NCBI GenBank assembly: GCA_951406725.2
Contig: OX597827.1
Span: 55,366,001-55,430,000, forward strand
Source: Octopus vulgaris
Lineage: Eukaryota
Direction of reading: 5' to 3'
DNA: 64,000 nucleotides
The position numbers and the translations under genes were made by a program. The notes beneath the pieces were generated by a model that saw only the letters and a program-made list of their open reading frames with translations, was not told where the DNA came from and made no database searches. Positions 1 to 64,000 of this stretch are shown piece after piece. Within the stretch, counting starts at the first letter, position 1. The number at the start of each line of letters is the position of its first letter.

Positions 1-445
1 AGTGTAATTTTTTACTCGGTGTATGTGTATATGTATGTGTGTGTGTGTGTGTAAGTATGTGTGTGTGTAAGTATGTGTGTGTGTAAGTATGTGTGTGTGT
101 AAGTATGTGTGTGTGTGTGTATGTATGTATGGCCGATTCAGTGTAATTTTTTACTCGGTGTATGTGTATATGTATGTCTGCATGTATGTGTGTGTATGTA
201 TCTATGTATGTGTGTGTGTGTAAGTATGTGTGTATGTATGGCCGATTCAGTGTAAATTTTTACTCGGTGTATGTGTATATGTGCTTCGGTAACTTCAAAA
301 GAAATTCCCTCGTCATAAAATCGCTTCCTCTTAGTCTCTTTCGCTCTCATTACTTCAAATGTTCCCGCAAGCCCATATGTAAAAAAATAAAAGTTTTTTA
401 CGGAAATCATCGACGGAAACGTGCTACTACAAACGAAAGATCGCC
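1..445. mobile_element. Right part of a Merlin-like MITE (terminus ...AGATCGCC) with internal ~110-bp tandem units containing (TG)n
   Basis: 286-445 closely matches the TIRs of the 61978-62396 element; repeated ggccgattcagtgtaa unit. Confidence 0.7.
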
Positions 446-1422
446 TTGCAATTTTTTTTTTTTTTTGCTCGGGTCAAACACTGGAGTTTGACCAAAAAGG
501 ATATCTGCAATTTTCCCGAAATGTCATTTGGCGCTTCGTTTTTACGACCCCATGAAAGTGAAAATAATTTTCTTGCCAAAAATATTCTTACAGAAATTGA
601 AAGTGCTTTTCTACAGAGACTATAAGGAACAAATGATAATTTGGGTACAGTAGCGTCTAAGCTAAATATTATAACGCTTTTAGTGTAAAGCTGTCATTAT
701 TGAAGGTAGACCTATAAAATATATTGATTATATTCCTAATTAACATAGGTGAAGCATGGCTATTGATTACCCAAGAGTATTTCAATGTTGATCACAACAA
801 ACAATTTTGTATAAAATTATACCCTCCATTGCATTCAACTTTTGGCCAAAGGAAATAGTTTCAATTTTTGCCCAGTTTTGCCCCCCCCCCCCCCCCGAAA
901 ATCACTAACCCGAAAAACACTAATCTCAAACAAGATAAATACTATTACTTTCGTAAGGCCTTTGAAACGAACAAGCGCTCCTTTTAATTACATGAATAAT
1001 TTTAAAGTTTTATTGCCCTCTAAGTGAAAAAAATATTTTGGAATGCTTCTAAGGTAGAAATTATATATATATATATGTATATATATAAATATATATAATA
1101 CTTCTAATTCATTGAAAAATATTAACGAAGCTTTATTATTTTTCTAAATAAAAAATTTTAAAACAAGCTACTTTAACTAAGTTTCAGTAAAAAAATCGCC
1201 AAGTTTTTTTTTTTGTTTTTTTTTTGAAATGATAAATATTTGAGACAACATGAATTCGGTTTATGTCAATGAGTGCTTTTAAGATAAGCATAAAGCAATG
1301 GATAATGCTTACACAAGTGTGCCACTTTTTTCACTTTGTTTCCTCATAACTCCCGGGAAAATGGATATTCTTTTAATATCCATATTATATAAATACTTCT
1401 CAAAAATATATCAAAAACATAC

Positions 1423-1843
1423 ATTTTCTGAACGTTATGAGGAAGCAAAATCCGGCTGATGGCGCACTCTTGTAAACGTATGCCAACTAAGGCTATGGAA
1501 CAAAGAATTAGAGCAAAAAAAAAAAAAAGTCAGAGACAAATTATCGTTTCGTTGTAGAATATATTCATAGAATTGATAATTTTCTAAAGCTGCACTCTTA
1601 ACATTATAAATCTGTTCAGCTATTAATATTTTACGTTCGTATTGCAAATGACTTCAGGAGCAAGTTGCATAAATTTAATCAGTCCTTCTTTTAATCTATC
1701 AAAATAATTTTATTTTAATAAACAGATTGAAATATTTTATATATTTCTTTTGTAAAAATTGAAACTGACAAAAAGGAAGAAAGTCAGCTATTTATTGGTA
1801 CTGCTTTAATAAATATATAATGAAACGTACCTGTGAATTCCAT
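1423..1843 (-). CDS. 5' exons of an unidentified gene (exon 1831-1843, exon 1423-1492; MEFTALVGIRLQECAISRILLPHNVQK...), continuing left of the window
   Basis: ATG GAA TTC ACA G|gtacgt; acceptor ctaattctttgttccatag with branch-like ctaat; AT|gtatgt donor; phases fit; CpG-retaining region. Confidence 0.45.
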
Positions 1844-1878
1844 CGGTGAAGAAAGGTTTCTTTGACATCATGTAAAAA

Positions 1879-2040
1879 TTCCCGCACAAAGAAAGAACAT
1901 CAAAGAACAATTTAACGGAAATTACCGAATTGTTTCAAAGTGCAACGTTACCACGGAAATGTTAGCAGAACTATTGGAGTTAAACTGTATTTTTGTTTTA
2001 CCCTATTGTCATTGGTTTTGGAATGGTACATTTTACCGAA
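1879..2040 (-). promoter_or_regulatory. Putative promoter of the left gene: E2F-like TTCCCGC plus shared module
   Basis: Lies just upstream of the ATG at 1843; aligns by eye with 42961-43085. Confidence 0.4.
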
Positions 2041-2313
2041 ATGTAATTATTAACTTACATGTTATGTTAACACAATTTCTCGCGTTCTTATTACAAAAAA
2101 TAATACTTATATATGGCAACTGTTAAGTCACGTGTTAAAATGCTGGGAAATTTTCTTTAATGTATCAAAATGTTACAAGTTTAATCTAAGTTTCGTTTTA
2201 ATCGTTAGCAATAATGTATGTGGATCGCTAGACATGTGCAGATGGAATAAGTTTAACACTATTTTAACGAAAAACAATTGCCTGGAATTTTATATACAGT
2301 ATTCATACATCCC

Positions 2314-2992
2314 CGTCATTGTCCTCTACATTGATTAGCTATTCCCAGTGGCTTTTCGCCATTGGCGCCACCAAAAGTGAATAATATCAACATTCATGGA
2401 GCGAAATTGTAATGATCTTTTAGGCGTTGACTGACGAGGAATAAGTTACGAATTTACTGTTTGTTATGTTTTTGTAAAATTTTCTCGTTTGTTGTGTTTT
2501 TAAACTTTCGAAATATATTTATGTAATGCTAGACACTTCTGATTTTTTTTTCTTTTTACTCATTTGTAAAATATTCTTAGAATATTTTTTGTGCGACGTC
2601 TCTTTCTGTGCAACACTTTTGCCTCCCTCCCACTCTCTTGCTCTCTCTTACTCTCCCTAACACTTAATTTCTTTCTTCATTCTGACTTTCTGTCTGTCCT
2701 TCTCTCGTCTCCGGTCCTACAGGACATTTTCAATTCCTTTGCCTTACCACATTTCTGTCATGCTTGCGACTGCATAACTTTTTTTTATTGTATATGTATG
2801 TTTTATGTTGTGTTTGTTTTTGTCATTGTCCTGTACATTTGTTTGCTATTCCCAGTGGCTTTTTACCACTGCCACCACCAAAAGTGAACTATATCAATTT
2901 CACAGGTACGAAATTGTAAGGATCTTTTGGACGTTGACTGATGAAGAATAAGCTAAGAATTTTCTGTTTGTTATGCTTTTGTAAAATTTTCC
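2314..2992 (+). repeat. Diverged ~175-bp direct repeat (2314-2490 and 2821-2992), possibly Penelope pseudo-LTR derived
   Basis: Shared gtcattgtcct...gctattcccagtggc...caccaaaagtgaa...gtaaaatttt; abuts the Penelope fragment. Confidence 0.75.
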
Positions 2993-3001
2993 GATTTTGT
3001 T

Positions 3002-3970
3002 AAATTTTTGATGCAGATGATTAATTCCTGTTTATGGCGATGGCAGGAGTCCAGATGGCCCCTGTGCAAAAACAATCTGAACACAGATAGGTTTTGTAAT
3101 GAGCACGAGACTGGGGTGTCATTGCTGAGTCTAATGTCAAAGAGGTGCACTGCAAACTGGTCAGCCAAGCAGCATCCCATTTGACCAATGTATAGAGAAG
3201 GGTAGAATGAGCAGGAGATGCAGTAAATGATGTTGCTAGTAGTGCAGGTAAAAGATTCAGTGATATGATAGGGATGATGATGGGCGTCTGTGAGGATGGT
3301 GGTGTTGGAGAGGTAGACAAGTGCAGCAGTATGGGCGGGAACAGAGGAATGAGTCAAGTTGGGAGGTGAGGTTAAGGAAGAAACTGTGAACCAGGGAGTC
3401 ACGTAAGTTGTGTAGAAGGAGAGAAGGGATAGGTTGGGGAAGATGTGCAAAATGGGGGGTTGGACTGGAGTTGCCGGAAAGCTCAGGGCAGGGTGGAGGT
3501 GTGGTAGGTGAGAGGACTGGGAGATGGGTAACGGCAGGGCAGGTGTGAGGAGAGAGAGCAGAGGCATGGTACACAGAACAAGCTCTGGAAAGGGCGGTGT
3601 GGATAGTGGTGAGGGGATATTCACGAAGGATAAAGTGGTGAGCCATGAGTTGAGAAGGAGGTGTCTTGAAGTTGGCGGAGAGCTTCAGCTTTGCAGAGGT
3701 CTGCGCACCGCACCACCACAGCTCCACCCTTGTTGGTCAGTTTTATGATAATGTCTTTGCGGTATCAGAGACATTGAAGGTCCAAAAGTTTGGCTGGAGA
3801 GATGTTGAGATGTCAGGGACACCTGCGAAAGTTAAACTGGTCCACAACATGCTGGCAGATGCCCACAAAATGATTGACTGCTTGGAACTGGTGTCCAGTG
3901 GGATGGTCGATGGCCCAGGTTGGTAAAGCAGTCCTCTTTGTTAGATGCTGTGGAATAGTGCATATAGCCT
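3002..3970 (-). mobile_element. Degenerate Penelope-like retroelement fragment (RT C-terminus plus GIY-YIG endonuclease)
   Basis: FTCTTSNIIYCISC...LYIGQ...HLFDIR GIY-YIG motif in ORF 2971-3624; frameshifted. Confidence 0.85.
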
Positions 3971-4015
3971 GACTCAGCGCACAAAGCTATGAATATCAGC
4001 ATGGGTCTATATATA

Positions 4016-4400
4016 CTAGCAGTATAGCCCAGTGTTGATCGGATTTGTTTTCCTTTTGACCCTTTAGAATTTGAAATTTTGAAAAGTAAAAATTTTGCAT
4101 TATGGAGCTTGTTATTCTCTTTAAGTGAACATTTTTCTGGTTGAAATACACCAAAAAATGGCGACACAGCACTAAAAAATAGGGATTTTCATAGAAAAAA
4201 GCACCTTTTTGATGTAAATAATTTTTGGTGTTAACATGGTCCGATTTGAATTTTTTCTTCTACAGAATGAAGAGCAAGCATTCTTCTATGATACTCTCAA
4301 TTTTGATCAACTTGCACCGCAGGGTCTCAGAGGAGATAGTGTTAGTTGAAGGCTACTAAACCTGCCACACACACAGACAACTTCAGCTTTATATATATAT
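4016..4400 (-). mobile_element. Non-autonomous Helitron
   Basis: Minus-strand 3' end with GC hairpin then CTAG|T; 5' end TATATATAAA followed by (GT)n; termini shared with 51639-52034. Confidence 0.65.
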
Positions 4401-4406
4401 ATATAT

Positions 4407-4660
4407 CATCATCATCATCATCGTTTAACGTCCGCTTTCCATGCTAGCATGGGTTGGATGGTTCAACTGGGGTCTGGCAAGCCCGAAGGCTGCACCAGGC
4501 CAGTCAGATCTGGCAGTGTTTCTACAGCTGGATGCCCTTCCTAACGCCAACCACTCCGAGAGTGTAGTGGGTGATTTTATGTGCCACCGACACAGGTGCC
4601 AGACGAGGCTGGCAGACGGCCACGCTCGGATGGTGTTTTTTATGTGCCACCGACACAGGT
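4407..4660 (-). mobile_element. 5'-truncated RTE 3'-UTR repeat with (GAT)n tail; other copies near 8150-8568, 8870-9138, 10311-10475, 14431-14700, 23420-23670, 35230-35520, 36390-36620, 45615-45806, 45890-46080, 52065-52310, 54468-54636, 55172-55552
   Basis: Many similar copies with ttggcgttaggaagggcatccagc and a common 3' end. Confidence 0.85.
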
Positions 4661-5619
4661 AGATAATGGAAATTGACTCCACTTCAGACTGGCCATCTTG
4701 GAATATGCAATGTGTGGATTAACTAAAAGCTGTGAGATGCATACTCAGCTGCGAAAAGCATGTAAAATGCAAGCAGCAACAGATATGCATTGCTCAATGC
4801 AAATTGCTAACAATGCAATATGCCATTCTAACATTGCATGGCATCAACTATACAAAGGAAGTGATTCAGCACAGTATGTGAAGAGCTCTACAGCCTTAAA
4901 CACATTAGTACCGTAAATCCTTGAGTATAGTCTGCCCTTCAGTATAATAAGCAGGGGATTTTTAGGGGGCTGTACCTCTGGAAAACCTAAACCTTGTGTA
5001 TAATACGCACCCCATCTCTAACTTGAGTCAAGGAAGTCTATATAACGTCCTTGTTTTTGTAAAAATGTATACAGTATCGTCCTTAACATAATGCAAACAT
5101 GTAGCTTTTTTGTGCATTTTGTTTGCAGAAAATAAAGAAATAATGTTTAATAAATGTTGCTTACTGCAAGTTATGGATGATTCTTTTATGGTGTGTGCTG
5201 ATGAAAAGATATTGGAAGATTTTATCATTTGAAGTGTGTGTTATTGCTCAGGGTTCAGTCAAGCATGTAACAAAGTGTGTCTAGTTTAGGTATGTCAGAT
5301 CCAGGTCTTGAGATTGTTAGTATAAAAATTAGGTTATTGTTGTGTTTTAGGGTTGACAAAAGAATGTCAGTTGGTGAAAGATATGCTGTGGTTTTGTCTA
5401 AAAGAAAACCTCTTCATAAACGTGTTAAAAACAATATATTGAAGCAAGGTGAACATTGTTCCAGCAGTGACTCACAGAAACATTGTTCCAGCAGTGACTC
5501 ACAGAAACATCAAACTGTTTTTGGCCTTCTTGGGCATTGTCAAAGATAATGTGCCTGGTTGTCATATATGGAGAACAGAGAATAATACTGCGGAAAGCTT
5601 GCCAGGCTGAAATAAACAG

Positions 5620-6022
5620 TCTATGCAACTGAAACAGCATTAAATTAAGATAGCTATCTATGTACCATACCTAATGTGTACACACAATTGGAAGACATGA
5701 TTCTGTGGTTATTGTCTGAGAGAAAATTTCTTCCTGATATATATTCTGTTAAATACACAATATATATTGGAGTGAAGTGAAATTTTGTCTAGGCATATAA
5801 TGACCTGGTACATGCCATTGACAAAACCCAAGAAGGCCTAAATACATCTGATGTTCTCATTGTTGGGATGCTTATTTTGATATATATTCAGTTTTCAAAA
5901 ACATGTCTATGAAGGGGTTTTCTCTCAGACAAAAACTACACCATCATGCCTTTCAATGGTGTATATGTGTTAGATATGGTACACATGACTATTTTGATTT
6001 AATACCATTTTAGTTGTATACA
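5620..6022. mobile_element. Old MITE/foldback with ~120-bp diverged inverted arms
   Basis: 5620-5740 aligns to the reverse complement of 5905-6022 (e.g. ttgtctgagagaaaa / ttttctctcagacaa). Confidence 0.6.
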
Positions 6023-6274
6023 TGAAGTACTTTGCATTTGGTTACGATGTATCAATAATAATTAAAACTCAACAGAATTATTTATTGTAAATAAAAATCA
6101 TAAAATTTTAATTACTTGTGTGCTTCAACCTCCATGCATTTTTTTAATTATTTACAGTAGAAAGAGAAAGAAGTAGGATGTAAAATGAATTTGTTTTTCC
6201 TATTATAGGAATCATTGGAAGATTATTCTCAAATTAAAAATGTTTACAGAAAATTTCATTTATATACATGCAAT

Positions 6275-7275
6275 TGTTACGAATACCTGCCGTCGCTCAA
6301 ACTCTTCGGAAACCCGGGACCCTACCAAGTCGAGCGACGACGATCGACCGGCTCGATCGAACGGTGAATTCGCCACGAAAGGAGGAGAGAGAATTCGGTG
6401 GGGGAAGGCAGCAGCGAACTCGGCAACCGGAGAGAACAACAACAAACAACAGCAGGAAGAGATACAGAGAGACACGGCGGAAAGCAGTTGGCTTACGTTT
6501 AACAACAGTTTATAACAATTACGACATCAAATACAATGTAAAATACATCAGGTACATCAAAGAGAATAACATGCAACAAAATTAACAAGATCAACGCATG
6601 CAGGTACAATATACAGTCCGGAGACAACAGTTCAGATCAAATTAAAACAAATAATGTTCACATTAACAATACAGTACAAATTGATGCAATATAGTTCAGA
6701 GTTCTACATTAGAGTCTTTCTCTTTCTTTTTCAACAACTCTGTAACACAATTCACAATGTTCTTTATAATCTCATTTCTTTAATTCAGTACTTCTTTTTC
6801 CTTTTTTCACATCAATCTTTTACATTTCAACAATTCTTTTTCCTTCTTTAACACATCAAAACATAAACGAACATACCGTTACGAGCTACTACAAATAGCC
6901 AATGCCTTCACGCCGTAATCTCCCTCACCTCCTCAATCCTCTGTGTATGTCTTTCTCAACGTTGTCGTTGCCTCTCGCTCTTCTTAATCCTATCTGCCTG
7001 TCCTCCCCTCGCTTGTCTGTCTTTCACATTCACTGTCTCCGGCAGAACCACCTGTTACCAACTCGCTCTGTTCCCTGACTGTTTAACAAACTCACAGCTC
7101 CCGCTTTTTAAAGGGGTGCTTCCTCAACCCTTCTTTGACCGGCACAGGGTCGAAGGTCTCTTTAAAAGTCATCTCTCTCCAGAAACTGACAGAACAAAGG
7201 ATTTACTCGCCTGCTTGACGCCAGCTCACAAAAAGTAGGTCGCAAGCACTGTCCCCAATTTGACCCCCCATATCA
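6275..7275. mobile_element. Probable solo LTR (Gypsy-like)
   Basis: TG...CA termini, 4-bp TSD CAAT, ~1 kb, CpG-rich relative to flanks, non-coding. Confidence 0.6.
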
Positions 7276-7298
7276 CAATTATATTCAAAATATTTGAT

Positions 7299-7375
7299 GC
7301 TCTGATGAAACTAAGATGTTATTCAATCATTCAACTATGAGTCCACCGTATCTTATAGTGGAAACAGCTGCAAGC
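7299..7375 (+). ncRNA. Decayed hammerhead ribozyme relic
   Basis: gct-CTGATGA-aactaagat...atcttatagtg-GAAAC-agct-GCA-agc; U16.1 is mutated and the 10.1-11.1 pair is mismatched. Confidence 0.5.
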
Positions 7376-9776
7376 TAATGACATTCACATGAAAATCATT
7401 TTATCCTTTTGTCATCTTATTTTATTATTGCTCTATACTTGACTACGGCTTCTTTCAGAAGATATATATATATATGTGGAGTTCTATACGAGGTTATTGG
7501 TATTGTAATGTCCAAGCAAAATATTAAATATATATTTTTTCATTCGTTCATCATATTTGTTCATATGATACAAGTTTATGAATATTGACCTATGCAAGGT
7601 ACCAGAATACTAGTCTAGCAATTGTGGGAATTTAAAGTTTCTGCTTGTAAATTATTGCAGACTATGAGGTTCCAGACCAATGTTTGGAAAATCAATCTTG
7701 TACTTGTATACTATAAAGACACTTTAACATTTCTGCCAACTCAATGCTAAGTACAGTAACGATATATTTTGACATGGTATAAAGTCAGTTTTTCACTGGA
7801 GTGAGGATATAACTATCATCATTTAATGTCCTCTTCATACTTGCATGAGTATAAACTAAATTTGAGGCAGATTTTCAATGATCAGATACCATTCTTAACA
7901 CTAATCTTCACCAGTTTCTAAGCCAGGTAATATTTTCTCAAAGTTAAACATGCTTTTCAGAAGACTGATAACAAACAACCATTCTTATATGACAATGCTT
8001 GTTTACAACCATTATGACATGTCCAGACAAGGGCACATATATATATATATATATATATATGATAAGCTTCTTTCAGTTTCTGTCTATCAAATCCACTCAC
8101 ACAGCTTTGGTTGGTCTGGGACTATAACGAAAGACATGTCCAAGAGCTCTAACAGCTCCATCTGAGCAGGATCACTGCCAGAGCAGCTGACTGGCTTCCA
8201 TGCCAGTGGCACGTAAAAAAACACCATATGAGCATGATCATTACCAGTGTCGCCTTACTGGCACATGAACAAAACATTCGATTGAGGTCGTTGCTAGTGC
8301 CGCTGGACTGACTCCTGTGCAGGTGGCACGTAAAAAAAAACAACATTTGAGTGTGGCCGTCGCCAGTACTGCCAGACTGGCCCTCGTGCCGGTGGCAAGT
8401 AAAAGCTCCCACTACACTCTCGGAGTGGTTGGCATTAGGAAGGGCATCCAGCTGTAGAAACTCTGCCAGATCAGTTGGAGTCTGGTGCAGCCATCCGGTT
8501 CACCAGTCCTCAGTCAAACTGTCCAACCCATGCTAGCATGGAAAGCAGACATTAAATGATGATGATGATATTTATTTTAGTAAAACATACATAAGCTCAT
8601 TTTTAAATCTTTAACCAACCATTATATTATTTATCTGGCAATTATTGGTTTTCTTTACCATCTTCTTAAGACAGGTCAGCTAGAACTACATACCTTACAG
8701 TGAGAGATGGATGAAAGCTATACTGTTGCATGAAAAAGAAAATAGTCTAACAGTTAAATGACTTTTTAGACCAACGTCCTGTGGGTCTAAGAAATTGTCC
8801 TTCATGTTCACATAAAATTACAATGTTCTCTGCATCCTTCTTCAGTTGAGTGCTCCTAATCTTGCAGGTTCATGGATGCTGGTGCCACATAAAACACACC
8901 TGAGCCAGTACAACATGGAAGCACCTATGCTAGTGTCATGTAAAAGCACTGGTGCTAGTACTGTGTAAAAGTACCCAATATGCTCTGTAAAGTGGTTGGT
9001 GTTAGGAAGGACGTCCAGCTGTACAAACCATGCCAAAACAGACATGGAGCCCAGGCAGATCTTTAGTTGGCCAGCCTGTCAAACCATCCAACTTATGACA
9101 GCATGGAGAACAAATGTTAAAAATGATGATGATGATAATGAAAATTTGAACCATGAAATCAGTTTTCACCTTCCCAATGACTTTATTTATAAATTGCTTT
9201 CCAACCAGAGACCAAAATGATTCTCATGAAATCACTTAGTGAAAAAGTGATTAAAATATCTTTGAGGAATTAAAGTAAATCCTTACCTTCTCTCAGAAAA
9301 ATACAGCTTATTTATAAATATAATTCCTACCAAATTGTGATAGGATGTTATTTATTTTTTTATGAACTTGAGAGAAAATGAATTTTGTTGATTTACAAAA
9401 ATAAACAACAAAAATACTTTTAAATGAGAAAATCTTTTCAAGTTGCTTAACTTTTTTTTTCTTCAATCAATACAAGAACATGTTAATTTTAATATTTTAT
9501 CTTTAGATTTCAAAGAACATGTATTAATCTATGAATCTTCATAATGAAATAGACTATTGAAATATTTTCTCAATGTTTTCATTGCAAAAAATAAAGAAAA
9601 AAATTTTTTAATTTAAGAAATTTTAGATGAACAAAATTTACAAGATAAAAAAATGTAAAAGTATATTTTCCTCTTTTTAAAATAGTATAAATGCATTTAT
9701 GATTTATTCTTAGAATTACTGTTTAAAATCGATTAAAACCAATAAATAATTTTTTTCATTCAATGACAAAGATTAT

Positions 9777-9891
9777 TTAAATATCTAAAATCAGTCCAGA
9801 TTTCACTTCTTCTTCCTGTTCTAAATGCTGGAACTTCAGAGAAGATTGTTGTACTGTTAAAGTTTCAATGGCAGCTAATAACTCATTGATC
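9777..9891 (-). CDS. HAUS8: HAUS8 terminal coding exon (INELLAAIETL...GLILDI*)
   Basis: Long pyrimidine tract with tag acceptor; TAA stop at 9777-9779; candidate AATAAA at 9703-9708 on the minus strand. Confidence 0.88.
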
Positions 9892-10283
9892 CTAGGGTTT
9901 AAGAGAAAAGAAAAGAGAAAAATGAGAGCAATTCTAATAATTCAGAAGTTAAATTATTTAAAACAAAACAATATATTTCTCTTATATAGAAAATTACATA
10001 ATTAAAATAAAACAGATTTTTGAAGAGCTTAAAAGCATACATCTTTGCCAATGATACATGAAATGGACAGTAATTGTGTCCCCCACACCACCAGTAATGC
10101 ACCTTCATCTTCAGTAAATGGACTGCAGCTATGCTGGGGCATGGTCTTCAAGAGATGATTTGAATGCATCATCTCCAGTACTTATTCAACTGATCTCTTT
10201 TGCCAGACAACCAAAAACACAAAAGCAAAGTCAGCTGGCAAGTTATGTGGAAGGAACATAAACGCACAAATACATTAATTGAG

Positions 10284-10315
<32 letters not shown>

Positions 10316-13300
10316 TACACTCATGGAGTGGTTGGCGTTAGGAAGGGCATCCAGCCGTAGAAACATTGCCAGATCAGACCGGGCTTGGTGCAGCCTTCTG
10401 GCTTCCCAGACCCCAGTTGAACCGTCCAACCCATACTAGCATGGAAAGCGGACACTAAATGATGATAATGATGATATACACATACACACATATATACACA
10501 TATACACTCGAATGGCTTCCATACAGTTTCTGTCTACCAAATTCACTCAAAAGTTATTCATCAGTCAGAGACTATAATAGAAGACACTTGGCCAAGGGAC
10601 TACACAGTGGGATTGAACCTGACGCCACATGATTGCAAAGTGAACTTTCTAACCATACAGCCATGCCTTTACCTGTGGTCATATTTTTTTTAAATCTTAT
10701 CTCGATATATCCATTTACGTTTTATACAGAAACAAGAACATGTTTATGGCTTGAATTAAAGGAATAATTACTTTGTAAGGAAATAAATTAATGGAAGTGG
10801 TAAGTACTGAAACCCAAATTGACACTTACTGCTCAATTTCAGTTTTCTCTGTGGAAATTGTATCAACTAAATGTTTCAAGTGGGAATTGTACAAGGACAA
10901 AGATGGCATCTTAGTTTCGGTTACATCAGTTATTTTCTCCAAAAGCTGTTCTGTTTCTACAAAATTATTTGTCAAATCATCTAAAAAAAAAAAGAGGAAG
11001 AAACAAAAACTAAAATTTCATTTCAATTTCACACACATCCTCAGCAGCCTCTGAAAAGATAAAATACAAAGCAAACAAATTCTTCACTTGACAACTAAAA
11101 ATCTACTCCCCAACACTACAACCATCAAGTCCACCATCCTGTCTGTCGTTTCTTACACTTTTGACAAGTTTCCAGTTTTCTGAAATATCCAGCTCTGTAC
11201 CACCCCCACTAGACGCATCTACCTCCTCTATTTATCAAGGTGCTATTTTTACTTTTCAGTCTTTCTGTCTTTTGAGCAGCTGTGTCAATAGGATACCAGG
11301 TAATCTCTGTCAAAGTTCTGTAGTTCATATTGTCAATGTTCTTTTATTCTTTTACTTGTTTCAGTCATTTGACTGTGGCCATGCTAGAGCACCGCCTTTA
11401 GTTGAATAAATCAGCCTCCAGGACTTATTCTTTGTAAGCCTAGTACTTATTCTATTGGCCTCTTTTGCCAAACCATTAAGTTACAGGGACATAAACACCA
11501 ACATCAGTTGTCAAATGATGGTGGCAGGACAAACAGACACACAAATACATACATATAGACGTATGTATATATGTATGTATATATATATGATGAGCTTCTT
11601 TCAGTTTCCGACTACCAAATCCACTTGTGAGGCTATAGCAGAAGGCACTTGCCCGAGTGCCTTGCAGTGGGACTGAACCCAGAACTAAGTGATTGGGAAG
11701 CAAGTTTCTTACCACACAGCCACTCCTGTATCTGTTGAAAAATAAATATGATCAAAAATACTGCAGGAAGTATGAAATAAACAGAAATGTAGAAACACGT
11801 CAAAAGTACTAACATTACCTGCAGTACAAATTCACCAAAAACTGACACCAAAACTATTTAGTATTTAGTATTTAGTATTTAGTATTTTAGCCAAAGGCTA
11901 AAATACTAAATAGAGTCTCATATTTTGGAGTTGCACAAAATAAAAATAAAATACATTCGCATAGGGAATAAATGAAAGGAATAATTACCAATGTAAGATT
12001 CATCATTTGAATGAAAAATTCCTTCAGTAGCAATCTGATGAGGAACTGTATCCAATACCTCAGCTAAATTATGATGTTTTGATTTCATATCAGATAATGA
12101 GCTGTTTACTTTGGAAACTGCACTTTTCTGTTTATAAAAGAAAATGTTAAAACATTATTATTATTATTATTATTACTATTTATGAGCTACTGTACAGCAC
12201 ATACATTTGATCACTATAAACAAATCATTTGTGCAGATTGTTCATCTTGGACGAGAGACTCCATAATCATCATCATTTTTATTATTTCTAAGGTAACAAG
12301 TGTGGCAGAATCGTTAGCACTCTCGGCAAAATGTTTAGTGGTATTTCATCCATCTTCACATGCTGAGTGAAAATTCCATCGAGGTTGACTTTGCTATCCA
12401 TCCTTTCAGGGTCAATAAAATAAGTCCCAGTTGAGTACTGGGGTCAATGTAATTGACTATCTCCTGCCCCAAAATTTCAGGCCTTGTGCCTATAGTAGAA
12501 AATATCATTTCTATCAAGGCAGCAAGTTGGCTGAATTGTTAAAATGTTGGGTGAAATGTTTAGTGGCATTTCTTCCATCTTTTTGTTCTGAGTTCAAATT
12601 CTGCTGAAATCGACTTTGCATTTCATCCTTTTAGGGTCGATAAATTAAGTACCAGTGAAACAATGGGGTTGATGTATTCAATTAGTTCATTCCCCCAAAA
12701 TTTCAGGCCTTGTGCCTTTAGTAGAAAGGATTATTATTATTTATGAAGGTCATATATGTGGCAGCAGGATTTGGCTCTGAGCCATACCTCTGGAAAGAGA
12801 ATTGGGTCATCCCATAAACAATGCGGTTTTGTTATGCTTTTTATTTTTCAAAATTAAGATAAACAAAGTTCTTTTTCAATCTAAAATATACTCTATTTTC
12901 TACAATGTTCTTCCCTATATCTGGTAGAATTGCAAGGCCCCTCTTCCAAAATTCACTTGTATGTAACGGAAAATATTCCTTCAGTACTGTTCTAAGCTCG
13001 TCTACAGAATTCATATTTTTTTCCATCCAAAGGATTTTGAAGACTGTGGAATAAATGATAATCAGATGGGGCAGTGTCTGGCAAATATGGTGGGTGGGGA
13101 ATTGTTTCCCATTCAAACTGCTCTAGCCTTTGGAATGTCATCCTTGCTGTATATGATCGAGCATTATCTTGATGGAAGAACACCTTTTGTCTTGAAACCA
13201 AAGATGGTCATTTTTCTTCTAGCACCAACTTGAATGACCAAATCTAAGCTTTTCAGCTAGTTCCTCAACAGTTACAATGGGATTTTTGTTCCATCAGGGT

Positions 13301-16300
13301 TTGCAGATCTTCCAGGATGAGGTTTGTCATCTAGGCTCCAGTTTCTGGAACTACCATTAATACTAGCTTACACTTATTGTCCGATCCCAATATACTGCAT
13401 TAATATTCCTCGTACTTTCTGTTGCATTGATGCTTTTATTGAATTCACAAAGCAAAATATGCTGAATATGTTCCTCTGCCACTGCCATTATATCTTTGAA
13501 AAAAATACCTGTTAAAATTGAGCTGCACTCTTCAAAACTTGCACTAAGAATAAGCACAAGGTAAAATTACTACCTGCTTTTATAGCAAGTTGATGCAGGT
13601 AGTTTACCTCATCCCCCACCAACTTTTAGTTCATGCAATTGAAAAAAACCACATTATTTATGGGATGGCCCAATACACCTGATTATTATAAACAACTCGC
13701 TTGTGCAGGTTGTTCAGCAAAAAGCTGAATATTCATGTTGCTGAACAACCTGCAGTTTATAATAATCAGATGTATTGTTTATAATAATCAGATGTATTGG
13801 GTCATCCCATAAATATGGTATTTTTCAATTGCCTGAACTAAAAGTTGGAGGGGGATGAGGTAAACTACCTGCATCAACTTGCTATAAAAGCAGTTAATAA
13901 TTTTACCTTGTGCTTATTCTTAGTGCATATTTGGCATATTTTGCTTTATAAGTTCAATCAGTGCAACGGAAAGTTCGAGGAATATTAATGCAGTATATGG
14001 GGATCAGACAATAAGCATAAGCCAGTGTCAACGGTAGTTTCAGAAACTGGAGCCGAGATGATAAGCCTCATCCTGGAAGATCTGCAAACCCTGGCTTTGC
14101 CTTTCATCCTTTCAGGGTCAATAAATTAAGTACCAGTGAAACAATGGGGTATTCAATTAGTTCATTCCCCCAAAATGTCAGGCCTTGTGCCTTTAGTAGA
14201 AAGGATTATTATTATTTATGAAGGTCATATATGTGGCAGAAGACATTATTATTATTATTATTCCTATCTTGTTTGTCTACCTCATCCCAGCTTCTAAGTA
14301 TTCCATTTAAATTCACTGTTAAATTATAATTTTTAACACTACTGATTATCATCTTTTACTTTTTTTTAGTCATTGGACCAGGCTGAGCACCACCTTGTAG
14401 GGATTTGTGTGTGTGTGTACATATATATATCATCATCATTTAACGTCCGCTTTCCATGCTAGCATGGGTTGGACGGTTCAACTGGGGTCTGGGGAGCCCG
14501 AAGGCTGCACCAGGCCAGTCAGATCTGGCAGTGTTTCTACAGCTGGATGCCCTTCCTAACGCCAACCACTCCGAGAGTGTAGTGGGTGATTTTATGTGCC
14601 ACCGACACAGGTGCCAGACGAGGCTGGCGAACAGCCACGCTCGGATGGTGTTTTTTATGTGCCACCGACACAGGTGCCAGACGAGGCTGGCAGACGGCCA
14701 TATATATATATATATGACACTTCCACATAGTTTCCATCTGTTAAATTGACTTAAAAGCATTGATCGGCCTAAGGCTGTAAGTAGAAGACATTTGCCCAAG
14801 GTGTCATGCAGTGGGACTGAACCTAAAACCACATGGTAGCAAAGCAGGCTTCTTAACCACACAGACATTCTTTTTAATACATTACCACTGCTACATCCTT
14901 GTTTTTCATGTCAACACCACATCACTTTCTATTTATCTTATCTTTTATTCTTTTCTATTTTCGACTGTTAACTTTATACAGACATTCATTCTCATTCATC
15001 ATCAAGCTTCTACAACTTTGATTTACAACTCCAGTACACTGGCCACTCTTAACCACAACTACTTTCTAGCTGCTGTGGCAACTTCTGGTTGTATGGTCAA
15101 AATTCAACCTTTGACCTTATCTTGCATTTCACTCTTACCTACACTCCTCCAACTTTATTAATAGACCTCTCTTCTTTACTCTTCATCTTTCTCCCTCTTT
15201 CACATTTTTTCCCACTAACTCCCTTTAGCCAAGTATTCCTTCTCTTCTTTCTGTTGCCCTCCCAACATTCCGCCTTTATATGTCCTTCTCACTTTTCCAT
15301 TTCCTATCATTTACTTTTCAGCCTTTACCCATTTTCTCCAGGTTCTGGAGCTGTCTTGAGATCATGGTGGAAGCTAACCATAATCTAGTTGATATTTCTT
15401 TTGATTTTTTAAAAATACTTTTATTTTTAAGTGGGATGATGTGCTTTCTTTTCATTTTATGCAAACTGTCAAATTTAGCCTGAACACTGTCTCCACCAAC
15501 ATGCCTGTACCATTCCTTCAGTGCTCTGCTCGGTTATAAACCAAGAATGGCCAACAAAAGTAGCATTAATTTTTTAGGTTGTTCAATAATGAACCTATAA
15601 TGACTACTGGAAAAAGCTTTAAGTTTAATTTACTACAATAAAAAAAAAAAAATGTAATGACCATTACTTACGTTTTGTCTTAGAGACAAAAAGGAAATTT
15701 GAAACCTACCATCTCATATTTTCATCAAATTTTGACCAGTTATACCTATCAGTAAGGACAGAAAAAGTGCAAAATTTTAGGCCCCAGTTCCCAACAGTTC
15801 AAAAGTTGTGCTGATTTTAAATTTGGCTCAAATCATCTGCTTTTAGACCTGTGACAGCCATCTTGGATTTCAATACCGCAACAAATAATGTAATGACTTT
15901 CAATCCACAGACTATTTTTCTGAAAATTTGTACCTAACCATTTTTTAGAGTGCTGAATCTGAATTTGAAGAGAAAAGAGTGTATTTCTTATGGCAAAGTG
16001 CACATTCTCATGAATTAAAATGAAAACACTTCACCGCATCCCACCAACACTGCTGTGTATGCAAAGTCAAATTCCCAGAAGTGCCCAAATCCTACAGCTT
16101 TAACCCTTTTGTTACTAACCCGGCCGTAGCCGACCGAAAATTTTTTTGGTTCATAATACCAAGCCGGCCGTGAGAACCTATTGTTATTTAAATGTAAATT
16201 TGAACCCAAATCTCGTTGGTACATTCGTTAAAACATGTGATTTCACATTGTAAATAGTTAAGTTATAGTATCCGACATTGCTTGAAGTGATATCTCAACT

Positions 16301-19300
16301 CAGTGAATTTTGGGAGATTTTTTTCCACATGTTTTTCGGCATCGATTTTTCTTCAACTTTGAAAATGGATAGGAGTTTCATGTTATCAAGCATTGATTCC
16401 GAATTTAAAGCTTTTTCAATGGAAAATAGGGAGATATCGAGAAAAAGAATGAAATAGGTACTAAAGCACGTGGTGTACAAAATAATGAATATTTTTTTAT
16501 CCGAAAATGAAAACAGCGCCTTCCGAAGAAACAAAGCGGCGAAGGTGACAGCAAAGACGATTTTACATCGGCATGAAGTAAAAAAACTTTAAAAATGTTT
16601 TTATTAGCAATTTTTCTGAGGAGATAAAGTTTATCTATAGCCTTTCTTAGGAAGTGAAACCATTAGACTTTTATTTTTTTCAGTATGCTAGTTTGAAGCG
16701 ATCACTTCGGAAACAAACTTACGCAGATTGTAAACAAACCCAAAATGGGGGTTCAAAGTTTGGAAAATTTGTGAAGCAAATACTGGGTACTGTTGTGGAT
16801 TTAGTTTTTATACAGGGAAACTAATGTTAGTCAGCATGGCTTAGGGTACGATGTGGTCTGGAAGTTATTGTTTGAAGTGATCAATGCGGAAACAAACTTA
16901 CGCAGATGGGGGATCAAATTTCGGAAAATTTGTGAAGCAAATACTGGGTACTGCGTGGATTTAGTTTTTATACAGAGAAAATAATGTTAGTCAGCGTGGC
17001 CTAGGGAACGATGTGGTCTGGAATTTATCACTTCCATACCATAACCAGGGCCGTATATTATTTTTTGACCGATTTCTTTAGTTCGTTCAAACTTGAGGTG
17101 GATTCCAGATTTCACTTTATTCCACCTTTATGGTTACACCTGTTGTGCATTAAATTCAACTGATGATCTAGTGATGTGCACAATTCTTCTTTATCAAAAT
17201 TTTGTTGCATACCCATTTGAATATTAGCTGATGATTCATTTTCTATAGTGATGTTTAAACAAAATTTTAATTTTTTACCTTTTGCTCAATTTAAAATTAT
17301 AATATTTTTACCTTTTGCTCAATTTACCTGGATTTACCTGTAATTAAAGTCACTTTGAGACAAAATTTATGCAATAGAATTGATTAAGAACCCTTTCTTT
17401 AATTATGTTCCAAATATCACATTAATATGTTGATAAGTAAAAAAGTTACAGTTATTTAATGAAACAAGCCTAAATTCATGATTATTTTAGAATTTAATTG
17501 AAACTCATGAGGGGTGTATTTTGGTCAGAAATATAGTAACGAAAGGGTTTAAACTTTTAGCACATAAACTGGACAATCTTTTACTTGTGTGTGAAAAATC
17601 TCAATGGTACTCTCAAGACATCAAAAATTTCAAACCACCAAGTTGAGCCACTCATTTGATATTTTCCAACCACAATCACAGTAAACACAGCAGTCAGAGG
17701 AAATTGTCACTTCCTGTTTTTCTTCTTCAAATTCTGTTCTCACAAAGGTCATAAAGGTACAGCTGATTGTGGAAGTTAAAGGTGCAGTTGCAAAGAAACT
17801 TGCTTGTGTGCTAAAAGTCAATGATTCCGGTCTTCAAGAAGGAAAACAAGTGAACATTGGCAAAGAGACACAGTCAAAAGCAAATGATCTAGATTACTTG
17901 GTTGCAGTATATGAAGGAAAAAATTAAAAGTGCTGGCCAAAAGCAAAAACTTCAGATCTTGACTTTGGTTCCAAATTCTTGGTCTGTAAGAAGAATTGCC
18001 AAAGAATTCAGAGTGTCAAAAAAGTACCATTCAACCTGGCTATTTGAATGGTACTTGAAGATGGCCAAATTTCAAATCCTCCTAACTTTTGAACTGTTGG
18101 GAGTTGGTGTCTGAAATTTTGCACTTTTTCTGTTCTTACTGATAGGAACAACTGGTAAAAATTTTGTGAAAATCTGAGATGGTGAGTTTCATGCCTGTCC
18201 TACATTTATATAGAATCACCCTATAAAAATATAAAATTGTGCATATCCATGTGTATGAAGTTACATACATACCTGAAGTTCACCTAAACGGGTAACCAGC
18301 TTATTGTGATTTATTTTTCTCAGTTGCAGATGTAAATCTAACTCTTTCTCACTATCAGATTGAGTCAAGTAACATAAATCTTGAATCTGCCTCTGTTAAG
18401 TATTTTAAACAATGTGGATTGACAAATTATGATTAACAGAAAAAAAACACACGATACAAAGACTTGTTCATGAAACAAAACTATAATAATAAACATAAAC
18501 AATACACATATACAATGTAAATGGATAACAGCACAAGGTCATGTAATTTGTAGGAGAGGTGAACAGTTATATAAATGACTAATATATGACATGTATTTCA
18601 TTTATTAATCTTTGCATGCTGAAAAGCAATGCTGTTCCCAGTAAAGATTTGAAAATAGAATGTAGAGGGACAAAAGTAAACAATTTAAAACATTTAGTCC
18701 AAACAATACACAATGCTTAAACTTTCTTCCAACAAATTTAAAACAGAGATAGAGTGGATAAAGAAATAATTGAAGTTATTAAAAAAAAAATGAAAACAAC
18801 AAAATAGAAATAAGATCACAAAATGTCATGCTATAATGGTAAAAGCCCCTTTATGGCCAATACTAACACTGAAGGGTTTATTCACACAATATGAAAACAT
18901 CTCTACAAAAAACGATTTAAAAAAACAAAATGAAGTAGAATATAAAATTAAAATACAAGGAGATTGTGAAATAATAAATCACATAATCTCTATTACCATA
19001 GAACTCAGTGAGACTTTACATTTTATGTTATGGTAAAATTCCACAGAATGTTGAATTTGTGTCCATAGCACTGATCAACAATGCTGACCACGGAAGACCA
19101 GTAACTGACAGACCATTCATTGCACAGAATAAAAATGTATTTTCCTTAAGGAAATGTTTTTCTTGGTCACAACATAGAATGTATGAATGTGTATAGTGAA
19201 GCTCTAGACAGCAACTCTCAGGTTATCTCTGTAAAACTGAGACAGAGATAACCCTTCAAACCATCAGTCCTTTTTTAACCTTTTGGTAGCTAAACTCCTC

Positions 19301-22300
19301 CCTACATCATAGAGAAGCATGGATCTTCAATTGTAGCAATGAGATCCAGCCTAAAATGTGCACGCCAAACTCACCCATGAACAGTAAGAATAAAGACCAT
19401 ACAAAATAAAGGGGAATCTTTAGTCTCTCAAGTGCTGTGGTAGCACAATAATATGTTCCCACCCTATGCTAAAAAGTAGTTGTAATACGAAAATAAAGGA
19501 ACACGCAGGAGTGGCTGTGTAGTAAGTACCTTACTTACCAACCACATGGTTCCAGGTTCAGTCCCACTGCGTGGCACCTTGGGCAAGTGTCTTCTACTAT
19601 AGCCTCGGGCCGACCAAAGTCTTGTGAGTGGATTTGGTAGACGGAAACTGAAAGAAGCCCGTTGTATATATATGTATGCATATATATATGTTTGTGTGTT
19701 TTTGTTTGTCCCCCCAACATCGCTTGACAACCGATGCTGGTGTATTTACGTCCCCGTAACTTAGCAATTCGGCAAAAGAGACCGATAGAATAAGTACTAG
19801 GCTTACAAAGAATAAGTCCTGGGGTCGATGCTCCAGCATGGCCACAGTCAAATGACTGAAACAAGTAAAAGAGAGAACACAAAAGAGCCGCTTGATATTT
19901 TCTTGTGCTGACCACTGTAGTATTGGTAGCAGAAAATGCAACCTGTCCATGCTATAAACTGATCTGTGAATGCTCTTCTGAAAATAATGACATTCTAGGC
20001 CTGATGGCAAAGGACCTTGGTAGATCAAGCCATACAACAGGTGACTCTTTAGTACTCACAAGGCACAGAAATCGCTACTACCAGTAAAGTAACCATAGAA
20101 GGGAAGTAACTCTCAAAGAGAACTAACAGAGGCTGTGTCTCTAGTCCTCTGCGTGAAAAATTTTCTCTAGTGGTGGGTATATTAAAAAAAAAATCAAGGG
20201 AAGTAACTCTGAATAAAAACTGATGTAGATAAATTATGACCTTTCCAACCTAGACCAGTATGGTAAAAAGGACATAAAAAAATGATAGCCATTCTTTTAT
20301 GTGAGAATGGTAATTCACATAATCCATGAGGACCCACAAATACTTCTTAAGACATTGTATTTATTTTATAGTAATACCACTGTTTGCAGCTTTTCCTATT
20401 CTGTAGTAGCTTTTTTATAGTTAGAGGAATTGAGCAAATTAAGGTGTGTTTCTCTGTTATAGTGTTTTGACACCTTTTTACATATCTTTTGTTATGTATA
20501 GCCAGATCAGCTTTCTCATACCCAGTCTTCTCTCAGCTCTTTTACACACCATCGTTCTTGCACACACAATAGAGTATACATGTCTCACTACCTTCCAACC
20601 TTTACACATACCCTGCATTCAATACCCGTGTTTTGCTATCGTGCAACATTGCACCTTGTACACAAGCACCATACCATCTGCCCTTCACTTGAAGAGGAAA
20701 TCCCTTCATTGATAAGCTCTATAAAGAAGTGCCAATCTTTTGTAGACGGAACACACAAAAGAAGGACACTCAAATTGACATGGGATGGATTACTGAAGGA
20801 CGACCTCAGGTTGTTGAACCTTTCAGATGAGATGACAAAGGACTGAGATACCTGGTACTTTGTTGTACTCAAGAAAATCTGTACTCCACAGCAGAAGTGT
20901 TAGGGCCACTCCCCCTGGTGAAGGGTATTAGTCTGCCAGAGTCCTGTGCAAGTATCATATTAGAGCGCTCATGTGGTGCCACTTTAAAAGCATCCAGCAC
21001 CACACACTGCAAAGTGGTTGGCATTAGGAAGGGCATCCAGCCATAGAAACCATCCCAAATCAGACTGGAACCTGGTGCAGCTCTCTGACTTGCCAGCTCT
21101 GGTCAAACCATTCAACCCATGCCATATTGGAAAAATGGACATAAATGGTGATGAGGTAATGACTCCACAAACAGTTTTTACTATGCATTCAGAACACTGA
21201 CCTCCAGCTCAATGAATGCCAGGTATAGAGCAGTGATTCTCAGCTGGGGTCCATATAAGATTATATTGTTAAAAAGTATGTGCAATAAATTGGTTTATCT
21301 CTACAATGCACAAAATATTTAAAGAATTTTTTAATACAATTTCTAATAATATAAGATTATGCAGTTTGCTATAAGTCTTTCTGTTACTTTAATAACCCAA
21401 TCTATCAATTCAGCACCTCTGTAGTTGCTTGTCTTGGGCAGTTCCATTGCCTTTGTAACAATCGGTAATTATACTGCTACACCAGTCACAGGGTATGACA
21501 CTACCTTGGACTACCTGACTGACTGTGATAATGACTACAATTCATCCTACTTAGATGGATATTTGTAGCATCTCAGCAACTATTCCTGGTCTAGTTGCTT
21601 TTCCTACCTTTACATCCTTAACTGTGCTTTCAATTGTACAGCTATCTGCTTCAATAGCTGGTCCCTCTGTTGGTCTACTTTGAGTAGTCCCATTCTCCCA
21701 ACATTCTGTAATCTCTTGGAATAACAATTACAGGCTTCTTTCTTGTGTGTGTTAGTGATGGCAAGGGTGTCACTTTTCAGTTAACACATTTCCCTAATGA
21801 CATCTCAAACTGCGCCAATACCTTGCCTTATGCAATCCACCTCTAACCCTTTGCAAATTCTTAGCAAACCTCTTACTTCCATCATCTCTCAGTAGTTTAA
21901 CTTTCACAGCTCTGTCTGGTGTTCTATTCTACTGCCATGCCAACTTGTCTGGCTGGGAGCTTGTTCCACCATCCACAGATCTGGTCTGTGGCTTGCAATA
22001 GGTTGTCTCATACAAACTCTTAGTTGTCTTGTATGTCATAACCCCAATATCCTCCTTTCTCTCATCATATGCATTAACTTGTATTTCTATGAACCTATGT
22101 CCAGCAGCTTCCATACCTATATCAATAAATAAATAAATAAAGTGTGCAGTTATATAACTACTTACTGCCGCATCAGCTTCTCTCTTCTGAATTGCTTTCT
22201 GCACCATTTTATCAAGATAAAGTGTTTGGATGTAATTGGTGTATAAAATATCCACTTCTATCTGGTTGAGAGGTGCTTTTTGCTAAAATTATCATTGAAT

Positions 22301-24582
22301 GAAAAAAATTAAATAAATATTTGCATGCATGTAAATATGCATATAATTAATATACTTGCATTAAAATCATGAAGGAAAAAATTATATATTTTGAGTATAA
22401 ACTACATTTTTAAAAATCTAATAATTCTATTTAAAAATCAATAGTAAAATTTAAATAATCTCCTGATATAATACTTACAGAAAACAAAGCCTATCACAAA
22501 TCATTTTCAAAATATACTTGCAAGAATCCCAAAACTTATTGAATTACAGTAGCACTACCTGAAGAATTGCGAATCATAAGTGTATCTATTTCTTTACTAC
22601 CCACAAGGGACTAAACACAGAGAGGACAAACAAGGACAGACAAACGGATTAAGTCGATTATATCGACCCCAGTGCGTAACTGGTACTTATTTAATTGACC
22701 CTGAAAGGATGAAAGGCAAAGTCGCCCTTGGCGAAATTTGAACTCAGAATGTAGCGGCAGACAAAATACCGCTAAGCATTTCGCATTTTAACTCAATATT
22801 ACAGGTTAATGAAACGTACATCAATTATACATTACTGATCCAGTTTACCATGCCAAATTTGGGTGGACAGAGCCATTTCAGTGTTTAGTGTATTGATCTT
22901 TAACTTAGCATGCCACCATTTGTAGGGTATTGACTGTCAAACCTTTGGTTATTTGGTTGATATGCAATCAATTCAGTCAGTTGATACCCTCTGACTTCAT
23001 AAGTTATAATTTGAACTGCATGATAGTAACAATTATACCATAGGTACCCTATTTACCATTTCTCTTCTTCAAATATTGATCATTATTTAACACCCATTTT
23101 TCTATGCTTGCATGCTTCAGACACAATTCTTCAAGGTAGGTTTTTTTTACAGATGGACACCCTTCCAGTCATCAACCTTCAAATGTTTCCAGGCAAGGTA
23201 ATAATTTTCAATGCCCAGATGTGTTTCTCACTATAGACTGAAAGCAAACAACACTGCTTGTATGATGATGATGATGCTTGTTTATAATACTCACAGGGCT
23301 TTTTGGTTAGTCTGCCTGGAGTCATAGTAAAAGAATACTTGCCTAAAGTACTGCACAATAGGACTGAACATTAGAAATGGTAGGGAATCAAGCTTCTCAA
23401 CCACACAGCTCAAAAGGGATCCAGTTCACTCTTTAAGGTGGTTGGCATTAGGAAGGGCATCCAGCCATAAAAGTCTGCCAAACAGACCTTACTAGTGCTG
23501 GTGCCATGTAAAATGTACCCAGTCCCCTCTGTAAAGTGGAAGGGCATCCAGCCGTAAAAACCATGTCAAGAAAGAGTGGAGCTTGGTGCAGGCCTTTGGC
23601 TTACCAGCTCCTGTTAAACCATCTAACCCATGCCAGCATGAGTAAATGGATGTTAAATGATGAAGATGATATCAAAATAAACTAAAAAAGATATATCAGA
23701 ATTAAGAAATAAGAGAAAAATATTACTTCTTTATTTACTTCAGGATCCTCCAGTGGCAGTGAAGCTTCCTTGTTCTTGGTAGTTTTGAAAATATCTCTGC
23801 GACAACTGAGTTTAGGTCCTTCAGACCCTAGTAACATAGAAAGATCAATTCATACAGTTTCAGAAGTAGACTTTAAACCCTTTAGCATTCAGATTACTGT
23901 CAGACATAATGTTTATATATTCAGTTAGTTCTAAATTAATTTTGTATGATATCTTAGCTTCAAGATTTTTGTGTTTGTTTACTTTTAGAATGACATTATA
24001 GGGTAAGTGTGACAGGTTGAATCTGACCAGTTTGAATATAAAACAGGTAGAATATTTTAGTTGGGTTAAATGTTAATGGGTTAAGCTTCCAACACTCTAA
24101 ACTAAGTTTTATTAAGCTTACTTACTAGTGATACTAAGTCTATTCATACTTTTGTATCCCTTTATATTTCATTTTAACACAACTTGGCCCATTCTAAAAA
24201 TTTAAAGCTTCACCTCACCCAGTTTCTTGAAGAAAAAAATAGCTAAAGTTATTTTTTTAATAACAAAAACAGATTCTTATATACTGCATTATGCACCAGT
24301 GTCTGCTTTAGTAAGGTTCCTATGGCTGGATGCTTTTCCTAATGCTTATTTTATATATATATATACACAGTTCACTCTTTAAGGTGGTTGTCATTAGGAA
24401 GGGCATCCAGCCTGCCAAACAGACCTTACTAGTGCTGGTGCCATGTGTATGTATGTATGTATGTATGTATGTATGTATATATATATATATATATATATTG
24501 TTGGGTACCTATCTGGCAGTATATTGGATATATATTATCCCATGGTGGGTTGAATTTTCAACCCCTATCTCATTTTATAACC

Positions 24583-24613
<31 letters not shown>

Positions 24614-24798
24614 AGAGTTTATGAAAAAAACAAAAGACGAAGATAGGTGGTGTACAAAACAAACAGATGTATTAGTGTAACGCTTAGAAATAGAAAAAGT
24701 CTTTTACGTTTCGAGCCTACGCTCTTCTACAGAAAGGGACACAGAAAAAACAAAGAGAGAAAAAAATGTGTGTAGTGGCTAACAATCTATCATGGCGA

Positions 24799-24841
<43 letters not shown>

Positions 24842-27800
24842 GAGTGAAATAGAAAGATGAATAATCTTGTTGCAGATTAATCAAAAGTTTAACCGATACC
24901 TTGGTAGCAAAAATCACAGCAGAAGAAAGCACGGTTGGAGGTACAACCATATGGTGTTGCAACCGTGCGTTGGTGCGGATAATTGAATTTTAATATTATT
25001 AGTGAATTGAAGAAATGGAGTTGAACGAAGATTGAACAGAAATCCTTTTATTGCATTCTACACGTGTTTCGAAAGCCACAATTTACCAAATTCCGATTGA
25101 ATAAGGAGACCATATTGTGTCTTTCTCTTCAGGAAGAAATAGGAATTCCGTTGGCAAAACAAAAACAGAACAGAGGCGCAGCAAAACAAATCGAACGAGG
25201 AGGCTCCTAATATACATACACACACACAAACATATAATGGTCTTCTTTCAGTTTCTGTCTACCAAATCCATTCACAAGAATTTGGTCAACTGACGTACTG
25301 CGCAGTAGGAGTGGACTTGAAACTACGTATATGGTCAGGAAGTAAGTTTCTGAACTACATGGGGATAGTTTATAAAATATATTTGGAGTTTAAGATGAGA
25401 AGAAAAGGGAATGATATAAGAAGAACAAAAGAAAGAACCAGAAATAAACAAAAGAGGAATAGAGAGAGAGAGAGAGCAAGAAAGAGAACAGAGAGGAAAC
25501 ATGAGTGAGAAAGAAGAAACAATGTAGAAAGGAATAGAAAGGAATGAGAGAGAGAATTTGTGACTTGAATTAGAAATAATTCTGTATTACAATTAGGTAC
25601 AAGCATTTACAGATTTTATAAGATTTTGAGGTAAAATATTTGAAAGACAAATGTTGGCCTCATATAACATCATAATTGATCTGATCTACCAAAACTAAAC
25701 CAAAAATGCAATATGGATTAGTGAAGGATCTTACATGTTGACATATCTTGAATAATTGTGGATGCATCTGAATAGGGTAAAGGAAGATCGTCTTTGTTTG
25801 GAGTCGACGTTTGCTTAGACTCAGTCTTCCCCACTTTTTTGTTCTCTTTGAGTCGAGTGAAACTGTAATTGGATTCTTCTCTGCTGTTCTTTCTAGATTG
25901 ATTGTTACAGTTGTTGTTACTATTTCCTGACAGCACACTGAGTTCTTCAGATGACACACTATTTGTTTCAGTCAGAGTCACATTATGACCACTTTTGGAT
26001 TCCTGAAAGAAAAAAAAAAAACACCCAGTTACTTATTAAAAAAATGACGTAAGCATTAATTAAAACTTTATCAAGGAGATATATCGATCTTATGCTTTTA
26101 AAATTATTTTATTCATTCTAGAAGGATGAAGGGCAAATATTTAACTCATTAGCATTTAATCTGGCTCAAATATTCTACCCGTTTTATGTTAAAAATGACC
26201 AGATTGAACAGCTTACATTTATGTCAACATGCTGGTATTGGACAGGTATGCTATCAGCAAATCCTTATTAATCTCAATCCAATATCATTTATTTTGTGAG
26301 GCCCAATATCTTGAGATCTGCCCTCACTACTTCCATACACCATCTACTATGGGCATCCCCCACTTGGTATCTTTCATTCAGCATTCATCCATTTAAACCA
26401 CAAGTCTGTTCTGGCATGGTTTCTATGGATGGATGCCCTTCCTAACATCAATTCTGCTGCAGTGGACAGATCTTCTTGAGTATAGCAATGTACCAGATAT
26501 CTTGGTTCTTAGTTACCTCCTTCATAAGGCTCAGTGTTTTGAGATCAGCGTTCAACACTGTTTCATGTCTTCCTGGGTCTCCCTCTTCTACAAGTTCCAT
26601 CCATTTTAAGTGATCAGCACTTCTGTATATAACTGTCTACATCCATATCAGCTGATGCCTTAAATGCTTGAGTACTCTTTAAGTTTACATGTGATGTGAA
26701 ACAGTTGAATGCTTTCCATTCAACATTGTAAGTCACTTACTTCCCCCCAACTTTCCCATGGTTCACACAGATGCAATTTTTTTGGAAGCACTCCGTCGGT
26801 TACGACGATGAGGGTTCCGGTTGATCTGAATCATTGGAACAGCCTGCTCATGAAATTAACGTGTAAGTGGCTGAGCACTCCACAGACACATGTACCCTTA
26901 ACGTAGTTCTCGGGGATATTCAGCGTGACACAGAGTGACAAGGCCGGCCCTTTGAAATACAGGTACAACAGAAACAGGAAGTAAGAGTGAGAGAAAGTTG
27001 TGGTGAAAGAGTACAGCAGGGATCACCACCATCCCCTGCCAGAGCCTCGTGGAGCTTTTAGGTGTTTTCGCTCAATAAACACTCACAACGCCCGGTCTGG
27101 GAATAGAAACCGCGATCCTATGACCGCGAGTCCACTGCCCTAACCACAGGGCCATTGCACCTCCACTACACAGATGCAATATCACACTCCTCACACCTAC
27201 TTCATTGCCTGATTTTTTTTTCTTTAAAGAAATATCCACATGGGGCACCAGAGTAGAATAGTGCTATACCGTAGCAAACAGTCTTCACACAGTATGCTTT
27301 TTTTGCACAGATATGTTTTGTAACAGTCTTTTCAAAAAAGAAAGAAAGGTGGAAAAAAAATAAACATGCCTTCTTTGTAGGTGTTCGAGTTCTGAAATTC
27401 TGAGCAGACTGCATGTATCGTGATGGAATGACTCTTCCTGAAAGCAGAAAACTTTTTTAAAACATATTCTAGTACTTAAACACATAATGGATGTATAAAC
27501 AAAGGCATACACAATTATAGATATATCTTTTGGTAAATAATAATTATAAGCTTATACTTATAATTACTAGCATACCCATGACCCCCACAAAAATGCTGAC
27601 AGTTTTATTAATGATAGAAAATGACACATCAACACAATGGAGAAAACTATTAATAATTGTCAGCAATCTGTAAATATATGAACATACACAGAATTGAAGC
27701 ACTTGGAGAATAAGATGTAACATCTTAGATGAAAATATTACCCACATAATGAAATTTTAATGCCTCATCAATGACCTATCTCTTTCCCAGTATTTTTATC

Positions 27801-30800
27801 TCTTTTATAAAACAACACACTGCAACAAAGATAACACATCTCTGGTAGCTTTAATTTTATTTTTTATTCTGCACTATTAACAGACTGTGTAGGGCAGCTT
27901 TTCCTAATTTTTAAAACATTAAATAGTTAAATGATATTTCTTTCTGAATCCATGATAAGCTGTCAGTTAAATAGCATATTTTCTTAAAGGTCAATTTGAA
28001 CTTTGCCCCCCAATTTATCAAATTACTTAGTCATAATGGAGAGCAATGTGTAATTGCTAAGTGAACAGAACTAGCAAGAATTATGGGTTTTTACTATGAA
28101 CATAGCATAATATAATGACAGTAATGGGATATAAACTGTTAGCCCTTGTTATTCAGAAGAGCAAAATTAAATCAGTATTTCCCAACCTATTTTTCCCCTA
28201 GGCTCTACTACAACTTTCCAGAAAAATGTATACCCCGCCAGTGATTGGAAAAAAAAGCCAACTTTATTTTTAATATTTTATCACAATTCTTTGATACAAA
28301 AGAATCTACTGGTAACTTTTATTAAGTGCTGGCTTATATACTTTCCGTAATGAAATATCCACACTAGGGCATTACGATAGAGCTATACTGTAGCAGTATT
28401 CACACAGTATGCTTGGCTGAGTATAGGTGTAGTATGTTTGCATACTCTAAGGTGACATCAAGCCTCTGGAGACCTTCCTTAATCATATCCAACCACCTGG
28501 GACAGGGTCTGCCTTGGGGCTTCTTCCAGCCTGCAGTTGCTGTGTCAAATGAAAACAAGGGCATGATAGTACGATCTGATCTGATTGGGGGTGGAGGACA
28601 TGTCATTACCAACATGTAGTGGGAGACTGCAGGCTGATGCATGCGTGCACACAGCTCTTCATTGGAAATGTGATGGTACATCACGTTTCCACTTGATAGT
28701 AGACATTATAAACCCCAGTTTGAAATTTAAAAGATAAAGACACAGATAAGAATGATATCATATCTATGAATTAACAGGTAACAGGACCCCCTACAGCAAT
28801 GCTGCTGTCTTTTTCAGTTTCAAATTACTGTTTATAATATCTTATATAATTTACATTAAAATCTTAGTTAATTTATAATGAAATTACTTGGCCTAAACCA
28901 ATGAAGATAGCAAATAACAGCTAAAGTAGAATGAAAGCCTACCTTTCTTTTGAGGTTTTGATGATGATTTTGCACTGAAAAAAATAAAGTGAACAAAGTT
29001 AATATAGAAATAGCACCATTTCAAAAGCAACTTTTTAAACCCCAGGCTTTCTTCTATGAATCTCCGGCCCTTCCTTTCGGTGCTTCTACAATGGCACTTA
29101 AGGTGGTTTGATCATGCAGCCCAGCGTCCAGAGGGTGAGCTGATTCGCGATGTCCCCCTCACACCTCCACTTCCCAACTGGCACAAACGCATGGGCGGGC
29201 AGCTGAAGACCTGGGCAACGACGATAAAGGAGGACCTTTCTGAACTCTCAGGTCTGCAAGTGGTCGGTCTGCGCAGATGGAACCATGAATGGCTCACTAT
29301 CTCCAGTGACCTCGCACAGGACCATACAGCGTGGGCCGCCATGGTTCGTGATGCCAACAGGACCAGAGAAGAAGCTGGCTCAACCCGCCCTGGGTGAACG
29401 CCATCACAAGTACAAGTAAGTAAGGCTTTCTTTCAGATTTTGATTTTTTTGTCTCAATGTGAAGGAAATGGGTTGTGCTCATGCCCCACACAGGTCTTCT
29501 GAGACTTGAGATTGATGCAATTAATATGCTTCCAAAGCAGCTGTGGGTTGACAGCTGCATATAAAACATGTGCAAGGAGAGAATTCCAGAGAGCCAACAA
29601 ATTGAATGCAAAGTTCTGGGTATAGAGGTTAGTGTGAGATTGTTGGACACAATATGATGAGAAAGATAAATTGAAAGTGCCCAAACAGAAGTGGCACAAG
29701 ACCAGCCAGCTCAGAGCAGAAGCCACTGTAGGAGCTGTCGGAAAGGCAGAGAAAGGAGACAGCATGTCTAAGGTGAGAGTGTATTGATGAGTATCTTCAT
29801 GCCAAACAGTCAAGTGGCCTTTATATGTGATTTAGGTCATCAGTATGTGGAACAGCAGTATCGTTCAAGATGTGAGAATAATTCTCTATTGTAGGTTTCA
29901 CCTGAAACTTGCAGAGAGCCAGTAATTGTTAGGGACTAAAGTATTTTCTGGTTCTAAATAAGGCCAAACATTTGTAGCAATCTTGAGGGCTTCTGACTGT
30001 ATGAAACTCTCAAGATTTCATATAACCAGAAATGTAAGGGTATAATATTTTCTTGATACATATAATTAACATGTCCTTGTGCAATTGAAGGAGACAAGAT
30101 TAGTGCAACGGCAACAGAAGATATTTTTGAAGTCCCTGTTTATAGAGTCAGTGTTGATTCAGCATAAAGTAACTAGATCATATATCAATGATGCTTGGCT
30201 GCACAAGGTGAGGGAAGAATGCTTTCTCTCCTTCTGGAGGGCATAAGAAGCTCGTTGATATGTAAGATGAAGAATGAGCTGGCAGAAACGTTAGCACGCC
30301 GGGCGAAATGCGTAGCCATATTTTGTCTGCCGTTACGTTCTGAGTTCAAATTCCGCCGAGGTCGACTTTGCCTTTCATCCTTTCGGGGTCGATAAATTAA
30401 GCACCAGTTATGCACTGGGATCGATATAATCAACTTAATACCTATGTCTGTCCTTGTTTGTCCCCCACTATGTTTAGCCCCTTGTGGGCAGTAAAGAAAT
30501 ATATATAAGATGAAGAGTGGGAGAGACAAAACTGAACATTGAGCTACCCGAGTTTATTGGTCACAGAGAGATCTAGCAGTATACACAGCATGATGATATA
30601 CTCCGACAGGAAGCAATCAATCCATGAGACAAGATAGATGAAACCCATAGGTAAGCAGTTTTGCAAGTTATAAGACAGCGTTTGAAAAAAATCAAAAAAA
30701 AAATCAACATACCCTTTTGGTTCATAATCTTTATCAGGTTTAACAAAGCTATTATTTTCTATACTGGTATTCTTTTGTTTCAAATTAACTGAAAAGAGAA

Positions 30801-33800
30801 TAACACATGTCATATTCACATTTAGAGTTATCTAATTTAATACAGTTAAGAAAAGGTAGTAGAAGAATCAACATCATTTTTTTTTCTCTCTCTCTAGGAA
30901 ATACCAAAATTCTTGATTGTTACTCATGTTGTAAGTGATTTACAGTATGTAATTGTCTGCATGATGTGTTTGTACATGTTTAATGTATTTGAAGTTTTGT
31001 GTTATTACAAATAAAAACTTTATAAGTTAACATGGTCAAATCTATAGAGTAAAAATTTGCAAATTACTAAATAAGTTTAAGAAATAGATTGATTCAAAAA
31101 CTGAAGTAATTTTTCAACATTTCCTGCCCACCAGCTACTTGGTAGAGTGCAAATTAACTGCCATAAATAGAATGCTTGTTGCTATCTTTTATACAATTCA
31201 ATTGGACCTAGAAAGTGTCACTTTAGTATGCATATTTTAAGGAAATAAAATGTGACTTTAGTATGCCTATTTTAAAGAATTAAAAAGCTTAGCATATCAA
31301 TCTGTTGCAGTTATTGCCAACAACTACAAACCAGACCTGAAAATAGACAACCTAATCAAGTACTAATCTCATATTCTGAACTTTTGGAGTTTGAAGCATC
31401 CGAATTATAATCCACTGGAAGCAACAACTCACCATTGTTTTAACATCCACTTTTCTGTGATTGCATGGGTCAGACAGAATGCATTGAGGCAGATTTTCTT
31501 CAGCTGGATGCCCTACCTATCATCAAGCAAGATAGTATTCTCTCGTAGCCAGACACATTTTCACAGATTGGAAATCAATTACATCGCTTGTATGATGGTG
31601 ATGCTCATTTACAATGATCATGTGATGCCAAGAGAAGGAGAGACAAAGATCGCCATCTCAGTATACATAAACACAAATAGAATTTCTTTCTGTTTCCATC
31701 AACAAAATTCACTTATCAGGCTTTGGTCAGCTTTGGGTTATAGCAGAGGACACTTGCTTTCGTTACTATGCAGTAAGACTGAACCTGAAACCATGTGGTC
31801 GGGAAGCAAACCTCTTAACCACACAGCCTGCATCTTCATTTACAATAATTTGTTTGAGATTTAACAAAGAAACTAATAAGATATAATAAAAAACACCAAA
31901 GCGAAACCAAAGACATTACAAGAAATATGAAATACTAACTTACCTTTAAATTGTGGCGATATAACATCCACTAAAATATTTGGTATATTCCTGAAAAGTT
32001 CATTAAAGAGAAAAAAACAAGCATTATAATTACTTCAATTTACTGATAATATAGACAAAGGGATTATTTTACAACTAATCAATGATTTTAAATGACATTG
32101 TGATACAAAAAATAAAAATTTTTTAATCAAGAATTTAATATTTTAAAATAAATGATTTTCTTTCTACAAAAGTGAAAAGGAACCCAGAACTACCAAAAAT
32201 TGGATGAGCTAATGAGACAGCCTTTACATCAAGGATGAACAGCTTTTTGTAGAGGCCAACTTTTTTCACATTTGTCCAAGATCTGAATGTGTATTAATAG
32301 TTGACATTAAAAAATAACCTGCATACACTTGCCATTTTCATCACTGGAAATGTTTAGGTCAGTGTTTCTCAACCATGTTTTCCTTATGGACCCCTTTGAT
32401 TCCTATTTTATTTGGATGGACCCTCCTAGCCATTCAATGATCAGGAAATTACATTACATTTTTATAATTAAATATCATTATGAATTGTATTAAAAAATTG
32501 TTAAAATATTTTTGTGTGGTAAGAAACTTGCTTCCCAACCACATGATTCTGGGTTCAGTCCTACTGTGTGGCACCTTGGTTAAGTATCCTACAATAGCCT
32601 TGAGCTGACCAAAGCCTTGTGAGTTGATTTGGTAGTCAGTAACTGAAAAAGGCCCATTGAGTATGTATGTATGTGTGTGTGCATGTATCCTTGTGTCTGT
32701 GTCTGCCCCCTCCCCCCATCACTGCTTGACAAATGACTGAAACAAGAATAGGAGTATTGTAGAAATGTAACCAGTTTATTGTACATAAATTTTAACAACT
32801 AAAGCTTACATGGATCCCAGTAAAGAATAATAAAATAAAATCTGGCAGCAACACCACTGACAATATGTTTGTATAGTGTAGTTGTAGTTAAAGAATTCAC
32901 TTTGCAATGGCTGATTTGAGATCAATTCCACTATGCAACACTCCCTCTCTCTCTCTTTCGGAGAGGCACAAGCACCTACACGCACATATACACACACGGC
33001 AGTAACTTCCACCTGCCGAATTCAATCACAAAGCTTCGGTCAGCTCGGGGCTATAGCAGAAGACACCTACCCAAAGTGCCACGCAGTGGGACTGAACCCG
33101 AAAACATGTAGCTAGAAAGCAAGCTCCCTAACCACACAGCCATATATGATAAATTCAATAGATAATTATATCCATATGTACATGAACATCATAGTACAAT
33201 AGCAGAGACAAAAACTTGGCAGTAAATCTTAGTGACTTTTAAAGAAGGGGAGATAATTTCAAGACCATTTCTATGGTTGGGGAAAAATCTGAGATTTGAT
33301 AGCAGACCAGGTGACAGTTAAGGACATGATCATTGGGTGGCTATGGTAACAAAACTGAAACAGTCTTGGAAAGAAATAACTGATGATGACTGGCCTCCGT
33401 GCTGTGGGCACGTAACAAACACCATCCGATCGTGGCCGTTCGCCAGCCTCGTCTGGCACCTGTGTCGGTGGCACATAAAAAACACCATCCGAGCGTTGCC
33501 GTCTGCCAGCCTCGTCTGGCACCTGTGTCGGTGGCACATAAAAAACACCATCCGAGCGTGGCCGTTCGCCAGCCTCGTCTGGCACCTGTGTCGGTGGCAC
33601 ATAAAATCACCCACTACACTCTCGGAGTGGTTGGCGTTAGGAAGGGCATCCAGCTGTAGAAACACTACCAGATCTGACTGGCCTGGTGCAGCCTTCGGGC
33701 TCCCCAGACCCCAGTTGAACCGTCCAACCCATGCTAGCATGGAAAGCGGACGTTAAACGATGATGATGATGATGAAAACATGAACACACCACTACTGGAC

Positions 33801-35118
33801 AGTAAACTCCAGAGAATGGAATGTAAACACAATCCACAATCACCCATCAGGAAAAGTGATACTGACAGTTGATTTTGCACTTGGAATGATCCATACTGGA
33901 GCATTATCAGAGTACTAATTTTAGCAACCTGCAATTTGAAGCAAACACTGAAGACTACTGTCAAAGGCATTGTGTTGTATGATAATACCGATCCCCATGT
34001 TACAGTTTGATCATTTTGCTGAAATCTACTAGAAACCAAAATTTAAAGCATTGGAACCATCTTTTACACAGTCCTGATCTTGCTCCTTCAAGGTGATCAC
34101 CAGTTTGCTCCACTCAAAGCCTCAAGAGGCCATCTATTTGCTAATTGAAACTAGTAAAAGAATATAAAAACACCTGGAAATGGTTCAATTTAGAAATCAA
34201 TAAAATTGAGAGACAAAAATTCAAATTCAAAATTATAAATCCCAGGGTCAAGTTGCTTGATTAAAGGCGGTGCTCCAGCATGGCAGCAGTCAAATGACTG
34301 AAACAAGTAAAAGAGTAAAGAGTATAGATTACCCATAAGTTACTCAATTTCAATCACACTATTTAAGTGGCAAGCTGGTAGAATCGTTAGCATGCCAGGC
34401 AAAATGCTTAGCAGCATTTTGAACACCAATGTTCTGAGTTCAAATTCTGCCAAGGTCAACTTTGACTTTCATCTTTCAGGGTCAATAAAATAGCTGCCAG
34501 TTGAGCATTGGAGATGATGTAATTGACTTATCCTGTACCTCAAAATAACTGGCTTTACACCAAAATTTCAAACCTATTTTAAACACAATACATCAATAGA
34601 AGGACTTAAAAAACAAAAACAAAAAAAAGTACTCACTGTTTTGTCATCAACTTCTTCCTTAGCTTCTTGGTGGGAACTACTTTGGCAGGAGATTGTTCCA
34701 CACAGCGAGTAATTTCCAATACAGAAAAATCTTTATCATTTGGAAAACCAGACTCACAGTTGGAAGTAGTTTCCAAATGAGAACTGACGTCAAAAATTTC
34801 AACTTTTCTGTTCTCTTTGGAAGAATCACAACCCTTGACATAAAAATCAAAACAAAACAATAAAACAATCATTACATTAACAGTGTTTTAGCTTGTTAAA
34901 TATCTTATCTCAAATAAAAATTAGCACATGCTATTAAAAATAGAAGTATCAGTTGTTTTTTTAGCGGCTTACTTTGCAATCACATGGTTTGGGATTCAGT
35001 CCCACTGCACAGCACCTTGGGCAAATGTCTTCTACTATCATCCTATAGTAAATGACTTGTGAGTGAATTTGGTAAACAGAAACTGTGGAAGCCTGCTCTG
35101 TGTGTGAGTGTATGTGTG

Positions 35119-35160
<42 letters not shown>

Positions 35161-38100
35161 TAGCATACCTGTGTCAGTAGTTTACTTAATGATAGAAAAC
35201 GGCATATCAATACAATGGGGAAAACCATTAATAAATGGCATGGGTTTTATAGCTGGATGCCCTTCCTAACACCAACCACCTTACAGAGTGGACAGTGCTT
35301 TTTACGTGGCACCAGTGAAGTCTATTTTGGCATGGTTTTTACAACTGGATGCCCTTCCAAATGCCAACCTCTTTACAGTGTGGACTGAATGTTTTTTATG
35401 TGGCACCAGCACTGATGGTGTCACCAAGTAACTTGCAAGACAAAGATCCTTTGAGAGGTGGGACATTGGAGGAAGTGGCTTAGTGCTAGGTAATGAGAGG
35501 TTAGAGTGTGACAGAGGGACAGTTATTAAAACAAGAATTTTATTTAATTTATTTTGTTGTAAATTTATAATCTTAAAAAAAAAAATTTTTGTAATGTAAA
35601 TGTAGATATTTTCCATTTCAGAAATTGTATCCAGGTTGCTTGTGTGTGATCCTAAAGCTAATGGAAAAAGATCTATACTTTCTCTGTTACTGTTAGTGGA
35701 AAAAGATTCCTACCAAAATCAAATAAAATAAACTTTTCTATACCTGGTGTTCATCACAATCAGATAGATCCAGGTCCACAAGACGATGAGGGGACAAAAG
35801 AGTATTATCCATTCTACGTTCAGAACTAAAAGACAAAGAGAAAAGAAACATAAATACAATGGCAATGCTTATAGAGACAATGGTAATTTATACTGTTTTG
35901 TGGTGTAATGGAATCAATGATTATCATCAGTTAAGACAGAACAAAACACTTAATAACAATGGCAATGTTTTTTTTTAATTTTTAGTGTATTAGGTATATT
36001 CTCTTTGTGTTAAACCCTTTAGCATTCAGATTTATCTGTCAAATGTAAAGCCTGCTTAATTACATTGTTTTAAATTAATTAATTGTACAGCATCTTGTAA
36101 CTCTGAGATTTTGATGTTGTCCCTGTTTATTTTTAGAATGACTTTGTAGGGTAGGTGTGAGAGGTCAGAGCTTGGCTGGTTTGAGCATAAAACAGGAAGA
36201 CAATTTTGGTCTGATATGGCCGGTTTAAGCACTAAAGGGTTAAGAAAAATAATATACGTGTAACATGATTGAGGATTGCAGCTAAACACAAATAAATGCA
36301 GATATAAGGATTTCATGGACAAAGCAGATATAACTGAAAAAGGCAGACAAATGTGACAACAGACCTTGACATTCATGAATAAGTCAATAATAATGATGAT
36401 CACCATCACTACTACCACCACCATCATGCATCTGTTTTCTATGCTAGCATGGGTAACATGGTTTAATTGGAGCTGGCAAGCTGTAGAGCTACACAGGGTT
36501 CCAGTCCACTTTGGTTTCTACAGATGGATGCCCTTCTTAACGTCAACCACCCCACAGAGTGTACTGGGGATCCTCTTACGGGTTACCAGCACGGGTGCCT
36601 TTTATGTGTCACCGATGATAATAATAATTCTTTCTACTATAAGCACAAGGCATGAATTTGGTGGGAGGAGGCTAGTCAATTAAATCAACCCCAGTGCTCA
36701 ACTGGTACTTATTTTATGAAGCCCAAAAGGATGAAAGGCAAAGTTGACCTTGGCAACATTTGAGCGTAAAGCTGAAAAGCCACTGAGCACATTTTCCAAT
36801 CTTCAAACAATTCTGTCGGCTGACTGTCTTCATAATGAAGACAATCATTGGTATGCTGAACAAAATACTTAACAGCTTTTCTTCTGGCTTTACATCCTGA
36901 GTTCAAATTCTGTCATGGTCAACTTTGCATTCCATCCTTTCAAGGAGGTCAATAAAATAAGTACCAATTGAGAGTACTGTGGTCAATGTAATTGACTAGT
37001 CCCATCATCCAAAATCTCAGGCCTTGTGCCTATAGCAGCAAAGGGAGTTGGGAGAAACTATCATAGGTACAAGACCACACATTGCCATTGTATTTATGTG
37101 AGGAGAGGGCGATGTTGTCAATCAAATCGATTTGAATACTTAATGTCCCACCTCCATTCCACCCATAAGGATGGAAGGTAAAATTGACTTTGGTAAGAAT
37201 TTAACTCGGAATGTAGAGACCCTTTACATTATGAGGTCAAGTCCTATCAAGGTTAACCATACCTTTCATCCTTCTCAGGTCAATAAATAAAGTGCTGGTT
37301 TAACTATTGGAGTAGAGTTAAGTGACTGGAGTTGGTGATTTCCAGGTTTCTTAGAGCACGACACTATAAGTGAAAATTCCAAGTAAATCTTCTTAGTGTT
37401 TCATATGCTTTAACTCTTTAACATTCAGATTACTGTCAAATGTAATACTTGCTTATTCACATTGTTTCAAATTAACCCTTTAGTAATCAAACCGGCCATA
37501 CCCAAGCCAAATATTTTCTGTTCAAACTAGCCAGATCTAGTTTCTCACATTGTCTTTCTAAAATTAAACAATCATATTGGTTTCACATTTTGGCATAAGG
37601 CCAGTAATTTCGAGTGCTCTACTTATTTTATCAACCCCAAGAGGATGGAAGGCAAAGTTGACCTTGGTGGAATATAAACTCAGAATGTAAAAACACACAA
37701 AAATTAAATAATCATATTGAAATCTCAAAGCTATAAGATAATTCAAGACTAATTCAAAACAATGTGAATAAAGGGTTAATCATGCATTATCTCATAGCTT
37801 CAAGATTTCAATGATGTAACTGCTTATTTTTAGAATGACATTGTAGGAAAGGTATGACAGGCTAGATCTGGTCAGTTTGTACAAAATACAGGTAGAATAT
37901 TTGGATCAGATATGGCTGATTTAAATGCTGAAGAGTTAATGGTGTATGAGGTTATGAAACCCAACAATTACAGAATGTCTGTAAGGAGCAGCAGTAACAT
38001 GAAGTATTATTAGCTTTGAAAGACATTAGGTCTGGTGCAATAGAACAGAGATGCAAGGTCACCATTTTGAGGACAGGGCTCAATTGATTATATTGAGTAT

Positions 38101-40692
38101 ATATTTTATGAACTTCTGCAGAATTTGAAATCAGAATGCAAAAAGACAACTAAATTCAGCAGAACAATTCATCCATCTCTCTACTAATTCTGCTATTCTC
38201 TATTTCTAGGAATTTCTAACTAAAATGCAAAACCTGAAATTGATCCTAGTACTTGACTTGTACTCTATTTAGTTGACCTCAGAAAGATGAAAACTCGGTT
38301 TTATTCAGAAGTGATTGCAATAAAGACCACCACTCTGATTTGATAGGATCATCAGATTCTATCATGCTCTAGTATCTCCTTTAGCATAGTTTCTTTGACT
38401 AGGTGCCCTTCCTACCTTCCAAATGCCAACAACTTTACAGCAGGTACTGGGTGCCTGTTTTGTGCTACCAACAGTTTTAGTGGCAGTTTTATGCTTGGAG
38501 AGGTAAACATGAGAGAAGGGGCCAGAGCAGAATAGGATTCTTACTGTTAAGGAGCTACATGACTACTCACATTTTGAAGGAGAAAGAGAGTGTGAGTGAC
38601 TGGGTGGAATTGGAAAGCAGTAAAAATAGTGATGAGATAACAGAGAGGACCTTCAATGTAGAAAGTGGATAGAAATGAATGAGGTAGACAGACCATGGGT
38701 ATATGTGAGTAAAAGTTGCAAGAGAATATAGGAAGGTGAGACAAGGAATGGTGAGAAAAGGGGTGGTAGGCAACCTCAACAATGCAAAAAAGGTGAAGTG
38801 GAGGAGTAGGGGATGACTGATTGCAGAACAAGCAATCATCATCATTGTTTAACGCCCGCTTTCCATGCTAGCATGGGTTGGACGATTTGACAGATCTGGC
38901 AAACCAGATGGCTGCACCAGGCCCCAATCTGATCTGGCAGAGGTTGTACAGCTAGATGCCCTTCCTAATTCCAACCACTCCGACAGTGTAGAGGGTGCTT
39001 TTATGTGCCACCAGCACAAGAGCCGGTCATGCAGTACATGCAACGGCCACGCTCAAATGGTGCTTTTTATGTGCCACCTGCAAAGGAGCCAGTCCTGCGG
39101 AACTGGCAACGACCTTGCTCGAATGTTTTTGTTCACGTGCCACCAGCACAAGTGCCAGTAAGGCGACGCAGGTAATGATCATGCTCGAATGGTGCTTTTT
39201 ACGTGCCACTGGCACGCAAGCCAGTTTGTTGCTCTGGCAACGATCATGCTCGGATGGTACTCTTAGTGCTCCATTGGCACGGATGCCAGTCATTGAATTT
39301 GATTTCGACTTCACTTGCCTCAACAGGTCTTTGCAAGCAAAGTTTAGTGTCCAATGAAGGAAAGGTACACATAAGTGGGCTGGTTACACCCCTGGCATAT
39401 GCCACGAAGTTATGGTCTCACTTTGCTTGCCGAGTCTTCTCAAGCACAGCATATTTCCAAAGGTCCCAGTCATTAGCCATTGCCTCGGTGAAGCCCAATG
39501 TTTGAAGGTCATGCTTCACCACCTCATCCGAGGTCTTCCTGGGTATACCTCTTCCACAGGTTCCCTCAACCGCTAGGGTGTGGCACTTTTTCACATAGCT
39601 ATCCACATCCGTTCTCGCTACATGGCCATGCCAGCACAGTCGTCTCTCTTGCACACCACATCTGATGCTTCTTAGGTCCAACTTTTCTCTCAAGTTACTT
39701 ACACTGTCGAGTATGCACACTGACATTACATATCCATCAGAGCATACTGGCGATCTTACCTCATATAACCCCTCATAACTTTTTTATTTTTCGGAATTTT
39801 CAGAAAAATTTTGCTAATGTCCATATTTTAAAACTGCAATTTAAAAAAAAAAATTGAGAAAGAATGGAAATTAAGCATGTGCTAAAACCCCTAATAACCT
39901 TTTTATTTTTACGAATTTTTACAAAACTTTTCCGATTCTGTCTTCTGCATAATGGAATTGATATGATTATGCAAAAAAATTTTTTTGGACCCCACCCTCA
40001 AAATTGAAGTGTAGAGGGTGTTAATGCAGTTTTGCACCTCTCCTTGAAAAATGCATTTTTGTGGGAAATTTTTTTCTGATTCCTACGTTTTAGATGTCGG
40101 AGATTACGAATATCCCTGTCTATTTATTCATAAAATATATTTGCCAACTAAATGTTGCGGTCCTTTAGAAGAGTGTTACTGTTGTTTTGAGCCCAGTAAG
40201 ACATTCATATCTATCTATCTCTTTATACACATATCTATATGCTTATGCTTATTGAATTTAAAATTTTGAAAACGTGGTTTCTTGCATATTCGGAATCTCC
40301 CAAGGAGAGGTGCGAAACTGCATTAACCCCATTTTTTTCCCCCAGATAGTCCGAATCTACCAATTGTTTCTCTTTATAATTTCCAAATAATTTTTTTAAT
40401 GCATTTATGGAAAACAGTCAATTGGCGGTCTTCATACTTTTTCACATAATTCCGGACTTTATATGTGAAATGCCAGTGACATGCTGCATGTCCATCAACA
40501 ACATTAACAGACAACCGTGCAATGGTACATCTAGTCCAAGTAGACGAAAGCTTTTCTTTTTAAGGGGAAAAAAATGAAGTTGGAAGAATGGTGAAGAAGT
40601 TTTGGATACTTGTGATCGTCGTAACCGTTTTTTCATGTTGGGTACATGCGTGTATAAAGATAAATTAAAACAATATGAATACACCCACTTAA

Positions 40693-40725
<33 letters not shown>

Positions 40726-43700
40726 CAAAGTCTAATGGTGTGAATTTTCTAAAACTCCTTTAGGGACAAGCGGTTTTCGCAATGAGTTCCAATTTAATCG
40801 GAATCTACACGATCTGAAGCATATCTGCAGAAAATTTCACCAAGAAATATTTAATTCTCTCAAGGTTATGAAGAAGCACATCTTTGCAGCACAATTGTGT
40901 AGATATGCCGAAATATCGGTCAATATAAAGATCCTCGCCCGGGAACAAATAAAAAAAAAACAAAAAAAAATCAGCCGGGGGGGGGGGCTAACAAGTGTGT
41001 GGAAATCGAATGTGAAAAAAAACAAAATGCGCGCTGACGACCCTGGGGTGGGGAGGGGACTTTCGGAAAATTCACAAGATCCGATTTTTCCGTCATAAAT
41101 TCGGGTAAAATGGATATATATTGCTTTTTTTTTTAACGGAATCCCATGTTTTTGGTTCTAGAACCGTAAGATCGCCATATATATATATACCAATATCTTG
41201 ACTATTGAGTAATTGTACATATAATAATTATATACCAATATGGGATCTTTATGTATATAAAACTAACTCTGTAAAAATGTATGTGTGTGTGTATATATTT
41301 ATATAATCGCCGTCAGTCATAATAAGAGATCACCCCAAAATCTATTTCCTTAATTTTTAACTACTGTTTCTGGCACACATATTTACGCAATTTTGATTTG
41401 GAAGTATTTAAAAAATTAGATAGAAATTATAAAGAGAAACGAATGGTAGATTCGCACTGTCCGTATTTTAAAACCGCAAATGAAAAAAAGACATTTTTTT
41501 TTTTTGCATAATCGTATCAATTCCATTATGCAGAAGAAAGAATCGAAAAAATTTTGTAAAAATCCTTAAAAATAAAAAAGTTAAGAGGAGTTTTAGGACG
41601 TGACTACATCATAATTCCTCCCAGCTGTCAAATACTTTTATTTTTAGCAGTTTTAAACGCAGACGGCAATTCTGCAAAATAAGATTTTTCAAAAATGCAA
41701 CTTATCGTTATCAGTGTTTCTTCCAAAAAATCCTCTCTTTTAAACGTACCGAATTACGATTATGTAAAAATGTCAGAAATTCATTTAATTCTATCCTCCC
41801 ACTTTGTCTATTTCAGAGGATGCAACAGGTCATAACCTTATTTCGCATTATTCCAGTTTGTATTGTAATGTATTTAATTATGTGACTCGGATCTTCAAAG
41901 AATATTTTTAACAATTCCGCATTCGCAACCGTTTATTCTGAGACACCAAAGTTTAGTTTTGTTTGTTTTTCACATTGTAAAATTGTTTTGTCTCTAACAT
42001 TAACATAATGTTATTGGAAATCGAATGTGAAAATAAAACACATCAATAAATTTAAATTCGTCAAAAACAATTATACTTAGTAAACAGATATGCTAAAAGC
42101 AACAGCTAAATCGCCCTTAAATTGCACACAATTTTTTTTTTTTTTTTGCGTAATCGTATGAATGAATTTCCGTATCTAGAACACAAATTCACAAAACTTT
42201 TTTTAAAATTCCCAAAAAGTAAAAAGTTATGAGAAGTTATATGGGATGCTGAAACCACAATCTCGTCCAGATGTTTTCTTAAAAATTTGGACACTTTTTC
42301 GTTTAAACGTGACAGCACACTTTTCGCTTCAAGTGTGACAGCTTTGACAGAGGGGAGCCTAATAGTTACTTAATTGAATTCATGTGGTGATATCAATTTA
42401 ATGATGGTCTGTTCCAGAATCTTTTGATTGATGTGAATCATTTTGGGCGATCTTTCGTCTCTAGTAGACCTTTCCGTCGATTTCCGTACTAGAGACGAAC
42501 TCAAAGCAGTATTAGTAAAATGAATTTTTTTTCTTTGACAGTTCCTCACTAAATGACGCGACAGCTAAAATATACTTAATAAGAAATGAATATGAAAACA
42601 AAATTAGATCGCCTATATATATAATAGCAATTTAATAAATAAAACATATGCATGCATATATGTACATACCTACCATCTATATGTAGGTACTAACGAAAAA
42701 AACAAACAATACAAGGAATATTCCCCTTCATCAGCTGCCCCTGTTTCGAAGGTAAGGTCAATATATATAACGTGAGGCTTACCTATCAATTCTCCTGGGG
42801 AAAAAAAAAGAAGCCAAATATAACAAGTCCTGAACAAGAAATGTGCAATTTGAAGGAAACGTAAAATCAAAATTTCCCGCTACAGGAAACAACTGTCACT
42901 AGCGACACACTATGATAGAAGACATCGTAAGGGGGAGTAACCTATTATAAGCCGTTACGTTTCAACGGAAATTGCCGAAATGTTTCATTGTACAACGTTA
43001 CACCGAATTGCTACAAAATCGATCGGAGTTCGACTGACGTTTTTTTGTCTACAACGGTTTTCGAGAGATAAATTTTACTCAAATATGGTAAAAAAAATCA
43101 GTATATTCACATCTTTTTTTTTTTTTCAACTTTTCACTTCTCTCAATATTTAATCATTGAAAATGAAAGTCTAGGTGTTATTATTAATTACATAATATCT
43201 GTTTAACATGGTTGCCCCCGTCCTTTACCACGTGCTGATTACTACAATAATAAAATCTGTAAATAGGTAATGGTGATACAGGAGAGGAAATTTTGATGTG
43301 CTGATTATACGTCTGAGTTTAGATTTTAAGTTTCAGTTTTCATTTCTTGTTTAAGGATTCACGTTCTGCAGGTTCCCCAACAAACTATTCGTTATAATTT
43401 CCTCTATCCATCTCTGCTTTTTACCTTGCCAGAGATGCAGCACGAACTCACGACACTCTAGTTGAGAGATTGATACCTTATTCGCTCTGCCATTGCATCT
43501 CTAAACGATTTGAATATGTAACAACATATTGTTTCTTGCTGTTATAATATTTTAAATAGCAAATACTAAATATACTATTTTTCTTACGCAAATAAATATG
43601 CCATCATAATTGATGACTAATTTATATAGCAAGTAATTGCTTTTTGTCGATGGCCGGAATAGTGCTGCGCAATGGTGTTGATATACAACGACATTGCACA

Positions 43701-44633
43701 TAAGATCGCCTAAATATCCGGTCTATTAAAAAAAAATACTTCCAATTTTTAGTGCTTGAGCCAAGGTAATAACAATAAATGAATTGAGCATATGCAAAGA
43801 TCTGCAGCTGTAGAAATGGATATTACAGGTCGAGATTTCTGTAATCAAGAATTATGTTCAAGAATATTTGAATTAAATTTCGCATAAAATAGAATCTTAA
43901 CTGTTTTATAATATCAACTCTTTCTTAAGTGGTTTGTATTATTTACTCTCAAGAAGAAGAAAAAAATATAAAACAAGCTGTTACAGAGTGAAATTGTTTA
44001 CAATAATGTTGACAGTTCCTTCATCGAAACATCTCGCGTGATAGAACATTCGTTTTGATCACATGAAAAGTTTGATAGGTACTTAATCGATACATATATT
44101 GTATTCCATAAATTATTTGCTCGGAATAACGGCTTAAAAAAACAGCCTAGGTGGATATAGATTTTTATTTCATTTTATTATATTTTATAAGTTACGGCGA
44201 TCTTTAGACGAAAGATTGCCTAAGTTACTAATAGTTTATGTCAATAATTTCAAAGACATTTTTGAGCGAAGCATTATCAAAACATTGCCGAACAGGGAAA
44301 AAAACCCTGAAGTATCGCCGACAGTGAACTTTCTGTTCCTGTCTGAGACGTTTGGAGGGACTGAGTCACTAACAGCGAAGTTATTGTCATCATTAGCGGC
44401 TCGCCTCACCGAGGTATCCGTGAGGGTGCTTGGCTTTTCCACGCCTTAGCCTCGCCAACGCCCATGGTAATGCGAGCGTGCTGGCCTGCTTCAGTGGGTA
44501 CAGTTGAATCTTGTGGTGTGCAGCTAACTGAAATACTTGGTGCTGCATTGTTGTTGTTGTTGTTGTTTTTTTCATTCTCTCCCCCTCCCCCTCTTTTTCT
44601 TGTTATTCTTTTGTAAAATACATTCCTGCTCAT
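9777..44633 (-). CDS. HAUS8: HAUS augmin-like complex subunit 8 (HICE1/Dgt4/EDE1 family), 15 coding exons, about 582 aa
   Basis: Phase-consistent exon chain 44410-44633, 42783-42794, 35744-35825, 34637-34833, 31944-31990, 30713-30788, 28943-28974, 27370-27437, 25735-26002, 23727-23827, 22166-22282, 18273-18392, 11989-12127, 10830-10980, 9777-9891 (1749 nt, no internal stop). KKGRVIPSRYMQ resembles human HAUS8 GGRVIESRYLQ, and LAEVLDTVPHQIATEGI...TEQLLEKI resembles FATALDTTRHELPVRSI...TQRLLGEL (recalled sequence). Confidence 0.88.
10830..10980 (-). CDS. HAUS8: HAUS8 exon 14 (DLTNNFVETEQLLEKI...KTEIE)
   Basis: poly-T tract with tag acceptor, CA|gtaagt donor, phases 1/2. Confidence 0.9.
11339..11730 (-). 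mobile_element. tRNA-derived SINE (family B)
   Basis: A/B-box head, matches 19504-19875. Confidence 0.8.
11989..12127 (-). CDS. HAUS8: HAUS8 exon 13 (KSAVSKV...LAEVLDTVPHQIATEGIFHSNDESYI)
   Basis: cag acceptor, G|gtaatt donor; conserved LDT..H motif. Confidence 0.9.
12290..12735 (+). mobile_element. Two tandem tRNA-SINEs with Meta-domain-like core (family C); others at 22585-22785, 30273-30500, 34370-34570, 36630-37040, 58135-58235
   Basis: gagttcaaat B-box, gcctttcatcctttcggggtcgataaa core, (ATT)n tails. Confidence 0.8.
12802..13673 (-). mobile_element. Internally deleted mariner transposon
   Basis: HQDNAR...HPPYLPDTAPSDYHLF (D34D-type) in ORF 12992-13201; TIRs ttgggtcatcccataaa / tttatgggatggcccaa followed by TA. 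Confidence 0.9.
13797..14093 (+). mobile_element. Inverted partial copy of the mariner 5' end
   Basis: Reverse complement of 13295-13673 with an internal gap. Confidence 0.85.
15530..18221. mobile_element. DNA transposon relic (superfamily uncertain) interrupted by piggyBac
   Basis: Inverted arms 15700-15807 / 18084-18190; transposase-like remnant LQILTLVPNSWSVRRIAKEF at 17902-18030. Confidence 0.5.
16104..17547 (+). mobile_element. Deleted piggyBac element
   Basis: TTAA|CCCTTTTGTTACTA...TAGTAACGAAAGGG termini; KWGFKVWKICEANTGY...YTG and GLGYDVVW transposase motifs, tandemly duplicated at 16692-17025. Confidence 0.85.
18273..18392 (-). CDS. HAUS8: HAUS8 exon 12 (RQIQDLCYL...RLGELQ)
   Basis: cag acceptor, CAG|gtatgt donor, 40 codons, phase 0/0. 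Confidence 0.85.
19504..19875 (+). mobile_element. Near full-length tRNA-derived SINE (family B); others at 50755-51302, 53778-54165, 56328-56738 plus fragments
   Basis: tggctgtgtagtaag A-box, ggttcagtccc B-box, internal (TA)/(TG) tract, gtaaaaga tail. Confidence 0.85.
20690..21155 (+). mobile_element. RTE LINE 3' end with UTR
   Basis: IKKCQSFVDGT...LTWDGLLKDDL ORF tail followed by the aggaagggcatccagc UTR. Confidence 0.7.
21350..22130 (-). mobile_element. Degenerate RTE LINE RT fragment
   Basis: GKA..PGIVAEML / P.DW / YKG...NYRG remnants on the minus strand. Confidence 0.65.
22166..22282 (-). CDS. HAUS8: HAUS8 exon 11 (QKAPLNQIEVDILYTNYIQ...EADAA)
   Basis: ttttag acceptor, GCA|gtaagt donor, phase 0/0, helical coiled-coil-like sequence. 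Confidence 0.88.
23727..23827 (-). CDS. HAUS8: HAUS8 exon 10 (WSEGPKLSCRR...DPEVNKE)
   Basis: tag acceptor in phase 1; two in-frame weak donors (exon end at 23727 or 23739). Confidence 0.78.
23878..24080. mobile_element. piggyBac-type MITE (CCCTTTAGCAT TIR, TTAA sites); others at 36015-36239, 37414-37935, 52373-52561, 59045-59183
   Basis: Multiple similar copies bounded by TTAA. Confidence 0.8.
25056..25135 (-). ncRNA. Minimal type I hammerhead ribozyme (Penelope-associated), sense in HAUS8 intron 9
   Basis: ttc-CTGAAGA-gaaagacacaat...attgtggctttc-GAAAC-acgt-GTA-gaa: intact core, stem II 11/12 paired, palindromic loop III, GUA cleavage triplet. Confidence 0.75.
25735..26002 (-). CDS. HAUS8: HAUS8 exon 9 (ESKSGHNV...STPNKDDLPLPYSDASTIIQDMST)
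   Basis: poly-T tract with cag acceptor, T|gtaaga donor; overlaps ORF 25718-25981. Confidence 0.85.
26778..27167 (-). mobile_element. Full-length tRNA-SINE (Ceph-SINE-like) with 13-bp TSD
   Basis: tRNA-like head at 27090-27165, short A tail, TSD acacagatgcaat at 26765-26777 and 27168-27180. Confidence 0.85.
27370..27437 (-). CDS. HAUS8: HAUS8 exon 8 (GRVIPSRYMQSAQNFRTRTPTKK), conserved SRY motif
   Basis: ctgctttcag acceptor; non-canonical AAG|gcatgt GC donor gives the required phase 0. Confidence 0.85.
28350..28700 (-). mobile_element. RTE-like LINE 3' fragment
   Basis: ISNEEL...WKKPQGRP..RWLD ORF-end motif. Confidence 0.7.
28943..28974 (-). CDS. HAUS8: HAUS8 exon 7 (GAKSSSKPQKK)
   Basis: ttttttttcag acceptor, AAG|gtaggc donor, phases 2/1. 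Confidence 0.8.
29056..29423 (+). mobile_element. RTE-like LINE 3' fragment with (CAAGTA)n tail
   Basis: LRWFDHAA.R...GGQLKTW...KEDL motif, then caagtacaagtaagtaa. Confidence 0.75.
30713..30788 (-). CDS. HAUS8: HAUS8 exon 6 (NLKQKNTS...DYEPK)
   Basis: ctcttttcag acceptor, GG|gtatgt donor, phases 1/2. Confidence 0.8.
31944..31990 (-). CDS. HAUS8: HAUS8 exon 5 (NIPNILVDVISPQFK)
   Basis: ttttcag acceptor, AAG|gtaagt donor, phases 2/1. Confidence 0.8.
33381..33774 (+). mobile_element. RTE 3'-UTR repeat copy with three tandem ~61-bp units
   Basis: Repeated accatccgagcgtggccg..gccagcctcgtctggcacctgtgtcggtggcacataaaa; (GAT)n tail. Confidence 0.9.
34637..34833 (-). CDS. HAUS8: HAUS8 exon 4 (GCDSSKENRK...KKLMTK)
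   Basis: aag acceptor, CA|gtgagt donor, open frame, phases 0/2 fit the neighbours. Confidence 0.78.
35744..35825 (-). CDS. HAUS8: HAUS8 exon 3 (SERRMDNTLLSPHRLVDLDLSDCDEHQ)
   Basis: Strong pyrimidine tract with tag acceptor; CAG|gtatag donor; contains a possible alternative start ATG at 35810-35812. Confidence 0.75.
38835..39748 (-). mobile_element. RTE LINE 3' end: ORF tail contiguous with the full 3' UTR
   Basis: ORF 39418-39726 RRLCWHGHVAR...GRG.PRKT...KHDL, then UTR units and (GAT)n. Confidence 0.85.
39749..41176. mobile_element. Non-autonomous DNA element with GGCGATCTTAC TIRs (Merlin-like termini)
   Basis: Perfect 11-bp TIR at 39749-39759 / 41166-41176; no TSD seen. Confidence 0.55.
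42783..42794 (-). CDS. HAUS8: HAUS8 12-nt microexon (RRID), or 3' end of an alternative first exon
   Basis: cttctttttttttccccag|GAGAATTGATAG|gtaagc; symmetric phase 2-2. Confidence 0.55.
42849..43085 (-). promoter_or_regulatory. Putative internal HAUS8 promoter: E2F site TTTCCCGC (42873-42880), CHR-like TTTGAA (42849-42854), shared module 42961-43085
   Basis: Motif matches, CpG retention, homology to the module at 1911-2040. Confidence 0.45.
44410..44633 (-). CDS. HAUS8: HAUS8 putative exon 1 (MSRNVFYKR...SQAPSRIP)
   Basis: ATG in aaatATG context within a CpG-rich region; donor CG|gtgagg is phase 2, matching the next exons. No homology support for this part. Confidence 0.6.
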
Positions 44634-46142
44634 ATTTTGAATAAATTGAACAACTAATGCTTATTTCATTGACCAGAAAAAAAAGAAAAAAAACACAACT
44701 CGTCTAATATCCGAAAATATTTCGAAAGATAATTCATAAGATTGTTTTGAAGTTACCGGTGAATGACAAGAATATGTGCTTTAAAGTAAAGTGGCCCCTT
44801 CTAAATATTATCTACAACTATTACAGAAAATCTCTGAATAGTCACGTGCAAGTTTTTGTGTTATGTATGTATTTATGTATGTTTAATAACAAAATTTGAT
44901 TTCAACTTTTTTTTTTCGTATAATTCTCTAAAGGATGAATGTATTAAGGAAAGATATTTAAGGTAAACAACAGATGTATGCAAACTTTTGAAACTATATA
45001 TACCGTAAAAGGTACCTTTAGAAAGTTAAATGCCTTATCTTTTTATGTCAATTTAGTAAACTGATAGTCTTTATCTGGAAACCAAAATGAAAGTCAAATA
45101 TTCTAGTCTTATGTACGTAAATATTTATTTCATTGTTTTAGTAATTAGATTGCGACTATGTTGGATCTACCCTAGTAACTTAACCTGGTTCCCGTTTTTA
45201 ACGATTTCTTTACTGACTGGTTGAGTTTAACTATTAAGTTACTTTTAGAGAGTTATCTCCCTTCAGTGGCGTAACCCCTTTACTGTATTTGCGCCTGCAT
45301 CTCCCCCCCCCCATTGTGTACACATATATGCACACACTATACACGGAGGGCTTCCACACAGTTTTCATCCACCAAATTTCACTCGCAATACATTAGCGAA
45401 CCCAAAACTATGTTAGAAGACACAAAGTGCTGTGCTGGGAGAGCGAACCCTTATCAAATAGCCGTGCTTTTAGAGAATGTTAGATATAGGCTTGACAGTA
45501 TCTGGTGGATATTGACAAACATTTATGTTGATAGATTTATTTTATTACTTGATGATATCTTGAAACTACATACTCGAAAATTCTAGTCTGTTGATTCACA
45601 TCGCTACATTGTAGTCATCATCATCATCGTTTAACGTCCGCTTTCCATGCTAGCATGGGTTGGACGGTTCAACTGGGGTCTGGGAAGCCCGAAGGCTGCA
45701 CCAGGCCAGTCAGATCTGGCAGTGTTTCTACAGCTGGATGCCCTTCCTAACGCCAACCACTCCAAGAGTGTAGTGGGTTATTTTATGTGCCACCGACACA
45801 GGTGCCATAGTATCGTTATCATTTTATATCTACTTTCCATATTTGCATGGGTTGGATAGCTCAGTGTAATCCAAGACAGTTTTTATTTGGCATTAGTGCC
45901 ATGTTAAAAGCACCCAGCATACATAGTAAAGTGGTTGATGTTAGGAAGGGCATCCAGCTGTAGGAGCCGAAACCAAATCAGACTGGAACTTGGTGCACCT
46001 CTCCTGCTTGTCAGCTTTGGTCAAACCGTCCAATCCATGCCTGTATGGAGAAAAGACGTTAAAGGATGATGATGATGTGATGGCAGTTTTTTCGTATCTG
46101 AAGATCATGAAAAAAAAAAGGGGGCATGCCCTCAAGTGGTTA

Positions 46143-46704
46143 CAAGGGGATGCTGAAAAGTTCTAGCCTTGGGTAAAAAAACAAAATATAGGAGGATCAG
46201 TTAATTATGATCTTATTCAAGATATTCCCCCTCTGAGATTCACATTTTAATGTGCTGATTGTATACTGAGTTTAGATTTTAAGTTCTGCACAATGTTATT
46301 GATATGCAATGACATTGCACATAATAGATATCCAGTTTATTAAAAAAACTCTACTTGTTCCAATTTTTAGTGCATAAACTAAGGTGATAACATTAAATGA
46401 ATTGAGGATTTATAAAGATCTGCTGCTTTAGAAGTGGGTAAAACTTGATATTACAGCCCAGGAAATCTGTAATTAAAAATTATGTTCAAGAATATTTAAA
46501 TTAAACTTCACATAAAATGGAATCATAATTGTTTCGTAATATCAACACTTTCTTAATCTTTTGTAATATCAACTCCCAAATTCACGCATTTATTGTAGAA
46601 GTCCTTCAGTTTTTCTAAGCTTTGTAAAAGAACTGGGAAGGTTGGACCTCCAACCAGGCCTTTCGCAATACCCTTAAAGCCAGGAAGTTCTCAGCAACCC
46701 CTCA
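46143..46704. mobile_element. Mariner-derived MITE interrupted by a locally copied insert
   Basis: TA|caaggggatgctgaaaagttc ... gaagttctcagcaacccctca|TA. Confidence 0.7.
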
Positions 46705-47979
46705 TATATAAACCAATCCTTGATGTTGCAGGGTTTTTCCTTCTTGCCTGCCCTTAGTAGTTTTAAAGTGAGAGTCAGTTCATGCAATCTAATTTCACTC
46801 TTTAGACTTGGCGGTCTGACCACAGTTGCTCAGTGGACTAAGACAGCTGTGGTAACCTGCAAGTTGTAGGTTCCACATTGGAGTGACTTTCTCCTAGTTG
46901 AATTGTCTTACAGGGCTGGAGAACTCCACCTGCCCTGGAGTTGCCAGAAGGGTATCAAAGATGTTAACAAACTGCCTGAGGGACTCCACACCCTGATTTG
47001 CTGGTGTGGTTGACTCCCCTAGCCTTTCATTTCCCAAGGCTGTGAGGGTTTATGTTTGGAATTTCTTCCATAACATGCTAACTAACCCATAACTGGAAAC
47101 CTGATATTTGCTGCTATTCTGGGTCAGAGTAGACCTGGGAACAATAGTGGCTGAGAGGTGGTTCCACATTCCTCAAAACCTTGGAACTCTCAAACCAGGG
47201 TCCCACTACTGGATGCAAATCATATTTGTTACTACCCTCTTAAATGGGTCAGAAGGATATGTCTCACTTGTTTTCTATGATTGAATTCCTTTCCTGTCAC
47301 TGGGTACATTTTATCATGGCATTAGCATGAGTAAGGTTGCCTTCTACCACACAAAACAAAAGAGACCTCCCTACTTGGTGATGTGTCTGTTCACTGAAAG
47401 CAAAGGGGCCAAGATGGGGGATAGTAGTTAGGGCAATAATATAAGGAAAACCAGGATGAGTAAGTGAAGGAACAGCAGTATAATGGTAGAAACAATGGGA
47501 TAATGATGCATGAAGATGAACGTTGGTAAAAGAAAGTTTAACATCAATAATAAGTGATCTAAGAAATGGGAATGATGACGGGTACTACAGAGAGACTGAT
47601 GATAGTGAATTGAGTACAAATGGATCTGAAAGCAATGCATAGGCCTAGTGATAGACAAAAGAGTGACAAGGTTAATGGTAATAGTAGTGGTATGGGGGCA
47701 TGTCCTGTAACAATGCATTGGTGCTTCCCTACTCCTAGTAGATGACACTTTTGCACCCTTCCAACCCTCCAACACTTAGGTCTGTTTGCGTAGTTGTTGG
47801 TGAGGGTTTTACTAGGTCAGGATGCAAAACCTACTTTAACCTCTTTTAGTTATCTTTTACAACATGCAGAGGAAACGTTGGGTCTATTCTTTGACATGTC
47901 ATCTCTACACAGTTGACGAGAGGGTTTAGGCAGAAAACAGATTTGACAGACACACACAGGACTGATATGTAGGTGTACT

Positions 47980-50640
47980 TCCCAGCCTTCTTCATTACCA
48001 ACATTTTAATACTCATTTCACCATATTTGCATGGGTGGGTGAGTCCTTTCCAAGACTGCATGTCACTCATCATTGGGGTCCTTTGTTATCTCTTTGGGGC
48101 TTAACATCCTGAAATCAGGTTTAACTGCTTCATTTCATGTCTTCTTAGGTTTCCTTCTTCTACAAGTTCCATCTATTTTTAAAACATGGCACTTCTTTGT
48201 TCAACTGTCATCCCACATACAATAACACATAGCTATACCAGCACAATCTTCTCACTTTTACACTACATTTGATTCCTCTTATATCCAGGTTTTCTTTCAA
48301 ATCATTTGCAGTCGATTTATATTAACATTATGCATCCTGCAAAGCATGCTTGCTGCTTTTCTTTCTAGCCTTTTGCAAACCCTCTGCATCAGGCCTTGCA
48401 CCATATTTTGATGTAGTATCACATTTGTTCACAAACATCATACAATCTATCCTCTCCAAGAGAGAAACATTTGTTGCCAGTAGAGTTAATAGCTCCCTGA
48501 AATTTTGTCCAACTCTACTGTAACGTTTTATGCTTACCAAGCATACCTACCACCTACACTGCTAAATTGGGTCACCTTGGTAACAGAAGCTATCAGCTAC
48601 TTCTGAGGGACTATCAGAACATTTGAAAGAATCTATTTTACATGTTCTTGATGCTTACTGCCACTACATGTCTACTTTTTTCATTAGACTACTTGTAATT
48701 CCACTATACCTCTTGTACATCAACAGTTTACACTTAGCATATCTTATAGAATTTTCTATCACTCCCTTTCTGTTTATAAAGCACAGCTTTTTCTGGTGGT
48801 AGCAGAGTCCTGTTTTCTTTCCTACTTACTAATACTCCAGTTTTTGTTAAATTTACTTGAAGAGCTCTCAACTCTATGTTTTGCTTCTAAGTCTGGAATT
48901 TCTTCCCTAATTCTTCTACAGATTTAGTAGATCATCAGCAGGTAGGAGTTTTCTAAGACAACTGATCTTAAACTCCTTTGTTATCACTTAGACTACTATG
49001 ATAAGTAGGGGACTGAGAACAGGCCTGATGGACCCTTACAAGCATACTAAATCATCACTGTATTCATTGGTTAGTATCACCTCCCTGGCTGCTCTTCTGT
49101 ACATAGTGGCTTGCACTCTCTTTCCAACTAGTTTCCCCAGCAACCGCCAGAGTGAGGAACCTTCACAGAGGCCTTCTCCAGACCTATCAAATACTGGATA
49201 CACTGGCTTACTCCTAGCCAAAAATTTTTCTTACAATTGCCTCACTATGAAGAAGGTATCAGTAGTACCTCTTCCCAGCAGAAATCCCAACTTCATCTCA
49301 TCTAATTCTCTTCTTAATCAGTTATGCTTATAACTCAATAATTTTATGTTATGATGTGGGTATTACATGTCTGGTGTAAAATGGTATTACACAAATATAT
49401 ACTTGGTTGTGTTTATCTAAAAATAACTTATCGCAGAAATATATGTTAACACAGAACTCATTCCGTACTACTTGAATGTAGGTGCAATACTCAGTATTCA
49501 CTGTTCAGCTACTGACTGTTAAGCCAACATATGTCAAACTAACACGGTAAACCAATGCAGTTGGACTAACACTGTCAATCTATGCTCTTGTCAGTTCACT
49601 CAGCTCTTATTTATTGTAATCAGTTAATCCAGCTTCAGTCATGTGGGGGTGTTCAGAATTCTTCCATAACAGTCAACTTGATGCTTCTGTAATTTCCTCT
49701 CTCTGGTTCATTTCCTTTGGCTTTGTAGCCATTGATGATGATACAGCTATGCCAATCATGGCTGTGACTGTAGTACCCATGGATTGGCATGCCTTTCTGA
49801 TTTTCTATGCTTGTAACTAGTGCATGTTCCAATTTGACAAACATTTCAATCATCTCAGCAACTGTACTCTCATACCCTAAATTGTTCTATCAACTGTACT
49901 GCTGCAAGTCTACTTGGAGCAAGATCTCTTTCTCTCATGTACACTCCTCATTCAACAACCTTTTATAATAGTATTTCTGTCACTTAATCAGTGCTCAGTA
50001 CATATGTGCCTCTTTCACTCTGTACATACCTCTCTCTAATGACAATGATTTTTCCCCAACACACTGTCTTGTAATCTAGAATACCTCATGCCTCTGGTCC
50101 TCTTTCTGCTTCTAGTATTCTTTGGTAGCTATTTGGTGTTGCTTTCTGTTTCCTTCATCCAGTCTTTCTAAACATGTCTCTTCTCTATCATAACTCTACC
50201 TCACTATTTCACTACCATATCACTTTCAATTTGGATGGGGTCTTTTCTTTGAACACAGATTTGATCAGCAATCCTCAACAGATTATTTTAAAGAAATTTC
50301 CAGCTTTGCTCCATTTTATAAATCTCTATCTCCACTGTTCTGTCATAAGCTACAAAATCTCTGGATTTACAACCAGCTGAAGGCACTTTTAAAACTTCCA
50401 TGTCTTCTCTTTTGAAGTTGCTTTTTGCTTCTACTAATAACTATTTATACAATGGGTGTTGATCTTTGTCAATTTTGTAAATACATTCATTAGCAGGAAA
50501 GTAAAAACATCTGTGCCACATTCACAGCCTATCTCATTCCAATACAGCATCACACTTTGTATTCAGGTCTCATACAATCTGCCTCTCTTACTCTCACCCT
50601 TTGATACTAGAGCTCACAAAGTGCATAGCATAAGACAAAT
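47980..50640 (-). mobile_element. Long degenerate RTE LINE
   Basis: NYRSIKL, F.DLEKA.., NEYSDD...LSPLL RT remnants; many stop codons. Confidence 0.75.
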
Positions 50641-51638
50641 ATATGAACATGCATGTTCCACATACATGTATATGCATAAAATATATGGAGTTGTGCAATA
50701 ACAATTCTTCCCCAAATTCTATAACTTTTTTACTTTTTAATTTTTTAGAAAAGTTCTTTTTATCTTTTACTTGTTTCAGTCATTTGAATGGCCATGCTGG
50801 GGAAATGCCTTGAATTTTTAGTTCAGTTGACTCCAGTGCTTTTTGTTTAAGCTTGGTACTTATTCTATTAGTCACTTTTAACAAACCACTAATTTACAGG
50901 TATGTAAACTCACCAACACTGGTTGTCAAGCAGTGAGTGGGGGACAGATACACACACACACACATATATATGACAGGCTTCTTTCAGTTTCTGTCTACCA
51001 AATTCATTCACATGACTTTGGTTGGCCTCAAGCTATAGTAGAAGATATTCGCCCAAGGTACCATGCAGTGGGACTGAACCTGAAACTATGTGGTTGGGAA
51101 GCAAGCTTTTTACCATGCAGCCACACCTACACACACACACACAATGGGCTTCTTTCAGTTTCCATCTACCAGATCCATTTACAAGGCTTTGGTTGTCCTG
51201 AGGCTATAGTAGAAGACTTTTGCCCAAGGTTCCATGCAGTGGGTTTGAACCCAGAACCATATAATTGGGAAGTAAACTTTGTTGCCACTCAGTCACGCCT
51301 GTAACTTTAGAAAAGTTCTTTGGCTTTCCATATTTTAAACACTGGAGATTATAATGATTCTGCAAAAAACAACAAAAGAACAAAAACACACATTCTATTT
51401 TTTTACAATCACTTAATTTAACTCTAATGCTAACCCTATTCTCAGTTTAATGATTAATACTAAAAACTTGAGCTATTTCTCAGTTGGATTTTTAAAATTG
51501 ATACTGGCTACAATTACATGTAAACTCTTCTACAATTTTTTTTCTCTGGCTTTAATTGTTGTGTTTTATCAAATTAAAATGACAATCCAGTACCTCAAAT
51601 TCAATTCTATATTTCTGAAATGTGGAATTTATATATAA

Positions 51639-52034
51639 CTAGCAGTATCGCCCGGCGTTGCTCGGGTTTGTAAGGGAAATAACTATATAAGCATTTTTAG
51701 AGAGTTATAGTCAAAAAATAGCAAAAAAATGCATTAAAAATGGGGAAAAAATTATGGTAAATTTCTTTTTAAATCGTTGATACATCGTAGACATTTTTAG
51801 AGAGTTACTTCCCTATATAATAGCGAAAAAAATGCATAAAATGGAAAAAATGGTGGTAAATTTTTTTTTAAATCATAGACGCATCGTAGTCGTGCGCTAA
51901 TACCCAGAAGGGCTCGATATGAATCACGACTATAAGATACCCGGTTTTGGTTAAACTGCACCGCAAAATGTGGGAGTAGTTAGGAATCTAAATCGTAGGA
52001 GACAGACACACAACCTTACTTTTATATATAAAGA
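51639..52034 (-). mobile_element. Non-autonomous Helitron
   Basis: A|TCTTTATATATAAAA ... cccgagcaacgccggg hairpin, CTAG|T; no TSD. Confidence 0.8.
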
Positions 52035-53105
52035 TGTATACTGTTTATAAAGACTGACCTGCAAGAACCCTCTGCTGGCGCCACATAAAAAGCACCCATG
52101 CCAGCTCCACGTGGTAGTATTTGTGGTGGTGCCACATAAGAGCACTTGTGCTAATGCTATGTTAAAGGTATTCATGCTGGCACTATGTAATAGCACCTGT
52201 ACCAGTGTCATGTGAGAGCACGCATGCCAGTGTCACATAAAAGCACCTGGTACACTCTGTAAAGTGGTTGGCATTAGGGAGGGCATCCAGCTGTAGAAAC
52301 CAAGCCAAGAATCAGGGGTAGAGGGAGTAATTTTTTACAGCTTTATGTTTACAATAATTCTAAATTTATTTAACCTTTTAGCATTCACATTACCCTGTCA
52401 AATGTAATGTTTCTTTATCCCCATTGTTATGACTAAATCTCATAACTTCAAAAATTTTGATGACGTGAGTGTTTATTTTGTGAGAGCCTGGATCGGGTCA
52501 GTTTGAACATATAACTAGCAAAATATTTGGGCCAGATATAGTCAGCTTAGATGTTAATGGGTTAATGCTTCACATTTTCTTCTATATCTGTATCTAGAAA
52601 CATTTTTGCATTGTTGCGCTTCATGAGTATGGACTAACATATGATTGTTAGAATTATTATAATAGCTGTTTGTGTTACTATTTTATCACTATTATATTCA
52701 TTACTAATATTGTTATTATCATGCTGTTATTGTTGTCATCTTTATTATTAATCTTGTCATCATCATTATTGTTGTTGTTAGTATCATTAAAATTATTGAT
52801 ACTTACTCTTTCTCTTAACATTAATGATAGAAATAACCAGATTCTACATGCACTGACCCTAAACCCCGAAACAATACCTCATCTCTGTGCTTATAACCAT
52901 TAATACTCAAACTTCCTCCAACTACTAAACATTGACCCAAATGGCATTCCCCAACTCCTTACCTTTCCTGCTCTCGACCCCACTCTATCCCTTCCTTCTA
53001 CAGGGAAGCAGTAACAGATGCCAATATGCTATATTCACTACCCACTGCTAGTGAGAACAACTCATTGAAGCTCCTACACGAAGTGACCACCCCTTTTCCC
53101 CTTAA

Positions 53106-53599
53106 CAGTAATTCTCAACCATTTTTTAGCTATGGACCCCTTTAATTCCTATCTATTTCATTGGGGTGGACTCTAAAATACCCTATTATTATATTTGCTG
53201 ATTAAATATTATTAGAGATTGTATAAAAGAAATTAAAATATTTTCTGTATTGTAGAAATATAACCAGTTTCTTTATTTCTTTATTACCCACAAAGGGCTA
53301 AACATAGAGGGGACAAACAAGGACAGACAAAGGGATTAAGTCGATTACATCAACCCCAGTGCGTAACTGATATTTAATTTATCAACTCCGAAAGGATGAA
53401 AGGCAAAGTTGACCTCAGCGGAATTTGAACTCAGAACGTAGCGGCAGACGAAAAACCGCTAAGCATTTTGCCCGGTTTGCAAACGTTTCTGCCAGCTCAC
53501 CGCCTTATTTAATATAACCAGTTTATTGTACATAATTTTTAATAAAAAAATCTTACATGGACCTCCAAGGGTCATATGGACTTCACTTGAGAACCACTA
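53106..53599. mobile_element. hAT (Charlie-like) MITE with nested family-C SINE (53271-53510, TSD aatataaccagttt)
   Basis: cagtaattctcaa / ttgagaaccacta TIRs, flanking cccttaa repeat; related copy at 32360-32860. Confidence 0.75.
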
Positions 53600-54434
53600 C
53601 CCTTAAGCTATCATCTGGTTATCCACTAGATTGTTCTGGTTCACTTTGCCTTTGAAAAAATACAAGTATGTATTAAAACAATTGTATGATTAAAAGGTAT
53701 CACCTTGTTAATATGTATAATTATACATACAGGCTTAAAAAAAAAAGTATTGGGGTTGATTTGTTTGACTAAAATATAGGTGCAGGAGTGGCTGTGTGGT
53801 AAGTAGCTTGCTTACCAACTACATAGTTCCAGGTTCAGTCCTATTGTGTGACACCTTGGGCAAGTGTTTTCTACTATAGCCTTGGGCTGACCAAAGCCTT
53901 GTGAGTGGATTTGGTAGATGGAAACTGAAAGAAGCCCGTCATATGTATGTGTGTGTGCATGTTTGTGTGTCTGTGTTTGTCCCCTCAACATTGCTTGACA
54001 ACCGATGCTGGTGTGTTTGCATCCCTGTAACTTAGTGGTTCGGCAAAAAGAATTTGATAGAATAAATACAAGGCTTACAAATGATAAGTCCTGGGGGTTG
54101 ATTTGCTCAACTAGGGGCGATGCTCCAGCATGGCCACAGTCAAATGAGTGAAACAAGTAAAAGAATACATGCGATGGATTTAGAAGAGCTTGCAAAACCA
54201 CTGAGTAGCAACTGAAGTTTCTGTATGAGGCACAGCATCTCTGATGTTTATTTCACCTGTGTATTTTTACTTTTTATTTTTTTTCAGTTGTTAAACTACT
54301 TTGAAGAATTTTAGTCAAACAAATCAACCCAAATACTTTTTTTTTAAAGCCTGATACTTATTCTATTCTATTGGCCTCTTTTGCCAAACTGCTAAGTTAT
54401 AGGGATGTAAACACAGAAAGGAACACACTCATGT

Positions 54435-54467
<33 letters not shown>

Positions 54468-56734
54468 TCATCATCATCATCATTCAGCGTCCGTTTTCCA
54501 TGCTAGCATGGGTTGGACGGTTCAACTGGGGGTCTGTGAAGCTGGAAGGCTTCATCAGGCCCAGTCAGATCTGGCAGTGTTTCTACGGCTGGATGCCCTT
54601 CCTAACGCCAACCACTCCGTGAGTGTAGTGGGTGCTTATATATTTATATATATATAAATTAAAATAAACAGCTAGGTGCAATATGATACCATAAAGGGAA
54701 AAATTCAATTGCAAATTGATGGCTCATTGTAATTAAATTATGGGGTGAGTGCACCAAGCGGTGATAAGTAAAAAGCAATGCTAATAGCAATTCGAATATG
54801 CTAAGAGCACGTTCAGACTTGCAAACAAGTCATTCACAAGGTTTTGTTAAGGGAAAAAAATTTCTTGCTGTAGATATATAGTGTAAAATATTAAGGTGAC
54901 TAAGGATGCCAGAGCACCTACATTGCTAGAAATAAGAGTTAAAACACTCTTAATGCTGTTGGAAGAGTGCAGACAGGGAAGGCAACCACACGCTGACAGG
55001 AGAGGCAACCACCCCATGACTGGCTCAAGGATCCCCAGACTAGATCTAGTTTCACCTAGACTGTAAGCATTGTCAGTGATGACTGCTCAAATGGTGCATG
55101 ATCAGCTAATTTCTCTGCCAGCATATATGTATTTACCATAAAATTTATGGATGATTTAGCGAAATGCTAATGTCATCATCATCGTTTAACGTCCGCTTTC
55201 CATGCTAGCATGGGTTGGATGGTTCAACTGGGGTCTGGGAAGCCAGAAGGTTGCACCATGCCCAGTCTGATCTGGCAGTGTTTCTACAGCTGGATGCCCT
55301 TCCTAACGCCAACCACTCTGTGAGTGTAGTGGGTGCTTTTTACGTGCCACCGGCACTGGTATCACAGCTACAAATTCCACTGATGTTGATAGATTACGAT
55401 TTTGATTTTCACTTGCCTCAACAGGTCTTCACAAGTGGAGTTTTGTGTCCCAAGAAGGAGAGGAATGCATAAGTGGGCTGGCTACATCCCAGGTAGAGGC
55501 CACGGGATTATGGCCTCACTTGTCCTGCCGGGTCTTCTCACGCACAGCATATACTAAAAATAAATATAAACAACCAGATATATATATATACACACACACA
55601 CATGATGGGCTTCTTTCAATTTCCACCTACCACAACTACTCCCAAGGCTTTGGTTGGATCAACGCTGTAGTAAATGGTGTCACACAGTGGGACTGAAACC
55701 TGAACCATGTGAGTGGAAAGCAAACTTCTTACCACACAGCCACGAGCCAAAAGAAATAATTCAAGGTAGCCAATAGATGAATAAGGGTAAATGAAATATC
55801 ATATAAGATAAATTCTTGATTTATTGAAACTATCTCTGCTTCCAGTGAAGGTAGAACAATTAATTGCTTGGTGGTAATTGAAACCAACTCTAAAACAAGA
55901 AGTAATCTCAGGAGTCAAGAATCTCTGAAAGTTGATATGCTAAGGAAAAGACAACTGTTGACGTGCTTCTACCTCAACAGCTGTCATCGGCATAGCAGTT
56001 GCCAAGATGTGTGTGTGTGTGTGCCTATAGCCCCATTTTAATGTTTGGTTCTTAAACTGATATGTGCATTAAGATATATTTGAGTTGTATGTGGTGAAAA
56101 TCCCTTTGTATAGAAATAGTATCTAGAAAATGACTTGGGTTATGTATTCTGATTCATATATTTTGGCAATATCCCATATATATTTTAATAACGTTGTTAT
56201 TAATAGCTAATTGGCACAACACATAAATTCAGACAATTGAGTATTTTATGAGTACATTATATGTAGAGTAGAAGCTGATGCTTGTACTGTACCTGTTAGC
56301 AAGATTACAATGATTAACAGAAGATATACTCTTTACTCTTTTCTCTTTTACTGGTTTCAGTCATTTGACTGCGGCCATGCTGGAGCACCGCCTTTAGTCG
56401 AGCAAATCGACCCCGGGACTTATTCTTTGTAAGCCCAGTACTTATTCTATCGGTCTCTTTTGCTGAACCACTAAGTGACGGGGACGTAAACACACCAGCA
56501 TCGGTTGTCAAGCAATGCTAGGGGGACAAACACAGATACACAAACATATACACACACACTTATATATACATATATACGACAGGCTTCTTTCAATTTCCGT
56601 CTACCAAATCCACTCACAAGGCATTGGTAGGCCCGGGGCTATAGCAGAAGACACTTGCCCAAGATGCCACACAGTGGGACTGAACCCGGAACCATGTGGT
56701 TGGTTAGCAAGCTACTTACGACACAGCCACTCCT

Positions 56735-56802
<68 letters not shown>

Positions 56803-56932
56803 GGTATGTGGCCCAATTTTGGACCATTGTAGCAAACTTATATTGTACAAATATGTTCACTATTTGCTGTGTGCTCTCCAGGTAGTTCTGATTTAAATTG
56901 CGCATAAGAAATTCACTGTACTGGTTCTGAAG

Positions 56933-58030
56933 CAGTGTTTCTCAACCTTTTTACCCTTGCGTAACCTTAAAATGAATTACATATCTCAAGGAACCCCTGC
57001 ACAAAAAAATTATATACTATATCTTTCTCATGTATTTTCCATCATAGTTCATGTGGTAAATATCATATATATATGATATTTCTTTCTTTCTTTCTTTCTC
57101 TCCCATTCCCTTTTTCATCTTTTTTCCCTCACTTAACTTGTCTCTTCCTCTCTCTCTCCCCCTCACAGTTCTTCATGGTCTCCTCGCACCATTCCCCTTC
57201 TTCTCTCTCTTCCTCTTGCTCCTCCTCCCCCATTCCCGTCGTCCATCTGCGACGTACTTCCGTCGTAACTGCTATCCCGTCCTTTCTCGCCTGCCTTCTA
57301 AGGCCACTGGTCGACATCTTCCTCTCTCGTCGTCCACTATAATCCAGCGTTTGCAATACTTTTTTCGTCTGGCGTTAACAGCCCTTCTCATCTTGTTCTC
57401 CTTGTCCTGTCTCTCACTGTTATATATTTATTTTTCCACTGTTTATATATATATTTTTTACTGTTTATATGTTTGTACTGTCGTTACCGTCTTGCTTTTT
57501 TTACCCCTCTGCGACAAGATCTCAGAATTTTAATTGATTTGCTTCTCGCAGGAAGGAATTTTTCATTCGAAGTATACGTCTCGCTTTTATCCTTCGAAAC
57601 GTTTAGTAGATGAAACTTTAGCGACTGAAGAAGGGGATTTTTCGTTGTGCTTATTGTCCTGTATCTCCTTTTTTTTGCTTGTCTTGTTCCTTGGTTTGTG
57701 TCTATGTTTTTCGTCTCTCTATGTGTTCGACGTCCTTTTGGTGTCCTGTACACATATATGCGTGTATATGTACATGTAGAGGTAGGTACGTACATATATG
57801 TTTATATATATGCATATATTTTATTAACATATATATATATATATATATATATAAATGGTTGTTATATTTTTTTGATAACATAATAGGTTAGATAGGATGA
57901 TGTCTATATTACAATAACCAATATGTTGTGCATGTTTAGTAATATTATGATCATGAAATTAGCATTAGCTTATCTCACTCTTTCTCACAGAACCCTAGGA
58001 TTCTGGGGGAACCCTGATTGAGAAACACTG
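56933..58030. mobile_element. hAT MITE with a large nested insertion (~57065-57950)
   Basis: cagtgtttctcaa / ttgagaaacactg TIRs; imperfect 8-bp TSD ttctgaag / gtctaaag. Confidence 0.75.
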
Positions 58031-58353
58031 GTCTAAAGTATTGGATTCGATGTTGGAGTTATGTATGTGTTAGGTGCTAGTGGAGTCAGAGTTGTTTTGG
58101 TGTATATTTCAATAGTAATTCTGTATGAAATTCAAAGTTGACCTCAGCAGAATTTGAACTCAGAACGTTAAGGCAGATAAAATGCTGCTAAGCATTTTGC
58201 CTGGCACATTAATGATTCTGCCAGCTGTCTGCCTTAACACTTTGGTTACTATATTTCTGTTGAGATGCTCTGTGTTTCTTTCAATCAATTTTAAATATAA
58301 CAAAGAATTTAGTAAAATCACTTAGTTATCATTAAGCTAGTGTTAGGAACATA

Positions 58354-58925
58354 GGATCTTTTCCTTTTGAACGGCAGATGTCAACACAATTTCTAGTTAA
58401 CTAAACACTTTTAAACTTCGTATACTGGTAGAATGTGTTTATAAAGCATCATTTTTTCTTGGCTTTATTGAGAAAATTCTATAGTTTGTAAGATATTTCA
58501 TCTGAAAATCCGAGCATTTCGGCAATTTTAACCAATCGATTACCTCCATTCAACTAAAATCATTTGCTGCATCTAAAACTGAGACAACATCCTGTAACTA
58601 ACCCTAACCCTAATTTTTTTTTCTTAATTGTTAAATTAATTTAATTGTTGTAACAATTAAATTAATTTAACAATTAAGAAAAAAAATTAGGGTTAGGTTG
58701 AGGGGTATTGTCTCAGTTTTAGACGCAGCAAATGATTTTAGCTCAAAAGAGAGCATAGGATTGGTTAAAATTCGAAAAATTAAATTACGTTAAACAAACA
58801 AATTACAATTTTCTCAAGAAAGCCAAGAGAAAAAAATGTTTTATTTTGGCACATTCTACCAGTATACGAAGTTTTAAAGTGTTTAGTTAACTAGAAATTG
58901 TCTGCCATTCAAAAGGAAAAGATCC
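58354..58925. mobile_element. Foldback MITE with 8-bp TSD, nested in a piggyBac MITE (~58237-59039)
   Basis: GGATCTTTTCCTTTTGAA TIR; TSD ggaacata at 58346-58353 and 58926-58933; whole element is palindromic. Confidence 0.9.
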
Positions 58926-59731
58926 GGAACATAAATTGTGATTAAGGTTTGGTGGAAGATTTTAATTCAGAACTTTTGAAACCAAGACATTTGCACTATA
59001 GAGCTAGAGACGGTTTCAGCCTGGTTGGTTTCAAAAGAGTTAATCTTTTAGCTTTTAAACCAGCTATATCTGACCAAAATAAAGTCATTGTAATTTGGAA
59101 GCTACAATATAACCCATAAGTAATTAAAAACAAAGTGAATAAATAAGCGTCACATGTGACAGAGTAATCTGAATGCTAAAGAGTTAACTCATATTAACCA
59201 TAGGAAGTATATGCAGTGAACTATATTGAATAAAATTTGTGTATTGTGATGTATATATATTTCATTGTAATATCTTTAAACGTATTAAAGTATGTCGTAA
59301 TGTATTAAATGTATGTCATAATGATATTTTTTATTATATTTGTATGGAATGCATGCTACACTGGTTATTGATAGTATACACTACTTTTGGTAAATGAGCT
59401 TTGATCATAACCTAGCTTGGCTATGTATAATGTTTTTTTTAACAAATATATGGAAATGTATGGTATGTTGATGCATTTAGCATATACCTGTTTTAGCTTG
59501 TTTCTTTAAAAAAAATTTTATGGTATGTGAGTGTGTATATTCATTATTAAGATTAAAACAAAATGTTGTGTATCTACATTTTCTAACTCTGCATGTGGTT
59601 TTTATTTTATATTTTACTTCTATTTGGTTTTCATTTTAGTTCTAATACAGTTCTTATACCATTTCGTTGTATAGAAGATATTTTCAAACAAAGTTTGTGT
59701 GAAAATATACCATGTACATACATATGCACAT

Positions 59732-59732
<1 letters not shown>

Positions 59733-59783
<51 letters not shown>
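59733..59783. repeat. (CA)n microsatellite; many (TA)n tracts elsewhere, e.g. 24803-24838, 35124-35159, 56739-56787
   Basis: Direct observation. Confidence 0.95.
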
Positions 59784-59792
<9 letters not shown>

Positions 59793-59879
59793 TTTCCTGG
59801 CTGGTTTACCTTTTCTAGGCTTACCCATTTGCTTAGCTGTTATAGTTTTTTCAGGCTTTGTGCCTTTCTTCTTCTTCTT

Positions 59880-60364
59880 CTTGTCGTCGTCATCATTGAG
59901 TGAGAATGCAGTGCATGCCATCAAAGTGACACTGGGGTAAAATATACAAAGCCCAGTATACTCATCATGACTACCTATCTGATAAAGGTACACTAGACAC
60001 ATGCATCACAACCATATGTGCACGACATGGTGATCTCATATCCAGATAAACAGCACATGACCTTGCAGGTGGGGCCCAGTTAGAATTTTCTTCTGGTCGA
60101 GTAACCCATCCCACTCAAAAGTTCCCTGAATAAGGGTTGTTTAAGGATGTTGAACGAATCTCCCATGTTTCCAGAAACCCCAAAGAATCCCTATCAACAC
60201 ATGGCTATGATGGTCAAACAACTGACATGCAAATCTGTGGTATTGAGCAGAATATTTTCTGTTGCCCATCTTTTATACCAAGACAAAACAATGTACATGA
60301 TAACACTTCCAATCAGTTAAGATCAGAAGCCATGAGAGCCACTGCCTGGTACTGCATCAGAGTG
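59880..60364. repeat. Unclassified interspersed repeat
   Basis: GC-richer block bounded by simple-repeat tails; single copy here, so the call rests on recollection of Octopus repeats. Confidence 0.35.
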
Positions 60365-60388
60365 TTATTATTATTGTTGTTGTTGTTA

Positions 60389-61048
60389 GGTAGTGAGCTG
60401 GCAGAATCGTTAGCTTGCTGAGCAAAATGCTTAGTGGTATTTCATCTTCCACTATGTTCTGAGTTCAAATTCTGCCAAGGTCGACTTTGTCTTTCATCCT
60501 TTTGGAGTCAATAAATTAAGTACCAGTTGAGCACTGGGGTCGATGTAATCAACTTGCCCCTTCCCCCCAAATTTCAGGCCTTGTGCTTATAGTGCAAAGG
60601 ATTATCATTATTATTTTTATTATTAAGGCAGTGAGCTGGCAGAATCGTTAGCACGCTGGACGAGATGCTTAGTGGTATTTCGCCCATCGCAACATTCTGA
60701 GTTCAAATTCTACCAAGGTCGACTTTACCTTTCATCGTTTGGGGTCGATAAATTAAGTACTAGGGAAACACTGGGGTCGATATAATCGACTCGTGCCCTC
60801 CCCCAAAATTTCAGGCCTTGTACCTATAGTAGAAAGAATTATTATTATTATTATTATTATTATGGTGGCAGAATCATTAGCTTGCTGGATGAAATGCTTA
60901 GCAGTATTTCGCCTATCACTACGTTCTGAGTTTAAGTTCTGCCAAGGTCAACTTTGCCTTTCATCCTTCTGAGGTTGATAAAATAAGTACCAGATGAACA
61001 CTAGGGTCAGTGTAATTGACTCATCAGCTCCCCCAAAATTGCTGCCCT
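60389..61048 (+). mobile_element. Head-to-tail trimer of family-C SINEs; a dimer at 62466-62840
   Basis: Three heads at about 60389, 60627 and 60864 separated by (ATT)n. Confidence 0.85.
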
Positions 61049-61049
61049 T

Positions 61050-62440
61050 GTGGGTTTGTGTTTGGGCTCCTGAAGATGCAGGTCAGTACTATCAGACGGT
61101 GTCATCAGATGTTGGACCAATGGACCAGTTAAACTACTCAGGGTCTGGTTTGGTCCCAACCTCCATGAAGATAAGAACTGGAATGAGATGATGAACAGGG
61201 TGGCCAGTCTTACCCAGAAATGGGCTGAGAGTAAGCTGCCCCTAAAAAGTTATGCAAAGGTGGCGAATGCCTACATCATCTCCGTTATCATTTATTGTCT
61301 GAGCATCGTGCTTTGTTCCAGTCACTACTTGACCAGGTTGGAGCATCTCTTATTTAAATTCATGTGGAAGGGACGTGTTCCAATGACCAAGTGGTCAGTC
61401 TATTGCCAGCACCCTCTGAGAGACAGATTAGGTTTGTTGTGGCTTCTAATGTGCAGACACGCTCTTAAATTCCACCAACTGCAATGATTTCTGGGTGGCG
61501 AGCATGTGTGAGCTCCGTTTGTGAGGCATGTATTTCTGTAGCTCGTCTCATTGACAGAGCTCCAGTCCTGGGTGAAGAAAAGACCTAGACTGGGTGCCTG
61601 GCACATAAAAAGTTGTCAGGCGTTCACAACCTCCTACCAGTCGGTCAATGGGATCAGTGAATGTTCCGCTTTAGAAATTCATAGAGGATTAGTGGAGGAG
61701 AAATGCAACGATGTTCTCGGGGGAGACTCAAGACATCGACGAAATCAAACTGGCCAGTCTGTTCCGGGGGACTTTCTGGTCGGGAACTATCGTGGATAAT
61801 TTCCAGCAATGCAACCAGGGGGGGGGGTTTACTGGTTCAAGATAAACTTTACAGGCATGGATGTCCTGTCAGACGGGCTTGTCCGAGATACGTGCTGAGT
61901 GAAGAAACCATTCTGCACGCACTCATTCAGTGTCTGGGCATTACTAGCTTGTGGGGTTATGTCGAACAGCTGCTTTCGGCAATCTTTCGTTTGTAGTAGC
62001 ACGTTTCCGTCGATGATTTCCGTAAAAAAACTTTTATTTTTTTACATATGGGCTTGCGGGAACATTTGAAGTAATGAGAGCGAAAGAGACTAAGAGAAAG
62101 CGATTTTATGCTCTCTCTTTCACACATTACTCTGTCTCTTCACACACACTAACAGAAGCACTTCACTTACACAACATACTGTCTGTCTCCCACACCCCAT
62201 CAAACACACACACACACACATGTACATCAATGCTTTCCATGCACGGTAACTTCAAAAGAACTTCCCTCGTCATACAATCGCTTTCTCTTAGTGTCTTTCG
62301 CTCTCATTACTTCAAAAGTTCCCGCAAGCCCATATGTAAAAAAAGAAGTTTTTTACGGAAATCGACGGAAAGGTCTACTAGAGACGAAAGATTGCCCTGC
62401 TGTCATATATCCATAGTGATGATTGCCCTGCCGCCCTCCT
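61050..62440 (+). mobile_element. Tx1/L1-clade LINE ORF2 C-terminal fragment
   Basis: FKFMWKGR...P..D.LGL and CPR....ETILHALIQC zinc-knuckle motifs. Confidence 0.75.
61978..62396. mobile_element. Complete Merlin-like MITE
   Basis: GGCAATCT...AGATTGCC termini, ~130-bp TIRs, 8-bp TSD ctgctttc / ctgctgtc. Confidence 0.8.
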
Positions 62441-64000
62441 TTAATATTATTATTAAGAAGAAGAAGGCGTGCTAGCAGAGTCGTTAGCACACCGGGCGAA
62501 ATGCTTAGCTGTATTTCGTCTGCCGTTACGTTCTGAGTTCAAATTCCGCCGAGGTCGACTTTGCCTTTCATCCTTTCGGAGTCGATAAATTAATTACCAG
62601 TTATGCACTAGGGTCGATGTAATCGACTGTACCCATCCCCCAAATTTCAGGCATCGTGCCTATTGTAGAAAGGATTATTATTATTAATAAGGCGGCGAGC
62701 TTAGCGACATTTCATCCGTCTTTATGTTCTGAGTTCAAATTCCGCCGAGGTTGACTTTGCCTTTCATCCTTCCTAGGTCGATAAAATAAATACCGCATGT
62801 AATCGACTATTCCTCCCATTGCTGGCCTTGTGCCAAAATTTAAAATCATTATTATTATTAGTAATAATAATATACACACATATACACAAACATATAAAAT
62901 ACATGTGTGTGTGTGTGCAGATAGACATTAAATTATCGAGTAGACAGACGTTTGACAAGCCAGATAATTTATGAAACCTATAGAGTAAATATATCAACTG
63001 TATCTTCAACAGAAAATTAGGAGAAAAAATGTGAGCATATTATATTCTGTAAAGTTGCGCACGAGAAACAATACGGAAAAGGAAAACTACAATCAGTCAG
63101 TGAAAACATTGATTGAAAACCTTGCTGAAGATTACGCTTAACGTGAAATTGCATGCCAATACTGTTTTTTTTTTTTTTCATCGACGCAAAATCACTTTCG
63201 TATTAAAAATCGATCGTTAGTTGATCGATCGTTCTGAAAAGCATAAGGGTTTGGTCGTAAATACTAAAAACAAGCACACATCCTGAAAAGTGAACTTTCA
63301 TTACTATTCAGTCACTGCAAAACCGTGCTAGTGTGTTTGTTTCTCTAACCAAATCTTTATCGGATTTTGGTATTCGATATTTGGGCGAGATGCTTTATAG
63401 ATTTCTCAGCACCTCCTTATTAACTTGCCGTCTCTTGTCCTTCTATAAATGCCGGTTTGCCGGTCTTATATTACACATGTTCTTAAAATCAAGTCAGAGA
63501 TGGATAAAAATATCTACAATAGGTCAGCATTATGTTCAGTGGAGATTAGTGTCTCATACTAGAAAAATTGTTATCGAACTCTCCTTGTGCATTACTTAAT
63601 GTTCGCGAAAAACAGTCTTTTTTATTCCAAGTATCAAAATAGCGCTGCTAAATAAATTAATAAAGAAATTGACAAAATCTTATCAAGCTAGTGAAAATAA
63701 TATTTAATGATCTTCATTTCTATTTCATGCTTGTTTCATATTCTGTCATCATTCGATTTGAATTCTAGTTTTCATTTTGTGAGTCTAAAAATGCAGTGTT
63801 TGTGTGTAAAAACAAATGCATTCATTGTGTGTACTCGTGTTCATTATGTAATAGCTTTAGCATTTCTCTTAGGAAGTATTCATTAAAATATAGCATACAC
63901 ATTAATTTCTTCTGACGGGACGCAAGAGTCTTTGTAAGAATGATATGGTTGAACAATTCAGCTGCAGTTGGATATTTATTTCAGGATTTTAACTGGGAAA

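What the first reader, a model, noticed from the sequence alone, without database searches (positions are those of the whole stretch)
1879..2040. The same ~130-bp module plus an E2F-like site sits upstream of two neighbouring genes
Seen: 1911-2040 (tttaacggaaattaccgaattgtttcaaagtgcaacgttaccacggaaatg...) aligns with 42961-43085 (ttcaacggaaattgccgaaatgtttcattgtacaacgttacaccgaattg...). Both copies have the same orientation, lie tens of bases upstream of an aatt(t)cccgc site and a splice donor, and sit in CpG-retaining DNA. No other copy was noticed in the window. Conserved blocks include AACGG (Myb-like), CGGAA (ETS-like) and CAACGTTAC. Inference: an old repeat exapted as a reusable promoter cassette, perhaps for cell-cycle genes.
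Basis: partly seen in the sequence, partly recalled or inferred. Interest (0 to 1): 0.7.

Follow-up and report, generated by a model that had tools for sequence, protein, structure and literature searches.

The report
Duplicated spindle gene dragged fumarase exon
The repeated stretch is not a reusable promoter cassette: one copy is the protein-coding first exon of the octopus fumarase gene, which sits back to back with a likely spindle gene (HAUS8), and the other is a decayed copy in front of that gene's tandem twin, most likely carried along when the gene was duplicated, which is an ordinary event.

Summary
The two-copy similarity is real (96/127 aligned columns; score 71 vs shuffles 31±3), but it is not an exapted repeat. 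Copy B (42980-43087, +) encodes residues 1-36 of annotated mitochondrial fumarase and ends ATG|GT at a donor where RNA contigs leave the window. It lies about 55 bp head-to-head from a HAUS8-like gene on the minus strand. Copy A lies just upstream of an intact 12-exon tandem paralog of that gene (start codon 1868, other exons left of the window). In A the ATG is TTG, the frame is broken and the second Met is gone. The module is as diverged (76%) as other duplicated non-coding blocks (75-84%) and a dead exon (76%), so its 'Myb/ETS' blocks show no special conservation. Only two exact copies of its core were found genome-wide. The duplication predates the split of two Octopus species. Side leads: the paralogs lost different parts of the N-terminal tail; and fumarase has an annotated alternative first exon encoding a pogo-transposase-like DNA-binding domain, invariant between species. 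Transcription across copy A was not tested.

The parts
1831..1868 (-). First coding exon of the HAUS8-like paralog b (13 codons); a second in-frame ATG lies at 1871. The other 11 exons lie left of the window, down to about 22 kb before position 1.
   Evidence: Exact AG/GT fit of 12 exons to annotated protein P0129; O. bimaculoides ortholog P0130
1876..1885 (+). E2F-like site in the 5' leader or start region of paralog b
   Evidence: E2F binding is inferred, not tested
1911..2042 (+). Copy A: decayed duplicate of fumarase exon 1 (ATG replaced by TTG at 1930, frameshifts, terminal Met lost, GT retained at 2043), lying directly upstream of paralog b
9777..42899 (-). HAUS8-like paralog a. Coding exons: 35812-35744, 34833-34637, 31990-31944, 30788-30713, 28974-28943, 27437-27370, 26002-25735, 23827-23727, 22282-22166, 18392-18273 (skipped in model P0126, present in P0127), 12127-11989, 10980-10830, 9891-9777
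   Evidence: RNA-contig joints for the exons from 42783 to 25734; protein fit; HAUS8 identity
10728..11257 (-). Tract around exon 13 likely homogenised between paralogs a and b by gene conversion
   Evidence: 0 synonymous differences at 30.8 sites; flanking introns 91-94% identical against 75-84% elsewhere; species-shared rather than paralog-shared residues
42783..42899 (-). Non-coding first exon of paralog a; homologous at its 3' end to the coding exon 1 of paralog b, with the same donor phase
   Evidence: the left-hand homology alone is weak (11 of 1000 shuffles reach the score)
42871..42880 (+). Canonical E2F-like site (TTTCCCGC) inside exon 1 of paralog a, about 75 bp from the fumarase 5' end
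   Evidence: binding inferred
42954..43087 (+). Copy B: exon 1 of fumarate hydratase. 42980-43087 encodes the predicted mitochondrial presequence plus the second Met; donor GT at 43088
   Evidence: 36/36 identical to the N-terminus of annotated FH isoform X2; contigs of runs X2 and X8 stop matching at 43087
43088..64000 (+). Fumarase intron 1. It continues past the window to exon 2 at offset 77135 and holds the alternative HTH exon at offset 68645-68875.

Best explanation
Copy B is the coding first exon of mitochondrial fumarase, lying about 55 bp head-to-head from a HAUS8-like gene, and copy A is a decayed copy of that exon in front of a tandem paralog of the same gene, most likely copied along when the gene and its upstream DNA were duplicated. 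Shown: the identity of exon B, the two collinear intact paralogs, the loss of coding features in A, and background-level divergence of the module. Inferred: one tandem duplication (probably unequal crossing-over) took the whole HAUS8 gene plus the bidirectional promoter. Because that promoter is so short, HAUS8's upstream DNA is fumarase exon 1, so the exon came too, without the rest of fumarase. It then drifted while serving as the CpG-rich upstream region of paralog b. The E2F-like sites lie in the 5' leaders of both paralogs and likely give DREAM/E2F cell-cycle control, as reported for human HAUS8.
For: B translates to the first 36 residues of FH isoform X2 in records named O. vulgaris, O. 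sinensis and O. bimaculoides. The remaining FH exons lie 34-55 kb to the right on the same strand, and the family search found all 8 of its matches at that one locus. RNA contigs splice 42783 to 35825 and on through 7 joints in 3 runs from 3 studies; others cover 42954-43087 and leave at the GT. tblastn and blastn give collinear a/b blocks from the module to the 3' UTR. Both genes fit their annotated proteins exactly with AG/GT(GC) boundaries and shared exon lengths. Both paralogs exist in O. bimaculoides, and the tree groups a with a and b with b (95/83 and 99/97), the four together at 100/99. Module identity is 76% against 75-84% for other non-coding collinear blocks, 76% for the dead exon-5 remnant and about 70% for synonymous sites in unconverted exons. 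Identity by codon position is 26/35, 22/35 and 28/35, which shows no coding signature. HAUS8 identity: Atlas 0.92 and 0.95; profile hits named HAUS8 in 4 of 10 clusters looked up, QWRF-like in 1, 5 unnamed or uncharacterised.
Against: No RNA evidence was obtained for copy A or paralog b, so their expression rests on gene models in two species and an intact frame. Pfam and PDB sequence searches gave no HAUS8 hit. The non-coding comparison blocks were chosen because they align, which biases them upward, and most intron DNA between the paralogs no longer aligns, so mild promoter constraint on A is not excluded; its first 45 nt are 38/45 identical. dN/dS between paralogs is high (0.71 over 275 codons; 0.76 in unconverted exons), so selection on b is weak or divergent. 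The RNA nature of the runs is a guess by the tool. The right-hand breakpoint is not defined (16 of 300 shuffles reach the score).
Confidence: 0.93

Rival explanations
1. An old repeat was exapted independently as a promoter cassette at two genes.
For: Both copies are at gene starts in CpG-retaining DNA. Two other places share a 24-mer at 2 mismatches and are also CpG-rich. Genome DNA searches skip common words and give lower bounds.
Against: Copy B is coding fumarase sequence. The two genes are paralogs, collinear throughout. Only 2 exact hits were found genome-wide. The two near-matches align over only 23-45 bp and are identical to each other in the matched 24-mer.
Confidence: 0.02
2. Same duplication, but fumarase exon 1 doubles as a constrained proximal promoter for HAUS8, so copy A is kept by selection on transcription-factor sites rather than as a passenger.
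For: A still aligns, while most intron DNA between the paralogs does not. The first 45 nt are 84% identical. CpG is retained at A. The 36-residue presequence is 36/36 identical between two Octopus species, whereas the HAUS8 proteins are 83-89% identical.
Against: Whole-module identity equals background. 84% over 45 nt is within the range of intron blocks. The fumarase core is itself 458/464 identical, which makes 36/36 unremarkable.
Confidence: 0.3
3. Copy A still fires on the plus strand and acts as a distant alternative first exon of fumarase, or of a non-coding RNA.
For: A keeps a GT at the homologous place (2043). One frame is open from an ATG at 1959 into that donor in phase 0, compatible with fumarase exon 2.
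Against: No such isoform is among the 4 Octopus fumarase records seen. The intron would be 75 kb long and span paralog a and the real promoter. The 28-codon frame has no presequence character. No fumarase-like or other host-gene Pfam match was found among 125 plus-strand ORFs between 2043 and 25700; the 2 weak hits were transposon-like.
Confidence: 0.07

Closest known systems
Tandem gene duplication at a head-to-head gene pair (for example Uox/Dnase2b with the duplicate Uox2 in turtles; 10.1101/2023.06.02.543418, passages read)
   Same: One partner of a divergent pair with a shared promoter is duplicated locally.
   Different: Here the neighbour's coding first exon was copied along and is still recognisable as a pseudo-exon upstream of the new paralog.
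Fumarate hydratase (class II) with mitochondrial and cytosolic echoforms (PMC6068284, passages read)
   Same: Exon 1 gives a predicted presequence followed by a second Met; an Argonauta record starts at that Met.
   Different: The Octopus annotations add a third N-terminus from an intronic transposase-like HTH exon.
HAUS8/HICE1, augmin subunit 8, listed in the gene table of a p53-DREAM review (PMC5729532, table row and passages seen; PMC9512787, passages)
   Same: Long disordered N-terminal tail plus a conserved C-terminal region; an E2F-like site near the start.
   Different: Two tandem paralogs with different tails: a keeps the SRY-M and STP motifs of relatives and has only 13 residues before the DLSD motif; b lacks both motifs and has about 100 extra N-terminal residues.
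Host-transposase fusion by alternative splicing (SETMAR, KRABINER; 10.1101/2020.05.07.082677, passages read)
   Same: Side finding: a transposase-type DNA-binding exon spliced as an alternative isoform to a host gene.
   Different: The host partner would be a metabolic enzyme and the lineage a mollusc; the passages seen stress KRAB, SET and SCAN partners in vertebrates.

Membership tests
Tandem gene duplication | Adjacent, same-strand, collinear paralogs with shared exon structure | tested here: met
Tandem gene duplication | Module divergence matches that of the rest of the duplicated segment | tested here: met
   76% against 75-84% (non-coding blocks), 76% (dead exon) and about 70% (synonymous sites)
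Exapted interspersed repeat / reusable promoter cassette | Many dispersed copies in the genome | tested here: not met
   1 match by DNA search, 2 exact pattern hits, 4 at up to 2 mismatches of which the 2 new ones do not extend; counts are lower bounds
Exapted interspersed repeat / reusable promoter cassette | Copies at unrelated genes | tested here: not met
   The two genes are paralogs
Fumarate hydratase exon 1 | Encodes the N-terminus of annotated FH and joins exon 2 in phase | tested here: met
   36/36 identity; phase-0 donor and acceptor; contigs end their match at the donor; the junction itself was not read
Mitochondrial presequence | Basic and hydroxylated, poor in acidic residues; imported and cleaved | tested here: inconclusive
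   6 R/K, 7 S/T, 1 D/E in 35 residues; import not testable here
Bidirectional promoter | Divergent 5' ends less than 1 kb apart in CpG-rich DNA | tested here: met
   Contig ends at 42899 (minus gene) and 42954 (plus gene), one contig bridging both; contigs cannot show true starts or strand
HAUS8 (augmin subunit 8) | Homology of the C-terminal region to named HAUS8 proteins | tested here: met
   Profile hits down to E 7e-27 named HAUS8 in Mytilus, Tegillarca, Batillaria and Owenia; Atlas; no Pfam or PDB hit
HAUS8 (augmin subunit 8) | Assembly into augmin and microtubule binding by the tail | not tested
   No complex prediction or assay was run
E2F/DREAM-regulated promoter | E2F site near the start, bound by E2F/DP, with cell-cycle-dependent expression | not testable with these tools
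   The sites are present; the consensus is recalled; binding and expression are unknown
Host-transposase fusion (side finding) | Transposase-derived domain on its own exon | tested here: met
   BrkDBD E 5.8e-7 and HTH_Tnp_1 E 2.1e-6; 24-39% identity to 6 other loci, of which L017, L018, L020 and L021 carry pogo-like transposase frames by my recalled motif reading
Host-transposase fusion (side finding) | Spliced transcript and protein shown | not tested
   Gene models only, in three Octopus species

The most novel reading that the evidence does not exclude
Octopus fumarase chooses its destination by swapping first exons. Copy B gives the mitochondrial presequence, while an intronic exon captured from a pogo-type transposase gives a 77-residue Brinker-like DNA-binding domain, 77/77 identical between two species whose neighbouring HAUS8 proteins differ by 11-17%. 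This would be a DNA-tethered fumarase that changes fumarate levels locally on chromatin: a transposase capture by a metabolic enzyme. Beside it, the HAUS8 twins would have split the ancestral microtubule-binding tail between them, giving octopus two kinds of augmin.
Probability: 0.3. Interest if true: 0.7.

Novelty: new member of a known kind. Interest (0 to 1): 0.27.

Why it matters
The finding itself is ordinary: it shows how a paralog's promoter can look like a shared regulatory cassette, and how a poorly conserved presequence exon escapes a reader. It gives a tidy natural experiment, the same 130 bp with and without coding duty, for asking whether an exon doubles as a promoter. The side leads matter more if true. 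A transposase-HTH-fumarase isoform would make the chromatin role of fumarase (PMC6068284) directly testable in a form with built-in DNA binding. Two HAUS8 paralogs with different tails would let one separate the functions of tail motifs in branching microtubule nucleation.

Tried and rejected
1) Dispersed repeat: the DNA search gave 1 match, the exact pattern 2, and 2 mismatches 4; the extras did not extend. 2) A paralog search between window parts left and right of 42000 found only repeats; it missed the paralog because both genes lie left of that cut. 3) Pfam on 125 plus-strand ORFs right of A gave 2 weak transposon-like hits and no host gene. The 120 plus-strand ORFs listed between 43088 and 64000 were not scanned. 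4) No listed run is on record as RNA; four guessed-RNA runs were laid on 25001-45000 only. No reads were laid on copy A, so its transcription is open. 5) Ancestry of paralog b's N-terminus: a profile from 23 outgroup N-termini did not score b above shuffles (147 and 402 of 1000 shuffles were as high), although MAFFT places it against the outgroup motif. The claim that b kept the ancestral N-terminus is therefore positional only. No remnants of b's exons 1b/1c were found in a's intron, and none of a's exons 4, 7 and 8 in b; only exon 5 left a remnant. 6) PDB and Pfam gave no HAUS8 match. 7) A scallop record also joins pogo-type HTH domains to fumarase (P0104), but its N-terminus shows no similarity to the octopus HTH and it may be a merged gene model, so it is not counted as support. 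8) My first exon boundaries for b were off by 1-2 nt and were corrected by an exact fit. 9) The tree used 19 of 50 outgroup hits, C-terminal parts only. 10) Literature: (listings), plus find-passages in PMC10027918 (0 hits for 'fumar' and 'brinker') and PMC10778463, showed no report of the octopus HAUS8 duplication or the HTH-fumarase isoform. The library lacks most subscription journals, and no supplements were read; the fusion lists of the transposase-capture preprint and of PMC10027918 could bear on novelty.

Full report
1. Observation. Copy A (1911-2042) and copy B (42961-43084) align at 70.5% over 132 columns, E 7e-11, or 96 of 127 non-gap columns. The score of 71 exceeds all 200 dinucleotide shuffles (mean 30.9, sd 2.6). 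Both sit in CpG-retaining DNA (o/e 1.19 and 1.05; window median 0.37). The E2F-like sites are at 1876-1885 and 42871-42880. The minus-strand donors are at 1831|1830 and 42783|42782.

2. Not a repeat family. A DNA search of the 2.8-Gb genome with copy A returned only itself. A 24-mer pattern covering both copies matched twice. With two mismatches it matched four times, and the two new places align over only 23-45 bp. These searches give lower bounds, but nothing points to dispersal.

3. Copy B is fumarase exon 1. Contigs from four runs guessed to be RNA were laid on 25001-45000. In three runs from three studies a minus-strand transcript splices 42783 to 35825 and on through seven joints. In two runs contigs cover up to 43087 and continue elsewhere; 43085-43089 reads ATG|GT. 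42980-43087 translates to 36 residues that are identical to the N-terminus of fumarate hydratase isoform X2 in records named O. vulgaris, O. sinensis and O. bimaculoides. The remaining exons lie at offsets 77135-97817 to the right, all at one locus. The peptide has presequence composition (6 R/K, 7 S/T, 1 D/E) and ends in a second Met, at which an Argonauta record starts. This fits the two fumarase echoforms described in PMC6068284 (passages). The 'Myb-like' and 'ETS-like' words lie in the short leader, and CAACGTTAC lies in codons 5-8.

4. The minus-strand gene is HAUS8-like, and it has a twin. The spliced exons give protein P0126. Pfam and PDB were blank, but the Atlas ranks HAUS8 clusters first (0.92). 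A profile search found 53 proteins; of 10 clusters looked up, 4 carry the name HAUS8, 1 is QWRF-like and 5 are uncharacterised or unnamed. tblastn showed a second copy of these exons left of the window on the same strand. It corresponds to annotated P0129, whose first exon is 1868-1831 and whose 12 exons fit exactly with AG/GT ends. O. bimaculoides has both genes. The tree groups a with a and b with b, sister to one unnamed sequence (19 of 50 outgroup hits used). The duplication therefore predates the split of these two species.

5. Copy A is a decayed copy of the exon. The start codon is TTG, the segments homologous to the presequence are spread over three frames, and the terminal ATG is missing, while the GT remains. 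Identity by codon position of B is 26/35, 22/35 and 28/35. The module's 76% equals other non-coding collinear blocks (75-84%, chosen because they align), the dead exon-5 remnant in b (56/74), and is close to synonymous identity in unconverted exons (pS 0.305). The first 45 nt reach 38/45. No fumarase exon follows A.

6. Mechanism. Contig ends put the two 5' ends about 55 bp apart (42899 and 42954), so the DNA upstream of HAUS8 is fumarase exon 1. A tandem duplication of HAUS8 with its upstream DNA (inferred; probably unequal crossing-over) copied the exon without the rest of fumarase. It lost coding function and remains as the CpG-rich upstream region of paralog b. The E2F-like sites are retained in both leaders despite deletions around them. 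HAUS8 appears in the gene table of a p53-DREAM review (PMC5729532, row seen), so E2F/DREAM control is likely but untested. The canonical 8-mer alone is at chance level for the window (1 found, 0.55 expected). No reads were laid on copy A, so its activity is inferred from gene models and CpG retention.

7. Paralog divergence. Paralog a has 13 residues before the DLSD motif and keeps the SRY-M and STP motifs seen in many relatives. Paralog b has about 100 more N-terminal residues and lacks exons 4, 5, 7 and 8 with those motifs. The HAUS8 tail is the microtubule-binding part (PMC9512787, passages), so reciprocal loss is an attractive reading. However, b's N-terminus did not score above shuffles against an outgroup profile, so only b's losses and a's short N-terminus are shown. 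dN/dS between paralogs is 0.71. Exon 13 and its flanks look converted: no synonymous difference, introns 91-94% identical, and residues shared within species.

8. Side finding. Fumarase isoform X1 in the same three species starts with a 77-residue exon at offset 68645-68875, 4.6 kb right of the window, ending CTG|GT in phase 0. It matches BrkDBD and HTH_Tnp_1 and, at 24-39%, six other loci, four of the five read carrying pogo-like transposase frames (family label recalled). It is 77/77 identical between O. vulgaris and O. bimaculoides: as expected at the fumarase-core rate (458/464, p 0.37), but not at the HAUS8 rates (p 1e-4 to 6e-7). The junction is known here from gene models only. It resembles transposase capture by alternative splicing (10.1101/2020.05.07.082677, passages). 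Six literature searches and find-passages in PMC10027918 showed no report of it; supplements were not read.

9. Verdict. The feature is real and explained: a new member of a known kind, tandem duplication at a head-to-head gene pair. Interest 0.27, most of it owed to the side leads. Earlier scan notes held nothing on this place; two notes on other tandem duplications in this genome are context only.

Noticed in passing
L010:4645-4875 (+), window offset 68645-68875: Alternative first exon of fumarase isoform X1 encoding a Brinker/transposase-type HTH, annotated in three Octopus species and 77/77 identical between two; a candidate transposase capture by a metabolic enzyme.
   Followed up: partly
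protein P0104: A scallop record joins CENP-B_N and HTH_Tnp_Tc5 domains to fumarase; unrelated in sequence to the octopus HTH; an independent capture or a merged gene model.
   Followed up: partly
window 9777-42899 and offsets 1868 to -22073: The two HAUS8 paralogs differ in their N-terminal tails: b lacks four exons with the SRY-M and STP motifs (a remnant of exon 5 with stops lies at offsets -10685 to -10761); a lacks about 100 N-terminal residues.
   Followed up: partly
window 10728-11257 against offsets -19968 to -19436: Likely gene conversion over exon 13 and flanks, apparently in both Octopus lineages.
   Followed up: partly
window 18273-18392 (-): An intact-looking 120-nt exon present in the O. 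bimaculoides model and in paralog b but skipped in model P0126: alternative splicing or an annotation gap.
   Followed up: no
window 27370|27369 (-): GC-AG intron after exon 7 of paralog a (joint seen).
   Followed up: partly
L008-L005 (offsets about -40800 to -11500, +): An ankyrin-repeat gene on the plus strand; two unassigned plus-strand ORFs at offsets -14041 and -11741 lie within the span of paralog b and may be its exons, which would make the genes overlap in antisense. The names ANKRD53-like and, for an exon at offset -58193, enolase-4-like are recalled, not from a call.
   Followed up: no
window 6001-7000, 16001-17000, 57001-58000, 62001 onward: Further CpG-retaining patches not assigned to any gene start found here; the long one from 62000 to about offset 70000 includes the HTH exon.
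   Followed up: no
L014:1493-1532 and L015:1493-1532: Two distant loci share 40 bp at 95% that include a near-match to the module's 24-mer core; probably a short element of another repeat family.
   Followed up: partly
window 17893-18111 (+) and 2957-3181 (+): Weak Pfam hits (HTH_23 E 7e-4; GIIM E 7e-3), probably transposon relics.
   Followed up: no
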